Source of the DNA: Parcubacteria group bacterium | Lineage (GTDB): Bacteria; Patescibacteriota; Minisyncoccia; Moranbacterales; UBA2206 | Length of the DNA: 64,000 nucleotides | Direction: 5' to 3' | Assembly (NCBI GenBank): GCA_041661275.1 | Contig: JBAZUU010000001.1 | Span: 165,057-229,056, forward strand | Shown: positions 1-64,000 of the stretch, piece after piece | Layout: each line of letters opens with the position of its first letter | Numbering within the stretch: the first letter of the stretch is position 1 | Notes under the pieces: generated by a model | Database searches by the model: none | Seen by the model: only the letters and a program-made list of their open reading frames with translations | Told to the model about the DNA's origin: nothing | Program-made: the position numbers and the translations under genes

Positions 1-400
1 TTATCTCGGTCATTTCGATAATCTTGTCGATGTTTCCATAAATAGTCTTCTCTCCCCAATAAATATACATGAGAGACTTGTCTGAAAAAATTGGAATAGC
101 CATATCGCACTCGCTGGCACCCATGCCGGCAATCCACTCCCATTTTGTTTTTCCAATCTTTATTTGCTTTCGCCCGGAAATAATGGCAATCCTGTACTCG
201 TAGTCTAATCTTACTTCGTCTGCTGTTATTTCAAGCCATAGTATTCTAGTGTCTGTGCCCATACCAAACGCAATGCGCATAGACTGCCCCCCATCAATAG
301 GAGAATCAGGCGAGTTTTTAGTGAAAATATCAGTGAAAGTATCACACCCCGTGTTGATCAAAAGCACAAAACAAACAATAATTTTTAGAAAATATCTCAT
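1..400 (-). CDS. hypothetical lipoprotein, 3' end runs off the window edge
   Basis: The minus-strand ATG at 398-400 translates to MRYFLKIIVCFVLLINTGC..., a signal peptide with a lipobox-like Cys. The frame stays open to position 1 and is absent from the ORF track only because it is partial. Confidence 0.45.
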   Translation of the reverse strand, partial: MRYFLKIIVCFVLLINTGCDTFTDIFTKNSPDSPIDGGQSMRIAFGMGTDTRILWLEITADEVRLDYEYRIAIISGRKQIKIGKTKWEWIAGMGASECDMAIPIFSDKSLMYIYWGEKTIYGNIDKIIEMTEI

Positions 401-581
401 TTCTCTCTCCTTCGCAGGTTATATATTTTCAAACAACTCTCACCATCAGTCATAACAAGGAATAATAGCAACTTTAAATTATTTTGTCAACTATTTCGAC
501 ATAATATCAATAATAATGGCTATTTTAAGCTATTTATTGATTATTAATGTTTTTTTCATTCCTAATGTTAGCCAAAAGTCC

Positions 582-634
582 TTGACTTTTTAGTTTTATG
601 GGCGTATAATATAAATGTAGTCGAAAATATCGAC
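582..634 (+). promoter_or_regulatory. sigma70-type promoter (TTGACT-17-TATAAT) plus palindromic operator candidate upstream of trmB-like gene
   Basis: TTGACT at 582-587 and TATAAT at 605-610 with a 17-nt spacer. GTCGAAAATATCGAC (620-634) is a palindrome-armed 15-mer between the -10 box and the ATG at 647. A related site GTCAACTATTTCGAC lies at 486-500. Confidence 0.5.
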
Positions 635-646
635 ATTTATACAATT

Positions 647-1372
647 ATGCTCATTTCTACTCTCAAACAAATAGGTCTCACTGAAAACCAGGCTAAAATA
701 TATCTGGCTTGTTTGGAATTGGGCGAATCCTCTGTAAAAGACATCGCTCAAAAAGCAGGGATTAAGAGAACTACTATATATGATTTTATCGACGAGATGT
801 TAAATAGCGGAATTTTAGAGCAAACCGTCCGCAGCAAAAAGAAAAGATATATCGCCACTCCGCCGGAAGAACTGAAATTACTTATCAGAAAAAGAGAAGC
901 CCTGCTTAACCAGATACTTCCGCAATTATCTTCTCTGGATAAATCAAGCCAAGGCAAACCAAGAATCCAATTTTACAGTGGCGCGGATGGTCTGAAAAAG
1001 GTTTACGAAGATTTATTAAATTACAAAAATATTATTGTTTATGGCTGGGCGTCGGAAGATATTCCTGAATTATTTGGGAAAGAATGGACTTTTAACTATG
1101 TGCATATGCGCGTAAAAAGAAATATTGAGGAATGGATCATTTATCCCCGAAGTAAAACAGGCGAGGAATATAAAAAACACGATGAGGAACATAAAAGAAA
1201 ATCGAAAGTAGTCGATCCAAAAAAATATAGGTTGGAAATTGAGATTAATATATATAAAAACAAAATTGCTATGACGTCAGCCAAGGATGAGGTCGGCATC
1301 ATCATCGAATCCACACCGATCGCCAACACTTGGAAAAAAATATTTGAAATGTGTTGGGATAGTTTGAAATAA
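647..1372 (+). CDS. TrmB-family HTH transcriptional regulator
   Basis: N-terminal winged-HTH motif LTENQAKIYLACLELGESSVKDIAQKAGIKRTTIYDFIDEMLNSGIL is typical of PF01978 TrmB. It is a paralog of the 10818..11558 gene. Confidence 0.7.
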   Translation: MLISTLKQIGLTENQAKIYLACLELGESSVKDIAQKAGIKRTTIYDFIDEMLNSGILEQTVRSKKKRYIATPPEELKLLIRKREALLNQILPQLSSLDKSSQGKPRIQFYSGADGLKKVYEDLLNYKNIIVYGWASEDIPELFGKEWTFNYVHMRVKRNIEEWIIYPRSKTGEEYKKHDEEHKRKSKVVDPKKYRLEIEINIYKNKIAMTSAKDEVGIIIESTPIANTWKKIFEMCWDSLK

Positions 1373-1458
1373 TCATTTGACTTTTCCATTGAATTTGACT
1401 GTTTAAAATGTTAAACTTCAGATAGAAAACAGCAGATAATCTACATGTATTATTAAGA

Positions 1459-1512
1459 ACCCTCTCCTGTCCCGCCAAGGCGGGACATCCTCTCCCAAAG
1501 GGAGAGGAGGAA
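1459..1512. repeat. 54-bp multi-hairpin palindromic element, family 2, intergenic copy
   Basis: ccctctcct / gtcccgcc-aa-ggcgggac / cctctccc-aaa-gggagagg. Its reverse complement is near-identical to 8929-8979. Confidence 0.7.
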
Positions 1513-1531
1513 GAGAAAAAGTACTAAATTT

Positions 1532-2065
1532 ATGTCAGGCCACTCACATTTTGCCGGAATAAAACACCGGAAAGGGATAAACGACTCCAAGCGCGCCAGG
1601 ATTTTTACGAAGTTAGCCAAGCCAATTACGATTGCCGCGCAGGAAGGTGGCGGAAATCCTGCTACGAACTTTAAATTAAGGATGGCCATTGATAAGGCGC
1701 GCGAGTTCAATATGCCCAAAGATAATATTGATCGGGCGATAAAAAGAGGAACAGGAGAATTAAAAGGAGAACAAATCCAGGAAATCATTTATGAAGTATA
1801 TGGTCCGGGCGGAATAATGATAATAATAAAAACCCTGACGGATAACAAAAACCGGACGGTTAGCGAGATAAAGACAATTCTCAATAAATTCGGTGGAAAA
1901 TTAGGCGGGTCAGGCAGCGTAATGTGGAATTTTCGGTTGGAAAACATGGAATACAAGCCGCAAAATACCATGGAAGTTGACGAAAATATAAAATCCCAAT
2001 ATGAAAAATTGTTGGAAGCTTTGGATGAACAAGACGATGTAGACGAGATTTATGACAATTTATAA
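1532..2065 (+). CDS. yebC: YebC/PmpR-family protein, shortened to 177 aa
   Basis: MSGHSHFAGIKHRKG...RTV...GGKLG matches the YebC/TACO1 N-terminal and central domains. About 65 aa of the usual third domain are missing. Conserved yebC-ruvC synteny. Confidence 0.8.
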   Translation: MSGHSHFAGIKHRKGINDSKRARIFTKLAKPITIAAQEGGGNPATNFKLRMAIDKAREFNMPKDNIDRAIKRGTGELKGEQIQEIIYEVYGPGGIMIIIKTLTDNKNRTVSEIKTILNKFGGKLGGSGSVMWNFRLENMEYKPQNTMEVDENIKSQYEKLLEALDEQDDVDEIYDNL

Positions 2066-2103
2066 ATTTTATAATCATTATTTTCTAAAATACACCCCCG
2101 CAA

Positions 2104-2258
2104 CTCGTCATCTCGAGCGAATTCGACCAAAGAGAGAATGAGTCGAGAGATCTGCCCGAAGTTACCATTAGTTTTGTTTAAATAGTAAAGCCACAAGTAA
2201 CATTAAGTAGATTCCTCGACTCGCACTTCATTTCATTCGTGCTCGCTCGGAATGACGG
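2104..2258. repeat. MITE-like palindromic element, family 1 copy A
   Basis: Terminal inverted repeats cgtcatctcgagcg ... cgctcggaatgacgg. Inner inverted repeat agtcgagagatct ... agattcctcgact. Lies between yebC and ruvC. Confidence 0.7.
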
Positions 2259-2274
2259 GTTAGGAAGAATGTTT

Positions 2275-2775
2275 ATGAAGAAAAACTTACGCTTTCTGGG
2301 AATAGATCCTGGCACCGCTACGACCGGTTGGGCCGTATTAGAATCAAAGGACGGCATTTGCACGCCCGTGGCCTATGGCGCCATTCTTACTTCCAAAGAC
2401 AAATCTGATGAAGAAAGACTTTTCGAGATATCACAAGATCTTGAAAAAATAATCAAAAAATATAAACCGGTAGAAGCGGCGGTGGAAAACCTTTTCTTTT
2501 TCAAAAACCAGAAAACTATCATTACTGTTGCCCAAGCCAGAGGCGCGATTCTCTTGACGCTACGGAAAAATCGTGTTAGGATATTTGGTTACACGCCGCT
2601 TCAAGTGAAGCAAGCGCTGACCAGCTATGGTCGCGCTGAAAAAAAACAGGTGCAGCTCATGGCTAAGGAAATTTTGAAGCTAAAATCACTTCCAAAACCG
2701 GATGATACGGCCGATGCCATGGCAGTGTGCATTTGTCATATTAATAGTAGAAAAATACTGGATTTGTCTAAATAA
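2275..2775 (+). CDS. ruvC: Holliday junction resolvase RuvC
   Basis: MKKNLRFLGIDPGTATTGWAVLE... matches the RuvC catalytic N-terminus. The ORF-track start at 2239 is a GTG inside repeat A; the ATG at 2275 follows GGAAGA. Confidence 0.85.
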   Translation: MKKNLRFLGIDPGTATTGWAVLESKDGICTPVAYGAILTSKDKSDEERLFEISQDLEKIIKKYKPVEAAVENLFFFKNQKTIITVAQARGAILLTLRKNRVRIFGYTPLQVKQALTSYGRAEKKQVQLMAKEILKLKSLPKPDDTADAMAVCICHINSRKILDLSK

Positions 2776-2789
2776 AATTGGTAATAATA

Positions 2790-2927
2790 ATTAATCTAGA
2801 GAATTTTATAATAATCTGTAATTTTAAATTTTTAATTTGAAATTTTTATTAAATTTTTAATTCTAAAATTTAGAAATTTAAAATTGATTAAAAATTAAAA
2901 ATTATAAATTAAAAATTTCTTAATATT
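2790..2927. repeat. AT-rich tract built from AAATTTTTAATT / AATTAAAAATT motifs
   Basis: Reiterated 11-12-mers and their reverse complements lie directly upstream of the ATG at 2928. Similar tracts are at 45848-45941 and 46314-46359. Confidence 0.5.
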
Positions 2928-3602
2928 ATGTATTATATCAATGAAATCGGCACTTATGCCAGTCCTATCGTCGGGTTCTTCTTGGCCGACGGCGTGCCCT
3001 ATGAAACTATCAAGCTAATATTATTCCTGCCGGTGATCGCCACGGTCATCGCCTTTTTGCGACAAGTAGTAGGCATCAAGGCCTTTGGTATTTATACCCC
3101 ACTTCTAATTACTTTTGCCTTCCTAGCGACCAATGGACTCAAATATGGCATCGCTATTTTTGTTTCTGTCATTATTATTGGGATGCTCATGCGCTTCATT
3201 TTGAAGCCTTTTCGCCTGCTCTATCTCCCGCGTGTGGCCATTATGCTCACGGTAGTGGCTGTTTTAATTTTGGGCATACTCACTTTTGGCGGCAACATGA
3301 AAAGAACGGGGCTGGCTTCTGTTTCTATTTTCCCTATTCTTATCATGATAACTCTCGTTGAAAAATTCATCACAGTGCAAATCGAAAAAGGAAACAAGGA
3401 AGCACTATATCTCGCCGCGGAAACATTGATCATTTCTGTGGCTGGATTCTACGCTGCCAACCTGACATTCCTCATAAAAATAATTATCACGGCTCCCTGG
3501 GTCATCCTCCTGACCATTCCCATAAACATACTTCTGGGCAAATGGACGGGCTTGCGTATAAGTGAATATTGGAGGTTCAAAGAAATTATAAAAAAAATGT
3601 AA
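2928..3602 (+). CDS. 7-transmembrane protein of the ATP-grasp/retropepsin-associated type
   Basis: 224 aa with about seven hydrophobic helices. Sits directly upstream of, and 4 bp from, the ATP-grasp gene. Confidence 0.45.
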   Translation: MYYINEIGTYASPIVGFFLADGVPYETIKLILFLPVIATVIAFLRQVVGIKAFGIYTPLLITFAFLATNGLKYGIAIFVSVIIIGMLMRFILKPFRLLYLPRVAIMLTVVAVLILGILTFGGNMKRTGLASVSIFPILIMITLVEKFITVQIEKGNKEALYLAAETLIISVAGFYAANLTFLIKIIITAPWVILLTIPINILLGKWTGLRISEYWRFKEIIKKM

Positions 3603-3605
3603 CTA

Positions 3606-5006
3606 ATGTTTGATTTTATAAGAAAAAGTAAAAAAATCCTTGGCATGAATTCCAGAAATCTGGAGTATATTCGGCCGTTCAATTTGAAAAAAAGTCGCCG
3701 GCTAGCCGATGATAAGCTTCTTTCCAAAAGAGTATTAAAGAAAAATGACCTGCCTGTTCCCGCTCTTATCACTAAGATAAAAAACGTTGAAGAACTAGAA
3801 AGTTTTGATTGGCAGACGCTTCCCGGCAGTTTTGCCTTGAAACCTAATCGCGGTTTTGGCGGTGAAGGAATTATCGTAGTTTATGGGAAGAAGAAAAATA
3901 GGGACGACGCCTGGATAAAAGCGGACAGCAGCATAATTACCATTTCTGATCTAAAAACTCACATTAGGAATATCCTAGACGGATCATTTTCACTGGCTGG
4001 AACACCCGATATCGCTTTTTTTGAAGAACGATTGAAGCTCCTAAAATTATTCAAACCTTATGCCTACAAAGGAATCCCCGATATCCGTCTTATCATTTTT
4101 AATAAAGTTCCCGTCATGGCTATGCTCCGCGTCCCAACCAAGGAATCTCACGGAAAAGCCAACCTCCAGCAAGGTGCTATCGGCGTTGGAATAGACCTAG
4201 CTTCCGGCATAACCACTACGGCTGTCCAGGGGAAAAATAAAATTATTGACTATGTCCCGGGAACACGCATGCTTTTATCCGGGATAAAAATTCCCTATTG
4301 GAAAGATATTCTTGACCTGGCTGTCCGCGCCCAAGAAATTTCCGGTCTTGGTTTTTTGGGTTCTGATATTGCGATTGATAAAGAGCGCGGACCAGTAATC
4401 GTAGAGCTTAATGCCCGACCCGGACTTTCTATTCAAATTGCCAACCTCACCGGCCTTAAGGATAGATTGGAAAGAGTAAGAGATATGAAAATAAAGACAG
4501 CTAAACGCGGAATAACGCTCGGCATGAATCTTTTTGGAGGAGAGGTGGAAGAAGAAGTGGAAGAGATTTCTGGACGCAAAGTTATCGGAATAGCCCAGAC
4601 CGTAAAACTTATCGGCAAAAAAGGAAAAGAACTTGAAATTGAAGCTAAGATAGATACTGGAGCAGGCTACTCCTCTATCGACACAGAACTGGCCAAGGAG
4701 TTAGGTTTTGCCGGCGCCCTCGAAGAGTTTGAAAAAATAATGCAAGATGACGATCAGATAAGACACTTGGGGAAAAGTGAGCGTGAAGAAATATTCAGAG
4801 CCATCCCCGATTTAGCTGATACAATAATAGTAAATTCCTCCCACGGGACCAGCTACAGACCGATGATCCGACTATCTATGATCTTAGGCGGAGTGGAAAT
4901 TTTTACTAAAGTTTCCGTGATTGACCGCTCTATCCTTAAAAAGCCCGTCATTATTGGGCGAAAGAATTTGGGTAAATTTTTAATTGACGTAAATAAACTT
5001 CAATGA
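3606..5006 (+). CDS. RimK-like ATP-grasp peptide ligase fused to a C-terminal retropepsin-like domain (RimB/PF05618-like, AKIDTGA motif)
   Basis: N-terminal 300 aa have an ATP-grasp fold (FALKPNRGFGGEGI, LRLIIF, VELNARPG). The C-terminus carries EAKIDTGAGYSSID, the clan-AA aspartyl protease signature. Confidence 0.65.
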   Translation: MFDFIRKSKKILGMNSRNLEYIRPFNLKKSRRLADDKLLSKRVLKKNDLPVPALITKIKNVEELESFDWQTLPGSFALKPNRGFGGEGIIVVYGKKKNRDDAWIKADSSIITISDLKTHIRNILDGSFSLAGTPDIAFFEERLKLLKLFKPYAYKGIPDIRLIIFNKVPVMAMLRVPTKESHGKANLQQGAIGVGIDLASGITTTAVQGKNKIIDYVPGTRMLLSGIKIPYWKDILDLAVRAQEISGLGFLGSDIAIDKERGPVIVELNARPGLSIQIANLTGLKDRLERVRDMKIKTAKRGITLGMNLFGGEVEEEVEEISGRKVIGIAQTVKLIGKKGKELEIEAKIDTGAGYSSIDTELAKELGFAGALEEFEKIMQDDDQIRHLGKSEREEIFRAIPDLADTIIVNSSHGTSYRPMIRLSMILGGVEIFTKVSVIDRSILKKPVIIGRKNLGKFLIDVNKLQ

Positions 5007-5959
5007 AAAAAGTAATGATCTTGTTCGGCAAAAGTGACTGGAAAAGCGCTAAGCCGTTTAGTAATAAAGATTACCAATATTCCTACGAATTTTTCTATAC
5101 CCTCTGTAAAAAGAATGGCATACAGATGTACCGAGCCTCTTATGAATGGTATGACTATGAAAAAGCTGTTTTTAAACATGCTTGGATATATGAAGGAGAG
5201 GGAGCCAAATGGAAAAAGGTTGGCAACATCAAGCCCGATCTTATCTACGACAAAACTAAAGCCAGAATGGAAACATATTATAAAAAGGAACTTATCGGTG
5301 AATATTACCCATTCATCAACGACCAGATTTTTACCCGGCTGATTGACGACAAACTGACTACCAGTTTGATATTTGAAAAATGGTCTAAAAAAAGCTGGAT
5401 AATAAATTCCAAAGAAGATCTGAAAATTATTTTGCCCAAAATTAAATCGAGCAAAATCGTATTAAAGCCGCTGTGCGAAAGTGGCGGAAAGGACGTGGAG
5501 ATACTGAGTAAAAAAGAAGCTCTCGAAAAATCATCCATTAAAAAAAATTTCATAGTCCAGGAATTCATAGATTCATCCAGTGGTGTTCCTAGAGTAAGTC
5601 GTGGCATGCACGACTTGAGGTTGGTATTTGTAAATGACAAAATAATTTACGCCTATATCCGCGAACCAAAGAAAGGGAGTTACCTGGCCAATCTGGCGCA
5701 GGGAGGAAAGCTCATTATCGTACCAAACAAAAAAATACCTAAATCCGTGAATCCCATTATCAAGCAGGCTAATGAGGCATTTATCACCTTTGATCCGCGA
5801 GTATATTCCCTGGATCTTATGTTTGACCGGTTCGGCCGCCCCTGGATAGTGGAACTCAACTCAATGCCCGGACTATTTTTTACTCCCGAAGAAAAATCAT
5901 CAATGTTGCAGATGTACGCGGAACTTCTAAAAGTTTTCAAGAAAAAACTTGGGATCTAG
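5003..5959 (+). CDS. second ATP-grasp family ligase
   Basis: KIVLKPLCESGGKDVEIL ... IVELNSMPGL matches ATP-grasp motifs. Overlaps the previous gene by 4 bp. Confidence 0.6.
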   Translation: MKKVMILFGKSDWKSAKPFSNKDYQYSYEFFYTLCKKNGIQMYRASYEWYDYEKAVFKHAWIYEGEGAKWKKVGNIKPDLIYDKTKARMETYYKKELIGEYYPFINDQIFTRLIDDKLTTSLIFEKWSKKSWIINSKEDLKIILPKIKSSKIVLKPLCESGGKDVEILSKKEALEKSSIKKNFIVQEFIDSSSGVPRVSRGMHDLRLVFVNDKIIYAYIREPKKGSYLANLAQGGKLIIVPNKKIPKSVNPIIKQANEAFITFDPRVYSLDLMFDRFGRPWIVELNSMPGLFFTPEEKSSMLQMYAELLKVFKKKLGI

Positions 5960-6011
5960 TCACTTTTGTAGTAAAATTGTATCTGAACTTTAAAATTAAC
6001 GTAATTATCCT

Positions 6012-8558
6012 ATGGCTTACGTTTATTCGCCCAAAAAATCTACTCCTGATTATGCGCGGAAGAAGGTTAATTGGAAAAAGGCTTGGAAATATTTAGGTTA
6101 TCTGTGTATCGCCGGTTTTTTTGTTGTTGCCGGCGTTTTTTTGTTTTTCTATAAAGATCTCCCCAGTCCCGGAAAGCTAAACGACCGTTTTGTGGCCGAG
6201 TCGACCAAAATTTATGACCGCACGGGGACGCATCTTCTCTATGACGTTCACGGCGAAGAAAAAAGGACGCAGATCCCCTATTCGGAAATGCCAGACACCA
6301 TCCGCTACGCCACCATCTCTCTTGAAGATCAGGGATTTTATACTCATGGCGGCGTTGACCTCAAAGGTATCGCTCGCGCGGCCTTGAAAGACGTTTTGCA
6401 CCTGGGAGCAGCGCAAGGAGGATCGACTATTACCCAACAACTCATCAAGCAATCAATGTTGAGCTCGGAGCGAACGATAACCAGAAAAATAAAGGAGGTT
6501 ATATTGGCAATTGAGCTGGAACAAAAATTTTCCAAAGATGAAATTCTGGCTATGTATCTCAATCAGATCCCTTATGGTTCCAATTCCTATGGCATTGAAG
6601 CTGCCGCTCAAACTTTTTTTGGCAAACACGCCAAAGACTTGAATCTAGCCGAATCAGCCCTCCTTGCTTCACTTCCTAACGCGCCTACATATTATTCCCC
6701 CTATGGTTCTCATCCGGAAGCCCTGAAAGCTCGCCAGGAATTAGCTCTCAATCACATGGCCGAATCAGGATATATCACCAAAGAACAAGCTGATGAAGCA
6801 AAAAACGTGGACATTATGTCTGAGTTGCAGCCCAATCGAGAAAACATCAGCGCTCCACATTTTGTGATGTATATCAAAGAATATTTAGAAAAAAAATACG
6901 GGCAAGACACGGTGGAACAAGGTGGACTGAAAGTCTATACCACTCTTGATTGGGACAAACAAATGGCCGCAGAGCAGGCAGTGAAAGATGGGGCGGAAAG
7001 AAACAAAAAATACAAAGCGGAAAATGCTTCTCTTGTTGCTATGGATCCAAAGACCGGGCAAATTCTGGCCATGGTCGGATCAAAAGATTATTTTGATACA
7101 ACAATTGACGGACAAGTGAATGTGGCTATCCGTGACCGACAACCTGGCTCGTCTTTCAAACCATTTGTCTATCTGACTGCTTTTCAAAAAGGCTTCACTC
7201 CGGAAACTATGATCTGGGACGTGGACACTAATTTCAGCACTGATTCCGGAAAAGATTATAATCCAAAAAATTATGACGGAAAAAATAGAGGACCGCTTGA
7301 GATGAAAGATGCTCTCGCCATGTCCCTTAACGTGCCGGCGGTAGAAACACTATATCTCGCCGGCGTCAAAAATTCAGTGGATACTGCCCATAAAATGGGC
7401 ATCACCACTCTCAATCAACCTGATCGTTATGGATTATCTTTGGTCTTGGGCGGAGGAGAAGTAAAACTGCTTGATCATGTTAATGCCTATGCCACACTGG
7501 CAACCGGCGGGGTTCACCACGACAAAGTATCTATTCTGAAAATAGAAGACGGTAAGGGAAGCATATTGGAACAATATAAACCCAATGATGGCAATCGAGT
7601 GATCGATGAAAAATATGTTTCCATGCTCGATTATATTATGTCTACCAATTCCTTGCGCGCTCCGGTTTTTGGAGAAAATAATCCTCTGAAGTTTGACTCC
7701 CGCCCGGTAGCCGCCAAAACTGGAACGACTAACGAATGGCGCGATGGTTGGACGATGGGCTACACGCCATCTTTAGCCGTTGGCGTTTGGGCAGGTAATA
7801 ATAATAATTCCGTTATGGCGCAAGGCGCAGATGGAGTTTATGTTGCCGCGCCAATTTTCCGAGCCTTTATGGATACTGTGCTCAAAAATTATTCCGTAGA
7901 AAAATTCCCGGAATACAAACAAGAAGACACTGGTAAAGATATTTTGGATGGCAAATTTTCTTCCGGAAAAGATGAAATAGAGGTTTGTGAGATCAAAAAA
8001 GATGAATATTGTTTGGCCAACGACACTTGCCCGGATGGCACAAAAGATAAAAAGAAATTTGCCCAAACACATAGCATTCTCTACTACGTCAATAAAGATG
8101 ATCCACGCGGAGACGCACCAAAAGATCCCCAAAAAGATCCGCAATTTGCCAATTGGGAAAAAGCAGTCAAGTCTTATGTCAAAGATCACAAGAAAGATTT
8201 TGGCGGCGATGAAGCGCCGACTGATCAGTGCAAAGCAAGTGATTTTGGAGACTCCGGTTCGTCAGATAGCAGCAGTGTAAAAATCAAAACTACCGTTTCT
8301 ACTCCAAAAGATGGCGACACCATCACTTCTTCACCATTTACCATTTCAGCTCAAGCTGTTTCCGGACACGCCATAACTTACATAACAATTAACATCGATG
8401 GCACAGACGTGTCGGTGGCCAATTCTGATTCAATTTCATATTCCTATACAGTTCCGGATGACAAAAAAAATGCCACACTCAATATCAAAGTAACGGCAGT
8501 TGATAAAAATGATAAGACTGATTCCGATAAGTTAACAGTGAAAATGAATATTCCTTAA
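6012..8558 (+). CDS. class A penicillin-binding protein (PBP1A: GT51 transglycosylase + transpeptidase) with a C-terminal Ig-like extension
   Basis: GT51 motifs EDQGFYTHGGVD and QGGSTITQQL. Transpeptidase SxxK (SSFKP), SxN-region and KTGT motifs. The C-terminal 180 aa are Thr/Ser/Asp-rich and beta-rich. Confidence 0.9.
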   Translation: MAYVYSPKKSTPDYARKKVNWKKAWKYLGYLCIAGFFVVAGVFLFFYKDLPSPGKLNDRFVAESTKIYDRTGTHLLYDVHGEEKRTQIPYSEMPDTIRYATISLEDQGFYTHGGVDLKGIARAALKDVLHLGAAQGGSTITQQLIKQSMLSSERTITRKIKEVILAIELEQKFSKDEILAMYLNQIPYGSNSYGIEAAAQTFFGKHAKDLNLAESALLASLPNAPTYYSPYGSHPEALKARQELALNHMAESGYITKEQADEAKNVDIMSELQPNRENISAPHFVMYIKEYLEKKYGQDTVEQGGLKVYTTLDWDKQMAAEQAVKDGAERNKKYKAENASLVAMDPKTGQILAMVGSKDYFDTTIDGQVNVAIRDRQPGSSFKPFVYLTAFQKGFTPETMIWDVDTNFSTDSGKDYNPKNYDGKNRGPLEMKDALAMSLNVPAVETLYLAGVKNSVDTAHKMGITTLNQPDRYGLSLVLGGGEVKLLDHVNAYATLATGGVHHDKVSILKIEDGKGSILEQYKPNDGNRVIDEKYVSMLDYIMSTNSLRAPVFGENNPLKFDSRPVAAKTGTTNEWRDGWTMGYTPSLAVGVWAGNNNNSVMAQGADGVYVAAPIFRAFMDTVLKNYSVEKFPEYKQEDTGKDILDGKFSSGKDEIEVCEIKKDEYCLANDTCPDGTKDKKKFAQTHSILYYVNKDDPRGDAPKDPQKDPQFANWEKAVKSYVKDHKKDFGGDEAPTDQCKASDFGDSGSSDSSSVKIKTTVSTPKDGDTITSSPFTISAQAVSGHAITYITINIDGTDVSVANSDSISYSYTVPDDKKNATLNIKVTAVDKNDKTDSDKLTVKMNIP

Positions 8559-8564
8559 TAAAAC

Positions 8565-8702
8565 CGTCATCCCGAGTGAAGGCTCAATTCTTATTGAGCC
8601 TGAGTCGAGGGATCTACTAATTGCTATTGCAAGTGCTAATATTTAGTAGATTCTTCGACTTCATTCCCCCGTCAAGACGGGGTCATTCCGCTCAGAATGA
8701 CG
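8565..8702. repeat. MITE-like palindromic element, family 1 copy B
   Basis: ccgtcatcccgagtg ... cgctcagaatgacg. Inner gagtcgagggatct ... agattcttcgact. Begins 7 bp after the PBP1A stop and supplies the first in-frame ATG (8697) of the uppP ORF. Confidence 0.75.
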
Positions 8703-9533
8703 AATGCCATTTTTATGACCTTATTCCACGCCATCATCCTCGGCCTTATCCAGGGTTTCGGAGAATTTCTCCCCATCTCTTCTTCCGGGCATCTCATTCT
8801 TGCGCCCTGGCTTTTGAATTTCCCCGATCCAGGGCTGTCCTTTGATGTGGCGTTGCATTTCGGAACATTGATTGCTGTCGTTTTATATTTTTGGAAAGAC
8901 TTTCTGGAAATAATATGCATAGCGTTTTCCTCCTCTCCCTTTGGGAGAGGATGTCGCGTCTTCGCGACAGGAGAGGGTTCAAAATATAACAAAAATATTT
9001 TCTGGCTCCTCGTCATCGCCACCATCCCCGGCGCTCTGTTCGGATTTCTTCTCGAAAGCAAAGCGGAAACAATTTTCCGAAACCCTTTGTTAATAGCAGG
9101 CACATTATCTATTGTGGGGCTAATATTATATCTAGCCGACAAATATGCTTCACATAAAAGAAATATTAACGAGCTAACAAAAAAAGATGCCACGCTTATC
9201 GGCCTCTCCCAAGCTTTCGCCATTATTCCTGGCGTTTCTCGCGCCGGCGCAACTATTACGACTGGATTATTTTTAGGCCTTGATCGCGTGTCCGCCGCCC
9301 GATTTTCATTTCTCCTTTCCGCCCCAATCATTCTTGGCGCAACCCTTGTTAAGATAAAATATATCGCTGCCGCTGGCACACTGGAAATTGTCGCCATCCT
9401 CACCGCCGCCCTCTCCGGCTACTTCGCCATCAGTTGGATGCTAAAATTCATCGAGCGTGTCAGTTACAAAGTTTTCTTTTGGTATAGATTGGCATTGGCA
9501 GTCATCATTGTCCTGGTCTGGTTTTTAAAATAA
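8697..9533 (+). CDS. uppP: undecaprenyl-diphosphate phosphatase UppP/BacA
   Basis: GFGEFLPISSSGH and PGVSRAGATITTGL are BacA signatures. An alternative start is at 8715. Contains an in-frame 51-bp repeat insert (see 8929-8979). Confidence 0.85.
   Translation: MTNAIFMTLFHAIILGLIQGFGEFLPISSSGHLILAPWLLNFPDPGLSFDVALHFGTLIAVVLYFWKDFLEIICIAFSSSPFGRGCRVFATGEGSKYNKNIFWLLVIATIPGALFGFLLESKAETIFRNPLLIAGTLSIVGLILYLADKYASHKRNINELTKKDATLIGLSQAFAIIPGVSRAGATITTGLFLGLDRVSAARFSFLLSAPIILGATLVKIKYIAAAGTLEIVAILTAALSGYFAISWMLKFIERVSYKVFFWYRLALAVIIVLVWFLK
8929..8979. repeat. family 2 multi-hairpin element inserted in-frame within uppP
   Basis: cctcctctccc-tttg-ggagagg / gtcgcg-tctt-cgcgac / aggagaggg. It is the reverse complement of 1459-1512 except for a compensatory change in the middle hairpin. 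Length 51 bp (17 codons), encoding about SSSPFGRGCRVFATGEGS in a loop where E. coli BacA is about 12 aa shorter. Confidence 0.65.
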
Positions 9534-9575
9534 AGACTGATTGAAATAAGTAGTAGTTTATGCTAGGATAATTTC

Positions 9576-9881
9576 ATGAGCAAAGAGGAAATAAAAAAAG
9601 CCCTTAAGGAAGCCATTGAAGTCGATCCGAATAGAGAGGCTATTTTAAAAGTGGCCTTATTTGGTTCTCACGTTTACGGCTCGCCGCGACCCGATTCTGA
9701 TGTGGATATTTTAATTGAATTCTCTCCTGAATATTCTATCGGCTTTTTCAAATTTTTTGACACGCAATATAATTTTGAAAAATTCATAGGCAAAAAGGTT
9801 GATTTGCTTACTCCGGAAGACATAAGTCATTTCTTCAGAAATGAAGTTTTGGCTCGTGCGGAAACAATTTATGAAAGATAA
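9576..9881 (+). CDS. MntA-type nucleotidyltransferase antitoxin
   Basis: The LFGSHVYGSPRPDSDVDILIEF motif is the polymerase-beta-like NTase signature. Confidence 0.8.
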   Translation: MSKEEIKKALKEAIEVDPNREAILKVALFGSHVYGSPRPDSDVDILIEFSPEYSIGFFKFFDTQYNFEKFIGKKVDLLTPEDISHFFRNEVLARAETIYER

Positions 9882-10203
9882 TAAATTTTACATTGGGCAC
9901 ATTGCCGAAGCTATTTCCTCTATAGAAGAATACCTTAATAATGTTGATTTTCTGTCATTTTCCCAAAATAAAATGCTCTTTGATGCGGTAGTAAGAGAAT
10001 TGGAAATAATAGGCGAGGCATCAAACAACATAGGAGATTCATTTCAGAATGAATACCCCGACATTCCATGGAGAAAAGTCATTGGAATGAGAAATAAAAT
10101 TACTCACGAATACTTCGCCGTAAATAAAAAAGTCGTCTGGGACACATGCAAGGACGACCTGCCTGAACTAAAAACTATAATTAGCTCCATCTTGGCTCAA
10201 TAA
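9871..10203 (+). CDS. HepT-type (DUF86) toxin
   Basis: RELEIIGEASNNI ... IPWRKVIGMRNKITHEY is the HepT RX4HXY-type motif. Overlaps mntA by 11 bp. Confidence 0.8.
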   Translation: MKDNKFYIGHIAEAISSIEEYLNNVDFLSFSQNKMLFDAVVRELEIIGEASNNIGDSFQNEYPDIPWRKVIGMRNKITHEYFAVNKKVVWDTCKDDLPELKTIISSILAQ

Positions 10204-10225
10204 AAGTAGGAACACCAGACAAGCA

Positions 10226-10248
10226 AAGGCCGCAAAAGCCTTTTTTTA
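10226..10248 (+). terminator. rho-independent terminator after hepT
   Basis: ggc-cgcaaaa-gcc hairpin followed by T7. Confidence 0.5.
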
Positions 10249-10270
10249 TTTTCGTAAATTCGTAGACAAT

Positions 10271-10301
10271 AAAAAACCTGCCCGAATGATTTCGAGCAGG
10301 T
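10271..10301 (-). terminator. rho-independent terminator after the 10310..10567 gene
   Basis: Minus-strand RNA ccugcucgaa-auca-uucgggcagg forms a 10-bp stem followed by U6. Confidence 0.6.
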
Positions 10302-10309
10302 GCAAGTGG

Positions 10310-10567
10310 TTAAAGAACCGAGATTAGAATGGCCCATTTATGCCATTCTTCTTTTATTATGTAGGGGGTTAACTCTACCCAATTCCCTCCCCACTGACCA
10401 AACGCTCTTGCTATTGTCATTTCTTCGCCAGGGTATCGCTTCAGAAAATCCACTACCGAAACCCAGGTGGACTCTCCTGGCCTAAGCTCCGACGCAGGTT
10501 TCACGTCGGTATTCTCTATTTCATTCCAATAGCGTTCGGTCTTTCCGTCACCAACTTTAAATCTCAT
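10310..10567 (-). CDS. hypothetical small protein (85 aa)
   Basis: ORF with its own terminator. No recognizable motif. Confidence 0.4.
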   Translation of the reverse strand: MRFKVGDGKTERYWNEIENTDVKPASELRPGESTWVSVVDFLKRYPGEEMTIARAFGQWGGNWVELTPYIIKEEWHKWAILISVL

Positions 10568-10756
10568 TGTAATCTCCTTATTCAGGTTAGAATTAACTCA
10601 GATCATTCACTTTTCAAACAACTCTCCAATTCCATCATAACTACCCATTATACCTCAAAATCACCAACTTATCAATAGTTGTTGTAATTTATAACTATAA
10701 TCATTCTTGATTTCCGCCTGGTATTCTGCTATTTTATGGCTTTATTATGCTGTATA

Positions 10757-10815
10757 TTGACATAATTACAAAGGCTTGCTATAATAGCATTATCTGTTGT
10801 CATAAATATCGACAA
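10757..10815 (+). promoter_or_regulatory. sigma70-type promoter (TTGACA-17-TATAAT) plus operator candidate upstream of the second trmB-like gene
   Basis: TTGACA at 10757-10762 and TATAAT at 10780-10785 with a 17-nt spacer. TGTCATAAATATCGACA (10799-10815) shares AAATATCGACA with the 620-634 site. ATG at 10818. Confidence 0.5.
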
Positions 10816-10817
10816 TT

Positions 10818-11558
10818 ATGGAAATTCAGAACACCCTCAAAAAACTAGGTCTCGACGATGACGAAATAGCTGTCTATACGGCCACCTTGTCATTGGGACC
10901 GAGCCTAGTCACAAGAATTGCTAAGGAATCAGGCGTTAAACGCACTACGGTATATTTAGTGGCGAAATCTTTAATGGAGAAAGGGTTGCTGGGAGAATAT
11001 AAAACTCGCCACGGAATGCATTTGTCCGCTCAATCCCCTGATTATCTTTTGACCAAGATTGAGGAACAAAAAAAAGAAGTGGAGGAAATTATTCCCCAAC
11101 TCAAAGCGCTGACCAAAAAAGAAGCGCATCGCCCGCAAGTGAAATATTTTGAAGGGAAAGAAGGATATTTTACGGTGGCCGAAGATACACTGGAAAAACA
11201 TGCTACAGAAATTTTGTGGTTGGGAAATCCAAAAGAATTATATAGCATCATCGGGAAGAAGTGGGATGATGAATATTATGTGCCCAAAAGAATGGAGCGG
11301 AAAATAAAAATGAAGGCCTTGCTTTTTGAAGATGATTGGTCAAGAGATATAAAAAAGACTGATGAAAATTTTTTGAGGCAAACTAAATTTCTGCCAAAAG
11401 ATTTTCCCTTCCATTCAACGCAACTAATTTACCAAAACAAGGTGGCCTATTTCAGCTCGCAAAAAGAACTGATCTGTGTCCTCATTGAAAGCGCTGATCT
11501 GGCCGCCATGGAACGGGCCAAATTTGAAATGTTGTGGAAAAATGCTATTATAAACTAA
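10818..11558 (+). CDS. TrmB-family HTH transcriptional regulator (paralog)
   Basis: LGLDDDEIAVYTATLSLGPSLVTRIAKESGVKRTTVYLVAKSLMEKGLL. Same architecture as 647..1372. Confidence 0.7.
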   Translation: MEIQNTLKKLGLDDDEIAVYTATLSLGPSLVTRIAKESGVKRTTVYLVAKSLMEKGLLGEYKTRHGMHLSAQSPDYLLTKIEEQKKEVEEIIPQLKALTKKEAHRPQVKYFEGKEGYFTVAEDTLEKHATEILWLGNPKELYSIIGKKWDDEYYVPKRMERKIKMKALLFEDDWSRDIKKTDENFLRQTKFLPKDFPFHSTQLIYQNKVAYFSSQKELICVLIESADLAAMERAKFEMLWKNAIIN

Positions 11559-11562
11559 ACAT

Positions 11563-11970
11563 ATGGAAACATTTCACGAAAATATAGCAACTCCGGAAAG
11601 ACAACACTCGGGCGTGGAATTAACAGCCAAACAAAAAGAGGAGGGCTTGATATTTGGCCTGACAAAATTGGACAACATTAAAGACTCTCTCCAAAAATAC
11701 CCATCAGCACTTTTGGAAGAATACGGCCTGGATTATATCCAGGAAAAATGCCAGGATTTGATCGCTCTAATCAAAAAAGACCCTGCCTTATTTAAAAACA
11801 TTGATCTTCAACATCAAATTGGAAACTTTGAACCGTGCGTTGCAATGCTGGATCATGTTATGAAACATCCATATAAGGAAAATATGAGAGAGAGCCTGAA
11901 AAAGGAAGTGTTTAATCTAAGCTTACAATTAGATGAATTGCTTTCCCTGGAAAAAGAAACTATCCATTAG
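11563..11970 (+). CDS. hypothetical protein (135 aa), likely co-transcribed with trmB-like gene
   Basis: Starts 5 bp after the trmB paralog stop. Predicted helical and acidic. Confidence 0.4.
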   Translation: METFHENIATPERQHSGVELTAKQKEEGLIFGLTKLDNIKDSLQKYPSALLEEYGLDYIQEKCQDLIALIKKDPALFKNIDLQHQIGNFEPCVAMLDHVMKHPYKENMRESLKKEVFNLSLQLDELLSLEKETIH

Positions 11971-12017
11971 ATAACAAAAGGAACCCCTCTGGTTCTTTTT
12001 TGATTGATAAACATTTT

Positions 12018-12356
12018 CTATTTTTCCTGTGAAATAATTTTTGAAACATTCTCGGCAAGTTCGGGAATGTTTTTTCGACAAGTTTCCCAAACCGTTTCCA
12101 CAATAACTCCGAAGTATTCATGTATTAGAACGTTTCTCATATCAATCATATCCCGCCATGGTATCTCCGGATGCGCTTCGCGGAATTCGGAGCTGACATT
12201 ATTAGCCGCTTCGCCAATTATTTCCAATTCCCGGATAATCGCGCTTACCATCATTCTATTTTTATCAAACTCGGCACGATCAGCGCCACTGCTAAAATTA
12301 ATGATATTATTAACAGAATCATTAATATGCTTCAGATAAGTTAGATCATTTCTCAT
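12018..12356 (-). CDS. HepT-type (DUF86) toxin, second copy
   Basis: RELEIIGEAANNV ... IPWRDMIDMRNVLIHEY. Confidence 0.8.
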   Translation of the reverse strand: MRNDLTYLKHINDSVNNIINFSSGADRAEFDKNRMMVSAIIRELEIIGEAANNVSSEFREAHPEIPWRDMIDMRNVLIHEYFGVIVETVWETCRKNIPELAENVSKIISQEK

Positions 12357-12651
12357 AAAAAGTTTCGGCTTTAGCTAAAACCTCGTCTCGAAAATATTTA
12401 CTCAAACCTTCGGGAGTCAGAAGATCAATTTTTTTGCCACAATAATCTGAAAAATTCCGTTGAATCTGGACATATTCAAACAACCCTATCCTGGCATTAG
12501 GCCTAAATTCTACAAGCACATCAATATCGCTATCCGGATGCGGTTCCCCATAGGCATAAGAGCCAAAAATTGACGCCTTAATAATATCCTCTTTATGAGG
12601 ATCTTTTTCTATAGCCTCCACTAATTTTTTCTTTATTTCTTCTTTACTCAT
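12346..12651 (-). CDS. MntA-type nucleotidyltransferase antitoxin, second copy
   Basis: IFGSYAYGEPHPDSDIDVLVEF. About 60% identical to the 9576 copy. Confidence 0.8.
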   Translation of the reverse strand: MSKEEIKKKLVEAIEKDPHKEDIIKASIFGSYAYGEPHPDSDIDVLVEFRPNARIGLFEYVQIQRNFSDYCGKKIDLLTPEGLSKYFRDEVLAKAETFYEK

Positions 12652-12697
12652 AACCCTAATCTAACATAAAGTAATACAATTTTCAACTTAAAACTTT

Positions 12698-12979
12698 TTA
12701 TTTCGTCCTAATTTTCAAAACCGCGCCTTCACCCAATTCTTCATTCATCTTGCGCATTATTTTTTCCTTATTAAGCCAAAGCTCGCTGGCCCAAGCAGGC
12801 GATTCGCAGCGAACTACCAAAACTTTTTTTCCAAAATAGTCCACTTGGAATTTTGACGCGCCGATCAGGCCAAATTCTTTTTTGATTATTTTGTTAAAAA
12901 TATAAAAGACGTCCTTATTGTCAAAAGAAAACTTCCTTAATTCTTTTCGCTTATCAAAAAGATTTTTGAGAGATCTCAT
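12698..12979 (-). CDS. DUF721/DciA-like protein
   Basis: About 93 aa with a C-terminal SPAWASELWLNKEKIMRKMNEELG motif typical of DUF721. Lies close to dnaN/dnaA. Confidence 0.5.
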   Translation of the reverse strand: MRSLKNLFDKRKELRKFSFDNKDVFYIFNKIIKKEFGLIGASKFQVDYFGKKVLVVRCESPAWASELWLNKEKIMRKMNEELGEGAVLKIRTK

Positions 12980-13776
12980 TGTTTTGCAAACCCGTCTAAA
13001 TATTTAGGCAATTCTAAAATCCATTTGGCTTGCTCCGGATAGAATAGGAATCTTTCCACGTCTTTAGCCGCTTGTTTTAAATCCAACCCGGAAATAATAG
13101 TTATTAATTCTGCTACCAATTCTTGGCGATTATTAATATTAATATTTTTTTCTTGCAAAATCTCATAATTCGGTTCGATGTCTTTTTGCGCCAAAAACCA
13201 AACGATATCATAGAAATCTCGCCCCTTTTGATATGGCCGCAGTTTCAAAGCGATAATTTTTTGGGCGAAGAGAGTTGGCAGCGTGTTAATTAACACGGGA
13301 AAACGCTCATTAAAACTATCAATAAATTTTGTTTCAGTAGTAGTAGCTTTATAAGGAGTATGGTCAATTTCAAACTTAATTAAAAATTTTTCGTCTTTCA
13401 TAGAACTCAGCTCGAATTCCCTCAGCACATCTTTAAATTTAATAAAAAGAATGTAGATATTTTCCGTGGTCTTGGTCCTTGCATCAATGGCAAAACCGAG
13501 AAGACTCAGGCTCTTGGTCAAATCTTTTTCCAGGGCATCGATGTTGAAGCCGTCTTTTTTAACCAAGTCGAAATCAAGATCCTCTGAAAATCGTGGAATT
13601 TCATGGATAAATCGAAGGCTCGTGCCACCCAAAAAAGAGACTGCGTCATTATAATCGCTTGATGACAGCGCTTTTAGGATTTGGGTTTGCAAATATTCTC
13701 GAAGAACGTCTTTTTCCCGCCAGGGAATATTCTTGCTCTCACAATAGTTTTTAAAATATTTTTTATCCGGCAACAT
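12976..13776 (-). CDS. AbiEii/AbiGii-family nucleotidyltransferase toxin (DUF1814)
   Basis: The LGGTSLRFIHEIPRFSEDLDFDL motif is the AbiEii NTase signature. Confidence 0.7.
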   Translation of the reverse strand: MLPDKKYFKNYCESKNIPWREKDVLREYLQTQILKALSSSDYNDAVSFLGGTSLRFIHEIPRFSEDLDFDLVKKDGFNIDALEKDLTKSLSLLGFAIDARTKTTENIYILFIKFKDVLREFELSSMKDEKFLIKFEIDHTPYKATTTETKFIDSFNERFPVLINTLPTLFAQKIIALKLRPYQKGRDFYDIVWFLAQKDIEPNYEILQEKNININNRQELVAELITIISGLDLKQAAKDVERFLFYPEQAKWILELPKYLDGFAKQ

Positions 13777-14392
13777 AAAATTTTATAAAATTATTAGTTA
13801 ATAACGAAACTTTCTTATTTTTAAACACGCGAGAAAACTTAATTAATCTATTTTTATTATACTTAAATTCGTCATTAAATCTATAGCCTTCGAATTGAAG
13901 TCGACTGCCGTCTAAAATATTTCGATTGAGATAAAAAAAATCAACCAATGCCTTTTCCGGCAAGGCCAAATTAAAAGAAATGTTAAATTCTTTCTTTTTT
14001 ATAGTTTCATACCCGCCAAAGGCTTCTTTTTTAATTTTTTGATATGAAAATTTTCCAAAATCATTTTTAACAGTCTTTGTCTCTCGGCTGGTTACAGAAG
14101 TGGTGGTAAAAACGGCTTCCGGAATAATGCCATAATAGCCTAGAGCTGATTCCAGGCTAACATACGAAGGCTCATAAATTTTCGAAGCTAGAGTGATAGG
14201 ATCTACGGCATATCTAAGATAGCCTAGAATATATAAGCCTTTTCCAAGTTGAAGAATATAACCTTTTTTCCGCCAATTTTCCAGATTATTGAGAAACGAC
14301 CGGCTAAACCCTGCTCCTAAAAGTAATTTTAGGTCTCTGGTGCTAAAAAGCGGGAATTCCTCCATTTTTTGCCTGAATTCGATATAATTCAT
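13763..14392 (-). CDS. AbiEi-family antitoxin/transcriptional regulator
   Basis: Lies upstream of and overlaps AbiEii. The N-terminal region fits an AbiEi-like wHTH. Confidence 0.55.
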   Translation of the reverse strand: MNYIEFRQKMEEFPLFSTRDLKLLLGAGFSRSFLNNLENWRKKGYILQLGKGLYILGYLRYAVDPITLASKIYEPSYVSLESALGYYGIIPEAVFTTTSVTSRETKTVKNDFGKFSYQKIKKEAFGGYETIKKKEFNISFNLALPEKALVDFFYLNRNILDGSRLQFEGYRFNDEFKYNKNRLIKFSRVFKNKKVSLLTNNFIKFYVAG

Positions 14393-14505
14393 TGTCTTAA
14401 TTCATCATTTTTAGTGAATTATGACATTATTATATCATGACGATACGATTTTTGTCAAGTAAAAATCTCGCCTAGGCGAGATTTTTACTTTCATTTAATC
14501 ATGTT

Positions 14506-15663
14506 TTAATTCTTTATCGGCATAACGATATAGGTATAATCGCCCAAAACCTCGCCACTTTTTTCATCAATCTCTTTTATCCCCACAGGTGTCGCTGCGG
14601 AATTAAGAAGAATAGCTACTTGTTGAGTGGAGACAGTATTAATTCCGTCTAAAAGATATCTAGAGTTAAAAATTACCTCTTGAGATGGTCCTGTAATGTC
14701 AAATTTAAGTTCAGTGGAGTTTTCTCCCGCTTCCACTGACTTAGCGCCCACTATTATTTTCTTGGCGCCAGCGTCAATTTTGAGCGAAATTTCACTAGTC
14801 TTTCCGGAAGAAAAAATACTAGCCATCTTCACTGCGTTCTGGATTGAGTTTTTATCCCCAACTACTCGAGTCTTAAATTCTTTAGGCATAATATGTTTAT
14901 ATTCCGGATATTTTCCATTAATAAGGCGAGAAACCAGCCGCGCCGAATCCACTTCAAAAAATATTTGCCCCTCTTCAATGGCGATCTTTACCTCCTTGTC
15001 GTCATCAGCCGGAATAATCCGTACCAATTCCTGAAAAGTAGCAGCTGGAACAATAATATTCCCTCTTTTTTCAGAGAATGCTTTGTAATTTTCCATATTA
15101 CAGTTTTTTTCGTCAATTTTTAGTCTATATTCTGAAAGACGAAAACTATCAGTGGAGGCAAAAAATAATTCCCTGGCGCCAAAAATTATATTAATTCCAG
15201 TCAGTTCTGGCCGGGCTTCATTAAAAGCCACTGAAATCATTATTTTAGAAAGAATGTTTTTCAGCTCTATCCCTGGAATTTTCAGTAAAAATTCTGTGCT
15301 TTTTCTAGGGATAAGTGGAAAATCAGCTGCTGATATTCCCTTAATAGCCGCCTTTACTGAGCCACTTTTAATTTTAAGGCTCTGATCGGCCATTTCAATA
15401 GAAACATTTTCTCCTTGAGGTAAATTAGCAGAAAAATTACTAATTAGTCGCGCAGGAATTGTTATTTTTCCCTCTTTTTCTACCTTTGCCCCAACCTTTG
15501 CCACTATTCCTATTTCTAAATTAGTAGCAGAAAGCCTTAACCTACTTTTATCTGTTTCAAAAAGGATATTATTTAATATAGGGAGGGTATTTTGTTTAGA
15601 AACTACTCTTTCGCAAAAGTATATAGCCTTTTTAAAATTCTCTTGAGTACAAATTAATTTCAT
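14506..15663 (-). CDS. dnaN: DNA polymerase III beta sliding clamp
   Basis: 385 aa with the three-domain clamp pattern. Immediately downstream of dnaA. Confidence 0.9.
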   Translation of the reverse strand: MKLICTQENFKKAIYFCERVVSKQNTLPILNNILFETDKSRLRLSATNLEIGIVAKVGAKVEKEGKITIPARLISNFSANLPQGENVSIEMADQSLKIKSGSVKAAIKGISAADFPLIPRKSTEFLLKIPGIELKNILSKIMISVAFNEARPELTGINIIFGARELFFASTDSFRLSEYRLKIDEKNCNMENYKAFSEKRGNIIVPAATFQELVRIIPADDDKEVKIAIEEGQIFFEVDSARLVSRLINGKYPEYKHIMPKEFKTRVVGDKNSIQNAVKMASIFSSGKTSEISLKIDAGAKKIIVGAKSVEAGENSTELKFDITGPSQEVIFNSRYLLDGINTVSTQQVAILLNSAATPVGIKEIDEKSGEVLGDYTYIVMPIKN

Positions 15664-15954
15664 ATAATTATATTTAGTATCTTATTAATTTATATAAATT
15701 ACTATTAATATTAGTAAAAGGAAAATGGGGGGATAAGTGTATGTTGGGGCTTATATAAAGGATATTTTCTGTGTATAAGTATGGGATAACCTCGTAATTA
15801 GTAGATAGGGAGAGGGTGAGGGGAAAAATGATTTATTGTATTTTAATAACCCTATCCCAGTTTAGTATTAGTCTTAGTGGGGGAATATTATTAGGTAATA
15901 AACAAGTTAATATACAACCTACACACAGCTTATCCCCCTTATATTAAAATAACC
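15664..15954. promoter_or_regulatory. dnaA-dnaN intergenic region with TTATCC-core DnaA-box-like motifs and an AT-rich tract (possible second oriC part/DUE)
   Basis: tgtgtataa (one mismatch), gggataagtg, gggataacc and cttatcccc motifs. A 55-bp AT-rich tract lies at 15664-15720. Confidence 0.35.
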
Positions 15955-17322
15955 CTAAACGGCATATAGGTGTTCTTTAAGAAGGGTGAGTTCTTCTGAT
16001 AACTTTTCATCTGTTTTAAGGGCTTTAGATATCTTTTCATAAGCGTGGATAGCGGTAGTATGATCACGACCGCCTAGTTTTTCTCCTATTCCCGGGTAGG
16101 AATATTGAAGTTCACTTCTCATGAGATACATAGCAATTTGTCTGGGCTTTACCACTTCCTGCTTTCGGTTTTTAGCGATTAAATCATTAGGACTTATGTC
16201 ATAAAAGTCAGAAATCACCTTGATTATGTGTTTGTGAGATATTCCCTTTTTTTTGCCACTGGAGATAAGTTCCGACAACACACCGGCCACGTAATCAAGG
16301 GTAATCGCGGTTTTTGTTAGCTGCGCCGAAACAGAAACCCTGTTTAGCGCTCCTTCCAGCTCACGAATATTATTCTTAACGTTTTGAGCAATAAATTCCA
16401 GAGCGGAATCATCCACATCTATCCCGTCATCTGTAGCTTTTTTGCGCAAAATCGCTACTCTGGTCTCAAAATCAGGGCGCGACACATCAGCGATCATTCC
16501 TCCTTCAAAGCGGGAGCGTAGTCTTTCCTCGAGAATTTGAATAGCCTTAGGCGCCCGGTCAGAAGAAAGCACAATTTGCTTATTTAGCTGGTAAAGATGG
16601 TTAAAAATATGGAAAAACTCTTCCTGGGTCTTTTCTTTTCCGGAGATGAATTGGATATCATCAATGATCAGAAGGTCTATTTTTTGATAATATTCCTTAA
16701 ATTGGGTAATTTTCTGGTTTTTTATAGAATCAATCAGCTCGCTGGTAAACCGTTCAGAGGTTATGTATTTAACCCGTGTATCACCACCGTTTTTCAAAAT
16801 TTCATTGCCAATAGACTGAATGAGATGAGTTTTTCCCAGACCCACTCCGCCATAAATGAAAAGCGGGTTGTAGACGTGACCTAAGCCTTGAGAAACAGCA
16901 AAACAAGCGGCTTTCGCCAGCTCATTACTCGACCCTACTACGAAATTATCAAAGATATACTTGGGGTTAAGGTTGCTTTCCTGATGAATAGGGCTTTTTT
17001 TAGCGGAAAAAACCATATTTTTAGGAGCGATAATAGCGTCAACACGAGGTTGTTCCTGGATAGTTTCTGATTCACTAGTGGCGGAAATGAGACAAGAAAC
17101 GGACTTTATACTTTCTTCCATGTTTCGCAGAGCCCGCAAAATATGCAGATTATATTTATTTTCCAGCCATTCCTTGGCAAAACCATTAGGAACACTGATC
17201 ACCGCATGACCGTCAGCAATAGAAAGAATAGAGGTATTTTTAAACCAGGTGATAAAGTTAGCCTTGGAAATAGAAAGTTCTATCTCTCCCAGGGCTGATT
17301 GCCACAGTTCCTCATTGGTCAT
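15955..17322 (-). CDS. dnaA: chromosomal replication initiator DnaA
   Basis: The AAA+ Walker A motif GGVGLGKTHL and a C-terminal DNA-binding domain ending ...TAIHAYEKI. Confidence 0.95.
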   Translation of the reverse strand: MTNEELWQSALGEIELSISKANFITWFKNTSILSIADGHAVISVPNGFAKEWLENKYNLHILRALRNMEESIKSVSCLISATSESETIQEQPRVDAIIAPKNMVFSAKKSPIHQESNLNPKYIFDNFVVGSSNELAKAACFAVSQGLGHVYNPLFIYGGVGLGKTHLIQSIGNEILKNGGDTRVKYITSERFTSELIDSIKNQKITQFKEYYQKIDLLIIDDIQFISGKEKTQEEFFHIFNHLYQLNKQIVLSSDRAPKAIQILEERLRSRFEGGMIADVSRPDFETRVAILRKKATDDGIDVDDSALEFIAQNVKNNIRELEGALNRVSVSAQLTKTAITLDYVAGVLSELISSGKKKGISHKHIIKVISDFYDISPNDLIAKNRKQEVVKPRQIAMYLMRSELQYSYPGIGEKLGGRDHTTAIHAYEKISKALKTDEKLSEELTLLKEHLYAV

Positions 17323-17637
17323 TTGTTTGTTAACCCCCCCCGGTATAATTGTTCAAGATGATAAAAAGATGAAGTAGTTTGGTAAAATCTAGTATAGCAC
17401 AGAAAATTTCTCGCGTCTTCTGTTTTTGTGGATAAGGTTGTTGATAAGATGTGTGGATCTCTACGAATTACGAATTTAGTATGAATATATTAATGTTATA
17501 ACCGTTAACCATTTAAAAAGCAAGAGCCGTTTTTTGTTAGTATAGTAGCGGCTAGCAATTAGTAAAGAATTCATTGACTTTTGATACTGCAGCTGGTAGA
17601 ATTTTAAGTAATTGTTAATAACATATTTTTAATTTTT
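17323..17637. promoter_or_regulatory. candidate oriC: DnaA-box cluster and AT-rich region between dnaA and rpmH
   Basis: TGTGGATAA (17427-17435, perfect reverse-complement R box), TGTTGATAA (17439-17447) and TGTGGATCT (17452-17460). AT-rich 17461-17520. rpmH promoter TTGACT-17-TAGAAT at 17575-17603. Confidence 0.6.
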
Positions 17638-17775
17638 ATGAGCCAGACATATCAGCCGAAGAGCAAAAGAAGAAAAAGAAGGCATGGCTTCAGAAAAAGA
17701 AGCCAGACGTCAGGCGGTCAGAACGTTTTGAAAAAAAGAAGAAGAAAGGGTCGGAAAAAACTAACCACAGTGTAA
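17638..17775 (+). CDS. rpmH: 50S ribosomal protein L34
   Basis: 45-aa [48 protein letters not shown]. Not in the ORF track because it is under 60 aa. Confidence 0.85.
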
Positions 17776-17787
17776 AAAGCGCAAAAA

Positions 17788-18147
17788 ATGCTTGCACGTC
17801 AATTTAGAATTACAAAAAAGGAGAATTTTGAGATAGTTTACCGCCAAGGAAGGAATTTTTCTTCCGGGGCAATATCCTTGATGGTGCGAGAAAATGGTTT
17901 TGGTTTGACTCGCTTTGGCGTTGTAGCTAGTACCAAATTTTCGAAACATGCCGTCGAAAGGAACCGGATCAAAAGACAAATCAGGGAAATCGTGAGAAAA
18001 AACAAGAAAAAGGTGAGATTAGGACTAGATATTGTCATTAGCGCGCGAAAAGTCGGCTCTAAAACAAAACATTCCAGTTTTGAGCTGGAAGTTGCAATCC
18101 TAGAAAGTTTACGCAGAGCTAAATTAATAAACGAAAAGAAAAACTAA
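17788..18147 (+). CDS. rnpA: RNase P protein component
   Basis: FGLTRFGVVASTKFSKHAVERNRIKRQIRE matches the RnpA RNR motif region. Confidence 0.85.
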   Translation: MLARQFRITKKENFEIVYRQGRNFSSGAISLMVRENGFGLTRFGVVASTKFSKHAVERNRIKRQIREIVRKNKKKVRLGLDIVISARKVGSKTKHSSFELEVAILESLRRAKLINEKKN

Positions 18148-18152
18148 TTATT

Positions 18153-18929
18153 ATGGGAGCGATATTTAATACTTTTATATACCAGCCAATATATAATCTC
18201 CTGGTACTGACATATAATATAGTTCCATTTCATGACTTTGGAATAGCTATTATCATTGTCACGGTGCTTATCAAGCTTGTTCTTGTTCCCTTGAGCAAAA
18301 AACAGATCGAATCACAGAAAAAGATGCAGGAACTTCAGCCGAAGATAAAGGAAACACAGAATAAATACAAGAACGATAAGGAAAAACAGACAAAAGCGCT
18401 TATGGAACTCTACAAAACCCATAAGACTAATCCGTTTTCCGGATGTCTGCCTTTGATTTTCCAATTAGTTTTTTTGATCGCTATTTACAGGGTGCTTTTT
18501 AATATTTCTAATGCGGGATTACGAGTGGACAGCTCGGCGCTGTATTCTTTCGTGGCTAATCCTGGACAAATCAACCAATATTTTTTGGGTATAGTGGATC
18601 TTTCTAAATCTCTAAATCTTGGTCAGTTGACTATCGCCAGCGTGCCGCATATCATTTTGGTGATACTGGCGGCCGGCGCACAATATTATCAGACCAAGAT
18701 GCTTATGGGGAAACAACCAAAGCCGGTGAAGGATAATACCAAGAAAGACCAAAAGGAAGATATCGCGCAGATGATGTCTAAGCAAATGCTTTATATGGGG
18801 CCGCTTCTGACACTGTTTATCGGGATAAAATTTCCGGCTGGGTTAGCTCTTTATTGGTTGGTGTCCACTGCGTTTGCCGTTGCTCAACAGTATCAACTGG
18901 AGAAGAAAAGTCTGGAGCCGGCGAAATAA
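18153..18929 (+). CDS. yidC: membrane protein insertase YidC (short form)
   Basis: 258 aa with the YidC/Oxa1 core including NPFSGCLPLIFQLVFLIAIY. Confidence 0.85.
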   Translation: MGAIFNTFIYQPIYNLLVLTYNIVPFHDFGIAIIIVTVLIKLVLVPLSKKQIESQKKMQELQPKIKETQNKYKNDKEKQTKALMELYKTHKTNPFSGCLPLIFQLVFLIAIYRVLFNISNAGLRVDSSALYSFVANPGQINQYFLGIVDLSKSLNLGQLTIASVPHIILVILAAGAQYYQTKMLMGKQPKPVKDNTKKDQKEDIAQMMSKQMLYMGPLLTLFIGIKFPAGLALYWLVSTAFAVAQQYQLEKKSLEPAK

Positions 18930-18955
18930 AAAAGATAATCGTTTAAATTAAACAT

Positions 18956-19432
18956 ATGGAGCAAAGAAAAGCTACAGGGGAAGAACTCAAGAACAAGATC
19001 GCGGAAATGATGGAGAAAATGGGTTTTGAAGCGGAGATCGAAGTGAAGGCCGGGGAAGAAAAAGATAATTCTTTTATGTGTAACATTCTTACCAAGGATT
19101 CAAATTTTTTGATTGGCCAATACGGGGTCAATCTTCAATCGTTGCAACATATCGCAAGGTTGGTTGTTAAAAAAGGTATTCCAGCGGAAATCAATTTTGT
19201 CCTTGATGTTAATTCCTATCGCCAGGAAAAGAACGAGTCGGTTATAAAAATGGCGAAATCCCTGGCTGAAGAAGCTCTCCTTGAGAAAAGAGCGGTGGTT
19301 ATGCGTCCGATGTCTCCTTATGAGCGGCGAATAGTGCATATGGAGCTGGCCAAAAACGAAAAAATCAAAACTGAAAGTATTGGCGACGGCGATGATAGAC
19401 GCGTGGTCATAAAACCAGCTGATTTAGTGTAA
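18956..19432 (+). CDS. jag: Jag/KhpB R3H RNA-binding protein
   Basis: C-terminal R3H-like RRIVHMEL. Conserved position after yidC. Confidence 0.75.
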   Translation: MEQRKATGEELKNKIAEMMEKMGFEAEIEVKAGEEKDNSFMCNILTKDSNFLIGQYGVNLQSLQHIARLVVKKGIPAEINFVLDVNSYRQEKNESVIKMAKSLAEEALLEKRAVVMRPMSPYERRIVHMELAKNEKIKTESIGDGDDRRVVIKPADLV

Positions 19433-19561
19433 GTTATTTTGGAAATTGGTTGAATAGAAATTGGAAATTAGTTTAAGAGAATAGAAATTAGAAAATGGAA
19501 TTTCTACTTTCTAATTTCTTCTTTCCTGAACCACTTTCTGTTTTCCAATCAACTATTTTCT

Positions 19562-21007
19562 ATGAAGGTAGCTAGAAAAATTGCCTACAATGTGGCGGCG
19601 AGCACCGTTTGCAAAATACTTTCCACGGTGCTAGCGCTAGTGTCTATCGGGATCATCACCCGATATCTTGGGCAAAAAGGCTTTGGCGACTACGCGACAG
19701 TACTTGCCTTCTTCTCCCTTTTTGCCGCCCTTTCCGATCTGGGGCTCTACTCTATTTCCACTCGGGAAATTTCTCGTGAGGGCGCCGATGAAACCAAGAT
19801 CATGGGCAATATGTTTTCTTTGCGCATCCTGTCCTCTTTGGTTGTTCTTATTCTTGCTCCAGCTATAGTCTATTTTTTCCCTTATTCTCCGGAAGTAAAA
19901 GGCGGCATCATCATCGCGGCCGGATCATATGTTTTTTCCTGCGCCTACCAGATTCTAAACGGTGTTTTTCAAAAAAACCTGGCAATGGACAAGGTGGCCT
20001 TTTCAGAAACACTGGGAAAAGCTCTGCAGGTGATATTGGTAATAATGGCTGTAAAATATGATTTGGGATTTGTCTGGATAATATGGGCGCTTTTTTTCTA
20101 TATGGTGTTCAGCTTCGCTCTGGTTTTTTGGTGGTCGCGCCGATATATAAAAATCAGGCCGCAATTCGATTTTTCTTATTGGAAAAAATTTCTCAAAGAA
20201 TCCTACCCGATAGGCATCGCGGCTGTCATTTCTTTCCTTTATTTCAAAATGGACACTATTCTTCTTTCGGTAATGAGGAGTAGCTCGGATGTGGGGATAT
20301 ATAACGCCGCCTATAAAGTTGTTGAAAACATTACTTTTTTTCCGGGAATGATCATGGGACTTATTTTCCCCATTATGTCGCACAGCATCTTCACTGATAA
20401 GGCCAGGTTTTTGGAAATTTCTAATAAAACTTTTAAAGTATTCTTTTTGGTAGTCGTTCCTCTTATTGTCGGGACGCTTTTTCTTTCGGAAGGTGTTATC
20501 AACCTTATTGGTGGAGCCGGTTTTACTGAATCGTCCGCAGTTTTGGAAATCCTGGTTTTTTCTCTGGCGCTCATATTTTTTGGCAATTTTTATAACTCCA
20601 TTTTGATTGCTGGAAACTTGCAAAAAAAATTAATGTTTGTTTTAGGAGCGGCAGCTGTTTTTAATTTTTCTATCAACTATTTTTTCGCTATCCCACAGTT
20701 TTCCTATACGGGAGCGGCGGTTGTTTCGGTTATGACGCAGCTTATCGTTACTGGCGGAACCTTCTATCTGGCGGCGAAAGAATTAAAATATCTTCCTTCC
20801 ATGGAGTCGGTTGGCGCGATAATTTTGTCTGGTCTGGCCATGGCTGCTTCCCTTTATGTTCTTCGGGGGCAAAACTTCTTCTTGGCGGGATTTTTAAGCG
20901 TAGTAGTTTATGCTTTTTTCTTGTGGTTATTTAAGGCGATAAAAACTGAAGAAATAACCAGCATTATAAGTCGAAGGGGTGTGGAGGAATATGAGCAAAT
21001 ATCCTAA
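19562..21007 (+). CDS. polysaccharide/oligosaccharide flippase (Wzx/MOP superfamily)
   Basis: 481 aa, about 12-14 TM helices, with the typical N-terminal pattern KILSTVLALVSIGIITRYLG. Confidence 0.7.
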   Translation: MKVARKIAYNVAASTVCKILSTVLALVSIGIITRYLGQKGFGDYATVLAFFSLFAALSDLGLYSISTREISREGADETKIMGNMFSLRILSSLVVLILAPAIVYFFPYSPEVKGGIIIAAGSYVFSCAYQILNGVFQKNLAMDKVAFSETLGKALQVILVIMAVKYDLGFVWIIWALFFYMVFSFALVFWWSRRYIKIRPQFDFSYWKKFLKESYPIGIAAVISFLYFKMDTILLSVMRSSSDVGIYNAAYKVVENITFFPGMIMGLIFPIMSHSIFTDKARFLEISNKTFKVFFLVVVPLIVGTLFLSEGVINLIGGAGFTESSAVLEILVFSLALIFFGNFYNSILIAGNLQKKLMFVLGAAAVFNFSINYFFAIPQFSYTGAAVVSVMTQLIVTGGTFYLAAKELKYLPSMESVGAIILSGLAMAASLYVLRGQNFFLAGFLSVVVYAFFLWLFKAIKTEEITSIISRRGVEEYEQIS

Positions 21008-21851
21008 AATATTTATCTTGGTTCTAAATTATAACGGCGCCGCTTGCATTGGCGCCTGTTTAAATAGTATTTTTAAGATCAATTATCCTAATTTTGAAGT
21101 GGTGGTAGTGGATAATGCCTCTACTGACGGATCGTTGGAATTGGCGCGACGACAATTTTCCCGATGTCATTTTATAAAAAATGAATCTAATATCGGATTT
21201 TCGGCCGGAAATAATGTGGGGATAAAATTTGCTTTGGAAAGGATGGCCGACTGGATACTTCTTCTTAATCAAGACACGCTAGTTTTCGAAAATTTTTTAG
21301 ATAAACTTTTGGAAGCGGCTCACGACGATCCGCAAGCCGGGATATTAAGTCCGGTGATAATGTCTGATTCCAAAAAAATCTGGTTTTCTGGCGGAAAAAT
21401 CGATTGGTGGAAAATGAGAACGACGCATCTGCGCTATATCAAGCGGACGTTGCCTTATGAAACGGAATTTATTTCCGGCTGCGCGATGTTTATCCGGTCA
21501 AATGTTTTCAGGCAGACGGGGCTTTTGGATGAGGATTTTTTTCTCTATTGGGAAGATGCTGACTTTAGTTTTCGAGCTAAAAAAGACGGTTTTTCTTTGC
21601 TTGTTGTTCCCGAAAGCCGCATCATACATCTGGAAAAGAGTGAAGAAAAAAAGGAAAGCAAGGTTTATTGGCTGGTCATCTCCGGTCTTATGTTTTTTCA
21701 GAAAAATTCATCAGGTCTTTTAAGATGGTGGCTAAAAATATATTATCAGTTAAGAAAAATAAAAAATTGGCGGGACATTAAGAACGGCAAAAATCAATTG
21801 GCGCTAGCGGTGAAAAGAGCTTATGATGATTTTGATAAATACGCCAAATAA
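20991..21851 (+). CDS. family 2 glycosyltransferase
   Basis: IFILVLNYNGAACIGACL...VVVVDNASTDGS and the DxD region. Confidence 0.8.
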   Translation: MSKYPKIFILVLNYNGAACIGACLNSIFKINYPNFEVVVVDNASTDGSLELARRQFSRCHFIKNESNIGFSAGNNVGIKFALERMADWILLLNQDTLVFENFLDKLLEAAHDDPQAGILSPVIMSDSKKIWFSGGKIDWWKMRTTHLRYIKRTLPYETEFISGCAMFIRSNVFRQTGLLDEDFFLYWEDADFSFRAKKDGFSLLVVPESRIIHLEKSEEKKESKVYWLVISGLMFFQKNSSGLLRWWLKIYYQLRKIKNWRDIKNGKNQLALAVKRAYDDFDKYAK

Positions 21852-21852
21852 T

Positions 21853-22632
21853 ATGGTTAAACTTTCTATCATTATTGTTAATTTCAGAAGCGCTCACTTA
21901 TTGCCAGAGTGCCTTTTTTCCATTCGGGAAAAAATATTAAATAGGGCTGATAGTGAAATAATTATTGTTAATAATGATGCTTGCGAAAACTTGGAAAACA
22001 TCAAGGAAAAATTTCCAGAAGTGATTATTATTGATAATGAAAAAAATGTTGGTTATGGTCAGGCGTGTAACATCGGAGCAAAAGTAGCCGGCGGAGAAAT
22101 TCTGTTATTTCTTAATCCGGATACAAAAATATTATCTGATAATATTTCCGAAGTGCTGAATTTATCGAATAGTAAAAGCGTAGCGATTATTGGTAGTGGG
22201 TTAGTCACAGAAGATGGCGAAAGTCAAAAATGGTGTGCCGGAGAGGATATCAATATCTGGAATCTAGTGAAAAATAATTTGGGGCTGGCTGGCGATAACA
22301 AGATTATAAATAGCAAAAAACCATTGGAAGTGGCTTGGGTGACGGGCGCGGCAATGTTCGTTAAAAAGGATATTTTTGAAGCGTTGAGCGGGTTTGACGG
22401 GAAATTTTTTATGTATTTTGAGGATGTGGATCTCTGTAAAAGAATAAAAATAGCAGGATATAAAATAGTTTACAATCCCCTTTTCCAAGTGTTTCACCGC
22501 GGTGGAGAAAGTCATTTGGAAAAAAAGGAACAAAAAGAAAATTATTATACTTCGCAGGAATATTATTTTAAAAAGCATTGTGGAGCTATCCAGGCAGCGC
22601 TTTTGAAAATATTGAGAAAAATTTTTATTTAA
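21853..22632 (+). CDS. family 2 glycosyltransferase
   Basis: LSIIIVNFRSAHLLPECL...IIIVNNDA. The ATG at 21853 follows the previous stop directly. Confidence 0.75.
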   Translation: MVKLSIIIVNFRSAHLLPECLFSIREKILNRADSEIIIVNNDACENLENIKEKFPEVIIIDNEKNVGYGQACNIGAKVAGGEILLFLNPDTKILSDNISEVLNLSNSKSVAIIGSGLVTEDGESQKWCAGEDINIWNLVKNNLGLAGDNKIINSKKPLEVAWVTGAAMFVKKDIFEALSGFDGKFFMYFEDVDLCKRIKIAGYKIVYNPLFQVFHRGGESHLEKKEQKENYYTSQEYYFKKHCGAIQAALLKILRKIFI

Positions 22633-22660
22633 GCGTCGCGTCCGTCATGACGAGCATGGT

Positions 22661-23077
22661 TTATTTCTCCATCATAATCCGGGCGAATTCGCCGGGTTTT
22701 TTGTTTCGGGAAAGTTTTTCCATGGGACATATATCATCACCAAGCCTATTCATTATTTTTCCGGTGGTTTTCAAATACTCAATTTTAATATTATATTTTT
22801 TAAATTTGGCTATAGCTGCGCGAGAAATGGTTGGCGTCATGACTGATTTTACTTTTCCATAAATCATGAGGCATGCGGCGGCGCGGCCGACAATTTTATC
22901 ATAAACAACAGCATTTTGCAGGGAACAATAATTATTGTTCCCTACTGATCTATTTTTCAGGCAAAAAAGAAGGGGTTTCAATCCTTCTTTTTTTGATCGA
23001 TAAACAATTTTACCGTTTTTCATGAGGACAAAAGTCCAATTTGATTTTTGAAAATATGCAAGATTATATTTTTTCAT
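22661..23077 (-). CDS. DUF1893-like protein
   Basis: VVYDKIVGRAAACLMIYGKV and a C-terminal DDICPMEK resemble the TM1506/DUF1893 family. Confidence 0.35.
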   Translation of the reverse strand: MKKYNLAYFQKSNWTFVLMKNGKIVYRSKKEGLKPLLFCLKNRSVGNNNYCSLQNAVVYDKIVGRAAACLMIYGKVKSVMTPTISRAAIAKFKKYNIKIEYLKTTGKIMNRLGDDICPMEKLSRNKKPGEFARIMMEK

Positions 23078-23597
23078 CCGAGATATATTTTTTCAGCGAT
23101 TTATAAATCAGTGGGATTAGAATTAATTGAATAGCGATTCCGATTACTCCGGCATAAGCTGCAGACAAAACATAGGCAATGGCGGATATTTTTATTGGTA
23201 AGATGGCAATGGTGGTCAAAAGCATTATTCTGCCTAAAACCATAGCGCTGGCAACAGACAAAATAATATTCCACTTTCGGGTTTTATAAAAATATCCGGC
23301 TAAAATTCCATAAAGAGCTGTTTCTGTAATAATTAGTGGAAGAATGATAATTAAGGGCATGCCAGTAAGTGAGTAACTGATAAGTGGTGCGAGCAGCCCG
23401 ACAGCTAGTCCTGCTCGCCAACCCAAAAGAAGAGCGGCCACGAAGACAAAAAGATGCATAGGAAGAAATAGTCTTCCGGCCGCTGGCCCGGCAACGACGT
23501 GCAATAGCATAGGCGTAACTACTGAAAGAGCGGTGAATGCGGCGACAAAAGCAATAGTTTTGACATTTATATTTTTCAATGTGTGTGTCGCGAACAT
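23064..23597 (-). CDS. small polytopic membrane protein, ECF-transporter S-component-like
   Basis: 177 aa with 5-6 TM helices. Overlaps the DUF1893 gene. Confidence 0.4.
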   Translation of the reverse strand: MFATHTLKNINVKTIAFVAAFTALSVVTPMLLHVVAGPAAGRLFLPMHLFVFVAALLLGWRAGLAVGLLAPLISYSLTGMPLIIILPLIITETALYGILAGYFYKTRKWNIILSVASAMVLGRIMLLTTIAILPIKISAIAYVLSAAYAGVIGIAIQLILIPLIYKSLKKYISDEKI

Positions 23598-23803
23598 AAA
23601 TTTATGCGAGATTATTTTTTAATATATTTATGATAGTCCTTTTCTTTATGTATGGCAATACTTTTGCACGCATACTTTAGTTGACATATGCTCTTTCTTG
23701 CCGTAAATTAGGAAAACAGAAGGAGCAGTTCCTTGACGTAAAAATATAGGAAATTGAAGTTTCCTTTTTTGATTTGGACAACTTTTGGGAGGAGAGGAAA
23801 AAA

Positions 23804-25162
23804 ATGAGTAAAGTCATGATCATTGGAGCGACTGGCGGAGTTGGATCGGTGGTAACTCAAAAATGCAGCCGATCGGAAACTATTTCGGAAATCGTGGGGG
23901 TAAATACAAATCCTCAAAAGTACGGAGAGCTTAATAAGCTTCTTGAGGAGCCCATTGACGGGCGGTCGGTGGATGTTTCTGATTTTGACCAGATACATGG
24001 GTTGATAAAGGAAACTAAGCCAGATCTGGTTCTCCACATTGGCCTACCTTACCACAATTTGATCATAATGGAGGCCTGTTATCAGGCTGGAGTTTGCTAT
24101 CTCGATACGGCCAATTATGAGCCAGAATGGGATCATCATCTGCGTTACGATGAGCAGTGGGAGTTTTTTGAAAAATTCAGATCCAGGGCTATCACAGCTC
24201 TCCTTGGAAGTGGGTTTGATCCTGGCGTTACAAATGTCTTCTGCGCTTACGCGCTCAAGAATTATTTTCGGGAGATTCATACGATTGACATCATGGATTG
24301 CAATGGTGGCGATCATGGCAAGGCCTTTGCTTCCAATTTCAATTTGGTCGTTAATCTTTGCGAGTTTCTTTTCAACCGGTACTGCTACTGGCAAAACGGA
24401 AGATGGGTTGTACACATGCCGCTCTGGTCACCGAAGGCCATTCATCAGACGTTTGATTTTGACGGTATCGGATCGCGGGAAATGTATGCCATTTTCCACG
24501 AGGAGATGGATTCGCTTCGGCTCTACATTCCAGGTGTCAAAAGAATGCGTTTTTGGATGACATTCGGAAAGTCCTATCTCGAACATCTACGGATGTTTAT
24601 GGATTTGGGACTGGCGTCGATTCAGAAATGGAGGCCGGCCTGCTCAGAAATCTCGCCAAGATCATTTCTGGAAATGCTGCTGCATGACACCAGAACAATC
24701 CGAGCGAAAATCAAGAAATACCAGCATCTGCTCGAGCCTATCGGAATGCTTTCTGAAAAGCCGATAAAACTTGACGAGGGCAAGACGATTTCTCCGCTGG
24801 AATTTCTGCAAAAGGTTCTCCCGGCACCGTCAAGCCTCGGCGAAAACTACACCGGAAAGACCAATATCGGAGTTCGCTTCGAGGGCATATCCAAAAGCGG
24901 AAATCCGATGAAATACTATATTTACAACATCTGCGATCATCACGACGACGCGTACGTAGATTGCAAGGCACAAGCGGTGTCGTATACAACAGGTGTGCCG
25001 GCGATGGTTGGAGCAGAAATGATCCTTCAAGGCAAATGGCAGGGTCGTGGCGTTTTTCATCCGGAGCAATTTGATCCCGACCCGTTTATGTATGAGCTCG
25101 GTCATTGGGGATTGCCGTACATTCAGAAATTCGATGACGAAGTCCCTGATCTCAAGTTCTAA
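23804..25162 (+). CDS. saccharopine dehydrogenase-family NAD(P)-binding protein (carboxynorspermidine dehydrogenase-like)
   Basis: The Rossmann N-terminus MSKVMIIGATGGVGSVV. Local GC is about 49%, against about 35% in flanking genes. Confidence 0.65.
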   Translation: MSKVMIIGATGGVGSVVTQKCSRSETISEIVGVNTNPQKYGELNKLLEEPIDGRSVDVSDFDQIHGLIKETKPDLVLHIGLPYHNLIIMEACYQAGVCYLDTANYEPEWDHHLRYDEQWEFFEKFRSRAITALLGSGFDPGVTNVFCAYALKNYFREIHTIDIMDCNGGDHGKAFASNFNLVVNLCEFLFNRYCYWQNGRWVVHMPLWSPKAIHQTFDFDGIGSREMYAIFHEEMDSLRLYIPGVKRMRFWMTFGKSYLEHLRMFMDLGLASIQKWRPACSEISPRSFLEMLLHDTRTIRAKIKKYQHLLEPIGMLSEKPIKLDEGKTISPLEFLQKVLPAPSSLGENYTGKTNIGVRFEGISKSGNPMKYYIYNICDHHDDAYVDCKAQAVSYTTGVPAMVGAEMILQGKWQGRGVFHPEQFDPDPFMYELGHWGLPYIQKFDDEVPDLKF

Positions 25163-25185
25163 ATCAGAAATATTTCAACTTTAAA

Positions 25186-25233
25186 AGCCGGGAGGAAAAC
25201 GAGACACGAGTCTCTGATCCTCCCGGCTTTTTC
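25186..25233. terminator. bidirectional rho-independent terminator between convergent genes
   Basis: agccgggagg ... cctcccggct forms a 10-bp GC stem with T5 on the plus strand and A4 upstream. The loop contains gagac-acga-gtctc. Confidence 0.6.
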
Positions 25234-25245
25234 TATTTTTCAAAG

Positions 25246-26118
25246 TTATAAGATATTTTTGATTATATTATAAACCAATTTTGCGGCCATGAAATTAGGA
25301 GCGTGGAGGCCGGGAATAGGCATCAGTTCGACAACGTCCGCGCCGACAATATTGACCTGCTTTGATATTTTTTCTATGAAATTTATGGTTTCGTGCCAAT
25401 AGAGTCCGCCCGGCTCCGGAGTGCCGGTTGAGGGCATAATGGACGGATCAAAAGCATCCACGTCAAAGGTCAAATATACATTTTTCGTCAGATTTTTTCT
25501 TGCTTTCTCCACCGGTGGCAGTCCTGGCGCGGGGAATATTGCAGGTCTTTCTTTTTTTATATAATCCCTGACTTCCGGATTAAAATTACGTATGCCGATA
25601 GAAACGGTTTTAATTTTTTCTTCTCTAATCCTTCTTATCACGCAAGCGTGGGAAAATTTTGATCCCTCCCACTGATCCATAAGGTCGGTGTGAGCGTCAA
25701 AATGCAAAACGGATAAATCCTTATAGTTCTTTTTCAAAGCGCGGACAGCGCCGAGAGTGATGGAATGTTCCCCGCCAAGCATAAGCGGAATTTTTTTGTA
25801 TTTTAATATTTCATTTTCAATGGCCTGTTCCACTCCTTCTATAGCTTCCTCGGCCGAATTACAAGTCGGAATAACTTTATCCAGAGTGTAAATATCCGTT
25901 GCCTTAAAATCCAAAAGATTAACTCCGGTTTCGTCCGGTTCAATTTCATCTAAAAAACAAGAGGCGCTGATTATTTCTTCGCCTCCTTCTTTGGTTCCGG
26001 ATTTATAGGACGAAGTGGCATCGTAGCTTACCGGAATAATAACTATTTTTGATTTTTGGAAATCCTGATTTTCAATAGCACCGAAATTATGCGGCCAGGT
26101 CTCGTATAATTTTTTCAT
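25246..26118 (-). CDS. speB: agmatinase/arginase-family ureohydrolase
   Basis: The manganese-binding motifs GGEHSIT, DAHTD and a DVDAFDP...GTPEPGGL-type segment. Confidence 0.8.
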   Translation of the reverse strand: MKKLYETWPHNFGAIENQDFQKSKIVIIPVSYDATSSYKSGTKEGGEEIISASCFLDEIEPDETGVNLLDFKATDIYTLDKVIPTCNSAEEAIEGVEQAIENEILKYKKIPLMLGGEHSITLGAVRALKKNYKDLSVLHFDAHTDLMDQWEGSKFSHACVIRRIREEKIKTVSIGIRNFNPEVRDYIKKERPAIFPAPGLPPVEKARKNLTKNVYLTFDVDAFDPSIMPSTGTPEPGGLYWHETINFIEKISKQVNIVGADVVELMPIPGLHAPNFMAAKLVYNIIKNIL

Positions 26119-27179
26119 TTCCTTTTCTTATTTTTCCTGTTTTTCTTAATTCGCTGCATAACAGCCTTTAGAATTATTGGCCAGGCTATTGTCGCGTCAG
26201 CCATAACTTCAGTGGTCTTCCCGCCCTCTTTTCGCGGGACGAATTTTCCCCAGGAAACTCCTTCGGAATAGGTACAGCCGGAAAGGCCGCCCCAATGCAC
26301 CGGTTCGGGGCAAATCCTCACCCCGTATTTATAGCGGAACGCTTTTCCTGTATCACCCAATCTTTTTTCTAGATAATCAAGATATGGTCCGACTTGTTGC
26401 GCCCAATTTCTTGGCACTCCTCCGCCGATAGTGAATATTCCGGCTTGTTTTTTTTCTTGCATAAGATCGGCGAAATGTTCCAGGTCAATAAATGGATTAT
26501 ATTGAAAGAGTTCTTTTCCTTCTCGCGCTCTCACTCGGTTGGTGGTAGCAAAATCCAGTCCCAATTCGGAGTCAGTGAAAGCGGGAATGTAGATCGGAAT
26601 TCCTTTTTTGTAAGCGCTGATCAAGATTCCCCGGCCGCCCATTTTTTTCGATATACTTTTCCCCAGATGCTGGCATAGGGTGCGACTAGAAAGGACTTCT
26701 TTGGGATCAAGTTCATCAAGCATGTCATAAACCATTAAATCCAGATCGTCCAGATTTTTTTCCAACTCCAAAACATCATAAATACGGTTATAACCTTTTT
26801 TATAAAGCTCAGCGTCGGTTGATTGCCCTTCTTTGTATTTAAAGTGGGTCATCCCTGTTGCTTCGATCATGCCGTGCGTCATCAGTGCGCCAGTGCTGAC
26901 CATGGCGTTAATCATGCCTTGGTCGATCATATCGCAAATAAGTAGACCCATCTTGGCCGGTGTCATAGCGCCGGAAAAAGTTCCGACCACGAAACAATCT
27001 GGATCCATGACCATTTCATAAAGTGTATCAACCGCCTCTCCCAATCTTCGACCGCCGAAACCAGTCATGCTCATGGCCTTGGCCAGTTCGTCAAAATCTT
27101 TGACTTTATTCAAATCCAGGGACTGGAGAGGTTCAAAGCCATCGCAGATTCCGTCAGAATAATTTTTTTGCTTTCTCAT
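26115..27179 (-). CDS. deoxyhypusine synthase-like protein (homospermidine/aminopropyl transferase-like)
   Basis: The DHS-family pattern ...GGGVPRNWAQQV... with NAD-binding stretches. Overlaps speB by 4 bp. Confidence 0.7.
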   Translation of the reverse strand: MRKQKNYSDGICDGFEPLQSLDLNKVKDFDELAKAMSMTGFGGRRLGEAVDTLYEMVMDPDCFVVGTFSGAMTPAKMGLLICDMIDQGMINAMVSTGALMTHGMIEATGMTHFKYKEGQSTDAELYKKGYNRIYDVLELEKNLDDLDLMVYDMLDELDPKEVLSSRTLCQHLGKSISKKMGGRGILISAYKKGIPIYIPAFTDSELGLDFATTNRVRAREGKELFQYNPFIDLEHFADLMQEKKQAGIFTIGGGVPRNWAQQVGPYLDYLEKRLGDTGKAFRYKYGVRICPEPVHWGGLSGCTYSEGVSWGKFVPRKEGGKTTEVMADATIAWPIILKAVMQRIKKNRKNKKRK

Positions 27180-27295
27180 CAGGCTATCACTAAATTATTA
27201 TTTCGCAATAATTTAATTTTACTCCCATTGCCCTTTATTTGTAAAGGTTTGTTTATTGGTGTGGGCTATGATATATTGAAAAAAATATAGAATCT

Positions 27296-28555
27296 ATGAC
27301 TACGCTTCTCATAATCCTGGCAATTTATTTGCCATTTCAGCTAGCGCTTAATCCAAGCGAGGGAATAGACCTGGCGTCAATAAGAGTTTTTATTCTTCTT
27401 ATCTTTTTTCTGTGGCTGGCGGAAGGTTTTCGAAAAAAACGCCTGAATATCGCCTCAAACTCAATAACTTACCTTTTGGTTGTTTTTCTATTTCTGAGCG
27501 CTTTTTCCTTTTTTTGGGCCAAAAATCAGGACTTTGCTATGCGGAAAATCCTTTTTCTTCTTTCAATTTTTCCGCTGTATTTTGTGGCCAGTGATGTGAT
27601 ATATGACAAGGAAAAAATGATAAAAATAGTTACGCTCCTGGTAGTTTCCGGAACGTTGGCGGCTGCCGTTGGAATAGTCCAGTTTTTTTCTCAATTTGTT
27701 TTTGGGTTGGAAAGAGTGTATAAACTTTGGGCTGATTTTGTGGCTATGCCGTTTTTAGGCTCCAGTGCCGGAAAAGCAGTCCTTGAAAATCCTTCCTGGC
27801 TGGTGAATATTTCCGGGCGTACTTTTTTGCGAGCTACTTCCACTTTTCCCGATCCGCATATGTTGGCGCTATATCTGGGAATGCTTATTCCTCTTTCGGC
27901 CGGACTATTTTTGAAAACTAGAAAAACTTTTTATCTCGTCGCGTTTCTCATTATGCTCATGGCTGATGTTCTGACATTTTCCAGAGGCGGGTATCTCGGG
28001 CTTCTTGTTGGTGGTATTTTTCTTCTGATTGTTTTTTGGAGGAAGATGGCCAGGAAGTATAAATTTTTTATCCTCGGCTTTGCGGTTCTTATAGCCATCG
28101 CTTTTATAGCTCCTGGTCCGATTTCTAGTCGCTTTAGTTCTATCTTTAATCTTCAGGAAGGCTCGAATGTTGGTCGCCTGGATATGTGGCAAAAGTCATG
28201 GAAAGTGGCGGTAAGCCACCCAATATTAGGAGTGGGAATAGGTAATTATTCTCTGGAGATTAAGCCAAATGCTGACTATCGTGAACCGATCACAGCCCAT
28301 AACACATATTTGGATATTGCCGCCGAAACGGGAATTATTACGGCACTCGTCTGGATTGCTCTTCTTACTTCCGCAATTATTATTTTTCTCAAAAAATCCA
28401 GGTATGATAATTTTTATCTAATGATGGCAGTTTCTCTGGTTATTTTTGCCGGACATCAAATTGCCGAGACAGCCATATATTCCCCGGTAGTTTTAACACT
28501 GTTTGTAATTATTATTAGTTTCGTTAATGTCAGAGAAAATGAAAAAATATCTTAA
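27296..28555 (+). CDS. Wzy_C/O-antigen-ligase-family membrane protein
   Basis: 419 aa polytopic with a Wzy_C-type periplasmic loop region. Confidence 0.6.
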   Translation: MTTLLIILAIYLPFQLALNPSEGIDLASIRVFILLIFFLWLAEGFRKKRLNIASNSITYLLVVFLFLSAFSFFWAKNQDFAMRKILFLLSIFPLYFVASDVIYDKEKMIKIVTLLVVSGTLAAAVGIVQFFSQFVFGLERVYKLWADFVAMPFLGSSAGKAVLENPSWLVNISGRTFLRATSTFPDPHMLALYLGMLIPLSAGLFLKTRKTFYLVAFLIMLMADVLTFSRGGYLGLLVGGIFLLIVFWRKMARKYKFFILGFAVLIAIAFIAPGPISSRFSSIFNLQEGSNVGRLDMWQKSWKVAVSHPILGVGIGNYSLEIKPNADYREPITAHNTYLDIAAETGIITALVWIALLTSAIIIFLKKSRYDNFYLMMAVSLVIFAGHQIAETAIYSPVVLTLFVIIISFVNVRENEKIS

Positions 28556-29699
28556 TCTGGAAAATTATTTTCTGCTGGTCATTTTTCTTTTGCCGGCTTA
28601 TCTTTTGCGTTTTACTATTTTTAAAATACCGGAAAATTTATGGGAGATATTAGCGGTGATATCTATTATTTTAGCGTTGGAAAAAATCAAGAAAGAAAAT
28701 AATTTCACTCTTTCCGGATATGAGAAGAAAATAATTTTTCTATTTTTGATAATAATTATTGGGCTGGCTTTGGGAATGATAAAAAGCGGAAATTATTCTG
28801 TGGGCTTGGGCATAATAAAAAGTTGGTTTCTGGTTCCATTTGCTTTTGCGTTTTTAGCCAATAGAATTATTGAAGACAAAAAAAGGCTTTATTCCAGCCT
28901 TTATTTGTCAATTTTGATTGTAGCAGTTATTGCTCTTATATATAAATTTTTAGGGATACTAACTTTTGACGGTCGGCTCCAGGCTTTTTTTAATTCGCCA
29001 AACTATTTGGCGATGTTTTTGGCGCCAGGAGTCATTATCGGAGTTTTCAGCAGTGGACTTAAGAATCTTAAGTTACTTAAGATTCTTAAGTTGATCATTA
29101 TTGCACTCGCAATATTTTTCACTTACTCTTACGCTTCCTGGATTTCGATTATCTTCGCGGTTCTTATTATTTTTTTCCTCACCCACAAAATTTCCGGAAA
29201 ACACATTCTTTTTCTTGTTTTGATTTTTCTGATTGTTGTTTTTCTTTCGAAGGATACTTCCAAATTCCAAGATCTGGCAAACTACAATTCCCGTTCTTCA
29301 TTAGCTTCCAGAATAATGATTTGGCAGTCAGCTGAAAAAATAGCAAAAGACAATTATCTGATCGGCATCGGTCCGGGAAATTTTCAGGATAAATATCTGG
29401 AATATCAAAAATATTTTCCGCCATATCTCCAGTGGGCGGCGCCGCATCCGCATAATTTATATCTCGCTTTTTGGCTAAGCGCCGGCCTAATTGGGCTGCT
29501 GGCATTTATTGGAATTTTATATTTATTCTTTACCAAGGTAGAGATGAGGCAGTCTGCGATGATAGAGACGAGGCACTGCCTCGTCTCTACAGTAGCGGCA
29601 GGTATTATTATTTATTTTCTCCTTCACGGCCTGGTGGACACGACTTATTTCAAAAACGACCTGTCGGTCGTTTTCTGGATGGCAATATTTTTGGTCTGA
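28527..29699 (+). CDS. Wzy_C/O-antigen-ligase-family membrane protein (paralog)
   Basis: 390 aa polytopic with AAPHPHNLYLAFW. Contains a cttaag-repeat-encoded LKNLKLLKILKL segment. Confidence 0.6.
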   Translation: MSEKMKKYLNLENYFLLVIFLLPAYLLRFTIFKIPENLWEILAVISIILALEKIKKENNFTLSGYEKKIIFLFLIIIIGLALGMIKSGNYSVGLGIIKSWFLVPFAFAFLANRIIEDKKRLYSSLYLSILIVAVIALIYKFLGILTFDGRLQAFFNSPNYLAMFLAPGVIIGVFSSGLKNLKLLKILKLIIIALAIFFTYSYASWISIIFAVLIIFFLTHKISGKHILFLVLIFLIVVFLSKDTSKFQDLANYNSRSSLASRIMIWQSAEKIAKDNYLIGIGPGNFQDKYLEYQKYFPPYLQWAAPHPHNLYLAFWLSAGLIGLLAFIGILYLFFTKVEMRQSAMIETRHCLVSTVAAGIIIYFLLHGLVDTTYFKNDLSVVFWMAIFLV

Positions 29700-29704
29700 A
29701 TATT

Positions 29705-30847
29705 CTATAGGGCAATCCGGTATAATTTACCGTCGGCCTTATTGGTGAAAAAGAGAAAGCTTTCGTCCAAGTTCAGAAATAGTCCGGTGGCATCATAGGA
29801 ATCTTTAATGTCAGTCGTTTCTAAAATTCTAGTCTTTTTCCCATCAGCTACATTGACTTTCCAAAATGTGTCTGTCGTTTTGAATTTTCCTTCCATATAT
29901 TCATTGGGCAAAATGGCTGAAGCTGGAATATTCCCCGGGAGAGAATAATAGATAGTTTTCCCGTCGCGCGACCAGACGCATTTAGACACAAATGTTGGAA
30001 TATCAAGATTTCTGTATTCTCCTCCGTTATAATTCATAACAGCCAGTTGCATTTTTGTTCCGGCGCGTTGGTCAGCGCTGGAAACGAGAACTAAATTGCC
30101 ATCGGGGCTCCACATATAATCAGCTCCGAATTTTTCCTTGTAAATGGCCTTTTTTTCGCCGGAAATTAGCGGAACCGTTTCAAAAATGGTTTGGGAATAG
30201 CTGTCGGCGCTATTCCAAAAAGAGACGAGGCCACTTTTGGGGATTTGAGCGATAGAAATATTCCGGTAGTCAATGTCGGCCAGTTTTGTCCAGCCGGATC
30301 CGTCAGGATTGGAAACGTTCAGGGTTCTTTTTTTGGTTTTGGGATCGTAGAATTTATAGAATATTTTGTTGCCGGTAGCTTGCCAGGCGATCTCATCAAC
30401 ATTTTTTTTGATGGGGACGGCTTTTTGGGTGGAATAATCATAATAGTAGAACTGCGCTGACCCGTCAGCTCCGGTAAATTTGGTGATCACTTTTGTCTGA
30501 TCCGGCGACCACAAAACACCAGCCAGTCCCGGAAGTTCTTTGGAAGAAATGGTAATTTTATTAGCGCCGTCAGTATCAATTTTGTAAGTCTGTCCGGTTT
30601 TGGAATAATACTCGATAGCGTTATCGGTGGGAATATAAACAGGAGCGATCACCGCTTCGTCACTCAAGGCTTTTATTTTTACTTCATCTTTCGGGACTGT
30701 CGGCGCGGGGATTTCCGCCGTTTTTTCAGGAGTCGTTTTGGCGGTTGTGTCCGGCTTTTTGAACGACAAATTATATACTCCCCAGAGGAGGAGCGCAAGA
30801 ACCAAGATTATTGAGGATAATAAAAAGATTTTTTTGACGATGGACAT
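29705..30847 (-). CDS. membrane-anchored PD40/TolB-like beta-propeller protein
   Basis: N-terminal TM segment, then WSPDQTK and MWSPDGN PD40-like blades. Confidence 0.5.
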   Translation of the reverse strand: MSIVKKIFLLSSIILVLALLLWGVYNLSFKKPDTTAKTTPEKTAEIPAPTVPKDEVKIKALSDEAVIAPVYIPTDNAIEYYSKTGQTYKIDTDGANKITISSKELPGLAGVLWSPDQTKVITKFTGADGSAQFYYYDYSTQKAVPIKKNVDEIAWQATGNKIFYKFYDPKTKKRTLNVSNPDGSGWTKLADIDYRNISIAQIPKSGLVSFWNSADSYSQTIFETVPLISGEKKAIYKEKFGADYMWSPDGNLVLVSSADQRAGTKMQLAVMNYNGGEYRNLDIPTFVSKCVWSRDGKTIYYSLPGNIPASAILPNEYMEGKFKTTDTFWKVNVADGKKTRILETTDIKDSYDATGLFLNLDESFLFFTNKADGKLYRIAL

Positions 30848-30872
30848 AAAATCTCCAGTCGTTTTTAAATGA

Positions 30873-31694
30873 TTATTTCGATGGTGCTATTAATTCTAAT
30901 GAAGCTTTGTTTAGACATTCTGGAGAACTTGAAAGGACTAGATAGTTACCAACTAATCCATAATTGATGGATTTTTTGGTATTGTCCGGAAGAACAACAT
31001 TTGCGTATCTATATTCTCCATTCTTAAAAGCCAAAGTTTGTTGTAATTGGGTTGATGTAAATTGGATTCCTGGGAAGAGGATAGAATATGTATCAGATAA
31101 AATTGATGATTCCCAATCCTTCATAAATTTGATAGCATCATCAAATTCATCACCATTATAGCCAGGAATATATTTAATAGTCATCTGTAATCCATAATCA
31201 TCTTTGTTTCCCAAGGTACAATGAAAAAATTCATAGTCAGTACTATCCAGAAATGGAACGAGACTGGCCTTTAAATTTAGCCCCAAATTTTTGGCCGTGC
31301 TGCTTAAGGGTATTATATTTTTATTTGAATCAGAAAAAACAGTCCATTTTATCGGTTTAGCTCCATCAGAAGCCTTTTTTGATGTAAAAGAATCAAATGA
31401 CTTTTGTGTTTCTTCCTGGTTGTTAGCGTTATTTATGACAGAATAGCTGGTGTTATCATCTGGAAGTATTTTTTTTGTGGCGTCGGAACTGGTTGAATTC
31501 TGCGTGCTGGAAGACGGGAAAGAGGACTGGTTATTGTAGGTTGATTTTGAAGAGGGTTGGTCGGAAGATGTAGCTGGAACTGTTTCGCCGGACCCTGTTT
31601 TTTGAGTTTTAGAGGAGAAAGCGAAAAATAAATAAGCCAGAATAATTAGGAAGATTATCGATATCATTATGATTATAAGTTTATTTTTTGACAT
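30873..31694 (-). CDS. secreted Ser-rich hypothetical protein
   Basis: N-terminal TM/signal segment and a low-complexity S/T/N-rich region. Confidence 0.4.
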   Translation of the reverse strand: MSKNKLIIIMISIIFLIILAYLFFAFSSKTQKTGSGETVPATSSDQPSSKSTYNNQSSFPSSSTQNSTSSDATKKILPDDNTSYSVINNANNQEETQKSFDSFTSKKASDGAKPIKWTVFSDSNKNIIPLSSTAKNLGLNLKASLVPFLDSTDYEFFHCTLGNKDDYGLQMTIKYIPGYNGDEFDDAIKFMKDWESSILSDTYSILFPGIQFTSTQLQQTLAFKNGEYRYANVVLPDNTKKSINYGLVGNYLVLSSSPECLNKASLELIAPSK

Positions 31695-31704
31695 ATGTAT
31701 TTAT

Positions 31705-33015
31705 TTAAGTACTGCTAGCTTTGATTACTTTTATATCCTGTTTGAGCATATAGTTGTTCGCTCCGGTAACAATTCCTTTTTCAGCTCCAGCGGCATGAGT
31801 GATAGTAGAACAACCGTCTTGTTCGCATATGGCAGCGTGCCCGCTGGATCCATCATTTCTGACTATGATATCCCCAGCTTTTAGGTCGCTTGTATTTCCG
31901 CTATATGTTTCTGCTTTGGAATATAATGTCGCTGTATTGATGGAAGAACAATCTCCCAGGGAAGTATTCCCTGATTTTTTAAATGCATCGCAAGCAAGTT
32001 GGCCGCAATCGGTATATTTTGGATCTGTTGCGCAATCGTTTCTTAGTGTTTGACTATAGGCGCATCCGTCAGTTTTCATTTGTTGGGCGGCGCTGACTAC
32101 GCTACTATTGCCTGTTCCGCTCGAACTGCTAGCTGCTGTTTTGGCATCTGATTCACATTTAGCGTTGCACGTAGTGAGCTCAGTACTTGTTTTAGAGGAG
32201 GAGGAACATTCTTTTTTGCAATCAGCCAGATTAGAAGCGATTTGAGAAGCGGTTTGGCCGCTACTGGTGCCGGAAGTGCCACTGCTGGTTGTTGCGCTGG
32301 AAGTGGTGTCGCAAGTAATAACATTCCACTTGCCGACAACCGTTCCAACTTCATTTGAACTGGCGGTGAGTATGGTTAGCAAAATGGTATTAATAGCCAG
32401 CCAGGCGGCAAGAGTGATAGCAAATCCGACTATAGAAGCCTTGAAACAATTTTTGGCGGTGGTGATCATCGCCTCCGATCCGGAAGACATCATATATATC
32501 AAACCGGCAATGACAATCCCGACAATAGCGACGGTGATGAGAATGCTTTTCCCCCAATTAACAAGGTTTTGGATGCCCTGGATCAGGTGGCAAATAGTGC
32601 ATGGCTTGCCGCCCGACTTTCCGCAAGGAACGATGCCGCCGGTGGAAGCAGTCGAGGAAGATGTTCCGGTTCCCGTGCCTCCAGTACCCAGGGAACTTCC
32701 TGTACCTCCCGTTCCCAAGTAAGTTCCAGTGCCTCCCGTTCCCAAGGCGCTACCGCTTGTTTCTTCGGCCCATTTATTTGCTCTATGACAACACACTTCA
32801 TCATCAGCGCAGCTCCCCGATACTATTCCGTACTCAATGCAATTAAGACTACTGCTGGAATTTGCTTTATTGATGCAAAACCCCATTTTCTGTCCGTCAG
32901 ACATTGTTTTCCCGCATTCGTCACCTTCAGCAGCTAAAGAGGTCGATGGCCATAATATAATCATCAAAAAAAATATGGCCGATAAATATAAAAAACTTTT
33001 TTTGTTTTTATTCAT
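31705..33015 (-). CDS. T4SS-pilin-like (two-helix hairpin) protein fused to a C-terminal CHAP-like hydrolase domain
   Basis: Signal peptide. IQNLVNWGKSILITVAIVGIVIAGLIYMMSSGSEAMITTAKNCFKASIVGFAITLAAWLAINTIL is the CPR/Gram-positive T4SS_pilin pattern. A Gly/Thr/Ser linker and a CKKEC Cys-rich segment follow. C-terminal CAYSQ...GDIIV...GHAAICEQDG is CHAP-like (Cys/His). Confidence 0.5.
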   Translation of the reverse strand: MNKNKKSFLYLSAIFFLMIILWPSTSLAAEGDECGKTMSDGQKMGFCINKANSSSSLNCIEYGIVSGSCADDEVCCHRANKWAEETSGSALGTGGTGTYLGTGGTGSSLGTGGTGTGTSSSTASTGGIVPCGKSGGKPCTICHLIQGIQNLVNWGKSILITVAIVGIVIAGLIYMMSSGSEAMITTAKNCFKASIVGFAITLAAWLAINTILLTILTASSNEVGTVVGKWNVITCDTTSSATTSSGTSGTSSGQTASQIASNLADCKKECSSSSKTSTELTTCNAKCESDAKTAASSSSGTGNSSVVSAAQQMKTDGCAYSQTLRNDCATDPKYTDCGQLACDAFKKSGNTSLGDCSSINTATLYSKAETYSGNTSDLKAGDIIVRNDGSSGHAAICEQDGCSTITHAAGAEKGIVTGANNYMLKQDIKVIKASST

Positions 33016-33037
33016 TTTTTTTATTTAAATTGTATTT

Positions 33038-34213
33038 TTATTCTCTTTTTCTTCTTTTCAAAACAACAAGAACGACAAAAATTACGATCATTATGAGAAG
33101 AGCGATCAGGATAATATAGACAATTTTTGAAGTTTGGGTGGTGGTTTGAGCAACGCTGTTATCTGATGGCTGGGTCGCGACAGAAGATGAAGCAGTCGGT
33201 TTTTGTTCGGATCCAGCCCTCAAGAGAAAAGACGATTTGTTTTCTGTATTTTCCCGATAAATGTTGCTTCCAATAGTGAATATAAATTCTTCCTTGTTTC
33301 CAGCGGAAAAAACTCGAGAAACTTTTCCGGAAGCGGTCAGCGTGATTGGCAGTTTTGTTTTTGTGCTGATGTCATAGGAGTACACTTTTCCATCAGTATC
33401 AACAATGACCAGCGAATCACTGTTCAAAAACGCCAAGTCTGTGGCGGAAAAAGCGTCGTCAGTGGCAGCCAGATTTCCATCTCGTGGAGTATATTTATAT
33501 ATAGAGTCACCTGATTTTATAATAAAATATTTTTGTTCAAACGGATCGGAAATAATTTTTTGAATGCCTCCGGCAAGAGGATGATATGTGGCTTTTTTTT
33601 CTGAAGAATTAATCGCATAAAATCCTTTTTTCATAGGGAAAACTGTAAAATTACCCATATTTACGGAAGAAACGATCAAATTCAAATCGTCAGAATCGCC
33701 GGTGATATCAGTTAGTTTTGTGAATTTTTTGAAGCCAGGATCATTGATACTGGCGATAGAAATATTTTTATTGTCCCAGTCGTAAACAACCTGGTCATTA
33801 GATGCCCAGCCAATGGATATAATTTTTTTGTCCAGCAGGGTTGCTTTCTTAGTGTCTAAATCATAAATCCACCAATTCAATGAATTTAATTCTCTTTGGG
33901 GAGAGTATAATTCCAGTTTTTGTAATACTGCCAAAACATTTTCTGACAAAATAAGTGCTTTTGTCCCATCAGGAGACCAGATAAAATTATGGACAAAACC
34001 GCCAAGGCTTTTATCCCTCGGAACAGAGCTGATATTATTATTGTTATCAAGTTTCTCTATTTCCCCTTTGTCACAATTAAAAAACAAAAAATTGCTGTTT
34101 TTAGTAAGCGTAAAATCAAAAGTCTGACATTGGGCAAAAGCGAAATTAGAAAATAACAAAAAAAAGATTATGAAGAAATTTGCCATACAAAGTATTTTTT
34201 TTATGTTATTCAT
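33038..34213 (-). CDS. membrane-anchored PD40-like beta-propeller protein
   Basis: FIWSPDGTKALI repeats. Paralogous in architecture to 29705..30847. Confidence 0.5.
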   Translation of the reverse strand: MNNIKKILCMANFFIIFFLLFSNFAFAQCQTFDFTLTKNSNFLFFNCDKGEIEKLDNNNNISSVPRDKSLGGFVHNFIWSPDGTKALILSENVLAVLQKLELYSPQRELNSLNWWIYDLDTKKATLLDKKIISIGWASNDQVVYDWDNKNISIASINDPGFKKFTKLTDITGDSDDLNLIVSSVNMGNFTVFPMKKGFYAINSSEKKATYHPLAGGIQKIISDPFEQKYFIIKSGDSIYKYTPRDGNLAATDDAFSATDLAFLNSDSLVIVDTDGKVYSYDISTKTKLPITLTASGKVSRVFSAGNKEEFIFTIGSNIYRENTENKSSFLLRAGSEQKPTASSSVATQPSDNSVAQTTTQTSKIVYIILIALLIMIVIFVVLVVLKRRKRE

Positions 34214-34232
34214 AATGATATAAAATTATAAT

Positions 34233-35237
34233 TTAACACTTGCTATAGACATCATAGTTGGACATGATTCCATCGCAGTAACTTCCGCCGCACGCGCTGT
34301 CATTGCATGATCCGCAATATGCTTTCGCGGCTTTTCTTATGCCTTCTTCGCTATAATCCCCGCCGCTATCCTTGGCAATCTTTTTTGCGCCGCAGTTCAG
34401 AGCATCTTGTCGATTAAATTTGCTTCCGCTACATCCGTATGTACTCCATGTAGTGTCGTCAAACTGCATAGCGCCTCCATTCTTTCCATTGATCGAGTTA
34501 TTACTTGAAACACACCCACCGAATGAATTGGTAAAAGCGGAGGTACATTCTCTTTGAATAAAGGAATTTAGAACTGATTCGGGCACTCCATATTTTTCAG
34601 ACGCAGACTTAACTTCACTGGCATAAGTAGAATCGCTTAAATTGCTGCAGCTGGCTTTTGTACTTACTCTACCGCCACTACTTGTGCTGGCTGCTGTTTT
34701 GGCAGTCATGCAGGTAGAATAACAGTCGTCGTATTTTATACTGGAATCGCTGCCGCCAGCCTCGCAATATTTTTTGCAATCTTCTGCATTTTGAGCGGCG
34801 GTTGCGGCAGATGTTCCGCTGCTACTGGTGCCGCTGCTACTGCCACTAGGGAATTTTATTTTTATATTCACTAAATCCGGATTGATGGTATTGAGCAGAA
34901 GCCAGGCGGTCATAGCCATGGCGAGGCCGATGAGAGCGTCAGTGATATATCCTTTGGCTTTTCCCATCGTGGCGTTGTTGCCGGCCGAAGTCATATACAT
35001 AAATCCGCCGATCATAATCATAAGAAGAGCGCAGATGCCGATAGCCCAGATGCCGAATTTGTAAACAGCTTTGACGTATGCAGGAAATTCAACGGCGCCG
35101 GAAGCCATACCGGGGATTTTTTCCATCGGAGTATATGTAGTGTTGGCTGTGCTAGCCGCGTGGGAAAAATGGGAAATGCCCAATCCAAAACCTACGATGG
35201 ATATTAATACAATAAGAAATATAATTTTTTTATTCAT
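34233..35237 (-). CDS. T4SS-pilin-like protein fused to a C-terminal lytic transglycosylase (SLT) domain
   Basis: YVKAVYKFGIWAIGICALLMIMIGGFMYMTSAGNNATMGKAKGYITDALIGLAMAMTAWLLLNTI pilin hairpin. A CKKYC Cys-rich linker follows. The C-terminus carries ESVLNSFIQRECT...GGAMQFDDTTWSTYGC, the SLT E-S/Q-AMQ pattern. Confidence 0.55.
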   Translation of the reverse strand: MNKKIIFLIVLISIVGFGLGISHFSHAASTANTTYTPMEKIPGMASGAVEFPAYVKAVYKFGIWAIGICALLMIMIGGFMYMTSAGNNATMGKAKGYITDALIGLAMAMTAWLLLNTINPDLVNIKIKFPSGSSSGTSSSGTSAATAAQNAEDCKKYCEAGGSDSSIKYDDCYSTCMTAKTAASTSSGGRVSTKASCSNLSDSTYASEVKSASEKYGVPESVLNSFIQRECTSAFTNSFGGCVSSNNSINGKNGGAMQFDDTTWSTYGCSGSKFNRQDALNCGAKKIAKDSGGDYSEEGIRKAAKAYCGSCNDSACGGSYCDGIMSNYDVYSKC

Positions 35238-35243
35238 TGATTT

Positions 35244-37865
35244 CTATATTTGTCTTTCTTTTATGTTCGGAAAAAATGAGAGGATAAATCCGGAGAAAAA
35301 TAGCAATAGCGCTCCAGTGAGAACTATTCTGAATAAAAATGCGATATAGGTCGGGGTTGAGGAGAAAAGAGAGGCCATTATTTTGTTCTTGCCGGTCGTA
35401 TTCTTTGACACTGATGAACCGGAAAATGAATCGACAGAAGTGATGTCGATGGAATCTCCCACTTCCGTTTCATAAAATCCGCCATAATTGACGCCCCAAT
35501 AAGCGTTCAGGGCTTTTTTGGTGAGAGTATTAGGAAAATATTTGGCGGCAATTCCCACCGTCGTTGTTTCTCCAGCAACTTTGGCTGGAATAACCAGTTC
35601 GTTATTGCTGTTGATCTCATAGCCATAAGTCTTGGCGTTAGACGTATTAATGCCAACGCCATCTACTATCCAGCCATAATTTTCGCCTTCCGGAATAAAC
35701 CCGGTGAAATTGGCAGTGAGTTTGATTTTTTCTCCAGCTATTGCTTCGAAATCGTCCTTGCTGTTGTCCGGCCATTTTTTGCCGTCATAGTCAGTGTAGT
35801 ATCCCAAAAGGACGGGCTTGCAAATAGTTTCATCGGCAGTGGCTATTTTCACTTCCGGCTCGACAACCTGGAAATAGCGGGTCAGATTAACTTTTTTTCC
35901 GCTGGTTATGTCGGTGGCGGTAAGTCCGATCGTATATTGCTCACCCGGTTCATCAAGAATCGGAAAATAGGCGACATTGGTTTGTTTGGATAGGTCGCAG
36001 CCTTCAAAAAAACATGTGGAATAGCTGAATTGTTCTCCATTGATTGTCCAGGAAAAATCGGACATCCCTGCGGGCACTTTCAATCCTATAATTTGATCTT
36101 TAACAACAGGGCAGACAGATTTATCTATGCCGCTGCCGCATAATTCCGTTGAACTCATACTGACTATCGGATTTCCCGAGGCGTTATTGGCAATAGTGGT
36201 TTTATAAGCCTTTATTTTTTCCGTGGCGGAAGTGACTGGAATGACAATGTAGTTGTGTCCCTCTCTGACTGATTTTGAAGAAATATTTTCCTTGACGGTC
36301 AGTTTGACTTTCAGATAAAAAGTATCTGTGTCAGAGAAATTGAGTCGGAAATTTAAGGAATCGATGCCTATTCCAGAAGTTTGGGTGGATTCTTTAAGCC
36401 GGGCTTTAGTAATAGGGTCTCCCCAGTCGTCGGGATTAGCTTCGCTGCTTTTATATACTTGCCAGGAATAATTCAAATAACTATCGTTATTAGCGTTTAA
36501 AACAGAAGAATTTATGGTAACTTTGTCTCCATCCTGGCCATCGGTGGTTGAATCATTCATAGGAGCTTCCGGGGAACTGGACAGTTCAACCTCCATCTTT
36601 TCTTTTGTTCCACCGCCTTGCATCGGGTCAATCATATTTTCAGGAAGACACTTGTCAAGGTCGGTAACATTTTTCACATTATTAGGATAATAACTGGAGT
36701 CTATATTTTTATACACCGGAGAAGCGGTAGTGGACGATGACGTATCAGAGATGACAGTTCCGTCTGCTGTTGTAGTCACGATAGTTCTTGTTGTGGTTGT
36801 GGTTGTAGTCTTGGCGTAAAAAGCCGCTCGTTCATTCAACACTTCATTAGTGGTGACAATCACCCTGGTTGTTTGTCCGGGATCCGGCGTATCAACAGTA
36901 GGGGTGTCGCTAACCGTTTCTGTTATCGGATACTTATCAGTATAGTTCAGGTCGCAGCTATTGTTGAGTGTGGCAAACATTATTTTATATGAAGAATCAG
37001 CTTCCTGGGTAGCCTCAATGGATATCCCTTCCACCACCACTCCGATCTCATCCCCTTCTTCATAAACCCAGGAAAAACTGGTCGCTCCCAGCCCAGCCAC
37101 GTTAGCCTCGTCTCCATTCCCCGTGTCAGCTGTGTCGGGATCATTGGGATCGGTATGCCAGAATTTTTCTTCATCCTTGCCAAACGAGCCGTCTCCTGTG
37201 TCATGGGCTGTATCAGACTTTTCAGCAAAAAGATGATGGTCGCAGGTTATTGGATATTCATCTCCTGACTCTGTGTCGTGGATATAGCAAAAGTTATTTT
37301 TCCCTTTTTGATCGTTTCCTCCCCAAACGGCGCTATAACCGTCGCTGTCAGAATCCGAACCATAGTTTTCATTTTTGTATTCAAAATCATTGTTGGCGAA
37401 TATACGCGCCGCCTTTATTTTATAGTCATTAATATCAATGTCGCCATCATCATCCAGATCGCATTTGTCTTTTTGAGTATCAGAAAGTCCGCTGGATTTT
37501 TCCGGACAGCCGTCAGATTTCAGGTACCAGGTGAAATACAAATCCTTATCAGTGTTTAGGAAATACATCGGAGTGGCGACAGCCGTCACTTTCTGTCCCG
37601 GAACGGGGTTAGAAGGGTTAAAATTCAGGGAAACCTGCGGCTGCTGTTTTTTTCTCCGTTGGACGTTCATTGTCTGGATGATGTATTTCAGTTCAGTTTT
37701 GTTGACGCCCAGGTCATTCAACGCGTCATTCATAGCTCCCGTGGTAGCTGACGTAGCAATACTGCCTACTTCAACAGCCGAAGCTTGGGTATGAGGGATA
37801 AAAAGCGAAAGACACATTATCAGAGAAAAAACAGAAAAAAATATTTTTGTTATTTTATTTTTCAT
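35244..37865 (-). CDS. large (873 aa) secreted surface protein with Asp-rich Ca-binding-like repeats and a C-terminal TM anchor
   Basis: Signal peptide. DLDDDGDIDINDYK is a dockerin/EF-hand-like motif. Thr-rich stretches and a C-terminal hydrophobic anchor. Confidence 0.5.
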   Translation of the reverse strand: MKNKITKIFFSVFSLIMCLSLFIPHTQASAVEVGSIATSATTGAMNDALNDLGVNKTELKYIIQTMNVQRRKKQQPQVSLNFNPSNPVPGQKVTAVATPMYFLNTDKDLYFTWYLKSDGCPEKSSGLSDTQKDKCDLDDDGDIDINDYKIKAARIFANNDFEYKNENYGSDSDSDGYSAVWGGNDQKGKNNFCYIHDTESGDEYPITCDHHLFAEKSDTAHDTGDGSFGKDEEKFWHTDPNDPDTADTGNGDEANVAGLGATSFSWVYEEGDEIGVVVEGISIEATQEADSSYKIMFATLNNSCDLNYTDKYPITETVSDTPTVDTPDPGQTTRVIVTTNEVLNERAAFYAKTTTTTTTRTIVTTTADGTVISDTSSSTTASPVYKNIDSSYYPNNVKNVTDLDKCLPENMIDPMQGGGTKEKMEVELSSSPEAPMNDSTTDGQDGDKVTINSSVLNANNDSYLNYSWQVYKSSEANPDDWGDPITKARLKESTQTSGIGIDSLNFRLNFSDTDTFYLKVKLTVKENISSKSVREGHNYIVIPVTSATEKIKAYKTTIANNASGNPIVSMSSTELCGSGIDKSVCPVVKDQIIGLKVPAGMSDFSWTINGEQFSYSTCFFEGCDLSKQTNVAYFPILDEPGEQYTIGLTATDITSGKKVNLTRYFQVVEPEVKIATADETICKPVLLGYYTDYDGKKWPDNSKDDFEAIAGEKIKLTANFTGFIPEGENYGWIVDGVGINTSNAKTYGYEINSNNELVIPAKVAGETTTVGIAAKYFPNTLTKKALNAYWGVNYGGFYETEVGDSIDITSVDSFSGSSVSKNTTGKNKIMASLFSSTPTYIAFLFRIVLTGALLLFFSGFILSFFPNIKERQI

Positions 37866-38521
37866 TTTATCGAATGTATTAAATAGGCATCAATAATGAA
37901 GGAGGATATTAGTATAATAGCATAAGAATAGGCAATTGACCTGGTGCGCCAGGCGACAAAACCCAAAACTGTCGATAGCGCTGTGGCATAGGCGGCTTGT
38001 CCGAAACTGTTTTTATAATAAATCAGAAAAAAAAGATAGAGCAAAGATTGAATGAATATTGCCCACCAGGAAAACCTGACGGAAAAAGTGAAAAGGACGA
38101 ATCCGCGCAGAAAAAATTCAAGACAAAAAATGGAAATGTTGGCGAAAACCAGCTCATATAGGAGAAAATACCAGAAATTATCCACCACGTAGCCCGGCAG
38201 GGCGTAGGAGTTGGCAAGCGTGGTGCGGGTTATGACGAAATATGTTCCAATCGTGACGATGGCCATAGCCAAAGTTCCCCAAAACAAGCCACTTTTCACA
38301 TTTTTTACATTAAGTCCATAATCAGACAGACTTTTTTTGAGAATGAACTTTATATATGCGGCAGGGATAAGGACAAGGAAAAAAATCTGTCCGGTGAATT
38401 TTTGGCCATCGTTTCCGGCCGGGAAAACGATGAAAAGGATGGAGCAGGCGATGATCAGAAAAACACTGGTCAAAAAATGACTGTCGGAGAAAAAAATATT
38501 ATATTTTTTATTTTGAAACAT
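37862..38521 (-). CDS. polytopic membrane protein, possibly a degenerate CPBP/Abi-family protein
   Basis: LEFFLRG resembles CPBP motif 1 (EExxxR). The other motifs are not evident. Confidence 0.35.
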   Translation of the reverse strand: MFQNKKYNIFFSDSHFLTSVFLIIACSILFIVFPAGNDGQKFTGQIFFLVLIPAAYIKFILKKSLSDYGLNVKNVKSGLFWGTLAMAIVTIGTYFVITRTTLANSYALPGYVVDNFWYFLLYELVFANISIFCLEFFLRGFVLFTFSVRFSWWAIFIQSLLYLFFLIYYKNSFGQAAYATALSTVLGFVAWRTRSIAYSYAIILISSFIIDAYLIHSIK

Positions 38522-38600
38522 AGCGTATTTTGTATACTAGCTCTTAGACGTCCAACCTCTAAAGAATTAAGGCCTGTTAGAGGTTGGACGTCTAAATATT

Positions 38601-39056
38601 CTAAGCTGTTTTTTGCGCCCGGCTTCTTTCTGATTGGGTCAGTATGTATATTGTCATTACCATCATCGTTTCTATCGGAAGAATATTTACTCCAAAAATC
38701 ATTTCCGCGGTTGTGCCGATCAGTAATATTATCCAGCAAATCATTCTCGTTTTTCCTCCGAGCATCATCATCATAGCGATAAAAATCGAAATACAAATGG
38801 TAATTACTATTATGATAATATAAGTTATTATGGCGAACTCAATTAAGTCTATTAAGTCTTTGAAAATGGCGGCCATTAGAGCCAGAAGATACATCCAATC
38901 AGAAGTAAGGCTGAATCTTTTGGCCATCTTCATCATTCCCCAAGGGGTTTTTGATTGAATTATATTTTTTATATCCTTGGCGGTATTGGGAGTGCTTCGT
39001 TTTCGATCTCTGTTTCTCGCGGCTTGCAGATTTTGTTGTTTCTCGTAATCAAGCAT
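38601..39056 (-). CDS. hypothetical membrane protein in the T4SS-like operon
   Basis: 3-4 TM helices. Start taken as the ATG at 39054-39056, because the ORF-track GTG start lies inside the intercistronic repeat. Confidence 0.4.
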   Translation of the reverse strand: MLDYEKQQNLQAARNRDRKRSTPNTAKDIKNIIQSKTPWGMMKMAKRFSLTSDWMYLLALMAAIFKDLIDLIEFAIITYIIIIVITICISIFIAMMMMLGGKTRMICWIILLIGTTAEMIFGVNILPIETMMVMTIYILTQSERSRAQKTA

Positions 39057-39060
39057 AATT

Positions 39061-39179
39061 GTCTGAACCACTGATTTTCACATGAATTCACATGATTTCA
39101 CTGATTTTTATTATTAAAATTGTTGTTATTTTTTATTCATGTGTAATCAGGATAATCAGTGCGAATCAGTGGTTCAGAC
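39061..39179. repeat. intercistronic palindromic element (family 3, copy a) overlapping the virB4 TGA stop
   Basis: Arms gtctgaaccactgatt (39061-39076) and aatcagtggttcagac (39164-39179). The interior carries CACNTGATT / AATCANGTG motifs around an AT-rich centre. Confidence 0.7.
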
Positions 39180-40982
39180 TTCTTCCGCTAATTCTTTTTT
39201 GGCTGCTTCAATTTCCAGAAGTTGCGCCGGATCAGTGGTGATTATCTGATCTTCGGAATATGAAGCGATGACTTTGATAGCGACATGTTTGGTGCCGGCA
39301 AAAAATATTCCCTCTCCAACGTTACTTTCGAGAAGCAAAAATTTTTCCTGATCAGTAAGATAGAATGTTTCCGTGATGACATCAATGCCGGCCGGTGATT
39401 GTTTCAAGAGAAGCTGGAGTGATGAGTTGGTGACGATCGCTTTTCCGTAGCGTGATGATAAAAAGTCGTTGACATCCTGGGTGATGGTGGTGAGGCCGGT
39501 GTAATATTTGCGGCAGCGCTTGGCGATGCCGAAAAGAAAAGATGCCGCGTCTTCATATTTCATCATTACCCAGGCTTCATCGACCAAAACCAATCTTTTA
39601 GTAAAATTAGTGCGCATTTCGTTCCAGACGAACTGCAAAACGATATACATAGCCACCGGTCGCATCTCCTCTTCCATATCGCGCAGGTTAAAAACCATCA
39701 GCTGATTATCCACCTTGATGTTGGTGGTGTTATTGAGAAATCCGGCAAAAATTCCTTCGGTGTATTTTTCCAGGCGTATGGCCAAATTTTCTCCGCCATC
39801 CATCGACCGCAAAACTTCCCAAAGATCGGTCATAGTGGGAAATTGATCAGGGGTAAGCAAATTGAAATTGGCTTGCGGCGTGATGTCACGGACGGAATAT
39901 GTTTCACGGATAGCCCGGTCAAGGATAGAATCCTCTTCCGGGGTGATGGATCCAAGCATAATGTGGAGAAGTCCGAGAAGATGAGCGATGTTGTTTCGCA
40001 AAATATCTTCCGGATCATCATCTTCTTTCAGGCGCGGCAGATCAAACGGGTTAATGTGATTTTGGGAACTCAAAGAAATCTTGATGAATGTCCCGCCGAC
40101 CGAATCACACAAGTGCTTATATTCATTTTCCGGGTCAATAATGATGACGTTCACCCCCAGCATCAGAGAGCGCAGAGTTTCCAGTTTGATAGTATAACTT
40201 TTTCCGGCGCCGGATTTGGCAAAAACCACCATATTGGCATTTTCCAGTTGAAACCGGTCGAAGATGATGAGACTGTTGTTGTGGCGGTTGATGCCATAAA
40301 GAATCCCGCGGTTGTCAGAAAGAGTTGAGGAAACGAAAGGAAAGGTAGTGGAAAGCGGAGCGCTGTTCATCGATGTGCCGATATCCAGTTCGTCATTGGC
40401 GATAGGGAGAGAGGAAACAAATCCTTGCTCTGTCTTGAAAACAGCCGGTTTTACATATACCAATTGAGCTTCCAAAATTGCCTCGATGGATTTGGCCAGT
40501 TCCGTCACTTCTTTTTCTGTTTCCCCGTAAGCAGTGATATAGAGGCCGAAGCGGAAAAATTTTTCCGTCCCTTGTTGCAATTTATCCCGCAGCTCGTCAA
40601 TATCTTTGACGGCTGTATCCAGCGCCGGATCGCGAATCATTCCTTTTTCCTGCTCGATATGCACTTCCGATTCCACTTGCGTGGCTGTTTTTTTGAGAGT
40701 TTTCAGGATGTCATAAGTATCGATGGGATGGATAAACATGGAAATATCGATGGGCATATCGATATTGATTATCGGGGAGAACCAGGCGCTTTGCAAGTAT
40801 CTCGGATAAGCGATAACGCCGATGGTGGAAACGAAAAGCTCTCCCACGCGGATATAGCGAGGCATCACTTTTATGGCCGAAGGAGCGATGAGATCAGAAA
40901 GTCTGGCCACGCCTTCCTGGTAGTATTTCTCACTGGCGATTATCTCGTCTTCTATCTCGTTTTTTTTGGAAAATAATGACAT
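39174..40982 (-). CDS. VirB4/TrbE-family T4SS ATPase, C-terminal ATPase portion
   Basis: Walker A FAKSGAGKSY, DEAW Walker B and the TQ...NDF region. The preceding region matches the VirB4 middle domain. Confidence 0.9.
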   Translation of the reverse strand: MSLFSKKNEIEDEIIASEKYYQEGVARLSDLIAPSAIKVMPRYIRVGELFVSTIGVIAYPRYLQSAWFSPIINIDMPIDISMFIHPIDTYDILKTLKKTATQVESEVHIEQEKGMIRDPALDTAVKDIDELRDKLQQGTEKFFRFGLYITAYGETEKEVTELAKSIEAILEAQLVYVKPAVFKTEQGFVSSLPIANDELDIGTSMNSAPLSTTFPFVSSTLSDNRGILYGINRHNNSLIIFDRFQLENANMVVFAKSGAGKSYTIKLETLRSLMLGVNVIIIDPENEYKHLCDSVGGTFIKISLSSQNHINPFDLPRLKEDDDPEDILRNNIAHLLGLLHIMLGSITPEEDSILDRAIRETYSVRDITPQANFNLLTPDQFPTMTDLWEVLRSMDGGENLAIRLEKYTEGIFAGFLNNTTNIKVDNQLMVFNLRDMEEEMRPVAMYIVLQFVWNEMRTNFTKRLVLVDEAWVMMKYEDAASFLFGIAKRCRKYYTGLTTITQDVNDFLSSRYGKAIVTNSSLQLLLKQSPAGIDVITETFYLTDQEKFLLLESNVGEGIFFAGTKHVAIKVIASYSEDQIITTDPAQLLEIEAAKKELAEEV

Positions 40983-41013
40983 AATTTTTTTGAATAGTAT
41001 TCCTTAAGTAACC

Positions 41014-41151
41014 CCGTCATTCTGAGCGGAATGACCCCGCCTTGGCGGGGGAATGAAGTCGAAGAATCTGCTAAATATTAGCACCAGTGATAATATATAG
41101 TAGATCCTTCGACTACGTCCAATAAGAATTGGACTTCGCTCAGGATGACGG
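41014..41151. repeat. MITE-like palindromic element, family 1 copy C, between the two virB4 parts
   Basis: ccgtcattctgagcg ... cgctcaggatgacgg. Inner gaagtcgaagaatct ... agatccttcgact. Carries an internal ccccgcc-tt-ggcgggg hairpin. Confidence 0.75.
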
Positions 41152-41159
41152 TTGTTTTT

Positions 41160-41846
41160 TTAGCGTATTTCCATCAAACTCGAATCCTTCAATTCTATCG
41201 AATTATATATTTCCGGATTATATGAATTAAACATCAACTCAATGAGTTCCTGCGTTTTCAAGGGAGCGATGCGCAGGCCGATTCCGGCCAGGGCGGCGAT
41301 AATGTGATCCACTCTTTGGAACAGCTGACTTTTGTATGTCTCAAAATTTTCCCGCTTTTCCAGAATGTTCTTTTTCGGATTGAACATATTGAAGAGATTG
41401 GAGAAAAAACCCTTACTTTCATTCTCAATGGGAGAAAACGGAACGATGATATAGAAATTCTTGTCCATAATGTTGGTGGAAGCGATGAGTTGCCCGATGA
41501 AGTTTTTATATTCCGAGATCTGCATCCGCAAAAGTTCATTGGGCTGTTTCTTCTCGTTTTCCGTGAGGAAATTGAGATAATTTTCCATATTGAGTTTTCG
41601 GGAACTAACCAGGATTTGCAATGGAAAATCGACGGAATTGAGAAAATTCTGATATTGATTAATGATCGCTTCCTGCTCGTCGGTGGATTTCAGTTCGAAA
41701 TTGATGGAAGATACGGCCAGGACACTGCGCAACGCGCCGCTTTTGAGCATAATGACATCTTCTTTCACTTCCGCCACGTCTAAAAATTGCTGGGTAGCGG
41801 CATTGGTTGGTTTTTTGGATATTTTGTTGGAATGTAGGATTTCCAT
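41160..41846 (-). CDS. VirB4 N-terminal domain protein (split VirB4)
   Basis: FLDVAEVKEDVIMLKSGALRSVLAVSSINFELKSTDEQEAIINQYQNFLNSV matches the CagE/TrbE/VirB N-terminal domain pattern. 229 + 602 aa approximates a full-length VirB4. Confidence 0.55.
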   Translation of the reverse strand: MEILHSNKISKKPTNAATQQFLDVAEVKEDVIMLKSGALRSVLAVSSINFELKSTDEQEAIINQYQNFLNSVDFPLQILVSSRKLNMENYLNFLTENEKKQPNELLRMQISEYKNFIGQLIASTNIMDKNFYIIVPFSPIENESKGFFSNLFNMFNPKKNILEKRENFETYKSQLFQRVDHIIAALAGIGLRIAPLKTQELIELMFNSYNPEIYNSIELKDSSLMEIR

Positions 41847-41852
41847 AAAAAG

Positions 41853-41948
41853 TCTCGAACCACTGATTAGCACATGATTATCCTGATTACACTTGATTTT
41901 TAAAATTCAGTGAAATCAAGTGTAATCAGTGATAATCAGTGGTTCTGA
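41853..41948. repeat. intercistronic palindromic element (family 3, copy b)
   Basis: Arms tctcgaaccactgatt and aatcagtggttctga. The upstream gene's TGA stop (41936-41938) lies within the arm. Confidence 0.7.
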
Positions 41949-42331
41949 TTTAGTATTTTACTCAACTCTTCTATCTTATCTCCGCTTATCTTCTTCCTCT
42001 CATGTATTATAGCATTTTTGTCTTTTCCTTTTTTCGGAATCACTATTTTTTCCGGCAAGCGATGCCAGACATACATTCGCGGGCGGAAGATATAGAAGAC
42101 GGAAGACGAAAGAAAAGCAATGAGCGGTTGGCCATACGGGCGGTAAAATGCCATGGCGCTGAAAACCGCGGCGATTATGATGGCGGCGATGATGAAGCCT
42201 TGAGTATCGAGAAAATTCCAAAAAACCAGCGCCACAACGCCACCCAATCCCAACCAGCCCAGCTGTTTGGCGGTGAGTGGTCCTACTATTTTATCTTCAA
42301 TGTCTAAAAATTGTGGAACGTTAAAAAGCAT
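41936..42331 (-). CDS. VirB3/PrgI-like small membrane protein
   Basis: 132 aa with two TM helices (LGWLGLGGVVALVFWNF; FIIAAIIIAAVFSAMAF), positioned directly upstream of virB4 as virB3 usually is. Confidence 0.45.
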   Translation of the reverse strand: MLFNVPQFLDIEDKIVGPLTAKQLGWLGLGGVVALVFWNFLDTQGFIIAAIIIAAVFSAMAFYRPYGQPLIAFLSSSVFYIFRPRMYVWHRLPEKIVIPKKGKDKNAIIHERKKISGDKIEELSKILNQNH

Positions 42332-42335
42332 AGCT

Positions 42336-42496
42336 GTCCGAACCACTGATTATCACTGATTTTCCTGATGACACGTGATTAGTGTCAGTGGCATTATTTG
42401 ATTAATATTTTTTATATATTACTTTACTTCTAAACTTTTTGCTCCGAAACAAATCAGTGAAATCATTTTAATCACGTGAGAATCAGTGGTTCAGAC
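42336..42496. repeat. intercistronic palindromic element (family 3, copy c)
   Basis: Arms gtccgaaccactgatt (42336-42351) and aatcagtggttcagac (42481-42496). Interior has cacgtgatt, cactgatt and aatcagtg motifs. The upstream TGA stop at 42491-42493 is in the arm. Confidence 0.7.
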
Positions 42497-43792
42497 ATCC
42501 TTGAGATTTACCACATTCCTCGGCAACTCTTCTTTTCCATCATCATATGGCGTGGCCGGAGCGATGTGCAACGGCTGCGGCTCGATCGGCGCTTGTGGTC
42601 TTTCGGGGACAAACGGTTTCGGCGGCGCTGGTTGCATTTGCGGTCTGACAGGAGCCGGCGGAGTCACGGGAGCTGGTGGAGAAAATTTTTGTTCTTTTTC
42701 TTTCTCAAACGGCAACTTTTGCGGGGAGGAAAAAACTAACTGACTGGTTTTGGATTGCTCAACTGGTTTGAACTCCGGAGAACCGAATCTCACTTCTCTT
42801 ATATTTTGGGAAGCATCTTGCCTGTGTTCAATATCTGATTCTTCCGGCTTTTGGGGAATATGATAGTGTTCGTAATTTTTTTCCAGATTATTTTGCGGCG
42901 CTTGTTTCTCAGGAGAAAACTGTGGCCGTATCGGCGCTCCAGCGGATTGGATATTATCGAAATTATAAACAGGCCTGCTTACCTGCCTGCCGGCAGGCAT
43001 GGCTTCTTGCTTCATACTTTCTTGTTTAGCCATTGCCGGAAAAACTATCTGTTTTTTTGTTGTGTCGATTGTTACCGGCGTTTTCTCATCGTATGATTTC
43101 AGGATATATGACAACTTATTCCTGTCTTCCGCGGACAATCTTTTGGCGTTTTCGTTCTGAAACATATAGTTCCCGCGAGTGATGGTGTCATGGGATTCAT
43201 AACCGACGCTATACGTATAATCCGAAACCCAGTTTTTGATTGTCGGACGAACCGGTTCTTGCCCTCCTCGTATTTTTATCGATTCGGACGTGACAAATTG
43301 ATCGGCAACAGTCGGGTATTTCGCCAGGGCGTCGGGCAGGGAAATTTTCGTCAGTTGCGCCTGGTAGGCTTTTTCCAGGCTGTCATCGTTGATAATTTTT
43401 TGGATAACTATTTGAGAAATTTCCTTGGCGGTGTTGAGATCTACGCCCATTTCTTTGTACAGGATTGACGGAAAATCTTCCAAATGAATCTCGCCGAAAT
43501 AATAACTGCGGATAGCGCGAGAAATGTCGGCTAGTTGCAGGAGTTGTAAATTGTATGTTTTTCCGATTTCTTGGATTTTATTGCTAGTTTCTTGAGAAAC
43601 AAGCTTATCTTTGATATTTTCAGGCAATGTTAAAAATTTTTCTTGTCTTTTTTCTACATCCCCATCGCGTTCATCTACTAGATTTTTTGTTACTGAAACT
43701 GCTTGGGGTACAGTAAATTGGCGAAGTTTTATTTTTTCTAAAACATCTGGCTTCACATATTTCAATACTTGAGGAGAATAATCTTGTAGCAT
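42491..43792 (-). CDS. hypothetical protein with a Pro-rich C-terminus (433 aa)
   Basis: No TM segment or signal peptide. The C-terminal PPAPVTPPAPVRPQ region is low-complexity. Confidence 0.4.
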   Translation of the reverse strand: MLQDYSPQVLKYVKPDVLEKIKLRQFTVPQAVSVTKNLVDERDGDVEKRQEKFLTLPENIKDKLVSQETSNKIQEIGKTYNLQLLQLADISRAIRSYYFGEIHLEDFPSILYKEMGVDLNTAKEISQIVIQKIINDDSLEKAYQAQLTKISLPDALAKYPTVADQFVTSESIKIRGGQEPVRPTIKNWVSDYTYSVGYESHDTITRGNYMFQNENAKRLSAEDRNKLSYILKSYDEKTPVTIDTTKKQIVFPAMAKQESMKQEAMPAGRQVSRPVYNFDNIQSAGAPIRPQFSPEKQAPQNNLEKNYEHYHIPQKPEESDIEHRQDASQNIREVRFGSPEFKPVEQSKTSQLVFSSPQKLPFEKEKEQKFSPPAPVTPPAPVRPQMQPAPPKPFVPERPQAPIEPQPLHIAPATPYDDGKEELPRNVVNLKDV

Positions 43793-43834
43793 ATTTTTTA
43801 ACTGATAATTTTTTAAACTAGTATAATGGAAGTA

Positions 43835-45847
43835 CTAAATAGGAACCCCAAGATTTCTTAATGCCTTAACATTAGCAGAGCTTAACCGCTTACTTAGTTC
43901 ACCTTGAGCTTGCGGTTTTAGGCTAATATACGAATCCAATAATGCAGCTGATAGCTTTGCCCTGTTTGGCCCTGTTAGTTTTTTATCAACAACTGCCCAG
44001 TTTTGATCTCCCCATTTTTCAGCTGTCATTTTACCCATTTCATCTTCGATTACTTGATATTTAATCATGTCGGGTGTCCATAATGGATTTGCTGTTTTAA
44101 TATCTTGATATTCTTTAGAATTAATATCCTCTGCTTTACTGATAGCAACAACATCAGTTCTGTTTTGTTTGACCTTGGCATCAAGTGCGCTCTTGATACG
44201 TGTTGACCCCTTTGTATTTCTAAGAAATTCGTTATAAACATCACTATCCATTTCTTTCAAATCGGCTAAGGCATAGGCGGCTGCGGCATCACCCTTTTTC
44301 GCAAGATCCTGAAGCTCAGGTAATGACTTCTCTTTTTTATATTCATCCGCTTGTTTTTTCATATCTCTTTCTTCAGCGCTTTTGGAGCCTAATGCAGTAG
44401 CCATTCTTGCTTCTCTGCTCTCTCTACTAGATTTAAACTTATTTTTAATTTCGCCATACCGCTGTTGTACTCCTCCAGGAATTCCAGTTGCCTTAAATCC
44501 CATCCAGGGTGCTTTATATGTTCCCCTGCCGACCCACTTCATAAATTTTTCTCCTCTTCCCACAATCGCCCCAGCGCCAGCGATACTCATTTTTTGTGCC
44601 GAGCCGATGCCGACCCATAAAATGACGATCGGGATAGAGAAAAAAGCGAAGGCGGCAATAGTCTTAGCAATCTCCGGTTGCGTTTGCGCTGTGGCTATTA
44701 TGCTCATCTGTCCTTTCTTCTTAGCAATTTCCCCCATCATCTTCGTAGCAACAACCATCATGAAAATCATAACCGGGCCAAAGAATGCGTATTTGAAAAG
44801 GGTGTCCCACCACTCACTGGCGTATTTAGAAAGGAAAGGAACGATTGATCCGACAAAAGCAATAGAAGCAAAAATTATAAGAATTGCCAAAACTACTATT
44901 CTAATAAGAAGCAAAATGGCGATAATAATCAGGGTTACCATAAACATGAAGGTAAAAACAATAGCAGCTATAAGAAAGCTCATATCCGAATTTACACTCA
45001 CAGACCCACCAACCTTAGGGTTAACAATATCGGCTAATCCCCCATTATTTGCAAAATCTATAAAAATTTTTCCGTCTTTAATATTGGATCCCAAGCCATT
45101 TATCAGGTAATACATTATAACATTGGAAAAGTCTATAATAACTCGGGCAATGGGAAAACTAAAATTGACCAAAAGAGCCATTATGATAAGAGTCACTAGC
45201 AGACTTTTGTAGCTATATTTTGAAATTTGAAAAACGGTGCAGAAGGCGGAGAAAAGAAGAACGAGAATGAAGGCTACGTTTAACATATCTCGGACAAAGC
45301 CCCATAATTCATATATAACAGAGTTATCCAAAACTGCTTTCATATTGGCCGTATCAATAACCCATACAAAAAGAGTGCTAGCGGCTACTATAAGAGCACC
45401 AATAAATTTCAGAACGTAAAGCAATAAGCATTTTATCCCCTTAAGCGAAAGGACAGCATCGAGCAAACCTATTCCACAAACATCTTCAGTTTTTTGACCC
45501 ACTCCTATTGTGCCTTCAGAATTTTTATCAAGTGTTGCTTGTGTTCCTGATTTCAATTCGTCTGCCTTTGCTTTATCCTCCGTGTATCCTACGAAAATTG
45601 AATCACCGCCTCCGCTAGCGCTAGAAGTTGTGAGTGTTTTTTTACACGCACTCTCGCTGTCTGACGTAAAATAATCTACTTCTGCAGAAAGCCCTCCCGT
45701 GTTATTTGTCTGATGGACGCAATATCCTGCTCTTGCTTTTTCCACTTTCCCCAATCCAAAACCAGCCACAATAAATACTGCGAGAAACATATAAAATACG
45801 ATTTTATTTTTCGTGTTTGTTTTCATTGTCTGGATTACCGAAAACAA
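43835..45847 (-). CDS. VirB6/TrbL-like polytopic membrane protein with a C-terminal hydrophilic domain
   Basis: Signal peptide, a 130-aa exodomain, at least 7 TM helices, and a 270-aa charged C-terminal domain. Confidence 0.55.
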   Translation of the reverse strand: MFSVIQTMKTNTKNKIVFYMFLAVFIVAGFGLGKVEKARAGYCVHQTNNTGGLSAEVDYFTSDSESACKKTLTTSSASGGGDSIFVGYTEDKAKADELKSGTQATLDKNSEGTIGVGQKTEDVCGIGLLDAVLSLKGIKCLLLYVLKFIGALIVAASTLFVWVIDTANMKAVLDNSVIYELWGFVRDMLNVAFILVLLFSAFCTVFQISKYSYKSLLVTLIIMALLVNFSFPIARVIIDFSNVIMYYLINGLGSNIKDGKIFIDFANNGGLADIVNPKVGGSVSVNSDMSFLIAAIVFTFMFMVTLIIIAILLLIRIVVLAILIIFASIAFVGSIVPFLSKYASEWWDTLFKYAFFGPVMIFMMVVATKMMGEIAKKKGQMSIIATAQTQPEIAKTIAAFAFFSIPIVILWVGIGSAQKMSIAGAGAIVGRGEKFMKWVGRGTYKAPWMGFKATGIPGGVQQRYGEIKNKFKSSRESREARMATALGSKSAEERDMKKQADEYKKEKSLPELQDLAKKGDAAAAYALADLKEMDSDVYNEFLRNTKGSTRIKSALDAKVKQNRTDVVAISKAEDINSKEYQDIKTANPLWTPDMIKYQVIEDEMGKMTAEKWGDQNWAVVDKKLTGPNRAKLSAALLDSYISLKPQAQGELSKRLSSANVKALRNLGVPI

Positions 45848-45941
45848 TTTTTAATTTGAAATTTTTAATTTTTAATCAATTTGTAATTTGGAAATTTTTA
45901 AATTTAAAATTCAATAAAAATTTCGAATTAAAAACTAAAAA
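45848..45941. repeat. AT-rich AATTTTTAATT-type repeat tract
   Basis: tttttaatttgaaatttttaatttttaat... Same motif family as 2790-2927. Confidence 0.45.
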
Positions 45942-46313
45942 TTATTTATTCTTATCTTTATTTTCCATTGTATTGATAATTTTGGAAAAAATCATTGCCA
46001 ATTCCTGCGATTCTCTCCATAATTCTCTACATTTCACTTTATGTTCCGGAGCTGCTTTGGCTAAAACTTGCAGCCAATACATACTTTCCTTAGTCTCTTT
46101 CTTGCATATATGAATTTTATTTTTAAAATCTTTTCTTGAACTGGCTCCATTTGCCTCACAGTAGTTGGCGCCGATACTAGTAATGGATCTTATTAATTGA
46201 CCGATAATAGGAATGGTAATTATATCTTTTTTAATATTCCTCAAAAACTCTATTGTATTTTCGCTAAGCTTTGTTGTTCTTTCTTCTAGATTATACTTTT
46301 CAGATTTACTCAT
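45942..46313 (-). CDS. four-helix-bundle protein of the 23S rRNA IVS / Avd-like family
   Basis: 123 aa. IGQLIRSITSIGANYCEANGASSRKDFKNKIHICKKETKESMYWLQVL resembles PF05635/TIGR02436. Confidence 0.65.
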   Translation of the reverse strand: MSKSEKYNLEERTTKLSENTIEFLRNIKKDIITIPIIGQLIRSITSIGANYCEANGASSRKDFKNKIHICKKETKESMYWLQVLAKAAPEHKVKCRELWRESQELAMIFSKIINTMENKDKNK

Positions 46314-46359
46314 TTAAAATTCTGTCATTTAAAATTTATTAAAAATTTCAAATTAAAAA
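46314..46359. repeat. AT-rich AATTAAAAATT-type repeat tract
   Basis: aaatttattaaaaatttcaaattaaaaattaaaaatt. Confidence 0.45.
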
Positions 46360-47511
46360 TTAAAAATTCCTTTGGGGTGGCGGGAAGCTGGAGCCGGAGC
46401 TGCGGGTGGTGGAGGTCGAGCCGGAATAGTCGGAAGAGCTAGTGCCGGAAGAACCGGAAGTTGACGAGCCGCCGACATATTTGTAATAGAGAGGATCTGA
46501 GCTTAGGCTGTCGACTGATGATGATGAGGACGAGCTGGAAAGCACGGAACTGGATGATGTGCTGGAGCTGTAATAGGAAGACGGACTTAGGCTTCCGGCC
46601 AGCCCGGTAAGCGTGCTGGAGGAAACGCCCAGTTTGCTCGCGGCCATACTGATGCCTTGCTTCAGAGCCTGTGTCATCAGCTTGGAAACCAGAGCGGTGA
46701 TCACTTCTTCCGGGTGGGTGGCGGCGGCGATAACTTTGTTGCCGGCATCCATCGTATTGGCCTTAGTTAAGGGAATCACAGAACCCGGAAGAGTTATTTT
46801 GCCCTTGCCGTTTGATCCTTCACCCACGCCGATGCCGCCAAGATAGGCTTTAGATTTAGTTTCAGCCAGTTTTCTTTCTTCCGCTTTCTTTTTTTGATAT
46901 TCACTTTGGGCATTCACATCAAATGACCAGGGGTTGTTGATGCCGGAAAGATAGCTGTTGAAATTTTTGAAATTTCCGCTGGAAAACATTGATGACGGAT
47001 TGCCCGAATAGGAAAAAGTCGGATCCTTTTTACTGATGGTGTTAGCCTTGGCCATCGCGACCAATTGGCTGGCATATCCTGAGCTGCCACTGCTGCTGAA
47101 ACCTTCGCTAAGGCTGGAATAGCTGCTGGTTCCTTTGCCGGACGTAATTTTGCTCAAATAATCGTTCATATAGAGTTTAGTGTTGTTGTCTGGAGTTTTA
47201 AAGAGGTAAGTTTCCCAATCAGTGATAAATTTGGCGCTGCCACTCTTCCCGCTGCCGGCGATTGCCGCATCCACTTGTTTGTTGAGGGTTGAAATGGCTT
47301 GCTGTTTCAACATTCCCAAGACTATTCCCTTGATCCGGTCGCGGATGTCTTCCAGCATTTGCTTGTAGGTGAATCCGGGAATGTCCGGCCAGAGGGCATG
47401 AGCTTTAGGGGTGGTTAGGGGAGAAGAAAAGATAAAAAGACAAACAAAAATAACAAGAATAAATCTTTTATAGTTTGGAAGCAAAATATTTTTTTTGTTT
47501 TTCTCTCCCAC
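46360..47511 (-). CDS. secreted Ser-rich hypothetical protein
   Basis: TM/signal N-terminus and long poly-Ser tracts at the C-terminus. Confidence 0.4.
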   Translation of the reverse strand: MGEKNKKNILLPNYKRFILVIFVCLFIFSSPLTTPKAHALWPDIPGFTYKQMLEDIRDRIKGIVLGMLKQQAISTLNKQVDAAIAGSGKSGSAKFITDWETYLFKTPDNNTKLYMNDYLSKITSGKGTSSYSSLSEGFSSSGSSGYASQLVAMAKANTISKKDPTFSYSGNPSSMFSSGNFKNFNSYLSGINNPWSFDVNAQSEYQKKKAEERKLAETKSKAYLGGIGVGEGSNGKGKITLPGSVIPLTKANTMDAGNKVIAAATHPEEVITALVSKLMTQALKQGISMAASKLGVSSSTLTGLAGSLSPSSYYSSSTSSSSVLSSSSSSSSVDSLSSDPLYYKYVGGSSTSGSSGTSSSDYSGSTSTTRSSGSSFPPPQRNF

Positions 47512-47521
47512 CCGTTTTATA

Positions 47522-48682
47522 TTAATTTGCGGTCGTACCTATGCCGACAGTCGTAGTTGAGGTTATTCCCACACCTACGCTCGTGTCCGTAGTTGTTGTA
47601 ACCGTGTCTATTATATTCGTGCCGTCAATTTTTATCCCGTCCAAGCCAAAGCTCTTCAACTTCGCCTGAAGATCTGCGTCGCTATAGGAGATGTTATATT
47701 CGGCAAATTTTGACTGGATATCGGTAGTGAAGCTCGTGATGCTTTCTACGAAAGTTTCCATTTTGGAAAAATTGGCGATGTCTCGCAAGGGATCATCAGC
47801 ATTAGGAGTGAGAGTTCCGCTTAGTTCTTTGGCGTACATGGTATAACGCATTGCTTTGATATGCGTATCCACCATCTCCTCCGGAACCTCTACGAGTTTT
47901 AGTTGCTCCAGAATTTTGTCAGAACTTTTTTCCAGATCGGTAAGATTGGAAGTGGAGCGCGCTTCCATCGCCTGAATGACAGTTTGATATATACTGGTGA
48001 CAACCTTGCTCATATCCTGGCTGGAAGTGATGGGAGTCGGAGAGTTGCTGGAAAAAATATAGGCGATAGCGACGGTATAGTTCAAAAAATCTTCCTTCTT
48101 TCTTTTTGTCTGTTCATCAGCGGAAAGCTTGGAATAATCCTGTTTCAAAATTTTTATATCTTCTTTTTTCACTTCTGGCAGATTATCGTCTGTTGTTCCG
48201 GATGTTCCCATGGACTGGTCGATTATTTCCTGGAGCTGGTCGAGTGTTACGGTCGCGTCATCCTGACTGACTGTTCCATCTTCATTGACTGTCGTACTCT
48301 GATTTTCCTGGGCGGTTTGCACCAGTTCTGTTATCTTTTGTGATACTTGGTTAGTAAGATTAGTATCACTTGTTCCCAGAACCGCACCGGAATTGGATGT
48401 GTTGGCCACAGCCAACTTGTCTCCCGGAGCCGGTTTTGTCGGGTCATAACCGCTTTTTACTTCCGTTCCGTCAGAATATCCGTCGCCATCCGTGTCGGCA
48501 TTTTTAGGATCAGTTCCGTAGAGCGCTTCCTCCTGATCGGTGAGGCCGTCCTGATCGGAGTCGAGAAAAATATTTCCGGAAGAATTAGTGTTTTGCTGGG
48601 CGCTGACGTAATACGAAAAACTCAAAACCACCAGCAACAACAGCACTGCCAAAGAAAGTTGGATGTTTTTTATTTTCATCAA
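47522..48682 (-). CDS. secreted protein with N-terminal thrombospondin-type-3-like Ca-binding repeats
   Basis: Signal peptide and DSDQDGLTDQEE...DTDGDGYSDGTEV motifs. Confidence 0.45.
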   Translation of the reverse strand: MMKIKNIQLSLAVLLLLVVLSFSYYVSAQQNTNSSGNIFLDSDQDGLTDQEEALYGTDPKNADTDGDGYSDGTEVKSGYDPTKPAPGDKLAVANTSNSGAVLGTSDTNLTNQVSQKITELVQTAQENQSTTVNEDGTVSQDDATVTLDQLQEIIDQSMGTSGTTDDNLPEVKKEDIKILKQDYSKLSADEQTKRKKEDFLNYTVAIAYIFSSNSPTPITSSQDMSKVVTSIYQTVIQAMEARSTSNLTDLEKSSDKILEQLKLVEVPEEMVDTHIKAMRYTMYAKELSGTLTPNADDPLRDIANFSKMETFVESITSFTTDIQSKFAEYNISYSDADLQAKLKSFGLDGIKIDGTNIIDTVTTTTDTSVGVGITSTTTVGIGTTAN

Positions 48683-48801
48683 ATATGGAAATTAAATTCA
48701 CTTAAATTATATCATATTTTTTTTAAGCAAGCCACATATTTTTGTCAACACCGGGTTATTTTTTATTTGATAATTTTTCCAACGACTGGTAGAGTTGATT
48801 T

Positions 48802-50451
48802 ATGGAAAAGATAAAAAGAATCATTGAGGATTTAGAAAAAAAAGAGATAACCGCAGTTATGTTTTTGGTTGTTTTTTTAGCGGTCATCACGGTACGTCTT
48901 TTTGTCGAACAATTCATCGCTCGAGCCGTTCCCTTGAACTTTTCGGAGGTTATCATGGAATATGTCCATAATGTCTATTTCTTTTCCATCCTCATTCTTT
49001 CTCTCTGGGTATGGTTGAGTCTAATACTTAGGATGAAACCGCAAAAGCTAGCCGGAATCTTTGTTTGGGCCTCACTTCTAGTCATTTTGCCGCCAATTTT
49101 AGATATAATTAAGACAAAAGGCGAAGTTTATTGGAGCTTCTATCTTTTGAGCAGCGTATCTGACCTCAAAATCCAATTTATGACCATTTTTGGTCATTTG
49201 CCAAGCGGGATTATGTATTTTGGAACCAGGATTACCTTTATTTTAGCCATAATCCTGTTATCAACGTTGGTATACGTCAAAACCAAAGACTGGCTGAAAA
49301 CTGTCTTTTCTGCAGTTGGAACCTATATAATTCTCTTTGCCTTGGGCGCTTTTCCATCGCTTTTTGCCTATTTTTACTATGGCATATTCGAAAAAAAGGC
49401 CATTTCCAGTATATATTCATTCCAAATCGCCCAGCTTTTTGGCTCACCAAAACCTATTTGGGGGCTAAATTCGGTCGATTTGACCCATTCTTTTGCCTAT
49501 AAGCTGGAAATAGTCTTTTTCCCCGTCCTTTTGGGAATCCTGGCGATACTGTTTTTTCTCATAAGCCGGGAAAAATTTTGGGCGGTAATCAAAAATTTCC
49601 GTTATCCCCAGCTTATCTACCACTCCGGATTGTTCTTCGTCGGAATGGCCTTGGGATATTTAAGCTATCCTCAAAGTTTTAATCTTAATATTTTCTCGTT
49701 TTTGACGGTTTTTGTGCTGATTTTGAGTATTTTTCTGGCCTGGAAGGCATCTGTGGTGATAAATGATATTGAGGACGTGGAAATTGACAAAATTACCAAC
49801 TTTTCCCGTCCTTTACCACAAAATATCTTCAGTGAAAAAGAATATTTCCATTTCGGCCTAATTTGCCTCTTTTTGTCGCTTTTAGGAGGATTGACCATCA
49901 GTCCGGTTTTCTTTGTTTTACTCCTAATCTATCAGATTCTAGCTTTTTTCTATTCGGCCAAACCTTATCGTTTGAAAAAATTTCCGCTAATTGCTACCGC
50001 GACCAGCTCTTTTGCTTCTATTTTTATTCTTTTTATGGGATTTGCCCTAATGTCATCGGGACAGACTTTCCAAAATATGCCCTGGCGGATAACGCTCCTT
50101 CTTTTTATAACTTACACGCTCTCCTTGCCTATTAAAGATTTCAAGGACATTGAGGGAGATAAAAAAGAAAAGATCTGGACTGTTCCGGTGATTTTTGGCG
50201 AAAAAAAAGGACGACTGATTGTCGCCTCTGGCGTTTTCGTTTCTTTTATGCTTTCCGTTTTTTTCCTGGCCGAACTGAAATTATTTTTTTGGGCGCTGGC
50301 TTTTGGAGTAATTTCTTTTTTTATAATAAATTCTGGAAATATTAATCCCAAGCGCTTGCCGTGGTGGATGCTTTTCCCGGTAATTTTTTATCTTTTAGTA
50401 CTGGTCAAGATTGTTTTTGTGGATAATTTAGATAAATTTTTGTTGAGATGA
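48802..50451 (+). CDS. UbiA-family prenyltransferase with an extra N-terminal membrane domain
   Basis: NDIEDVEIDK (NDxxDxxxD) and DFKDIEGDKK (second Asp-rich motif) in the C-terminal half. 549 aa polytopic. Confidence 0.6.
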   Translation: MEKIKRIIEDLEKKEITAVMFLVVFLAVITVRLFVEQFIARAVPLNFSEVIMEYVHNVYFFSILILSLWVWLSLILRMKPQKLAGIFVWASLLVILPPILDIIKTKGEVYWSFYLLSSVSDLKIQFMTIFGHLPSGIMYFGTRITFILAIILLSTLVYVKTKDWLKTVFSAVGTYIILFALGAFPSLFAYFYYGIFEKKAISSIYSFQIAQLFGSPKPIWGLNSVDLTHSFAYKLEIVFFPVLLGILAILFFLISREKFWAVIKNFRYPQLIYHSGLFFVGMALGYLSYPQSFNLNIFSFLTVFVLILSIFLAWKASVVINDIEDVEIDKITNFSRPLPQNIFSEKEYFHFGLICLFLSLLGGLTISPVFFVLLLIYQILAFFYSAKPYRLKKFPLIATATSSFASIFILFMGFALMSSGQTFQNMPWRITLLLFITYTLSLPIKDFKDIEGDKKEKIWTVPVIFGEKKGRLIVASGVFVSFMLSVFFLAELKLFFWALAFGVISFFIINSGNINPKRLPWWMLFPVIFYLLVLVKIVFVDNLDKFLLR

Positions 50452-50813
50452 ATAAAGATTTGAAGCTCATAATTATAACCGGCATATATTATCCCGCTGC
50501 CGTTTTGTCTCTTTGGATATTCTGGAAAGAATCTATGATGTTGACATTGATTTTGTTTATCCTAGCTATTATCGAGCTTATCGCCGCCAAGAGTCGCAAG
50601 CTCATGATTCTTTTTCTCCTCGGTTGCGTGGTCGGACCCGTAGTCGAGTCCGTAGCGATATGGCGGGGAAGTTGGAGCTATAGTTTGCCGGAGATATATA
50701 ACATTCCGTTGTGGCTGATTCCGGCTTGGGGGAATGTCACTATTTTTGTTGTTACATTCTACAAATTTCTTGGTCGTTTTAGTTGGTTAGAAAAGAAAGC
50801 CGATTCAGAATAA
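50448..50813 (+). CDS. small membrane protein, translationally coupled to the UbiA-like gene
   Basis: 4-bp overlap. 3-4 TM helices. Confidence 0.4.
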   Translation: MNKDLKLIIITGIYYPAAVLSLWIFWKESMMLTLILFILAIIELIAAKSRKLMILFLLGCVVGPVVESVAIWRGSWSYSLPEIYNIPLWLIPAWGNVTIFVVTFYKFLGRFSWLEKKADSE

Positions 50814-51713
50814 TGAGCTCAATTTTTTCCAATTTTCTATTGTCAACTCTTGCGCGCGGCAAGTCGGATTGATTCCGGCTTTTTTAATTTTTTCTTCAGT
50901 TTCACTTTTCCCTAGATGAAAACTAGAGGATAAATTATTAAGCAAAGTTTTTCTCTTTGAAGAAAAACCGGCCTTAACTATCCGAAAAAACTTTTTATTT
51001 TCCTCCTGACTTACTTCTTTCTTCTTACTTCTTACTTCTATTCTTATGACCGCGCTATCCACTTCCGGCACCGGCCAGAAGGCCTTTTTATCCACATAAA
51101 ACAGTAGTTTCACATCGGCATAATATTGCACGCTAACCGCCAAAATACTCATCTGTCCGGGACTGGCTACGATACGTTCGGCCACTTCTTTTTGCACCAT
51201 CAAGATCATTTCGGTTGGTGGATATTTAGTTTCCAAAAAAAGTTGAATGATGGGTGAGGTAATATAATATGGAATATTAGCAATGACCTTGTAATCATAG
51301 TCCGTCATCCCGAGCGAAGTGAGGATTTTATCCGAACGCAGTCGAGGGATCTGCCCTTGATTATTGCTGGTAGTATTATTTAGTAGATTCTTCGACTCCA
51401 TTCCGCCTACGGCGTCATTCCGCTCAGAATGACGGAGCATTTCCGGCAAATTTACTTTCAAAATATCATCATTAATAATCTTCACTTTGTCATTCCCGCG
51501 GAAGCGGGAATCCAGTTTCGTAGCTAAATTTTTATCAATCTCAATGGCCAATACTTTTCCGGCGTGCTTAACTAGTTCTTCTGTTAGCACTCCTTCTCCT
51601 GACCCGATTTCCACCACAAAATCATCCGTGCTCAAATTAGCAGACTCAATAATTCTTTCCAGCACGGCTTTATCCTTCAGAAAGTTTTGTCCGAGTGATT
51701 TTTTTGGTTTCAT
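50805..51713 (-). CDS. rsmA: 16S rRNA (adenine1518/1519-N6)-dimethyltransferase KsgA/RsmA carrying an in-frame MITE insertion
   Basis: KKSLGQNFL, EIGSGEG and NIPYYITSP are KsgA motifs. About 45 extra codons, RHSERNDAVGGMESKNLLNNTTSNNQGQIPRLRSDKILTSLGMT, sit just before the NIPY motif and are encoded by repeat D. Confidence 0.8.
   Translation of the reverse strand: MKPKKSLGQNFLKDKAVLERIIESANLSTDDFVVEIGSGEGVLTEELVKHAGKVLAIEIDKNLATKLDSRFRGNDKVKIINDDILKVNLPEMLRHSERNDAVGGMESKNLLNNTTSNNQGQIPRLRSDKILTSLGMTDYDYKVIANIPYYITSPIIQLFLETKYPPTEMILMVQKEVAERIVASPGQMSILAVSVQYYADVKLLFYVDKKAFWPVPEVDSAVIRIEVRSKKKEVSQEENKKFFRIVKAGFSSKRKTLLNNLSSSFHLGKSETEEKIKKAGINPTCRAQELTIENWKKLSSLF
51302..51435. repeat. MITE-like palindromic element, family 1 copy D, inside the ksgA coding sequence
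   Basis: ccgtcatcccgagcg ... cgctcagaatgacgg. Inner gcagtcgagggatct ... agattcttcgact. Read in-frame on the minus strand with no stop codon. Confidence 0.8.
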
Positions 51714-51780
51714 AAATTTATTGTCTAATAAAAAAGCGGAGGGAAACCCAGCGCCGCCTTTTTTAAATTCTAAAACAAAT

Positions 51781-52392
51781 TTAAGTCGTGCTGTATTTAG
51801 CCAATTCTTTTTTGATGGTCTTTTCATCCACTTCAAAGCCGGGCAAAAATTCAACTTTTTCCAAGTAGCTTACATCTTTAAAGTAGGATAATTGTGTCCG
51901 GAATATTTTTTCGTTGAAATGTGATCCAAAAAGCGCTCTTGCTTTTTTTATGATGCCATCTATTCCATGATATTTTTCCATAATAAAATACAGATCGACA
52001 TAATCCTTCCATTTAGCTCGCTGACCAAGAGCAAAGGCTTTCATAGCGGCCAAAGTCAGAAGATCAACAGTGCGGATCAAATCCTTAAATTTTTTATCAA
52101 ATTCCAGTTTATATGGAAATTGATAGAAAGTAACCTTCACATTATTTATCAAGAAAGTAAATTCTCCCTCTTTATTCACAATAATTTCCTGAATAGGTTT
52201 ATATTTGGAAATTTTTCTGATCAGATTTGTGTTATTAAATTTTTTGTGAGTAAATAAATCAAAATCAATCGATCTTCTATGACCAATATGAAGAGCTATA
52301 GCTGTTCCTCCCACTAACCCGAAGCTTCGGGAAAAACTTCTAATAAGCGGAGCCAATTCTAGCTGTTCTTTTGTTAAAATTTCATTGTGCAT
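51781..52392 (-). CDS. AbiEii-like (DUF1814) nucleotidyltransferase
   Basis: The GGTAIALHIGHRRSIDFDLF motif. Confidence 0.6.
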   Translation of the reverse strand: MHNEILTKEQLELAPLIRSFSRSFGLVGGTAIALHIGHRRSIDFDLFTHKKFNNTNLIRKISKYKPIQEIIVNKEGEFTFLINNVKVTFYQFPYKLEFDKKFKDLIRTVDLLTLAAMKAFALGQRAKWKDYVDLYFIMEKYHGIDGIIKKARALFGSHFNEKIFRTQLSYFKDVSYLEKVEFLPGFEVDEKTIKKELAKYSTT

Positions 52393-52645
52393 GTCGTTTG
52401 AAATAAAGGGAGAAAAAGTTTTTTACTTCCGGTCGATAATTGATTCTCATCCGTTTAGGGCTGGTTTCTTTTTTAAAAACTTTCGCTACTTTTTTTATTC
52501 CGAGTAGCTTAAAAAGTTTTTGTACATCATCCCAGTTGCCCAAGTTTAAAACCGCTTCTACCAAGGCTTCATCGTTAACTTTTTCCGGATGCTTCACATA
52601 CCAGAATAAATACTTTCTTTTTTTGATAAATTGTTCTCGTGTCAT
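52382..52645 (-). CDS. small partner protein (putative antitoxin) of the NTase
   Basis: 87 aa, overlaps the NTase by 11 bp. Paralogous to 53244..53528 (LFW.V...LNLGNWDD/LNFGDEED). Confidence 0.4.
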   Translation of the reverse strand: MTREQFIKKRKYLFWYVKHPEKVNDEALVEAVLNLGNWDDVQKLFKLLGIKKVAKVFKKETSPKRMRINYRPEVKNFFSLYFKRHAQ

Positions 52646-52671
52646 ATTTTGAAATTATTTGGCAGTAAATT

Positions 52672-53295
52672 TTATAAACTATCGAGATATTTAGCCGTTT
52701 CCCTGACAATTTTTTCTTTTACTTTTTTCCAGTCGTTTTCTTTTAGCATGATGGGCATGGGGTCGTTTTCGGCATCTTCAAAATAAGCAAGACTTTTCAA
52801 GATATGGAGCTTGTTGTAGCTGATTTTTTTGAACTTTTTCTTAAAAAACCCAATCAGATCAGCAAGCAGATATTTCTCCAGGAGAAAATATATATCAATG
52901 AAATCTTTCTTGCTTCCGCGAGTTGACATAGCATCGATTTTCATGGCGGAAATATCCCGCTCGTCCGATAAGTTGGCGTGATTAAAGACAACAAAGGGAA
53001 ATAGCTGGTCATATCTATACCGAAGAAAGGTAATATTGATCCCGTCCAATTGTCCATGGATTGTGCCTTCATCTTCACTTCGAATATCAAGATGCCCGAT
53101 ACTTGCCAGTTGATTTTTTATTTCAGCATTGGAAAAATCATTCTGGCAAAACCAGTCGAGATCTATGGATTTGCGATGGCCTAGTTGAAGCGCCAGCGCT
53201 GTTCCGCCAGCCAGGTAAAAATTTTTGGCAATTGGGGTTTGGGCTATCTTTTCAAAAACGCGCTTTGTTTTTTTGTCGATTGCTTGATCGAACAT
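52672..53295 (-). CDS. AbiEii-like (DUF1814) nucleotidyltransferase, tandem paralog
   Basis: The GGTALALQLGHRKSIDLDWF motif. Confidence 0.6.
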   Translation of the reverse strand: MFDQAIDKKTKRVFEKIAQTPIAKNFYLAGGTALALQLGHRKSIDLDWFCQNDFSNAEIKNQLASIGHLDIRSEDEGTIHGQLDGINITFLRYRYDQLFPFVVFNHANLSDERDISAMKIDAMSTRGSKKDFIDIYFLLEKYLLADLIGFFKKKFKKISYNKLHILKSLAYFEDAENDPMPIMLKENDWKKVKEKIVRETAKYLDSL

Positions 53296-53528
53296 TTTTT
53301 CTCGTTAATATTGAAATATTTACACCAAAAAAGCAATGATTTTTTGGTCAGAGATTTTATGTCTAACAAGTTCTTGATAATTTTTCCTCGGGAATAATAT
53401 TTGATCGCCCATTTAAAATCTTCTTCATCGCCGAAATTGAGAACTCTTTCAATGACAAAACGTTCATTTCTCTCCGGGTCTATTTCTTCGACATCCCAGA
53501 AAAGGGACTTTTTTTGAAGTGTTTCCAT
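53244..53528 (-). CDS. small partner protein (putative antitoxin), tandem paralog
   Basis: 94 aa, overlaps the NTase by about 50 bp. Confidence 0.4.
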   Translation of the reverse strand: METLQKKSLFWDVEEIDPERNERFVIERVLNFGDEEDFKWAIKYYSRGKIIKNLLDIKSLTKKSLLFWCKYFNINEKKCSIKQSTKKQSAFLKR

Positions 53529-53568
53529 AACTGAATTATAGCATAAATAGGCCGGAAATACAAGTGAT

Positions 53569-54522
53569 TTAGTTCAAAACTTCCTCCACCTTCACTCCAA
53601 TCACTCCCGCGCCCAGTGATGCGATTTTTTCAAAAGCGGGTTTGTCGAGGTCTATGATGCGACCCTTGCCATAAGGTCCGGCATCATTTATTTGGACGAT
53701 GACCGATTTGCCATTAGCTGTGTTGGTAACTTTTGCATATCCGCCTCTGGCTATACTCAAGCTGGCAGCGTACATCCCTCCTTGATAGGAATACCACGTC
53801 CCTTGTCCCTTGGCGGCTTTTCCGGTTTTAACATATGTCCCTTGTGTTTCCACTTGTGTCACTGGTTCTTTTACCACACTTTTCGAAAGTACGACGCGTG
53901 AAATTTCCTTGCCGTCTTTATATGTTATTTTATAATTCACTTCTCGTATCCCTTTTTCTCCCGGTGTGGTAACACTTTTTTCTCGCCAACCCATCTTGGA
54001 GTCGAGTTTCTGCGTTGTCTTGAAGTCAATATCTTCCTGTTTTGTCACTTCTTCCACATTGATGCGCGTGACGGCGATGATCATTCCATTTTGTACCGGA
54101 AAATTTTTGTCAGGATCAGTTTTATCCAGTCGCCCAAGTGTTACATTACTATCTCTTAATGCGTTTTCTACTGTGTTTTCCAGGGTATAATTTTCTTGCG
54201 TCTTTCCATCAACTTTGATTTTTATTTTCGAAGCGCGCCTGATGGCAATGTTCGTTCCGGGAAAAAGCTTTTCATTTTTTTCAGGAATTATCTGATCACG
54301 GTCATTAAGTGAAACATTTTTTTCTTTTAAAAAATCATCGACGGAATTAGTATTAGTGGATAGTTGATAATTCAGGCCGTTATCGTTGAGTTTGATAATT
54401 TTGGAAGTATCGTCAAAACCAATCCGCCTGTTATTAAAAAAGGCAATAGATTTGATGCCGAAAATTATGGCGAACACTACAACAGCTATCCAAAATAGTT
54501 TTTTATAATGAGATTTTGACAT
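53569..54522 (-). CDS. cell-wall-associated protein with G5-like and C-terminal 3D/RlpA-like (DPBB) domains
   Basis: N-terminal TM segment. C-terminal GTWYSYQGG...VTNTANGKSVIVQINDAGPYGKGRIIDL matches the 3D/DPBB fold family. Confidence 0.55.
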   Translation of the reverse strand: MSKSHYKKLFWIAVVVFAIIFGIKSIAFFNNRRIGFDDTSKIIKLNDNGLNYQLSTNTNSVDDFLKEKNVSLNDRDQIIPEKNEKLFPGTNIAIRRASKIKIKVDGKTQENYTLENTVENALRDSNVTLGRLDKTDPDKNFPVQNGMIIAVTRINVEEVTKQEDIDFKTTQKLDSKMGWREKSVTTPGEKGIREVNYKITYKDGKEISRVVLSKSVVKEPVTQVETQGTYVKTGKAAKGQGTWYSYQGGMYAASLSIARGGYAKVTNTANGKSVIVQINDAGPYGKGRIIDLDKPAFEKIASLGAGVIGVKVEEVLN

Positions 54523-54534
54523 TCAAAAATAAAT

Positions 54535-54694
54535 CCGTCATCCTGAGCTCGACCCTGAGTGAGCGTAGCGAGTCGAAGGGGAAGAGCGAAGGATCTATAA
54601 ACGATTACCAGAAGTTATATTTATATGGCAAAACTTGTGGTTATAATTAGCAGATCCTTCGCGTCGGTTTTACGACCGACGCTCAGGATGACGG
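54535..54694. repeat. MITE-like palindromic element, family 1 copy E
   Basis: ccgtcatcctgagc ... gctcaggatgacgg. Inner cgagtcgaagg...gaaggatct ... agatccttcgcg. Lies between the comM stop and the next gene's start. Confidence 0.75.
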
Positions 54695-54701
54695 CTTTTT
54701 T

Positions 54702-56228
54702 CTATTCAGTCTTGAAACGGTACTGTATCGCTTCCGCGATATTATTGGCTTCTATAGTATCATTTTCAGACAAATCAGCAATAGTCCGGGCGACTTTAAT
54801 GATGCGGTAATATGATCGGGCGGAGAGATGTAGGTTGGAAACGGCCACGCGCATGAGATCAAGACATGGCTGGTCGAGGGCACAGAATTTTTTTATCTCC
54901 TCGCTTCCCATTTCGCTGTTGGTAATTGTGGAAGATTCTAAAAATCTTTCTTTTTGAATTTTCCGCGCTTTTTCCACCCGATCACGGATAGTTTTCGAGT
55001 TTTCACCGGTGGCGTCTTCGGATAATTTTTCAAATTTTATTCTCGGTACTTCTACGTGGAGATCGATGCGATCAAGAATCGGTCCGGAAATCTTTCTTTG
55101 ATAGCGGATGATATTGGCGGGACTGCAAGAGCAGGCCTTTTGCGGGTCAGTGGCGTTGCCGCAAGGGCAAGGATTCATAGCGGCTACGAGCGTGAAACGG
55201 GCTGGAAATTCCAGTGTTCCCTGGGCTCGCGAAACTGTTATAAGCCCGTCTTCCAGGGGTTGCCGCAAATTTTCGAGGACTGATCTGGAAAATTCCGGAA
55301 ATTCGTCTAAAAATAGTATTCCCCGGTGAGCCAAGCTGATTTCTCCCGGTCGCGGATATGTTCCGCCACCAACAAGCGAAACGGCGGAAGCGCTATGATG
55401 AGGTGAGCGGAATTGCCGTTGGGTCATAAGCGCGGTTTCGCGAGGCAATTTTCCGGCGACCGAATAAATTTTCGTTATTTCTAACGATTCATCTATGGTA
55501 AGGCGCGGCAAAATGGAAGGCAAGGTTTTGGCGAGCATCGTTTTTCCCGATCCTGGCGGACCATTGAGAATGGCATTGTGTCCGCCGGCAGCAGCAATTT
55601 CAAGGGCACGTTTCGCGTGCTCTTGTCCGCGGATGAATTTCATATCAAGTGCAATTTCTTCATTTTGGAACAAATTATCCAGATCTATCGGAGTCATTGG
55701 TCTGATCTTGTTCTCGCTAGTTAGATGCGCGATAACTTGGTTCAAATTTTCACAAGGGATGACATTTAATTCATTAATAATAGTTGCTTCATTGGCATTT
55801 TCACGGGGAACAAAAAATTCAGTGATGCCTTTTTCCTTTGCGAGGATGGCCATCGGCAACACGCCTTTTATCGGTCGGATCTTTCCATCCAGTGATAATT
55901 CTCCTAGAAACAATCTGTTTTTCCAGTCAAATTCAATTTGAGAGGTGGCGAGAAGAAAAGCCAAGGCTATTGGAAGATCATATATTGGCCCTTCTTTTTT
56001 GAGATCCGCCGGAGCCAGATTGACTGTCACGCGTCCAGCCCGGTGCGGCGGCAGATATTCGCTATTTCTGATAGCCGCGCCGACACGGTCGCGCGATTCT
56101 TTGATGGCCGTGTCAGGTAGTCCTACGATATTAAAAGCGTGAAGCCCGGCGCTGACAGTGTCGGCTTCAACTTCGACCAATTCACTTTTGAGACCGATGG
56201 TTGCGGCCGAAAGGACTTTTGAAGACAT
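54702..56228 (-). CDS. comM: YifB/ComM-family Mg-chelatase-like AAA+ ATPase
   Basis: ILNGPPGSGKTMLAK Walker A and a C-terminal Mg-chelatase ChlI domain. Confidence 0.9.
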   Translation of the reverse strand: MSSKVLSAATIGLKSELVEVEADTVSAGLHAFNIVGLPDTAIKESRDRVGAAIRNSEYLPPHRAGRVTVNLAPADLKKEGPIYDLPIALAFLLATSQIEFDWKNRLFLGELSLDGKIRPIKGVLPMAILAKEKGITEFFVPRENANEATIINELNVIPCENLNQVIAHLTSENKIRPMTPIDLDNLFQNEEIALDMKFIRGQEHAKRALEIAAAGGHNAILNGPPGSGKTMLAKTLPSILPRLTIDESLEITKIYSVAGKLPRETALMTQRQFRSPHHSASAVSLVGGGTYPRPGEISLAHRGILFLDEFPEFSRSVLENLRQPLEDGLITVSRAQGTLEFPARFTLVAAMNPCPCGNATDPQKACSCSPANIIRYQRKISGPILDRIDLHVEVPRIKFEKLSEDATGENSKTIRDRVEKARKIQKERFLESSTITNSEMGSEEIKKFCALDQPCLDLMRVAVSNLHLSARSYYRIIKVARTIADLSENDTIEANNIAEAIQYRFKTE

Positions 56229-56694
56229 AGAAAAATATTAGTATTATAGCTCCTATTGTAATATATATGTCGGCCAAATTGAACACCGGCCAAATTCTTA
56301 GATCTATAAAGTCTATTACACAGCCGAAATATATACGGTCGATTATGTTGGAAATAGCACCGGATATTATTAATGTGAAGCCAGTTTTCAATAACCAATT
56401 TTTCAAATTCCAAATTTTATTTTTGGTTATTGATAATTGAGACTTGAATTTTATTTGGTTTTTGTTTCTTGTATCTTGTTTCTTGAGGAATAAAAAGAAA
56501 AAAAATCCAATGATTATTAAGGTAACGGCAATCCAATATAGTTGAATTCCAAAAGCAACTCCCTTATTGCAAATATAAAATCCGCCTTGCGTGCGGATGA
56601 TATATTTGGAAATTTGATCAATAGCTATTAAGACGAAAAACAATATGATAAATATTTTTTTTCTTTCTTGCATAGCTACTTGCATTCGATACAT
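56182..56694 (-). CDS. lspA: lipoprotein signal peptidase II
   Basis: WPVFNLADIYITIGAIIL and the NxxDR-like region. Confidence 0.7.
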   Translation of the reverse strand: MYRMQVAMQERKKIFIILFFVLIAIDQISKYIIRTQGGFYICNKGVAFGIQLYWIAVTLIIIGFFFFLFLKKQDTRNKNQIKFKSQLSITKNKIWNLKNWLLKTGFTLIISGAISNIIDRIYFGCVIDFIDLRIWPVFNLADIYITIGAIILIFFYVFKSPFGRNHRSQK

Positions 56695-57032
56695 GTTTTG
56701 GCGGCTGGATTGGCGCGCAATCTTTCAATGCTGATGTCCTTTTTACAGTTGGAACATATTCCATAAGTTCCTTTTTCCATTCTGTCCAAAGCGTCGATTA
56801 TCTCCTGCAGTTTTTTCTCCAGAGTATTTTCTACGGGCATATTGCCGCTATATTGATCGACTTCCGTGGCATTATCGTCACGGTCTGACCCAATTTCATC
56901 AAATGTGGTTTCATAATCACCTTCCTTGGCATTGACGGGACGGGCAATTCTAGAGAGATTTTTTTCCAGTTCCTCTTTTTCTTTGAGTAGTTGTGTTTTG
57001 AGTTCTTCTAATGTTTTTTTATCAATAGTCAT
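56676..57032 (-). CDS. DksA/TraR-family C4 zinc-finger protein
   Basis: C-terminal CSNCKKDISIERLRANPAAKTCIEC with four Cys, and an N-terminal coiled coil. Confidence 0.7.
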   Translation of the reverse strand: MTIDKKTLEELKTQLLKEKEELEKNLSRIARPVNAKEGDYETTFDEIGSDRDDNATEVDQYSGNMPVENTLEKKLQEIIDALDRMEKGTYGICSNCKKDISIERLRANPAAKTCIECK

Positions 57033-57198
57033 ACATTTTCGCTCGGGTACATTTTATTTTTTGCGCGAATTGCTCCGAACAAATCATACTAACATTAATG
57101 TGAGCAATTTATGCAAAAAATAAAAAGTACCCTCGCTCAATAATAGAATTTATCTTTCTATTCTTATAGTATCAGACATGAAAGACATTGTCTAATTA

Positions 57199-57576
57199 CT
57201 ACAAATGAGAAATATGCTTTATTTTAGCTGTTTTCTCTCTCAAATCCAACCAAACGGAAATAGCATCAAAACGGTATGGCGCATTTTCCAGATGATGTAA
57301 TCGCAAATACGACCAGGCAATTTTGGCAAGCTTATGTAGTTTGGAACGGGTGATGTTTTCTTCAGGGAGGGTATCGCCGTATTTTTTTATATCCCGTGAT
57401 TTTACTTCTACAAAAACAATCTCGTCTTTTTCTTTGGCGATGATATCGATTTCGCCTAGTCTCCAGCCAGAATTATTTTGGAAATTAAATCCTAAAATCT
57501 CGTAACCTTTGTTTTTAAGATATTTAGCGGCGGCTTTTTCACCGATATCGCCAAACTTTGTTTTTATTGATGTCAT
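57199..57576 (-). CDS. yraN: YraN-family (UPF0102) endonuclease
   Basis: EIDIIAKEKDEIVFVEVKSR is the PD-(D/E)xK-like motif of UPF0102. Confidence 0.7.
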   Translation of the reverse strand: MTSIKTKFGDIGEKAAAKYLKNKGYEILGFNFQNNSGWRLGEIDIIAKEKDEIVFVEVKSRDIKKYGDTLPEENITRSKLHKLAKIAWSYLRLHHLENAPYRFDAISVWLDLREKTAKIKHISHL

Positions 57577-57589
57577 AGTTATATTATAC

Positions 57590-57610
57590 TACGGCAAACA
57601 AAAAACGCCC
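57590..57610 (-). terminator. candidate rho-independent terminator immediately upstream of yraN
   Basis: Minus-strand gccc-augaag-gggc hairpin followed by U6. A TATAAT box lies 7 nt before the yraN ATG. Confidence 0.35.
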
Positions 57611-57881
57611 CTTCATGGGCATCTATATGAAAAACCTACCAGCAGCATAATCTGCCGGCGCCTTCAGCGCCTGTATAATAAATTAATAAAGCGAGAAAGC
57701 GCCAGCCATCCATGTTACACATGTTGGCTTCGAGCTTCATCGCCCCGGGTGGGAGGCAACTTATCTACGTAAGTTTAACATGTAATAGTATCATGGTTAT
57801 TTTCTTGTTTCTGTGACAAGACTCAACTTCTACCGTTCTCTGGTCTGTGACCTTTTTTGAAAGAACGAATACTTGGTGTTT

Positions 57882-58082
57882 ATATTTTTTTTACACTTTG
57901 TATTTTTGTTTTTATTTTTAGGGTCCTCCATCCAGAATAATGAAGGCGGTTCTGTCCCAACGTATAGAGCCAAATTGGTTAGCTGGATGCGATGGGGACA
58001 GAACACTTGAACAGCAGAATGGTTTTCAATGGCAAATAGGGGGAAATTGCCATTGAAAACTATTCCGCCGTACTACTCTTAT
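57882..58082 (+). ncRNA. candidate structured RNA of unknown class in a 720-bp gene-free gap
   Basis: Upstream TTGAAA-17-TTATAT at 57846-57874. Pseudoknot-like interleaved stems catccag/ctggatg and ggttctgtccc/gggacagaac. A perfect 13-bp hairpin ttttcaatggcaa...ttgccattgaaaa at 58013-58049. The ccgta-N9-tacgg hairpin plus T5 at 58059-58082. Confidence 0.2.
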
Positions 58083-58302
58083 ACGGTTTTTAATGTTCTA
58101 CTTGTCTATTATAGCAAAAAAATTGTCGTTAGTCAATGACCGAGCGTTAATTACTCCATTTCCAGCCGCTTTCTTTCAAAAAATCAAATTAACTTTAAAT
58201 TCGGGGGAAATTCGTTAAATTGGAAAGCAATTTTCTTTTTATTTTTTAGGGTGCATTTTCACCAAATTCAACAAGTTATCCACAGTTTATGCATCAATCA
58301 GG

Positions 58303-59427
58303 CTATAAATTCCCGTTTTGCAGGTCTTCCTCCGGAATTCCGTCTATCACATCTTCCACTCCCTGCACCTTTCCATTGGCAGTCAGATAATCAATGATGG
58401 ATCTGGCGGTCATCTTGCTTGTGCCGATAATCAACTTGTCGCGGAAAATAGTATAATCCAATGACATCGTAGGTATGGGGATATTTTTATAGCGAATCTC
58501 TGCTCCCCCATAGTAGCTGGTGGTGAACGGAGTATCATCAGTGTTTACGGAATTACCCAGATAAAGAGAGGTCATATTGGAAATGAGCGAAGTCTCATTT
58601 TTTAAAAGAGCATCTTTTAAATTGATTCCGACTAAATCGTTGGAATCAACAGCAAGGCCGATTCGTGGTTGTTCCTCATCTAAATATATAAAAAGGGAAA
58701 AGGTATCTTTCAGATTGCCAGTTATATCTTTCGGCAGGGACAATCCGGATTTTGAAGCGAAATCCTTAAATAATATCGGATTATTCTGGTTGTCGACGAC
58801 TATGAATTCAACGGGTGTATTCGGCTTCTCATCCGTCACTTCCCTTACATATTTATCAATCGCACTGGCAATGTCTATCTTTTCGGAGCTAGTGTCGACG
58901 TTGAGATAGTTAGGTTTATCCAGAGCCAGAGTGGATTTGGGAGGCGAGACAGTTGTGCTTGTCGGAATTTTTGCAGCACTTTTTTTATTTATCCAGAAAT
59001 AGTATCCTCCGGCTCCCGCGGCAAACAACAAAAATATGACGACTGTTATGAGAATCAATTTTCCCCAGCTTGATGGAGTGTGCGGTGCTGGACCAGCCTT
59101 AATATTTATCTGTTCATTGCTTGGAGCGGAAACAGGCATTGCCACGCTTTCTTTTTTGACATCCTGGCTTAGGAAGGGGCTGGTTCTAAGTCTTGAGTCG
59201 GATCTGGCGGGCGCAGGTGTTATTCTTATAGTTTCTGCCGATACGTCTCCACTATTATTTGAATCACTAAAGTATTGGTTATTATTAATATTTTGCAGAT
59301 CCTTTTTCATCGTGTAAATCGGAATATTTTCTGGTTGAGCTGGTTTTGCGTCGTTAAAAGAAAGTTTGGTATCGACTGAAGAAACCGATTCCGGAGAAGG
59401 TGAATTTTTTTTATCATCATTAAACAT
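58303..59427 (-). CDS. hypothetical membrane-anchored protein (374 aa)
   Basis: Single TM segment LILITVVIFLLFAAGAGGYYFWI after a Ser/Pro-rich N-terminus. Confidence 0.4.
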   Translation of the reverse strand: MFNDDKKNSPSPESVSSVDTKLSFNDAKPAQPENIPIYTMKKDLQNINNNQYFSDSNNSGDVSAETIRITPAPARSDSRLRTSPFLSQDVKKESVAMPVSAPSNEQINIKAGPAPHTPSSWGKLILITVVIFLLFAAGAGGYYFWINKKSAAKIPTSTTVSPPKSTLALDKPNYLNVDTSSEKIDIASAIDKYVREVTDEKPNTPVEFIVVDNQNNPILFKDFASKSGLSLPKDITGNLKDTFSLFIYLDEEQPRIGLAVDSNDLVGINLKDALLKNETSLISNMTSLYLGNSVNTDDTPFTTSYYGGAEIRYKNIPIPTMSLDYTIFRDKLIIGTSKMTARSIIDYLTANGKVQGVEDVIDGIPEEDLQNGNL

Positions 59428-59567
59428 ATTTTTATTTTTTTTACCTTGTTAAATAAATTTTGCTTCGCAAAATTATTTTTCATCCATGAAAAATAATTAA
59501 CAGGGTGAAAATTAAAATAGAAGCGAGTTTCAATCGCTTCTATTTTAACAGATTTTTGAAAAACGCG

Positions 59568-61670
59568 CTATTGAATTTTTGTAACTGCCTTGGCAGAGAG
59601 GTTTATTCTTCCTTGCGAGTCAATTTCTTTGACTTTGACCGGAATGACATCGCCGATTTTCAGAACATCTTCTACTTTTTCAATTCTTCTGTCGGCAATT
59701 TCGGAAATATGGATCAGTCCCTCTTGTCCAGGTAGAATTTCAGCAAAAGCGCCAAAATTCATGATTTTGGTCACTCGAGCATTGAAAATCTCTCCCGCTT
59801 TCACTTCGTGTGTCAGCCCATCGATCCATTTCTTGGCCTTCTCGGCCGATACTGAATCCGGAGAAGTAATGAATACTGAACCATCATCCTCAATATCAAT
59901 CTGTACGCCGGTTTCATCGATGATTTCATTGATAATTTTTCCGCCAGTGCCAATAACATTTCTGATCTTATCGGGATTGATGTGCATAACGATTATTCTT
60001 GGTGCATATTGGGACATCTCAGATCGGGGTTCGGATATGACAGAAGTGATTTTTTCCATGATTTCCAGCCGATTGTCATGAGATTGTTTTAATACAGCTT
60101 CCAACATATCAATAGTCACACCGTCCACTTTTACATCCATCTGCAGTGCGGTGATGCCATCACGCGTTCCAGCCGCTTTAAAATCCATGTCGCCATAGTG
60201 ATCTTCCAACCCTTGAATATCGGTTAAAACCTTGAATTTATCTTTGCCAATAATGATTCCCATGGCAATTCCGGTCACCGGTTTTTTGATCGGTACGCCG
60301 GCATCCATAAGAGAAAGTGTGGAGCCGCATACGGAAGCCATGGAAGAAGATCCGTTGGAAGAAAGGATTTCCGAAACTAAAAGCATAGTATATGGGAAAT
60401 CTTCTTTGGCAGGTAAAACTGGCACCAGCGCTTTTTCAGCCAAAGCCCCGTGTCCGATTTCTCGTCTTCCTGGACCTCTCATTGGCCGTACTTCACCAAC
60501 GGAAAACGGAGGAAAATTATAATGATGCATATATCTTTTTTTCATGTCCACTTCCATTGTGTCGATGATTTGTTCATCGCCAGGCGAACCCAATGTCGTA
60601 ACAGTGAGAGCTTGAGTTTCACCTCTGGTGAAAAGTCCGGTTCCATGAGTTCGAGGAAGAACACCAACGCGGCATTCGATGTGGCGAATTTCATTGAGTT
60701 TTCGTCCGTCCGGTCTTTTTTCTTTTCCTAAAATATTCTCATGGACAATAACATCGGAAACTTCGTCAAAAATAATGTCGGCTACTTCTTTTAGCCTGTC
60801 TTTCTCGTCCGGGTATTTTTCCGAGATTATGGCGTTCATCTTTTCCTTTATTTCAGCCGTTTTTTCTTCAATGACTTTTTTGTCTTTGTCATAAAGAATA
60901 TCGCTCAAATTGTTTTCCAGAAGCATTTTCTTTATTTCTTCCTCAAATTCAGGCGTTCCAGCAACCAAAGTCGCTTCCATTTTTTCTTTTCCTACTTCTT
61001 TTTGGATATCAGAAATAAATCCGGTAATTTTCTTGACGGCTTCTTGAGCAAAAGCGATGGCTTTCACCATTTCCTCTTCCGGAACTTCCTTGGCAGCACA
61101 TTCGATCATATTTATCTTGTCGCTAGTTCCAGCCACGAGCAAATCTATCTTTCCTTCTGATACCTCACCGTTAACTGGGTTGAGAATAAAATCACCATCG
61201 GTTTTTCCCACGCGAACTGCCGCTACTGGTCCAGCCCAAGGAATATTAGAGATAGAAAGGGCAAGTGAAGCGGCAATGATAGCCACAATATCCGGATCAT
61301 TTTCTCCGTCATAAGAAAGGACAGTGAGAACTGCCTGCACATCATTGCGCATCCGATGGTTAAAAAGCGGGCGGATAGTCCGATCAACGGCTCGTCCAGA
61401 AAGGATGGCGTCGTCAGACGGTCGCCCTTCGCGCTTGATAAATCGCGAACCCTTGATTTTTCCAGCGGCATAATATCTTTCTTCAAAATCCACCATGAGG
61501 GGGAAATATCCACTCACGCGCGAAGCTCCCTTGCTCATTGTGGCTGTCGCCAAAACGACCGTGTCACCATAACTAACAGTGACCGCACCATTGGCCTGCC
61601 CGGCGAGAAGTCCTGTTTCAACTTCCAGAATTCGTCCCCCGATCTGGAGGGACCATTTTTTTGATTCCAT
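59568..61670 (-). CDS. pnp: polynucleotide phosphorylase
   Basis: Two RNase PH domains, KH and C-terminal S1 (GEIFNARVTKIMNFGAFAEI). Confidence 0.9.
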   Translation of the reverse strand: MESKKWSLQIGGRILEVETGLLAGQANGAVTVSYGDTVVLATATMSKGASRVSGYFPLMVDFEERYYAAGKIKGSRFIKREGRPSDDAILSGRAVDRTIRPLFNHRMRNDVQAVLTVLSYDGENDPDIVAIIAASLALSISNIPWAGPVAAVRVGKTDGDFILNPVNGEVSEGKIDLLVAGTSDKINMIECAAKEVPEEEMVKAIAFAQEAVKKITGFISDIQKEVGKEKMEATLVAGTPEFEEEIKKMLLENNLSDILYDKDKKVIEEKTAEIKEKMNAIISEKYPDEKDRLKEVADIIFDEVSDVIVHENILGKEKRPDGRKLNEIRHIECRVGVLPRTHGTGLFTRGETQALTVTTLGSPGDEQIIDTMEVDMKKRYMHHYNFPPFSVGEVRPMRGPGRREIGHGALAEKALVPVLPAKEDFPYTMLLVSEILSSNGSSSMASVCGSTLSLMDAGVPIKKPVTGIAMGIIIGKDKFKVLTDIQGLEDHYGDMDFKAAGTRDGITALQMDVKVDGVTIDMLEAVLKQSHDNRLEIMEKITSVISEPRSEMSQYAPRIIVMHINPDKIRNVIGTGGKIINEIIDETGVQIDIEDDGSVFITSPDSVSAEKAKKWIDGLTHEVKAGEIFNARVTKIMNFGAFAEILPGQEGLIHISEIADRRIEKVEDVLKIGDVIPVKVKEIDSQGRINLSAKAVTKIQ

Positions 61671-61873
61671 AAAAGGAATTGTCCTAACTAAAGGCAACCA
61701 GTCGGAACTGGAATGATAAAGAAGAAACGAAGATTTACGAATGGCAGATTACGAGTTCCCTCATAAGCTATAATTCATAAATCATTCTTCTTTCTGGCTT
61801 TAATTAGGTTTTTAATTTACTTCATTAGTGGCTAAAGTTTAACTTAATTTTGGTGGTTTTGTCAATTTTTGGG

Positions 61874-61901
61874 AATAAAAACACCCCGGTTTCCCGGGGC
61901 G
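61874..61901 (-). terminator. rho-independent terminator after the 61917..62366 gene
   Basis: Minus-strand ccccggg-aaa-ccggggu hairpin followed by a U-run. Confidence 0.5.
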
Positions 61902-61916
61902 TCTTGATTATAAACT

Positions 61917-62366
61917 TTATGCTACTGGTTGCACCGGCGGAGCAGAGTTGCCGTTAGAAAAGGCTAGATATCCAGGAATGATAATATTGGCCACAGGAAT
62001 GATCATGAGAACACCCAGCCATTCTGGTTTTCCCAGTTCTTTGGCGATAGCCATCCAGACAATAATCATCATAACAATGTTAACGAGAGGAATAAGAAGA
62101 AGAATTATCCACCAGATTGGTTTTTTGGCGATTTGAAGCATCAAGATACAATTCAAAATCGGAATCCAGGCGAACCAGGCGTTGGGCGTGTTGGTCTTAT
62201 GCGCCATTTTCATAAGGCAAATGGCCATGTAAATGTAAATGATCAGAAAGACTACCAACAAAAAAAGCATTATTCCACCAAAAACAGCTAACCCCAGCCC
62301 AGCCGCTTCCGGAGAAACATTTGTGCTAGTAGAGTAAGAACCATAATTTGCGTAATTTGGATCCAT
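61917..62366 (-). CDS. small polytopic membrane protein (149 aa)
   Basis: 3-4 TM helices with repeated IPILN / IPVAN motifs. Confidence 0.4.
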   Translation of the reverse strand: MDPNYANYGSYSTSTNVSPEAAGLGLAVFGGIMLFLLVVFLIIYIYMAICLMKMAHKTNTPNAWFAWIPILNCILMLQIAKKPIWWIILLLIPLVNIVMMIIVWMAIAKELGKPEWLGVLMIIPVANIIIPGYLAFSNGNSAPPVQPVA

Positions 62367-62399
62367 AGTACACCTACCTTTCTAATTTTATTTTTGTTA

Positions 62400-62897
62400 C
62401 TATATCAAAAACTTCTTTTTGTTTTCGCTCAAATTGACAAAAGAATCAAGCTCCTCAATCAATTTTCCGGAAGTTGATTCTCCAAATGACATTCCTTCAA
62501 CTCGGCAGCCAGTAGTGTTTTGGATATATTCTACGAGCGGGACATAATCTCCGTCGCCAGAAACAAGAATAATGACGTCAAGGCTTTTAGACATTTTCAC
62601 GGCATCAATAGTAATGCCCACATCCCAGTCGCCTTTCTTGGCGCCTCCCGGAAAAATTTGCAGGTCTTTGCTTTTCACTTCATATCCCAATTTTCCGAGA
62701 GCCTCAAAAAATTTCCCTTCTTGTTTATCGATTGTAGCAATGCCGTAAGCAATGGCTCTAATGAGTTTTCTATCTCCAACTGCTTCTTTTAGGATTGCTC
62801 CAAAATTAGCTTTTTTCCCGTAAAGTACTTTGGCGCTGTAATATAGATTTTGAATATCTACCAGCACTCCTACACGTTGTTCTTTGTAAATTGACAT
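62400..62897 (-). CDS. NYN/LabA-like (PIN-fold) domain protein
   Basis: VGVLVDIQNLYYS...ILVSGDGDYVPLV is the NYN motif. Confidence 0.7.
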   Translation of the reverse strand: MSIYKEQRVGVLVDIQNLYYSAKVLYGKKANFGAILKEAVGDRKLIRAIAYGIATIDKQEGKFFEALGKLGYEVKSKDLQIFPGGAKKGDWDVGITIDAVKMSKSLDVIILVSGDGDYVPLVEYIQNTTGCRVEGMSFGESTSGKLIEELDSFVNLSENKKKFLI

Positions 62898-62905
62898 AAA
62901 TTATA

Positions 62906-63175
62906 TTATCCTTTTAGTTCCAGCTTTTTAACCAAGGTCTTATAAGCCTTCTCATTCGTTTTCTTTAAGTAATCCATCAATTTCTTTCTCTTAGAAACCA
63001 TCTTGAGAAGTCCACGTCTGGAATGGAAGTCTTTCTTGTTCTTTTTGAGATGAAGAGTTAGTTTTTTAATTTTCTCTGTAAAAAGAGCCACTTGATACTC
63101 GGGGCTGCCCGTGTCTTTTTCGTGACGTTTCACTTCTTTGGTTACTCTTTCCTTCTGTTTGGCGTTTAGTGCCAT
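62906..63175 (-). CDS. rpsO: 30S ribosomal protein S15
   Basis: MALNAKQKERVTKEVKRHEKDTGSPEYQVALFTEKIKKLTLHLKKNKKDFHSRRGLLKMV matches S15. Conserved rpsO-pnp neighbourhood. Confidence 0.85.
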   Translation of the reverse strand: MALNAKQKERVTKEVKRHEKDTGSPEYQVALFTEKIKKLTLHLKKNKKDFHSRRGLLKMVSKRKKLMDYLKKTNEKAYKTLVKKLELKG

Positions 63176-63323
63176 AGTTTTTTCGGCAAAACATAAGTTG
63201 GGAATCCCCACAACTGATGTTTGCTAATAAGTAATTAATATCTAAACTGTACCTTAAATGTGGGTTTTTGGCAAGGAAAATAAAAAAGACGTCCAATTGT
63301 GTCGTCCTTTCTGCGAGCTAGGT

Positions 63324-63545
63324 TTATATATTCAAAAAATCTTCCAGCGTCATATTGGCGTCCCGGATAATTTTGTGAAGCAATCCGGGTTTTATGAATT
63401 TGTGGGTCGGAACTGTCAGCGGCTTAAGCCGTGGATCATTATTTTTGAGTCTGACATGGCTTCCTTTTTGCCTGATAACTATGTATCCTTGCCTTTCTAA
63501 CTTTTTGATAAGTTCTTTTCCAGAAATTACCGGAAGCTTAGGCAT
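63324..63545 (-). CDS. hicA: HicA-family mRNA interferase toxin
   Basis: GKELIKKLERQGYIVIRQKGSHVRLKN is the HicA motif. Confidence 0.7.
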   Translation of the reverse strand: MPKLPVISGKELIKKLERQGYIVIRQKGSHVRLKNNDPRLKPLTVPTHKFIKPGLLHKIIRDANMTLEDFLNI

Positions 63546-63783
63546 AGTTGTTTTTAAGAGTAATTAGATGAAGGCTAATTTCTTTGGTTTTGGCAGTTTT
63601 ATTTTCATCCTCCAAGTCCATCAGGCAAAGTTCAGTAGCTTCTCTTATATTTTCTAAAGCCTTCTCGACAGTGTCTCCTTGACTGTAGCAACCTTCAAAA
63701 GCGGGATTGGTTACCACGTACCCGCCAGTTTCGTCTTGCTCCAAAATGACTGGAAAAACTTGTTCTTTATGATTAAATTTCAT
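63538..63783 (-). CDS. hicB: HicB-family antitoxin
   Basis: FPVILEQDETGGYVVTNPAFEGCYSQGDTVEKALENIREA is the HicB/UPF0150 fold. Overlaps hicA by 8 bp. Confidence 0.65.
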   Translation of the reverse strand: MKFNHKEQVFPVILEQDETGGYVVTNPAFEGCYSQGDTVEKALENIREATELCLMDLEDENKTAKTKEISLHLITLKNNYA

Positions 63784-63882
63784 ATTTTTGGCTTCATTCT
63801 TTATACCATTACGATAGCATAAATATTCCAAAAATGCAAACAAAAAGGCGAGCGGTATTGATATACGCACTCGCCCTCGACC

Positions 63883-64000
63883 TTACGGTCGCCATAGGAT
63901 GGCCTTACCATTGGGAATTAATCCGAAAATTATTTCAGAAAGGTCTGTATTGGGACTTTGAACCAATAATTTTTCCAATCTTCTTAAAATTCCACAAGGG
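63883..64000 (-). CDS. C-terminal end of a gene running off the right edge
   Basis: Minus-strand open frame ...LEKLLVQSPNTDLSEIIFGLIPNGKAILWRP ending at the TAA at 63883-63885. Confidence 0.2.
   Translation of the reverse strand, partial: PCGILRRLEKLLVQSPNTDLSEIIFGLIPNGKAILWRP

Follow-up and report, generated by a model that had tools for sequence, protein, structure and literature searches.

What are the three palindromic spacers of this T4SS-like operon, and do they exist for the sake of the operon? The first-pass annotation had taken them for locus-specific elements at three consecutive gene junctions, each overlapping the TGA stop of the upstream gene, and had suggested that they act as processing sites, attenuators or coupling structures in the mRNA, or as binding arrays for a regulator. 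The three imperfect palindromes are real. They lie at 39061-39179 (element 1, 119 nt), 41852-41948 (element 2, 97 nt) and 42336-42496 (element 3, 161 nt) of the window, by which we mean the whole 64-kb stretch of DNA analysed, and no strand is assigned to them as wholes. Their sequences and positions hold as first described, exactly for elements 1 and 3, with a start at 41852 instead of 41853 for element 2. The genes of the operon are on the minus strand, and therefore the earlier description applies to the minus-strand reading.

Element 1 separates a VirB4-like gene from a 151-aa gene, element 2 a PrgI/VirB3-like gene from a 228-aa TraC-like gene, and element 3 a 433-aa gene from the PrgI-like gene. 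Contrary to the first description, these junctions are not strictly consecutive: elements 2 and 1 are separated by a further junction (40983-41159), that of the 228-aa gene and VirB4, where a palindrome of a different family is found. Each element provides the TGA stop of the upstream gene at one end and comes within 4-5 nt of the next ATG at the other. The stop was expected to be the TGA of the opening motif GTCTGAACC, which is correct for VirB4 (39174-39176) and the 433-aa gene (42491-42493), but the PrgI/VirB3-like gene uses a second TGA, within CACTGATT of the element 2 arm (41936-41938). The start codons follow 4, 5 and 4 nt past the GAC end, at 39054-39056, 41844-41846 (the 228-aa gene) and 42329-42331 (PrgI).

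All three elements have inverted arms of 45-48 nt. In a typical arm of about 45 nt, TCWGAACCACTGATT precedes three further units of the CAC(N)TGATT type, making four in all, which are spaced 9-11 nt apart, or one per helical turn. The arms are AT-rich and close all three reading frames with TGA. In element 1, an arms-only doublet, the arm near the start of the 151-aa gene (39061-39108, plus strand; nhmmer E 3.5e-13) reads GTCTGAACCACTGATT TT CACATGAATT CACATGATTT CACTGATT, with units 9-11 nt apart, and is a variant with three CAC units. The arm at the end of the VirB4 open reading frame, which includes the stop codon (39134-39179, minus strand; nhmmer E 3.1e-13), reads GTCTGAACCACTGATT CG CACTGATTAT CCTGATTA CACATGAAT and has CCTGATT as a middle unit. 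Element 2 is likewise an arms-only doublet (41852-41899, plus, and 41903-41948, minus), and the arms of element 3 are found at 42336-42383 (plus) and 42448-42496 (minus). Most doublets in the family combine one arm of each variant. The idea that the two variants mark the 5' and the 3' side of the nuclease gene described below was rejected, since the full-length copies are inconsistent in this respect. The base W of TCWGAACC tracks the direction of the host gene, and the TCWGA at the doublet ends forms a direct repeat in about half of the cases and an inverted repeat in the remainder.

The proposed hairpins are strong. On either strand, all three fold at -40 to -55 kcal/mol, far more stably than shuffled controls (z -6.2 to -9.6). 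The statement that they occur nowhere else in the window is also borne out: the pattern GAACCACTGATT matches six times, always in the six arms, with 0.32 matches expected by chance and none of 100 shuffles reaching six, and a profile built from 97 arms, all from other genomes, finds exactly the same six arms even at E<=10. In another 18 kb of the source contig, outside the window, this profile gave no arms, and no GxxExxY gene is present there; over the total of about 82 kb there are no arm copies besides elements 1-3 and no intact GxxExxY gene. The only three copies in these 82 kb lie within 3.4 kb, in one operon, and this clustering hints at a local constraint or selection.

Such clustering would be in line with host-selected intercistronic RNA elements that set the stoichiometry of T4SS subunits, be it as sites for RNase III or other processing, as attenuators or as coupling hairpins. 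The strong hairpins on the coding strand (z about -7) point in the same direction, as do the position of the stop and start codons at the two bases of the stem and the palindromes found at the same junctions in several relatives. There is also a precedent in other co-transcribed miniature elements that affect mRNA processing, RNase III acting on Correia and RNase E on ERIC elements (PMC2229807). However, neither the arm comparison nor RNAalifold gave any compensatory covariation: at variable positions the two arms within a doublet are less alike (0.34) than arms of different doublets (0.45), with 0 of 2000 permutations as low, and RNAalifold found 0 of 26 pairs compensated and a covariation term of +0.39. 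An Rfam scan of 38800-42700 at E<=1 returned no family at its gathering score; chance hairpin hits to models of miRNAs and snoRNAs reached 21-29 bits where 40-83 would have been required.

What is conserved is the sequence of the unit, not the pairing. This observation could be explained if a transcription factor or nucleoid protein of the host used the arms as arrays of DNA operators around a promoter in the AT-rich centre, the elements then serving as internal regulated promoters. The unit period of 9-11 bp, one helical turn, suits such arrays, and weak sigma-70-like matches are present on the coding strand within elements 2 and 3. But the promoter scan gave 13 matches against 7.4 +/- 3.3 expected, and neither promoter nor terminator matches were clearly above shuffles. 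Lone arms are also found where genes converge or where a terminator hairpin follows a stop codon, and the arms consistently bracket a nuclease gene. The exchange of one arm family for another at a single junction is not expected of a conserved regulon. We consider operator arrays very unlikely.

The arms also occur outside this operon. An 18-nt arm pattern is found at more than 116 loci in Moranbacteria, Parcubacteria and Paceibacteria, all bacteria of the candidate phyla radiation (CPR), on several contigs per CPR genome, and the profile search detects 191 arms in 116 sequences, including 54 doublets. The copies fall into three size classes, the smallest of about 95 nt being arms alone, the largest measuring about 490 nt and the third lying in between; the doublet sizes cluster at 78-110, 115-255 and 485-570 nt, with tandem-array pairings at one locus (L048) set aside from the last class. 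Of 105 arms, 62 directly adjoin the stop or start codon of an ORF that is 80 aa or longer. The host genes beside the arms encode RecG, IF-2 (infB), a T2SSE type II/IV secretion ATPase (pilB), an HlyD-like protein, FtsA, enolase (eno) and the ATP synthase gamma subunit (atpG). These unrelated housekeeping neighbours contradict the description of the elements as locus-specific, and they speak against a T4SS RNA element too. A scatter unrelated to this operon had been named in advance as grounds for giving up that description, and it is what related genomes show. Copies lie within a few nucleotides of stop and start codons and must be co-transcribed with the host operon. They are found in both orientations relative to host transcription, even within the T4SS operon of the window, which is again not expected of an RNA element selected for its function.

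Could the three copies simply have arisen by local duplication or slippage, with a superficial likeness to repeats elsewhere? Their location within 3.4 kb might suggest so, but with the profile from other genomes the six arms reach E-values between 1e-11 and 1e-14, and elements 1-3 are no closer to one another than to copies in other genomes, element 2 being 88% identical to a doublet in the relative L137. A local origin is therefore highly improbable. The most similar pair of all is found within one genome (L054, 94%). Across genomes the arms are about 77% identical and the VirB4 proteins of these genomes 70-80%; the conservation of the arms could be explained by selection at the host level as well as by recent spread or recognition by the nuclease. 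In a scan of viral contigs, all 19 matches to the arm pattern represent a single coding sequence conserved within a viral group, not the element. The arm pattern also matches in Verrucomicrobial and Desulfonema DNA, with no adjacent GxxExxY gene in the loci inspected.

The T4SS loci of relatives had been proposed as a place to look for the same elements, and we compared 80 syntenic loci. In most of them the junctions are empty or hold palindromes of other families, and this includes the closest relatives, whose VirB4 is 87% and 95% identical to that of the window. In the close relative L117 the element 3 junction reads TAA-TT-ATG, and in L144, also close, a different palindrome follows VirB4. 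Doublets are present at the same junctions as in the window in L136 and L137, in the latter at the element 3 junction, and L196 has a full cassette at that junction. Among 46 relatives the gap at the element 3 junction is either 1-36 nt (with one overlap of 11 nt) or 75-559 nt, which shows that occupied and empty versions of one junction both exist. The same T4SS junction is occupied in L159 and L162 by cassettes with an IVP gene, and the window itself has an IVP-gene cassette at 45942-46313. The comparison of filled and empty sites revealed no consistent target-site duplication and no defined insertion site or target motif. With the elements missing from most orthologous operons, an RNA element maintained by the host for this T4SS seems unlikely.

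The long form of the element offers a different explanation. It measures about 490 nt and has a gene for a 128-aa GxxExxY protein between one arm and a second, inverted arm. The gene matches PF13366 (PDDEXK_3) and TIGR04256; the catalytic residues are conserved, with D74 and K86 invariant and E84 retained in at least 90% of the sequences. The predicted structure has a PD-(D/E)XK fold (pLDDT 89.6), and the fold search gave weak matches within this superfamily at E of about 1e-3, to Cas4, lambda-exonuclease-like enzymes, MGME1 and the tRNA-splicing endonuclease. A sequence search of the PDB gave nothing meaningful, and neither search revealed a closely related solved structure. A survey of PD-(D/E)XK proteins (PMC3424549) gives the function of the family as unknown, and our literature searches found no known biochemical activity for GxxExxY proteins and, under GxxExxY, PDDEXK_3, PF13366, CPR MITEs or palindromic repeats, no description of such elements.

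There are at least 8000 homologues at E<=1e-10. All complete genes of this subfamily that we examined are bracketed by the arms. When genes were chosen through protein similarity alone, both arms flanked the gene in all five distinct loci for which DNA was available, and L196, retrieved through VirB4, is a sixth. In 13 of 13 cases the gene points in the same direction as the host gene upstream of it. Element 3 itself retains the last 11 codons of the gene (42419-42454, minus strand), translating as ICFGAKSLEVK* and aligning by tblastn to residues 86-128, where full-length copies end in ...INFGAKSLEVKRYIK*. This remnant is the sole coding trace in the three small elements, and a dead nuclease gene fragment is hard to reconcile with an RNA element shaped by the host. 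Other GxxExxY subfamilies have arms of their own, made of ACGAAT units in L118 and AAATACGAAAT units in L139, and in both loci the same operon also contains a gene-less doublet of the same units.

We therefore conclude, with a probability of roughly three in four, that elements 1-3 are non-autonomous copies of a dispersed CPR palindromic insertion cassette carrying a GxxExxY nuclease gene; MITE-like or rRNA-intervening-sequence-like derivatives of this cassette is the best reading of them. The elements look like selfish insertions and not like operon-specific regulators, because they are gene-less copies of a scattered family whose full-length copies carry the nuclease gene. Deletion of the gene from the cassette of about 490 nt would leave doublets of roughly 95 nt, elements 1 and 2 representing arms only and element 3 a copy that kept a gene remnant. 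The nuclease might recognise the iterated units and mediate spread by homing-like or transposition-like cutting. The suggestion of a binding array may thus be right as far as the iterated units at helical-repeat spacing are concerned, but the protein that binds there would most likely be the GxxExxY nuclease of the element itself and not a regulator of the operon. In the T4SS mRNA the arms would pair as hairpins of -40 to -55 kcal/mol that bring stop and start codons together, which could preserve translational coupling and so allow the insertion to be tolerated. Alternatively, the hairpins could be cut by RNase III as in 23S rRNA intervening sequences. RNase III processing, attenuation and translational coupling are possible as consequences of the elements, and any effect on T4SS expression would be a by-product instead of the reason for their existence.

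A broader and more speculative view, which we put forward tentatively, is that GxxExxY proteins (PF13366/TIGR04256) serve as mobility nucleases for a super-family of palindromic cassettes not described before, each subfamily recognising its own unit of 7-10 nt (candidate examples are CACTGATT, ACGAAT, AAATACGAAAT and CACAGAA). Together with GIY-YIG and 23S_rRNA_IVP cassettes they would populate CPR operon junctions, tolerated as RNA stems that are removed by IVS-like RNase III cleavage or bypassed by stop-start coupling. If true, gene-less hairpins would shape the processing and stoichiometry of operons such as the T4SS. For annotation, the spacers are better flagged or masked as selfish-looking insertions in operon analyses of these bacteria than treated as T4SS regulators. 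The GxxExxY family gains a concrete, testable role, with genes bounded by cognate inverted arrays and gene-less derivatives. In small CPR genomes palindromic cassettes with a small gene, of at least three kinds, appear to land repeatedly at operon junctions. In these organisms, which cannot yet be cultured on their own, the leftover hairpins may affect translational coupling and the processing of mRNA.

Several known systems resemble these elements in part. The free-standing homing endonuclease genes seg and mob of T4-like phages are small and lie between conserved genes. As here, the nuclease gene is co-oriented with its neighbours, and related genomes may have or lack it at a given site, but the phage genes are not known to have flanking inverted arrays or to leave gene-less palindromic derivatives. 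REP/REPIN systems have a single small gene, for a protein of about 130-150 aa called RAYT, which is an HUH/Y1 transposase (PF01797); these systems were reportedly described by Nunvar in 2010 and by Bertels and Rainey in 2011. They share with our cassettes a small gene bracketed by inverted short repeats, with the repeat also found as hairpin doublets and singlets at gene ends. The gene here, however, belongs to PF13366/TIGR04256, and the arms are AT-rich direct-repeat arrays, whereas REPs are GC-rich palindromes of 20-40 nt with GTAG or CGTC heads (PMC3733652).

MITEs such as Correia/NEMIS, ERIC/IRU and RUP are closer in form. They too are non-coding elements of about 100-200 bp with terminal inverted repeats, dispersed in intergenic DNA and co-transcribed, with long stem-loops, stop codons in all frames and both filled and empty sites, and some affect mRNA processing (PMC2229807). 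Many copies per genome are typical of them; in relatives our elements occur on several contigs per assembly, and in the source there are three, clustered, within roughly 82 kb. In contrast to MITEs, the arms here are four iterated units of about 10 nt and not simple inverted repeats, we found no consistent target-site duplication, of TA or otherwise, and the elements have no sequence similarity to the three named families. The longer partner with the same arms carries the PD-(D/E)XK GxxExxY gene in place of a known transposase, and this protein would then be the mobility enzyme. The intervening sequences of 23S rRNA (with the S23p or 23S_rRNA_IVP gene) differ in their gene family and in lying in rRNA helices, from which they are excised by RNase III, whereas our elements lie between protein genes. 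They are alike in that a stem of terminal inverted repeats encloses a small ORF, which may be absent, within the host transcript, and the intervening sequences are likewise regarded as selfish cassettes, with a sporadic or horizontal distribution and an ORF prone to decay (PMC4990558).

The three palindromic spacers that we call elements 1, 2 and 3 (39061-39179, 41852-41948 and 42336-42496) are imperfect palindromes in a minus-strand T4SS-like operon. Its genes include those for a T4SS pilin-like protein (34233-35237), a VirB4-type ATPase of 602 aa (39174-40982) and a PrgI/VirB3-like protein (41936-42331), all minus strand, with conserved partners of 151, 228, 433 and 670 aa; the 228-aa protein (41160-41846, minus) is TraC-like, with a PF26593 match on record. 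In coding-strand orientation, each element starts with (G)TCWGAACCACTGATT and ends in ...AATCAGTGGTTC(N)GAC, with the following ATG 4-5 nt away. The first-pass annotation described three consecutive junctions, each overlapping the upstream TGA stop. The overlap holds at all three, with the TGA of GTCTGA as the stop codon of VirB4 and of the 433-aa gene, and the TGA of CACTGATT as that of PrgI. The junctions do lie in the same operon, but as three out of four in a row: a different palindrome occupies 40983-41159, where the 228-aa gene adjoins VirB4.

Every arm of elements 1-3 carries four TGATT-type units spaced 9-11 nt apart, and the arm TGAs close all three reading frames within ~43 nt. Folding bears out the palindromic hairpins, at -40 to -55 kcal/mol, with z between -6 and -10 whichever strand is folded. 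Their absence elsewhere in the window is also confirmed: within the 64 kb the core GAACCACTGATT has six matches, which are the six arms (chance expectation 0.32), and a profile built from 97 arms, all of other genomes, finds these six and no others even at E<=10. The same search found no arm in a further 18 kb of the contig; in the ~82 kb read, the three copies are all clustered in one operon.

The family as a whole is dispersed, contrary to the first-pass view of the elements as locus-specific. An 18-nt arm pattern matches more than 116 stretches in one-genome-per-species contigs; most of those listed belong to assemblies of Moranbacteria, Parcubacteria and Paceibacteria, in which one genome contributes several contigs. 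Among the matches listed, profile search gave 191 arms and 54 doublets, that is, pairs of inverted arms. For arms of the type seen in CPR bacteria, the candidate phyla radiation (n=105), a stop codon is adjoined by 40, a start codon by 19 and both by 3; the stop is a TAA or TAG immediately outside the arm or a TGA within it. The adjoining genes are housekeeping ones (RecG, IF-2, PilB-type ATPase, HlyD-like protein, FtsA, enolase, ATP synthase gamma), and solitary arms are also seen between a stop codon and a terminator hairpin. Arm identity is ~77% across distant genomes, and two copies in one genome (L054) are 94% identical.

Some sites recur. The one directly after the PilB-type ATPase stop is occupied in four genomes, by one arm in L010, L023 and L064 (with a terminator hairpin too in L010 and L064) and by a full GxxExxY cassette in L033, but in the source genome nothing is inserted there (L224 2855-2860). 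The membrane-fusion-protein/MacB-type ABC transporter gene junction is repeatedly occupied (L030, L200, L202). A multi-copy repeat of Verrucomicrobia, GTTGAACCACTGATTAACACTGATGAACACTGATC, is found frequently at contig ends in Opitutales (L013, L022, L035, L061, L062, L075) and also in Luteolibacter (L040, L050, L059, L063, L066, L090), and Desulfonema magnum has a 192-nt tandem array of CACTGAT(T) units as in the arms (L048 3335-3900). The CACTGAT(T) unit therefore occurs outside CPR bacteria; no GxxExxY gene adjoins these repeats in the loci inspected.

The best interpretation of elements 1-3 is as miniature derivatives of a palindromic cassette that carries a nuclease gene. By profile search, doublets fall into groups of 78-110 nt, 115-255 nt (some with other repeats nested within) and 485-570 nt, leaving aside some longer pairs of arms in the tandem array of Desulfonema (L048). 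The long form encloses a 128-aa ORF matching PF13366 PDDEXK_3 (E 2e-38) and TIGR04256 'GxxExxY protein', a family entered as of function unknown in a PD-(D/E)XK survey (PMC3424549). At least 120 clusters of this protein, at 72-100% identity, all come from Moranbacteria, Parcubacteria or Paceibacteria. When loci were picked through protein similarity alone, ignoring the arms, both arms abutted the ATG and stop of the gene in all five distinct loci with DNA; L196, fetched via VirB4, holds a sixth gene so bracketed. In 13 of 13 cases the gene runs in the same direction as the host gene upstream of it. Of the catalytic residues, D74 and K86 are invariant and E84 is present in at least 90% of sequences. 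The AlphaFold model (pLDDT 89.6) predicts an alpha-alpha-beta-beta-beta-alpha-beta-beta PD-(D/E)XK fold, with weak matches only, to Cas4, lambda-exonuclease-like enzymes, MGME1 and splicing endonucleases. No intact copy of the gene is present in the window; element 3 retains its final 11 codons (ICFGAKSLEVK*).

We compared 80 metagenomic loci with the operon's gene order (VirB4 identity 69-95%), and arms of this family are present in only ~9 of them. At element 3's position L117 (VirB4 87% identical) has TAA-TT-ATG, and at element 1's L144 (95%) has an unrelated CACGTAA-type palindrome. Doublets occupy the junctions of elements 3 and 1 in L137 and that of element 2 in L136, and L196 has a complete GxxExxY cassette at the element 3 junction. 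In 46 relatives the distance from the 433-aa gene to prgI falls into two classes, 1-36 nt (with one 11-nt overlap) and 75-559 nt; the inverted arrays that fill the long gaps have 7-10-nt units and belong to at least eight families. Small genes in long junction inserts are of three kinds: GxxExxY (L196, L118, L139), 23S_rRNA_IVP (L159, L162, as cassettes at the element 3 junction) and GIY-YIG (L128). L118 (ACGAAT units) and L139 (AAATACGAAAT units) each have a divergent GxxExxY gene bracketed by arms of its own, and a gene-less doublet of the same units elsewhere in the operon; in L002 another subfamily with CACAGAA units is inserted between atpD and atpC. From these pairings, arm type tracks the protein subfamily.

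Palindromes of at least four families lie at six or more junctions of the window's operon, counting a perfect 19-bp hairpin (TTAGACGTCCAACCTCTAA / TTAGAGGTTGGACGTCTAA) at 38535-38590 between the 151-aa and 219-aa genes. A 23S_rRNA_IVP/four-helix-bundle gene (45942-46313, minus) between the 383-aa and 670-aa genes has AT-rich inverted arrays of AATTTTTAA-type units on both sides, with 64-nt arms that are 75% complementary; the whole (45838-46376) represents a second class of full cassette. The palindrome at 40983-41159 has a folding energy of -72 kcal/mol (z -8.3). The sequences on either side of the L128 GIY-YIG nuclease gene match both its outer stem, GTCATCCTGAGCG...CGCTCAGAATGAC, and its inner part, AGTCGAAGGATCT / AGATTCTTCGACT, and it is probably a gene-less derivative of a GIY-YIG cassette. 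VirB4 function appears to be divided between the TraC-like protein and the ATPase, an arrangement kept in 80 of 80 relatives, so the palindrome between them is not the cause of the split. Families are also nested, one inside the centre or arm of another (L071 3457-3843; L054 4739-4993; L139 6777-6870; L128 3021-3537), for example a GTCATTGCGAGCG-type element within a CACTGATT doublet or a GIY-YIG cassette within AT-rich arrays; element centres themselves appear to be landing sites.

What is conserved is the unit sequence and not the pairing. At variable arm positions, likeness is 0.34 within a doublet versus 0.45 between doublets (0 of 2000 permutations as low). Most doublets join a three-CAC-unit arm to one with a CCTGATT middle unit. 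RNAalifold on 22 doublets gave 26 pairs, all at essentially invariant positions and none compensated. Where one partner of a pair has changed, the other has not followed; the covariation term comes to +0.39. Doublets also occur in both orientations to host transcription, as in element 1 versus element 2 and the two L137 copies. Such conservation fits units that are recognised by a protein, or by a folded form whose internal loops are fixed. The transcript will form the hairpin all the same, and coupling across the stem or RNase III cleavage of T4SS-operon RNA would be plausible consequences. Across the arms of L001-L203 and the window, base W of TCWGAACC varies with the direction of the host genes. 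On the side of the stop codon it gives mostly TCA, with TCT where the arm's own TGA is the stop; on the side of the start codon, the coding strand has GGTTCAGA(C) in ~20 of 25 doublets. The order of arm variants is mixed, ~11 to 7 as judged by eye.

We infer that these cassettes are mobile, because they are dispersed over genomes and loci, the same site is filled in some and empty in others, the GxxExxY gene has decayed in element 3, full and miniature copies form cognate pairs, and L054 has its 94%-identical pair within one genome. No target duplication was found when filled and empty junctions were compared. The elements also depart from defining traits of MITEs, REPIN/RAYT systems and 23S rRNA intervening sequences: the cassette gene encodes neither a DDE nor a Y1 transposase, and elements 1-3 sit between protein genes, whereas intervening sequences insert in rRNA. 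The elements can nevertheless be likened to bacterial MITEs and REPIN/RAYT systems (PMC2229807), and they share features with 23S rRNA intervening sequences, selfish insertions that are bounded by a stem, carry an ORF prone to decay and are excised by RNase III (PMC4990558).

Follow-up and report, generated by a model that had tools for sequence, protein, structure and literature searches.

A palindromic repeat between trsD and virB4 of a patescibacterial T4SS is probably a late occupant of an old intergenic gap

In the window, by which we mean the whole stretch of 64,000 nt that was analysed, two ORFs with likeness to VirB4 lie one behind the other, downstream of a gene of the PrgI family (Table 1). 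The ORF list has both of them at the positions given in the first-pass annotation; they lie on the minus strand, and every gene from 35244 to 45847 has the same orientation. The PrgI family gene stands two genes upstream of virB4, an order that is shared by relatives and by Firmicutes plasmids. The gap that follows trsD is 177 bp long and comprises an 8-nt spacer, a copy of a 138-bp palindromic repeat and a 31-nt spacer before virB4. The repeat makes up 138 of the 177 bp, and the first-pass observation of two ORFs with a repeat between them was correct. Within the 31-nt spacer, AAGGA is found ~21 nt ahead of the ATG of virB4. The 602-aa product of virB4 is 100% identical to the deposited protein P0271. 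For the 228-aa ORF, a longer reading from a GTG at 41873, which lies inside a palindrome, was rejected because the homologues are 228 aa at 100% coverage.

Table 1. Genes, spacers and repeat copies of the window that are discussed in the text.
Feature	Position	Strand	Remarks
trsD-like gene, 228 aa	41160..41846	-	In the ORF list, starts with ATG; separately encoded homologue of the ~200 N-terminal residues of single-chain VirB4
virB4 (trsE-like) gene, 602 aa	39174..40982	-	Distal half of the N-terminal domain and P-loop ATPase domain
prgI / virB3-like gene	41936..42346	-	Directly upstream of trsD; Pfam PrgI 2.6e-10, 41.1 bits (cut-off 27)
31-nt spacer, virB4 translation-initiation region	40983..41013	-	Adjoins the virB4 ATG; beyond the inverted ends of the 138-bp repeat
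138-bp palindromic repeat copy, ends CCGTCATCCTGAGCG / CGCTCAGAATGACGG	41014..41151	.	In the trsD-virB4 spacer; aligned with the four other copies of the window
GTCAT...ATGAC repeat copy	8564..8703	+	Intergenic, with a PBP-like gene on one side and a uppP-like gene on the other
GTCAT...ATGAC repeat copy	51302..51435	+	In frame within the rsmA/ksgA coding sequence
GTCAT...ATGAC repeat, more divergent copy	2105..2258	+	
GTCAT...ATGAC repeat, more divergent copy	54535..54694	+	Intergenic
Second repeat family, inverted pair of GAACCACTGATT-type arms	41847..41935	-	Fills the prgI-trsD spacer; hairpin of -40.7 kcal/mol, z=-7.4
Second repeat family (GAACCACTGATT-type)	39072..39173	-	Fills the gap from virB4 to the following gene (156 aa); predicted hairpin at -40.5 kcal/mol, z=-6.6

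The 602-aa protein has the ATPase domain of VirB4. Its Pfam matches are P-loop_TraG (2.5e-28, 99.3 bits), AAA_10 (43.2 bits), DUF87, CagE_TrbE_VirB and TraC_F_IV, and it matches the structure of the VirB4 C-terminal domain (PDB 4ag5) at 2e-51 as well as residues 293-735 of TrwK. The match to 4ag5 places the beginning of the ATPase domain at about residue 219, and both of the motifs expected of a VirB4 ATPase are present, with Walker A (AKSGAGKS) at residue 255 and Walker B (LVLVDE) at residue 464. The N-terminal domain is represented on this polypeptide by its distal half only, of which positions 63-197 of the 204 of CagE_TrbE_VirB (21.4 bits, cut-off 21) and 292-374 of the 375 of TraC_F_IV are kept. 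In BLASTP, residues 17-564 align to residues 202-755 of a fused VirB4 of 783 aa (2e-72). The break had been thought to fall exactly between the N-domain and the ATPase parts; it is actually located at about residue 200 of a VirB4 of ~800 aa, inside the N-terminal domain.

In a local Pfam scan with E up to 10, the 228-aa ORF had no significant match, the best being TraC_F_IV at E=0.06, and a phmmer search against the PDB sequences gave zero matches. Taken alone, the Pfam scan would have pointed wrongly to no relation of this ORF to VirB4. By BLASTP, residues 29-170 of the 228-aa protein align to residues 35-184 of the 783-aa VirB4 of Clostridium perfringens (E=5e-10). A profile made from 46 homologues matches residues ~17-199 of the fused VirB4, and the same profile matches the trsD frame of an S. 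aureus pGO1-type plasmid, which is 222 codons long and immediately precedes trsE (E=1.1e-9, small search space). When the AlphaFold model of the protein was compared with the PDB by Foldseek, the top 14 matches were all TrwK/VirB4 (probability 0.90-0.99), with low TM-scores of ~0.3. Precomputed PF26593 (TraC-like) domains are on record for homologues that are 70-94% identical; the local scan returned no match to PF26593, the model of which is possibly missing from that copy. In the literature, a remote homology of TrsD to the N-terminal part of VirB4 has been described (PMC12102498). Although the local Pfam and PDB sequence searches could be taken to mean that the 228-aa ORF is a mere neighbour unrelated to VirB4, and that there is hence no split VirB4, the BLASTP alignment in the correct order, the profile and fold matches, the precomputed family and the literature together leave this practically no credence. 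Judged by its sequence, the 228-aa protein is a TrsD homologue, the counterpart of about the first 200 residues of single-chain monoderm VirB4, and its VirB4 N-terminal likeness had been correctly recognised at first pass. The two proteins are collinear with the single chain of 783 aa from C. perfringens, over residues ~17-199 and then 202-755, which confirms that the two ORFs jointly approximate a canonical VirB4, as was first proposed.

The terminal motif of the repeat in the gap, GTCATYCTGAGCG, has 12 matches with up to two mismatches in the 64-kb window, compared with 1.7 expected, and 10 of the 12 pair as five inverted pairs that represent five copies of the repeat. The repeat is small and non-coding, has inverted ends of 15 nt and is present in five copies in 64 kb, all of which are features of MITE-type elements. 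The label 'MITE' used in the first-pass annotation is thus borne out by the inverted ends and the multiple copies but not by a target-site duplication, of which there is none at the five copies of the window, including the one between trsD and virB4 for which such a check had been proposed. Around 123 related elements from metagenomes, direct duplications are no more frequent than expected by chance. As RNA, the repeat is predicted to fold into a 14-bp outer stem and three hairpins (-71.3 kcal/mol, z=-10.6). All five copies retain the outer and the central stem, with 8 pairs changed on both sides. The copy in rsmA is translated as ~46 extra residues of RsmA, which are located between the residues aligning to positions 113 and 122 of B. 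subtilis KsgA. Rfam has no family at gathering threshold over the whole window, with chance-level matches only in the gap, and a literature search on the terminal repeat strings gave only unrelated primer matches. Metagenome contigs in which repeats of this class occur span 36-75% GC. In its exact form the terminal motif is found in only 1 of 89 related loci (L069), so the sequence family is lineage-specific among T4SS relatives. The class may merit separate study: it is widespread, makes no target-site duplication and is found in frame within a gene.

The arrangement of trsD and virB4 as two genes is uniform among relatives. The 120 best homologues of the 228-aa protein, which carry the precomputed PF26593 domain, are all 220-244 aa long, and those of the 602-aa protein, again the 120 best, are all 587-628 aa. 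Even among the 150 best representatives of 50%-identity clusters of the 228-aa protein, with identities of 35-53% save for three short partial ones of up to 62%, none is longer than 443 aa. The homologues found are annotated as Moranbacteria, Patescibacteria or Parcubacteria. The comparison with related virB4 loci that the first-pass annotation had called for gave a clear answer: in 80 of the 80 loci with both genes (41-76% identity), the stop codon of trsD is followed by the ATPase gene on the same strand. In these loci the gap between the two genes has a median of 58 nt and extremes of -17 and 863 nt; in about 29 of them it does not exceed 12 nt. The idea that the long gaps of relatives are all repeats was dropped, as many of them (L013, L015, L017, L018, L021, L025, L028 and L033) look by eye like proline-rich coding extensions. 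The repeat is polymorphic for presence and absence among close relatives. In a relative with 90% identity the same split is found with a gap of 102 nt and no copy of the 138-bp repeat, while a relative with 94% identity has a gap of 87 nt that holds a shorter, different repeat variant, and relatives with 76% identity have a third variant. Firmicutes plasmids show both states, being split in Pontibacillus and in the S. aureus pGO1-type plasmids and fused in C. perfringens.

That the repeat was inserted into a single ancestral virB4 and gave rise to the two ORFs had been considered at first pass. The size of the repeat relative to the gap and the collinearity of the joined ORFs with single-chain VirB4 would fit this reading. 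It is refuted by the very test that had been named for it, because relatives without the repeat have the same two genes: every relative examined shows the same split and the same protein lengths, including the 90%-identical one, about 29 lineages are split with hardly any gap, the split extends to Firmicutes plasmids and to the literature (PMC12102498), and the repeat has no target-site duplication. We therefore consider an origin of the split by insertion of the repeat to be extremely improbable. The other possibility raised at first pass, insertion of the element into an intergenic gap that was already there, is supported by the presence of the split in relatives that lack the repeat.

Could the repeat have been recruited at this position, either as a promoter or expression signal for virB4 or as a structured RNA that sets the ratio of TrsD to VirB4 by processing, by acting as a stability barrier or by uncoupling translation? 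Promoter-like hexamers (TGGACG and TATATT, 18 nt apart, 9 of 12 matches) aimed at virB4 are found inside the repeat, its predicted structure is very stable, and hairpin repeats, related or not, are found in the same gap of the loci L086, L003/L004, L001, L005, L006, L020, L042, L044, L055 and L069. However, 13 promoter-like sites were found against 7.5 +/- 2.7 in shuffled sequences, a difference of about two standard deviations, and all listed sites are weak matches to the consensus. Almost no gap is left between the genes in about 29 of the 80 loci. The occupancy of the gap looks generic because hairpin repeats also fill other intergenic gaps of the genome and one copy is inside rsmA. Nor is there support for the suggestion that the repeat supplies the translation-initiation signals of virB4, since the ATG and the 31 nt before it are outside the element and virB4 starts at the same position in relatives without it. 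Taken together, these observations make a recruited function of the repeat very unlikely. Since the 94%- and the 76%-identical relatives have related palindromic elements in this gap, and further lineages have hairpin repeats of their own there, it is conceivable that a structure at the trsD-virB4 gap may have a selected role. A broader proposal would be that this spacer repeatedly recruits structurally convergent hairpin elements, here the cross-phylum GTCAT...ATGAC repeat, which uncouple or tune the expression of the two halves of VirB4, and that the repeat class, given its lack of target-site duplication, its in-frame copy in rsmA and its wide GC range, is maybe a mobile palindromic element of an undescribed type; we regard this proposal as unlikely.

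We argue that the two ORFs are the normal TrsD and VirB4 pair of the patescibacterial T4SS, and that the repeat came later, as a passenger, into an old intergenic gap and did not cause the split, a reading to which we give a probability of about 0.9. The genes prgI (virB3-like), trsD and virB4, in this order, would form part of the conserved core of the patescibacterial (Moranbacteria-like) T4SS, and VirB4 in this lineage would be made from two genes, as in pGO1-type staphylococcal plasmids. The fission is probably ancient and older than the diversification of the sampled Patescibacteria, with the 138-bp repeat as a much later, lineage-specific occupant of the existing trsD-virB4 spacer. The repeat would then have neither broken virB4 nor provided its start codon or ribosome-binding region. 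A promoter and terminator scan revealed no terminator-like site in the trsD-virB4 gap. The trsD and virB4 genes are likely co-transcribed, and their mRNA would therefore contain the repeat as a very stable structure, which may at most modulate processing, stability or translational coupling and is probably dispensable. The two-gene arrangement of TrsD and VirB4 in Patescibacteria is already known: a survey counted 2,272 patescibacterial homologues of TrsD, of which 1,664 adjoin virB4, and TrsD is essential in Ca. Southlakia epibionticum ML1 (PMC12102498); the words 'split' and 'two genes' are absent from the text of that paper. Such loci should be annotated as TrsD and VirB4, and should not be listed as pseudogenes or as genes that a mobile element has broken up. 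From one close relative to the next, the spacers of this essential operon change fast and its coding sequences remain intact, with at least two families of palindromic repeats gained and lost in the spacers.

Short, non-coding, multi-copy palindromes with a stable fold are known as REP/BIME, as Correia elements of Neisseria and as Rickettsia palindromic elements (RPE). The 138-bp repeat resembles them in being short, non-coding and multi-copy, with inverted ends and a stable fold, and in lying between co-directional genes; the likeness is one of family properties. Correia elements carry a TA duplication, whereas the 138-bp repeat has neither this nor any other duplication. Residence in frame inside protein-coding genes is the hallmark of RPE, and the copy in rsmA shares it.

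Among secretion systems, the single-chain monoderm VirB4 of the CD1110 family on the C. perfringens plasmid NZ_CP143494 is collinear over its full length with the joined proteins of the window, and a PrgI gene is upstream in both; it is one polypeptide of 783 aa, whereas the window encodes two, of 228 and 602 aa. The TrsD-TrsE pair of the S. aureus pGO1/pSK41-type plasmids (MPF_FATA, pGO1 subclass) is arranged as in the window, with a small VirB4-N-like protein encoded immediately upstream of a shortened VirB4 ATPase and after a VirB3-like gene, although the sequence identity is very low. The staphylococcal trs genes belong to a plasmid conjugation apparatus, while those of the window are chromosomal in a patescibacterium, and the staphylococcal trsD frame ends 14 nt before trsE without a palindromic repeat, where the pair of the window is separated by one. 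With the patescibacterial T4SS described previously (PMC12102498, Microb Genom 2025), the window has in common the same gene set of VirB4, TrsD and PrgI/VirB3 and the same adjacency of TrsD and virB4, without an essential difference.

The two ORFs and the repeat-filled gap between them are present exactly as the first-pass annotation described them (see table). Of the 177 bp in the gap, 138 bp are a palindromic repeat with GTCAT...ATGAC ends; 8 nt lie on its trsD side, and 31 nt lead from it to the virB4 ATG. A GTG at 41873, inside a palindrome, would lengthen the 228-aa ORF but finds no support in homologues, which are 228 aa long with 100% of the query aligned.

Features of the T4SS region and repeat copies in the window
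Feature	Position	Strand or size	Remark
trsD-like ORF, 228 aa	41846 (ATG) to 41160	minus	ORF
virB4 ORF, 602 aa	40982 to 39174	minus	ORF
GTCAT...ATGAC repeat copy	41014-41151	138 bp	in trsD-virB4 gap
GTCAT...ATGAC repeat copy	2105-2258		inverted pair of terminal motif
GTCAT...ATGAC repeat copy	8564-8703		inverted pair of terminal motif
GTCAT...ATGAC repeat copy	51302-51435		inverted pair of terminal motif
GTCAT...ATGAC repeat copy	54535-54694		inverted pair of terminal motif
Second palindromic family	39065-39175, 41857-41945, 42340-42492		three inverted pairs
Third repeat family, AT-rich, AAATTTTAAATT-type	2808-2917, 45846-45955, 46313-46376		direct and inverted copies

By its sequence, the 602-aa protein is a VirB4-type ATPase. 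It matches the Pfam model P-loop_TraG at 2.5e-28, together with AAA_10 and DUF87, and has AKSGAGKS at residue 255 as its Walker A motif and LVLVDE at residue 464 as a Walker B-like motif. From residue 219 on, it matches the solved VirB4 C-terminal domain (4ag5) at 2e-51; a further match is to TrwK residues 293-735. Of the N-terminal-domain models only the distal parts are covered (CagE_TrbE_VirB 63-197/204; TraC_F_IV 292-374/375). The 228-aa protein has no significant match in the local Pfam copy or among PDB sequences; PF26593 'TraC-like' is the precomputed domain on its homologues. A Clostridium perfringens plasmid, found by a tblastn search of plasmids, encodes a single-chain 783-aa VirB4 of the CD1110 family, and a PrgI gene lies immediately upstream of it. 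BLASTP aligns residues 29-170 of the 228-aa protein with residues 35-184 of this fused protein (E=5e-10), and residues 17-564 of the 602-aa protein with its residues 202-755 (E=2e-72). A profile built from 46 family members of the 228-aa protein spans residues 17-199 of the fused protein. It also matches, at E=1e-9, the frame that immediately precedes trsE in a Staphylococcus aureus plasmid of the pGO1 type and, at E=3e-50, a stand-alone Pontibacillus gene located upstream of virB4. The 14 best PDB matches of its AlphaFold model (mean pLDDT 75.8) are TrwK/VirB4 chains, with probabilities of 0.90-0.99 and low TM-scores. These BLASTP, profile and model matches therefore establish that the two ORFs are collinear halves of one VirB4. 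The proposal that the break separates the N-domain from the ATPase holds in that the ORFs together make up a VirB4, but the break falls near residue 200, inside the N-terminal domain rather than at a domain boundary.

That the repeat split an ancestral single virB4 is refuted by relatives that have the same two genes without it, which is the observation that the first-pass annotation had itself named as refuting. The 120 best homologues of the 228-aa protein (70-94% identity) are all 220-244 aa long, and those of the 602-aa protein (120 best, 78-100% identity) all 587-628 aa. None of the best 150 cluster representatives of the smaller protein exceeds 443 aa; they are 35-53% identical to it, bar three short partials (up to 62%). 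Both genes were sought in 80 loci fetched from species-representative genomes, labelled Moranbacteria, Uhrbacteria, Falkowbacteria, Magasanikbacteria, Buchananbacteria, Komeilibacteria and others, and in four earlier loci from close relatives. Both were present in 80 loci (78 genome loci and the earlier loci L003 and L004), where virB4 is split without exception: a stop codon closes the small gene, the ATPase gene comes next in the same orientation, and no fused trsD-virB4 occurs. The gaps are estimated at -17 to 863 nt (median 58 nt; ≤12 nt in 29 loci), with start codons chosen heuristically and stop codons not. The closest relatives are decisive against the repeat having caused the split. 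In a 90%-identical relative (L001/L085), the same two genes lie 102 nt apart, and this gap holds a different palindrome and no GTCAT...ATGAC copy. In a 94%-identical relative (L086) the gap measures 87 nt and contains a far shorter variant, whose resemblance is limited to the end motifs, the rest being quite different. A third repeat variant occupies the 178-nt gap of two 76%-identical relatives. Among close relatives, then, the gap has had its content exchanged wholesale, with no shift in the stop and start positions of the two genes. The alternative that the repeat landed in a pre-existing intergenic gap is supported.

The two-gene VirB4 is already known, because exactly this trsD and virB4 arrangement has been described (Microbial Genomics 2025, PMC12102498); the locus in the window is an ordinary member. 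According to that study, TrsD is a remote homologue of the N-terminal part of VirB4, is the most abundant T4SS component found in Patescibacteria (2,272 homologues, 1,664 associated with virB4), is given as essential in Ca. Southlakia epibionticum ML1, and is known outside Patescibacteria only in the pGO1 subclass of monoderm systems.

Other content was seen in this operon in further loci. In eight of them (L013, L015, L017, L018, L021, L025, L028 and L033) the long 'gap' between trsD and the conserved virB4 start is GC-rich and open in frame, and looks like a proline-rich VirB4 N-terminal extension rather than non-coding DNA. In L029 (5712-6162) the trsD-virB4 gap contains an ORF, with inverted repeats on either side, which, judged by eye, looks like a four-helix-bundle protein of the 23S rRNA IVS type. 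A PDDEXK_3 gene lies between a 419-aa gene and prgI in L001 (5006-5392). Such small genes in the T4SS operons of other Patescibacteria are selfish-looking.

Could the repeat nevertheless act on virB4 expression? It does not supply the translation-initiation signals once suggested for it, because the virB4 ATG and the preceding 31 nt lie outside the repeat and relatives without it use the same start. One promoter-like hexamer pair (9/12 matches) within the repeat faces virB4; the region holds 13 promoter-like sites against 7.5 ± 2.7 in shuffled sequence, an excess of only about two standard deviations, and all those listed are weak consensus matches. The same scan found no terminator-like site in the gap. 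Since the genes from 35244 to 45847 all lie on one strand, they are likely co-transcribed, and the repeat would then sit within a polycistronic mRNA as a very stable structure, which could alter how the transcript is processed, change its stability, or uncouple trsD translation from virB4 translation. A selected role for a hairpin here would fit the unrelated hairpin repeats that seven other loci (L005, L006, L020, L042, L044, L055 and L069) carry in the same gap, but has a small probability. Such hairpins are better explained by generic colonisation of tolerant sites: almost no gap is present in about half of the lineages, further spacers of this genome are filled by hairpin repeats too, and one copy lies within rsmA.

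Two further repeat families were observed in the window. GAACCACTGATT occurs exactly six times (0.32 expected), within the T4SS cluster only, as three inverted pairs, each enclosing an intergenic spacer in full. The left arm runs into the stop codon of the gene before the spacer, and 8-10 nt separate the end of the right arm from the ATG of the gene after it. For the two pairs folded at full length the hairpins are stable (z=-7.4 and -6.6); the third, folded only in truncated form, is weak (z=-2.4). A palindrome of this family fills the trsD-virB4 gap of the 90%-identical relative instead of the GTCAT repeat; the 94%-identical relative has just 2 nt between prgI and trsD. One pair of the AAATTTTAAATT-type repeats borders the T4SS cluster at its upstream end.

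The mildly novel part is the GTCAT...ATGAC repeat class, which is outside the original claim. The family is real: its terminal motif has 12 matches (≤2 mismatches) in the window against 1.7 expected, of which 10 form five inverted pairs, giving five copies. The 138-bp copy has 15-nt inverted ends (CCGTCATCCTGAGCG / CGCTCAGAATGACGG) and folds as a single strand into a 14-bp outer stem around three hairpins, at -71.3 kcal/mol compared with -34.2 ± 3.5 for shuffles (z=-10.6). The outer stem is kept in all five copies, as is the long central one (AGTCGARGGATCT ... AGATYCTTCGACT), and eight stem pairs are changed on both sides across them. No Rfam family matches the 138-bp repeat. A metagenome search for the two ends, correctly spaced, returned at least 120 stretches in contigs of 36-75% GC, so the class is widespread and not specific to Patescibacteria. 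Many of these elements have tandem extra terminal motifs (e.g. contigs L090, L140, L161 and L153), and their variable internal hairpins differ in sequence with self-complementarity kept. The target-site duplication sought at the copy in the virB4 gap did not emerge, flanking direct duplications being not above chance at the window copies or at 123 metagenome copies. The element fits the description of a REP/RPE-like palindromic repeat better than that of a classical MITE.

Two other copies overlap ORFs. The right inverted end of the copy at 8564-8703 contains the first ATG (8697) of a uppP-like ORF (cagaATGacg), and the in-frame ATG at 8715 is more likely its true start. The copy at 51302-51435 lies in frame within rsmA/ksgA (16S rRNA dimethyladenosine transferase; ORF 50805..51854, minus strand) and is read through as ∼46 extra residues, LRHSERNDAVGG...LGMTD, placed between residues aligning to B. 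subtilis KsgA 113 and 122. In this it is similar to Rickettsia palindromic elements that are inserted in frame.

Follow-up and report, generated by a model that had tools for sequence, protein, structure and literature searches.

The window, that is, the whole 64-kb stretch of DNA analysed here, carries a ksgA/rsmA gene with a 134-bp repeat copy inside its reading frame, a second, smaller hairpin in the same gene, and four further copies of the repeat between genes. The features are listed below, with positions counted from the first letter of the window.

Copy A, 2105-2258, no strand assigned: intergenic, between a yebC-like gene and ruvC; stems ATCTC/GAGAT and ATTCC/GGAAT
Copy B, 8564-8703, minus strand: intergenic, between a large upstream ORF (6012-8558) and uppP; polarity as in copy D
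Copy C, 41014-41151, plus strand: intergenic, upstream of a VirB4/TraG-like gene; polarity opposite to that of copies B and D
ksgA/rsmA, 50805-51713, minus strand: 302 aa from the MKPKK start; Pfam RrnaAD 1.8e-64, TIGR00755 2.5e-73
Copy D, 51302-51435, minus strand: 134-bp inverted heterodimer of CGTC-tagged hairpin units, in frame as KsgA residues 94-137
Unit Ub of copy D, 51302-51352, plus strand: CCGTC-ATCCC-GAGCG-AAGTGA[GGATTTTATCC]GAACGC-AGTCGA-GGGAT-CT; stem ATCCC/GGGAT
Spacer between Ua and Ub of copy D, 51353-51384, minus strand: ACTAAATAATACTACCAGCAATAATCAAGGGC on the coding strand; conserved in copies B and C as well as in the ksgA copies of the orthologues
Unit Ua of copy D (5′ on the coding strand), 51385-51435, minus strand: CCGTC-ATTCT-GAGCG-GAATGAC[GCCGTAGGC]GGAATGG-AGTCGA-AGAAT-CT; stem ATTCT/AGAAT, self-consistent
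Small CGTC-1/NTS-like hairpin, 51488-51514, plus strand: TGTC-ATTCCCGC-GGAA-GCGGGAAT-CCA; minus-strand peptide DSRFRGND inside KsgA
Copy E, 54535-54694, no strand assigned: intergenic, between a ChlI-like gene and a G5-domain gene; one unit is the short form GTCATCCTGAGCG[TCGGTCGTAAAACCGAC]GCGAAGGATCT
Predicted tryptic peptides within the KsgA insert: NDAVGGMESK, NLLNNTTSNNQGQIPR and ILTSLGMTDYDYK

The terminal motif CCGTCATCCYGAGCG, allowing up to 2 mismatches, has exactly 10 matches in the window, arranged as five inward-facing pairs, compared with 0.07 expected from the shuffled window, and no shuffle reached 10. The copies delimited by these pairs, 134-160 bp each, have the ends CCGTCATCCYGAGCG...CGCTCAGRATGACGG in common and contain a nested inner inverted repeat, AGTCGARGRATCT...AGATYCTTCGACT. 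The five repeats and the inner inverted repeats described in the initial annotation are thus confirmed, with its coordinates off by at most 1 base, as is its placement of four copies between genes and of copy D within the ksgA frame without a stop. Copies A, B, C and E each lie between co-directional genes and take up nearly all of the intergenic space there, and all copies fold as DNA better than shuffled sequences (z = -2.7 to -9.8). All ten half-units open with (C/T)CGTC-AT..., the CGTC tag being unpaired and the stem beginning with A-T. In four of the five copies, the stem variant of the left half differs from that of the right, and each variant is self-complementary within its own half.

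The KsgA insert and its history

Copy D reads through in frame, its translation being RHSERNDAVGGMESKNLLNNTTSNNQGQIPRLRSDKILTSLGMT, 44 residues (1 + 132 + 1 nt) with no stop. When the window KsgA is aligned with that of B. subtilis, the alignment splits into residues 4-94 and 141-299; the net gain relative to empty orthologues is ~40 residues, and the insert replaces about 4 codons. An insertion of about 45 residues exactly before the NIPY motif had been described; the insertion itself holds, with 44 residues, but its end lies 8 residues ahead of NIPY. No Pfam or NCBIfam family is found for the insert peptide. In the AlphaFold model, the core has a pLDDT of 84-98 and matches solved KsgA structures with a target-normalised TM-score of up to 0.89, whereas insert residues 95-137 fall below 50; the predicted core is thus intact and bears a disordered loop. 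In the ksgA flanks, codon positions 1 and 2 are much more conserved than position 3, which, together with the intact predicted core, argues that the host gene is still under selection. The insert is probably translated and functionally neutral.

The insert had been taken to be lineage-specific, but the window gene and four other ksgA genes (loci L001, L003, L004 and L005) carry it at the same codon, with orthologues 81-68% identical sharing it and insert-bearing KsgA orthologues extending from 81% down to about 65-70% identity. The insert DNA stays repeat-like in these orthologues, and the opposite pattern, a shared segment without repeat-like DNA, was not found. Insert identity is 0.81-0.89 among the copies of the window, L003, L004 and L005, and 0.75-0.79 for L001, compared with 0.76-0.80 between the window ksgA copy and its paralogues B and C. 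Among the four closest genes, identity at third codon positions is 0.75-0.84 in the insert versus 0.52-0.64 in the flanks, and the insert, in contrast to the flanks, is conserved to about the same degree at codon positions 1, 2 and 3. All orthologous copies stay open, and that of L001 contains frame-restoring indels, such that the 3′ end of its insert reads AQDD rather than LRMT. As identity to the nearest empty orthologues is only ~65% and about 4 codons are replaced, the insertion chemistry is not readable from the ksgA junctions. Judged from these comparisons, the insertion is old, orthologous and under constraint at the nucleotide level. Such constraint may reflect hairpin recognition or hairpin-templated repair; alternatively, an RNA-level role could account for the high nucleotide conservation.

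Of 115 close KsgA homologues, most of them from CPR, 63 have an enlarged loop at the site of the insert, and recognisable repeat-derived peptides occur in 49 of those 63. At least four unrelated palindrome families at this loop have been confirmed at the DNA level, their stems being perfect while the loops vary among homologues. The window holds at least two further in-frame palindromes, in uppP and a Wzy-like gene. In-frame copies of the hairpin units of the 134-bp element occur in ksgA, mnmA, tsaD, a Mur ligase gene and hsdM. An in-frame palindrome is therefore not the rarity in CPR genomes that had been supposed, given the frequency of enlarged KsgA loops and the additional cases in the window. 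Many CPR proteins carry peptides translated from repeats (HPERS..EGS, SRFRGND, ETRQCLVS, PLPKGEE), which bears on annotation, protein family building and structure prediction, and in-frame repeat inserts flag permissive loops of conserved enzymes.

The smaller in-frame hairpin reported earlier for ksgA is also borne out. It has a TGTC tag, an 8-bp stem beginning with A-T, a 4-nt loop and the tail CCA, and is the only site in the window with all the features of CGTC-1 (CGTC tag, with TGTC or CCTC allowed, 8-bp stem, 4-nt loop and 3-nt tail near CCA; PMC3733652). Its peptide DSRFRGND equals R. conorii CGTC-1 peptides, being listed for that species in the supplement of PMC3733652, so the analogy with Rickettsia first drawn for the large element is literal for this hairpin, which follows the pattern of RPE-6 and dRS3. 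It differs at 2 positions from the 28-nt NTS consensus CGTCATTCCCGCGMAVGCGGGAATCYRG and misses the SRM pattern at one loop position. By sequence, it can be classed as a canonical CGTC-1/NTS-like unit. The segment encoding DSRFRGND is exactly as long as its counterpart in orthologues without the hairpin. GTAG-tagged REPs are also present in the source genome (29563-29592).

The hairpin unit and its gene neighbours

The repeated half-unit, referred to as U, is composed of an unpaired CGTC tag, a 5-bp stem beginning with A-T, an internal loop GAG(CG)...(AGT)CGA and a variable upper hairpin. In other words, five Watson-Crick pairs are followed by GAG/CGA, the 'loop' is a nested hairpin of 13-30 nt, and the tail is TCT; the internal loop is conserved, and tandem G·A pairs are possible there. 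The 5-bp stem covaries (ATCCT/AGGAT, ATTCT/AGAAT, ATCCC/GGGAT and others), and in the 126 distinct units of a genome-wide scan the covarying Y/R positions are C-G in 96, T-A in 28, T-G in 2 and C-A in none. Compensatory changes also separate Ub of copy D from its orthologues, the upper stem going from GGAT/ATCC to CGAC/GTCG and the basal stem to ATCCT/AGGAT. Across phyla, the unit keeps at least 27 bases in common, some of them at unpaired positions of the tag and loop. Single hairpins are common (87 of the 126 units stand alone), and shorter forms such as GTCATCCTGAGCGCAGCGAAGGATCT are present elsewhere. The repeat family, its copy number and the covariation of its hairpins are direct observations. 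The 134-bp segment contains no gene and consists of two different CGTC-tagged hairpin repeats in inverted orientation with their tags outward, and it resembles a REP dimer or REPIN. It is a heterodimer of two hairpin units rather than one transposon bounded by terminal inverted repeats, since there is no target-site duplication, no transposase partner, and the stem variants are self-complementary within halves. On the same grounds, of the earlier designation 'MITE-like palindromic element', the non-autonomous palindromic repeat read in frame is retained and the MITE with terminal inverted repeats is not.

Several other identities were considered. No family was found by Rfam in the whole window at gathering thresholds or in the canonical element at E-value thresholds, a tRNA scan of the window gave no tRNA, and literature searches with DNA and peptide strings of the element returned nothing relevant. 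The conserved positions do not fit a hammerhead or other ribozyme core; the 3-nt bulge of a kink-turn is absent; the positions resembling an IncP nic site (ATCCTG) covary as a stem; Tn3 ends have the reverse orientation; and the likeness to the 16S 5′ end is only an 11-mer.

U is not specific to CPR. It occurs at at least 120 loci from many bacterial phyla, among the matches listed Bacteroidota, Verrucomicrobiota, Actinomycetota, Acidobacteriota, Bacillota, Chloroflexota, Planctomycetota, Pseudomonadota and Patescibacteria. Clustering of the neighbours of 131 U matches revealed no recurrent gene family, no transposase family recurs among 202 flanking ORFs, and the link to GIY-YIG genes surfaced through a directed search. 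In 80 metagenome loci picked solely by homology to a GIY-YIG protein, a U motif lies within 400 nt of the GIY-YIG gene in 59 and on both sides in 32. Near the gene, U motifs reach 2.33 per kb, versus 0.15 per kb elsewhere, a 15-fold local enrichment, and the tags point outward by 34:11 upstream and 39:12 downstream. The flanked proteins have ~97 aa and a single PF01541 domain (E = 1e-17). Among the GIY-YIG genes is that of Bifidobacterium moraviense DSM 109958 (L099:1634-1924). At least seven Watson-Crick-consistent stem variants occur near these genes, a count that is supporting only, because the loose regular expression used is noisy (55% Watson-Crick pairs vs 39% in shuffles). Thus, U units are associated with GIY-YIG genes. 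Within the 64-kb window, searches for a GIY-YIG gene and for a RAYT gene found none, and a RAYT-like gene is present in a Uhrbacteria locus (L044). Two of the copies have no BLAST match in plasmids and viral contigs give only one match for the element, so phages and plasmids are not obvious carriers.

Origin and persistence of the element

The published arrangement of ssnA genes is NTS-ssnA-NTS (PMC11893778). Since the layout of U-flanked GIY-YIG genes copies it, the 134-bp element looks like a gene-less derivative of a GIY-YIG mini-element. The explanation we regard as probable is that a gene-less pair of CGTC-tagged hairpins, derived from a U-GIY-YIG-U′ mini-element, was anciently inserted in the KsgA loop. 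The element would be a non-autonomous derivative, related to U-GIY-YIG-U′ as REPINs are to RAYTs or MITEs to insertion sequences, and the GIY-YIG genes bracketed by U would be Ssn-like. One copy would have landed long ago in a permissive KsgA surface loop, which joins the helix of residues 89-94 to the strand ahead of NIPY, kept the frame by chance, been translated as a disordered loop of ~44 residues, and passed vertically through a clade of Parcubacteria/Moranbacteria-like genomes. Ssn enzymes are site-specific ssDNA nucleases that bind NTS hairpins and cut just upstream of the tag; the activity demonstrated for them is ssDNA cleavage and not transposition, and mobilisation is put forward as a hypothesis in the same paper (PMC11893778). 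It is logical to suppose that a GIY-YIG nuclease mobilises or maintains the copies.

A different basis for persistence, possible and rather unlikely in our judgement, is that the copies are kept mainly as RNA, for example because they stabilise mRNA 3′ ends, serve in processing or terminate transcription; the ksgA copy would be conserved for a role in the transcript. This would suit the position of all four intergenic copies between co-directional genes, the T-runs that follow many copies in Hymenobacter and other genomes, the occurrence of T-G but never C-A at the covarying stem position, and the nucleotide-level constraint in the ksgA insert; REPs of the CGTC superfamily have also been argued to act as RNA elements (PMC3733652). 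However, no Rfam family matches, a simple terminator scan calls none of the copies, the T-run beside copy C runs antisense to the genes, and the 2 wobble cases are too few to choose a strand. SsnA, moreover, acts on NTS hairpins only as ssDNA and does not bind RNA (PMC11893778). An RNA role can nonetheless coexist with descent from the GIY-YIG mini-element, because it accounts for persistence and not for origin or spread.

It is equally a doubtful proposal that the hairpins are maintained as cis-acting ssDNA sites, recognised by an Ssn-type nuclease that would police ssDNA entering the cell or being replicated. Selection on the hairpin, not on the peptide, would then preserve both the ksgA copy and the DSRFRGND hairpin across genera, and the KsgA loop would be more than a tolerant site: a preferred target reached independently by CGTC-, GTAG- and other palindromes. 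If so, the hairpins of these DNA-scavenging, tiny-genome bacteria would not be junk.

It is very unlikely that the element is a classical MITE, that is, a deletion product of an insertion sequence that encodes a DDE transposase, with terminal inverted repeats through which it moves by cut-and-paste. The 15-bp terminal inverted repeats, the length of 134-160 bp and the several dispersed copies are as expected of one, but target-site duplications are found at none of the five copies, the 202 flanking ORFs reveal no recurrent transposase, most units are lone hairpins, the stem variants pair within each half and not across the element, and the ends flank GIY-YIG genes instead.

Three further readings can be set aside as highly improbable. 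Insertions in rRNA genes are a known feature of CPR genomes, and the ends of the element can pair and bring the flanks together, which might suggest intron-like removal from the ksgA transcript, or translational skipping, to yield KsgA without the insert; yet excision of 134 nt would join ...ATG CT|AC TAT GAT... into CTA CTA TGA, a frameshift followed by a stop, all orthologous copies are open, the compensating indels of L001 restore the downstream frame, and Rfam gives no ribozyme or intron match. There is scarcely more to be said for a selected, lineage-specific functional extension of KsgA whose repeat likeness is secondary: the insert is conserved in several orthologues, but the same DNA occurs four times outside genes, its three codon positions are about equally conserved, unlike those of the flanks, its 3′ part is read in different frames (LRMT vs AQDD), its pLDDT is below 50, and unrelated palindromes sit at the same loop in other orthologues. 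Finally, formation of the hairpins in place by replication template-switching would explain the unchanged length of the DSRFRGND segment and perfect stems persisting with variable loops, but the at least 27 bases conserved across phyla, unpaired tag and loop included, exclude independent local origins, and the 134-bp copy adds about 40 codons.

Comparison with known systems

In-frame palindromic repeats have been a Rickettsia curiosity since 2000, and RPE-1 and its relatives, the Rickettsia palindromic elements, are reportedly those of Ogata et al. (2000). The 134-bp element resembles them as a palindrome of ~100-150 bp inserted in frame in a housekeeping gene, tolerated in a surface loop, with other copies intergenic; as in RPE-bearing genes, the host gene appears to stay functional (open frame, selection on the flanks, intact predicted core). 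In contrast to Rickettsia, the host does not belong to the obligate intracellular alphaproteobacteria, the insertion is common to a whole clade, and the loop has been hit by several unrelated families. Rickettsia provides the precedent for in-frame insertion of a palindrome; the present case is an old insertion, passed on by inheritance, at such a repeatedly hit loop.

With MITEs (PMC10969869), the element has in common its small size, non-coding nature, inverted ends, dispersed copies and occasional in-frame insertion; unlike them, it has neither duplicated flanks nor a DDE-transposase parent, its hairpin units also occur alone, and the parent-like unit carries a GIY-YIG gene rather than a transposase. 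REPIN-RAYT systems (PMC3116915) are likewise inverted hairpin doublets that are dispersed, with single units that look like remnants, long and mostly vertical persistence, and a single-copy nuclease gene flanked by repeats as the presumed mobiliser. The element is nevertheless no GTAG doublet with a flanked RAYT: its tag is CGTC, the partner is GIY-YIG and not an HUH/Y1 transposase, and the U core is common across phyla.

The CGTC-tagged REP superfamily, to which the present repeats are assigned, includes Rickettsia RPE-6 (CGTC-1) and RPE-4 (CGTC-4) and Neisseria dRS3 (PMC3733652), and with dRS3 the NTS repeats. U and the small hairpin share its unpaired CGTC or TGTC tag and A-T-initial stem, and the 134-bp element, like members of the superfamily, occurs mostly as inverted dimers with conserved spacers, heterodimers being common, between co-directional or convergent genes, with in-frame intragenic copies and no adjacent transposase. 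U units, however, lie outside its limits of an 8-9 bp stem, a 4-5 nt loop and the tail CCA (PMC3733652): their five Watson-Crick pairs are followed by tandem G·A positions, a nested hairpin of 13-30 nt stands in place of the loop, and the tail is TCT. Their host range, CPR included, goes far beyond the five phyla reported.

With the NTS/SRM hairpins of Ssn nucleases (PMC11893778), U shares the CGTCAT start, the position on both sides of a ~95-aa GIY-YIG gene and the outward tags, and gene-less copies are dispersed in the genome there too, in their hundreds. The published SRM search pattern, by contrast, is unmatched by U and has 0 matches in the window, which also holds no ssn-like gene, and the main text of PMC11893778 says nothing of U, of copies within genes or of Patescibacteria. 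In 2013, no enzyme had yet been assigned to the CGTC class. The present repeats tie together Rickettsia-type in-frame insertion, a hairpin unit of many phyla and the newly characterised Ssn ssDNA nucleases, so that the spread and maintenance of RPE-like repeats becomes a testable question, for example, at a locus (L099) of the cultured Bifidobacterium moraviense.

Repeat copies and their hairpin unit

The sequence CCGTCATCCYGAGCG, with at most two mismatches, matches the window ten times as five pairs facing inward, against 0.07 matches in shuffled sequence, and no shuffle reached ten; the repeat family claimed by the initial annotation is thus real. Its five copies, A to E, and the gene that carries copy D are as follows.

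Repeat copies in the window and the host gene of copy D
2105-2258: copy A, intergenic, between a yebC-like gene and ruvC
8564-8703: copy B, intergenic, between ORF 6012-8558 (upstream) and uppP
41014-41151: copy C, intergenic, upstream of a VirB4/TraG-like gene
51302-51435: copy D, within ksgA
54535-54694: copy E, intergenic, between a ChlI-like gene and a G5-domain gene
50805-51713, minus strand: ksgA ORF, KsgA/RsmA by Pfam RrnaAD (1.8e-64) and TIGR00755 (2.5e-73)

As had been described, copies A, B, C, and E are intergenic, and copy D is read in the KsgA frame without a stop. The intergenic copies nearly fill gaps between co-directional genes. Alignment of the five copies shows conservation of both the outer and the inner inverted blocks, the latter being the nested repeat already noticed, and all five fold better as ssDNA than shuffles (z = -2.7 to -9.8).

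Scanning genomes, one per species, for AGATYCTTCGACT-N(12-42)-CGCTCAGRATGACG gave at least 120 loci, the hosts among the matches listed being Hymenobacter, Chthoniobacter, Gordonibacter/Eggerthellaceae, Bifidobacterium, Acidobacteriota, Clostridia, Peptoniphilus, Dialister, Chloroflexota, Planctomycetota, Gamma-, Alpha-, and Deltaproteobacteria, Omnitrophota, and several Patescibacteria. Given that the half-element is solitary in 87 of 126 distinct hits among these matches, the building block is a single hairpin unit, U, consisting in order of a (C)CGTC tag, a 5-nt stem beginning A-T, GAG(CG), a variable hairpin, (AGT)CGA, the complementary stem, and CT. At the two degenerate positions of its stem, the pairings among the matches listed are C-G (96), T-A (28), T-G (2), and C-A (0). 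The left and right units differ in stem variant in four of the five window copies, and every variant is self-consistent inside its own half (for example, B and D combine ATCCC/GGGAT with ATTCT/AGAAT, and A combines ATCTC/GAGAT with ATTCC/GGAAT). Stem covariation and these within-half variants mark U as a hairpin in its own right, and because each half is self-paired, the 134-bp element is an inverted heterodimer, with two hairpin units on either side of a conserved spacer. A TIR-bounded transposon is rejected, as the stems pair within halves and no target-site duplication is visible in the alignment of the five window copies, leaving the label "MITE" unsupported; one long hairpin fails on the self-consistency of the stems within each half. 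Plasmids essentially lack U (72,556 records), and 2.9 million viral contigs contain a single match; despite this near-absence, a U core of at least 27 conserved nt is common to many phyla.

Other repeats also occur in the window. A very AT-rich family (AATTTTTAAATTTAAAATT...-like, ~110 nt, arms 85% complementary) occupies three intergenic sites 43 kb apart (2808-2917, 45846-45955, and 46298-46376), and a GAACCACTGATT / AATCAGTGGTTC family, in direct and inverted copies (39044-39179, 41857-41948, 42319-42381, and 42451-42510), clusters near type-IV-secretion-like genes (VirB4/TraG-like, 39174-40982).

Copy D in ksgA

Copy D is read as 1 + 132 + 1 nt, giving 44 stop-free residues, and alignment of the protein to solved KsgA structures breaks into residues 4-94 and 141-299. 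The structural model that the initial annotation had called for (AlphaFold2, 33 homologues in the alignment) predicts the core confidently (pLDDT 84-98 by blocks; target-normalised TM-score to solved structures up to 0.89) and leaves residues 95-137 as a predicted unstructured segment (pLDDT <50) between helix 89-94 and strand 141-146, which precedes NIPY.

The segment is not lineage-specific, as had been supposed: the nearest KsgA homologues (81-68% identity) are also ~300 aa and contain it. When the window was codon-aligned with DNA of six orthologues (L001-L006), the element was found at one shared codon in the window, L001, L003, L004, and L005, and the loop was empty in L002 and L006 (PEMI-EKNNFQ-NYKV). 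The insert replaces ~4 codons and the closest empty orthologues are distant, so the insertion junction is blurred. An intron-like removal of the 134 nt is rejected, since exact excision leaves CTA CTA TGA.

In the four closest genes, conservation in flanking ksgA is 0.75-0.91 at codon positions 1 and 2 and 0.52-0.64 at position 3, the usual mark of purifying selection on a functioning gene. The insert is about equally conserved at all three positions (0.82-0.95 at 1 and 2; 0.75-0.84 at 3). Between the window and L003-L005, the small hairpin of Ub, one of the two units of copy D, carries double compensatory changes: the upper stem GGAT/ATCC becomes CGAC/GTCG and the next stem GT/AC becomes GC/GC, with tandem G·A positions retained; the basal Ub stem changes from ATCCC/GGGAT to ATCCT/AGGAT. 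One nested hairpin (12 nt) is gone from the L001 insert, whose 3' end is read in another frame (AQDD, not LRMT), with the KsgA frame nevertheless restored. Judged from these alignments, the insertion is an old one, evolving at the level of DNA rather than of protein. Between the window, L003, L004, and L005, the ksgA copies have pairwise identities of 0.81-0.89 (0.75-0.79 for L001), compared with 0.76-0.80 between the window ksgA copy and its paralogues B and C, which favours a single ancestral insertion and vertical descent. The nucleotide-level constraint could come from a protein that recognises the hairpin as ssDNA, from hairpin-templated repair or gene conversion, or from a role in RNA.

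The KsgA loop and other in-frame palindromes

Among 115 homologues parsed for the number of residues between D-x-L and NIPY, the loop is short (at most 24) in 52 and longer in 63. Recognisable repeat-derived peptides occupy it in 49: U-type (18), PLPKGEE-like (13), ETRQCLVS-like (10), ETPRRGVS (5), both of these GTAG-type peptides (1), and LPAGRQG (2). Three non-U families were verified in DNA at the same loop, namely GTAG-tagged AGACGAGGCAATGCCTCGTCT-CTAC in L207, GTAG-tagged GTAGAGACGCCCCGCCGGGGCGTCTCTAC in L209, and CCTCTCCCAAAGGGAGAGG in L208; the DNA of L002 has no palindrome there. In other phyla, U is also read through in mnmA (L083), at two places in tsaD (L024), in a Mur ligase gene (L105), and in hsdM (L109). 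On sequence grounds, the KsgA loop is an insertion hotspot in a genome full of such inserts. With the loop enlarged in so many homologues and more in-frame palindromes within the window, the view that copy D is unusual for a CPR genome is not supported.

Further in-frame palindromes in the window
8927-9004: in uppP (8697-9533), with an intergenic partner at 1433-1512 upstream of yebC
29563-29592, minus strand: GTAG-tagged REP in ORF 28527-29699, Wzy_C / O-antigen-ligase-like

The uppP family (~80 nt) contains TCCTCTCCC-NNN-GGGAGAGGA; the uppP copy is read as FSSSPFGRGCRVFATGEGS in undecaprenyl-diphosphatase, adding ~7 residues relative to E. coli UppP, and another frame of the palindrome gives the PLPKGEE peptides of many KsgA orthologues. 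The Wzy_C-gene REP (minus strand, GTAG-AGACGAGGC-AGT-GCCTCGTCT-CTAT) is read as IETRHCLVST near the C-terminus of the membrane protein, and in other CPR genomes the KsgA loop contains a member of this family (L207). The RAYT-like homologue of a Y1 transposase in Candidatus Uhrbacteria (L044:4067-4393; tblastn 3e-21 vs Pseudomonas RAYT) is consistent with GTAG-tagged REPs in CPR genes. An Acidobacteriaceae TsaD homologue of 494 aa (L024:5219-6703) has two in-frame U-derived segments, RSFDSAWRAGAPSSAQDDG and CHPERVRVADESKDL, and its Pfam domain is divided into two stretches. In KsgA itself, a second variable site after the VIRI strand (alignment columns ~281-310) carries repeat-like peptides (PSPVSSTRHPLPITGEED, PFPHPVRSKFLGKNLTDRPLPRGEVE, RPAYAKASAGEV, and LPTLKLRQA), which suggests that a second loop is permissive or targeted.

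Relation to CGTC repeats and Ssn elements

The CGTC-tagged REP superfamily was defined by Di Nocera et al. 2013 (PMC3733652) by a CGTC/TGTC tag that stays unpaired, a stem of 8-9 bp beginning A-T, a loop of 4-5 nt, and a tail close to CCA. Most of its repeats form inverted dimers, in many cases heterodimers; some copies are intragenic, and no transposase is dedicated to them. Members include RPE-6 and RPE-4 of Rickettsia and dRS3 of Neisseria (PMC3733652). In R. conorii, CGTC-1 peptides include DSRFRGND, VIPAKAGI, and SFPRKRES, and the dimethyladenosine transferase has a CGTC-1 dimer at its start (PMC3733652 supplement). The smaller in-frame ksgA hairpin of the initial annotation is indeed present (51488-51514): it is the only site in the window with all these CGTC features and encodes DSRFRGND, so that the analogy with Rickettsia palindromic elements is apt and, for this hairpin, literal. 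U units have the superfamily's tag and begin their stem with A-T, but their stem, loop, and tail fall outside its limits.

The DSRFRGND hairpin is present in 27 orthologues, with perfect stems and variable loops (GGAA, CTAC, and TTCT). Its segment spans 11 residues, the same length as in orthologues and distant KsgAs without the hairpin (alignment columns 101-115), and other KsgAs form a graded series (DSRFRGNDK > DKRFSGNKK > KKNFAGNKK > KNKFKNNKK). A 27-nt hairpin without net length change may represent ancient insertion followed by erosion, or replacement/conversion.

The Ssn family was characterised by Chenal et al. 2025 (PMC11893778). SsnA, a single-domain GIY-YIG protein of 94 aa, binds and cuts its target NTS, CGTCATTCCCGCGMAVGCGGGAATCYRG, as ssDNA and not as dsDNA or RNA; ssn genes have an insertion-sequence-like NTS-ssnA-NTS layout, and related hairpins flank thousands of homologues (PMC11893778). 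Among the matches listed, 5 of 120 U-bearing loci contain GIY-YIG genes (tblastn). U doublets bracket the gene in L099 (Bifidobacterium moraviense), a U unit adjoins it in L108 and L090, and CGTC-1-like hairpins flank it in L120 (Doudnabacteria). The L099 flanks are two near-identical composites of complete U doublets and adjoining arrays of truncated U 5' halves (GGTCATCCTGAGCGG..., ~30-35 nt spacing; 1300-2100 and 4170-4580).

In an independent test on 80 metagenome loci picked by homology to the L099 protein alone, a U-type motif lies within 400 nt of the GIY-YIG gene in 59 and on both sides in 32, with a density of 2.33 per kb close to the gene compared with 0.15 farther off. Tags point outward, upstream motifs being 34 plus-strand vs 11 minus-strand and downstream motifs 39 minus-strand vs 12 plus-strand. 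To our knowledge, transposition by Ssn enzymes has never been demonstrated. The 64-kb window holds no GIY-YIG or RAYT gene.

U-GIY-YIG-U loci have exactly the geometry of the 134-bp element, in which the gene is missing. Copy D is a hairpin dimer of the CGTC/Ssn type inside a Patescibacteria gene, a variation on a kind already known, with added interest from the KsgA-loop hotspot, the DNA-level conservation within a coding region, and the cross-phylum association with GIY-YIG genes.
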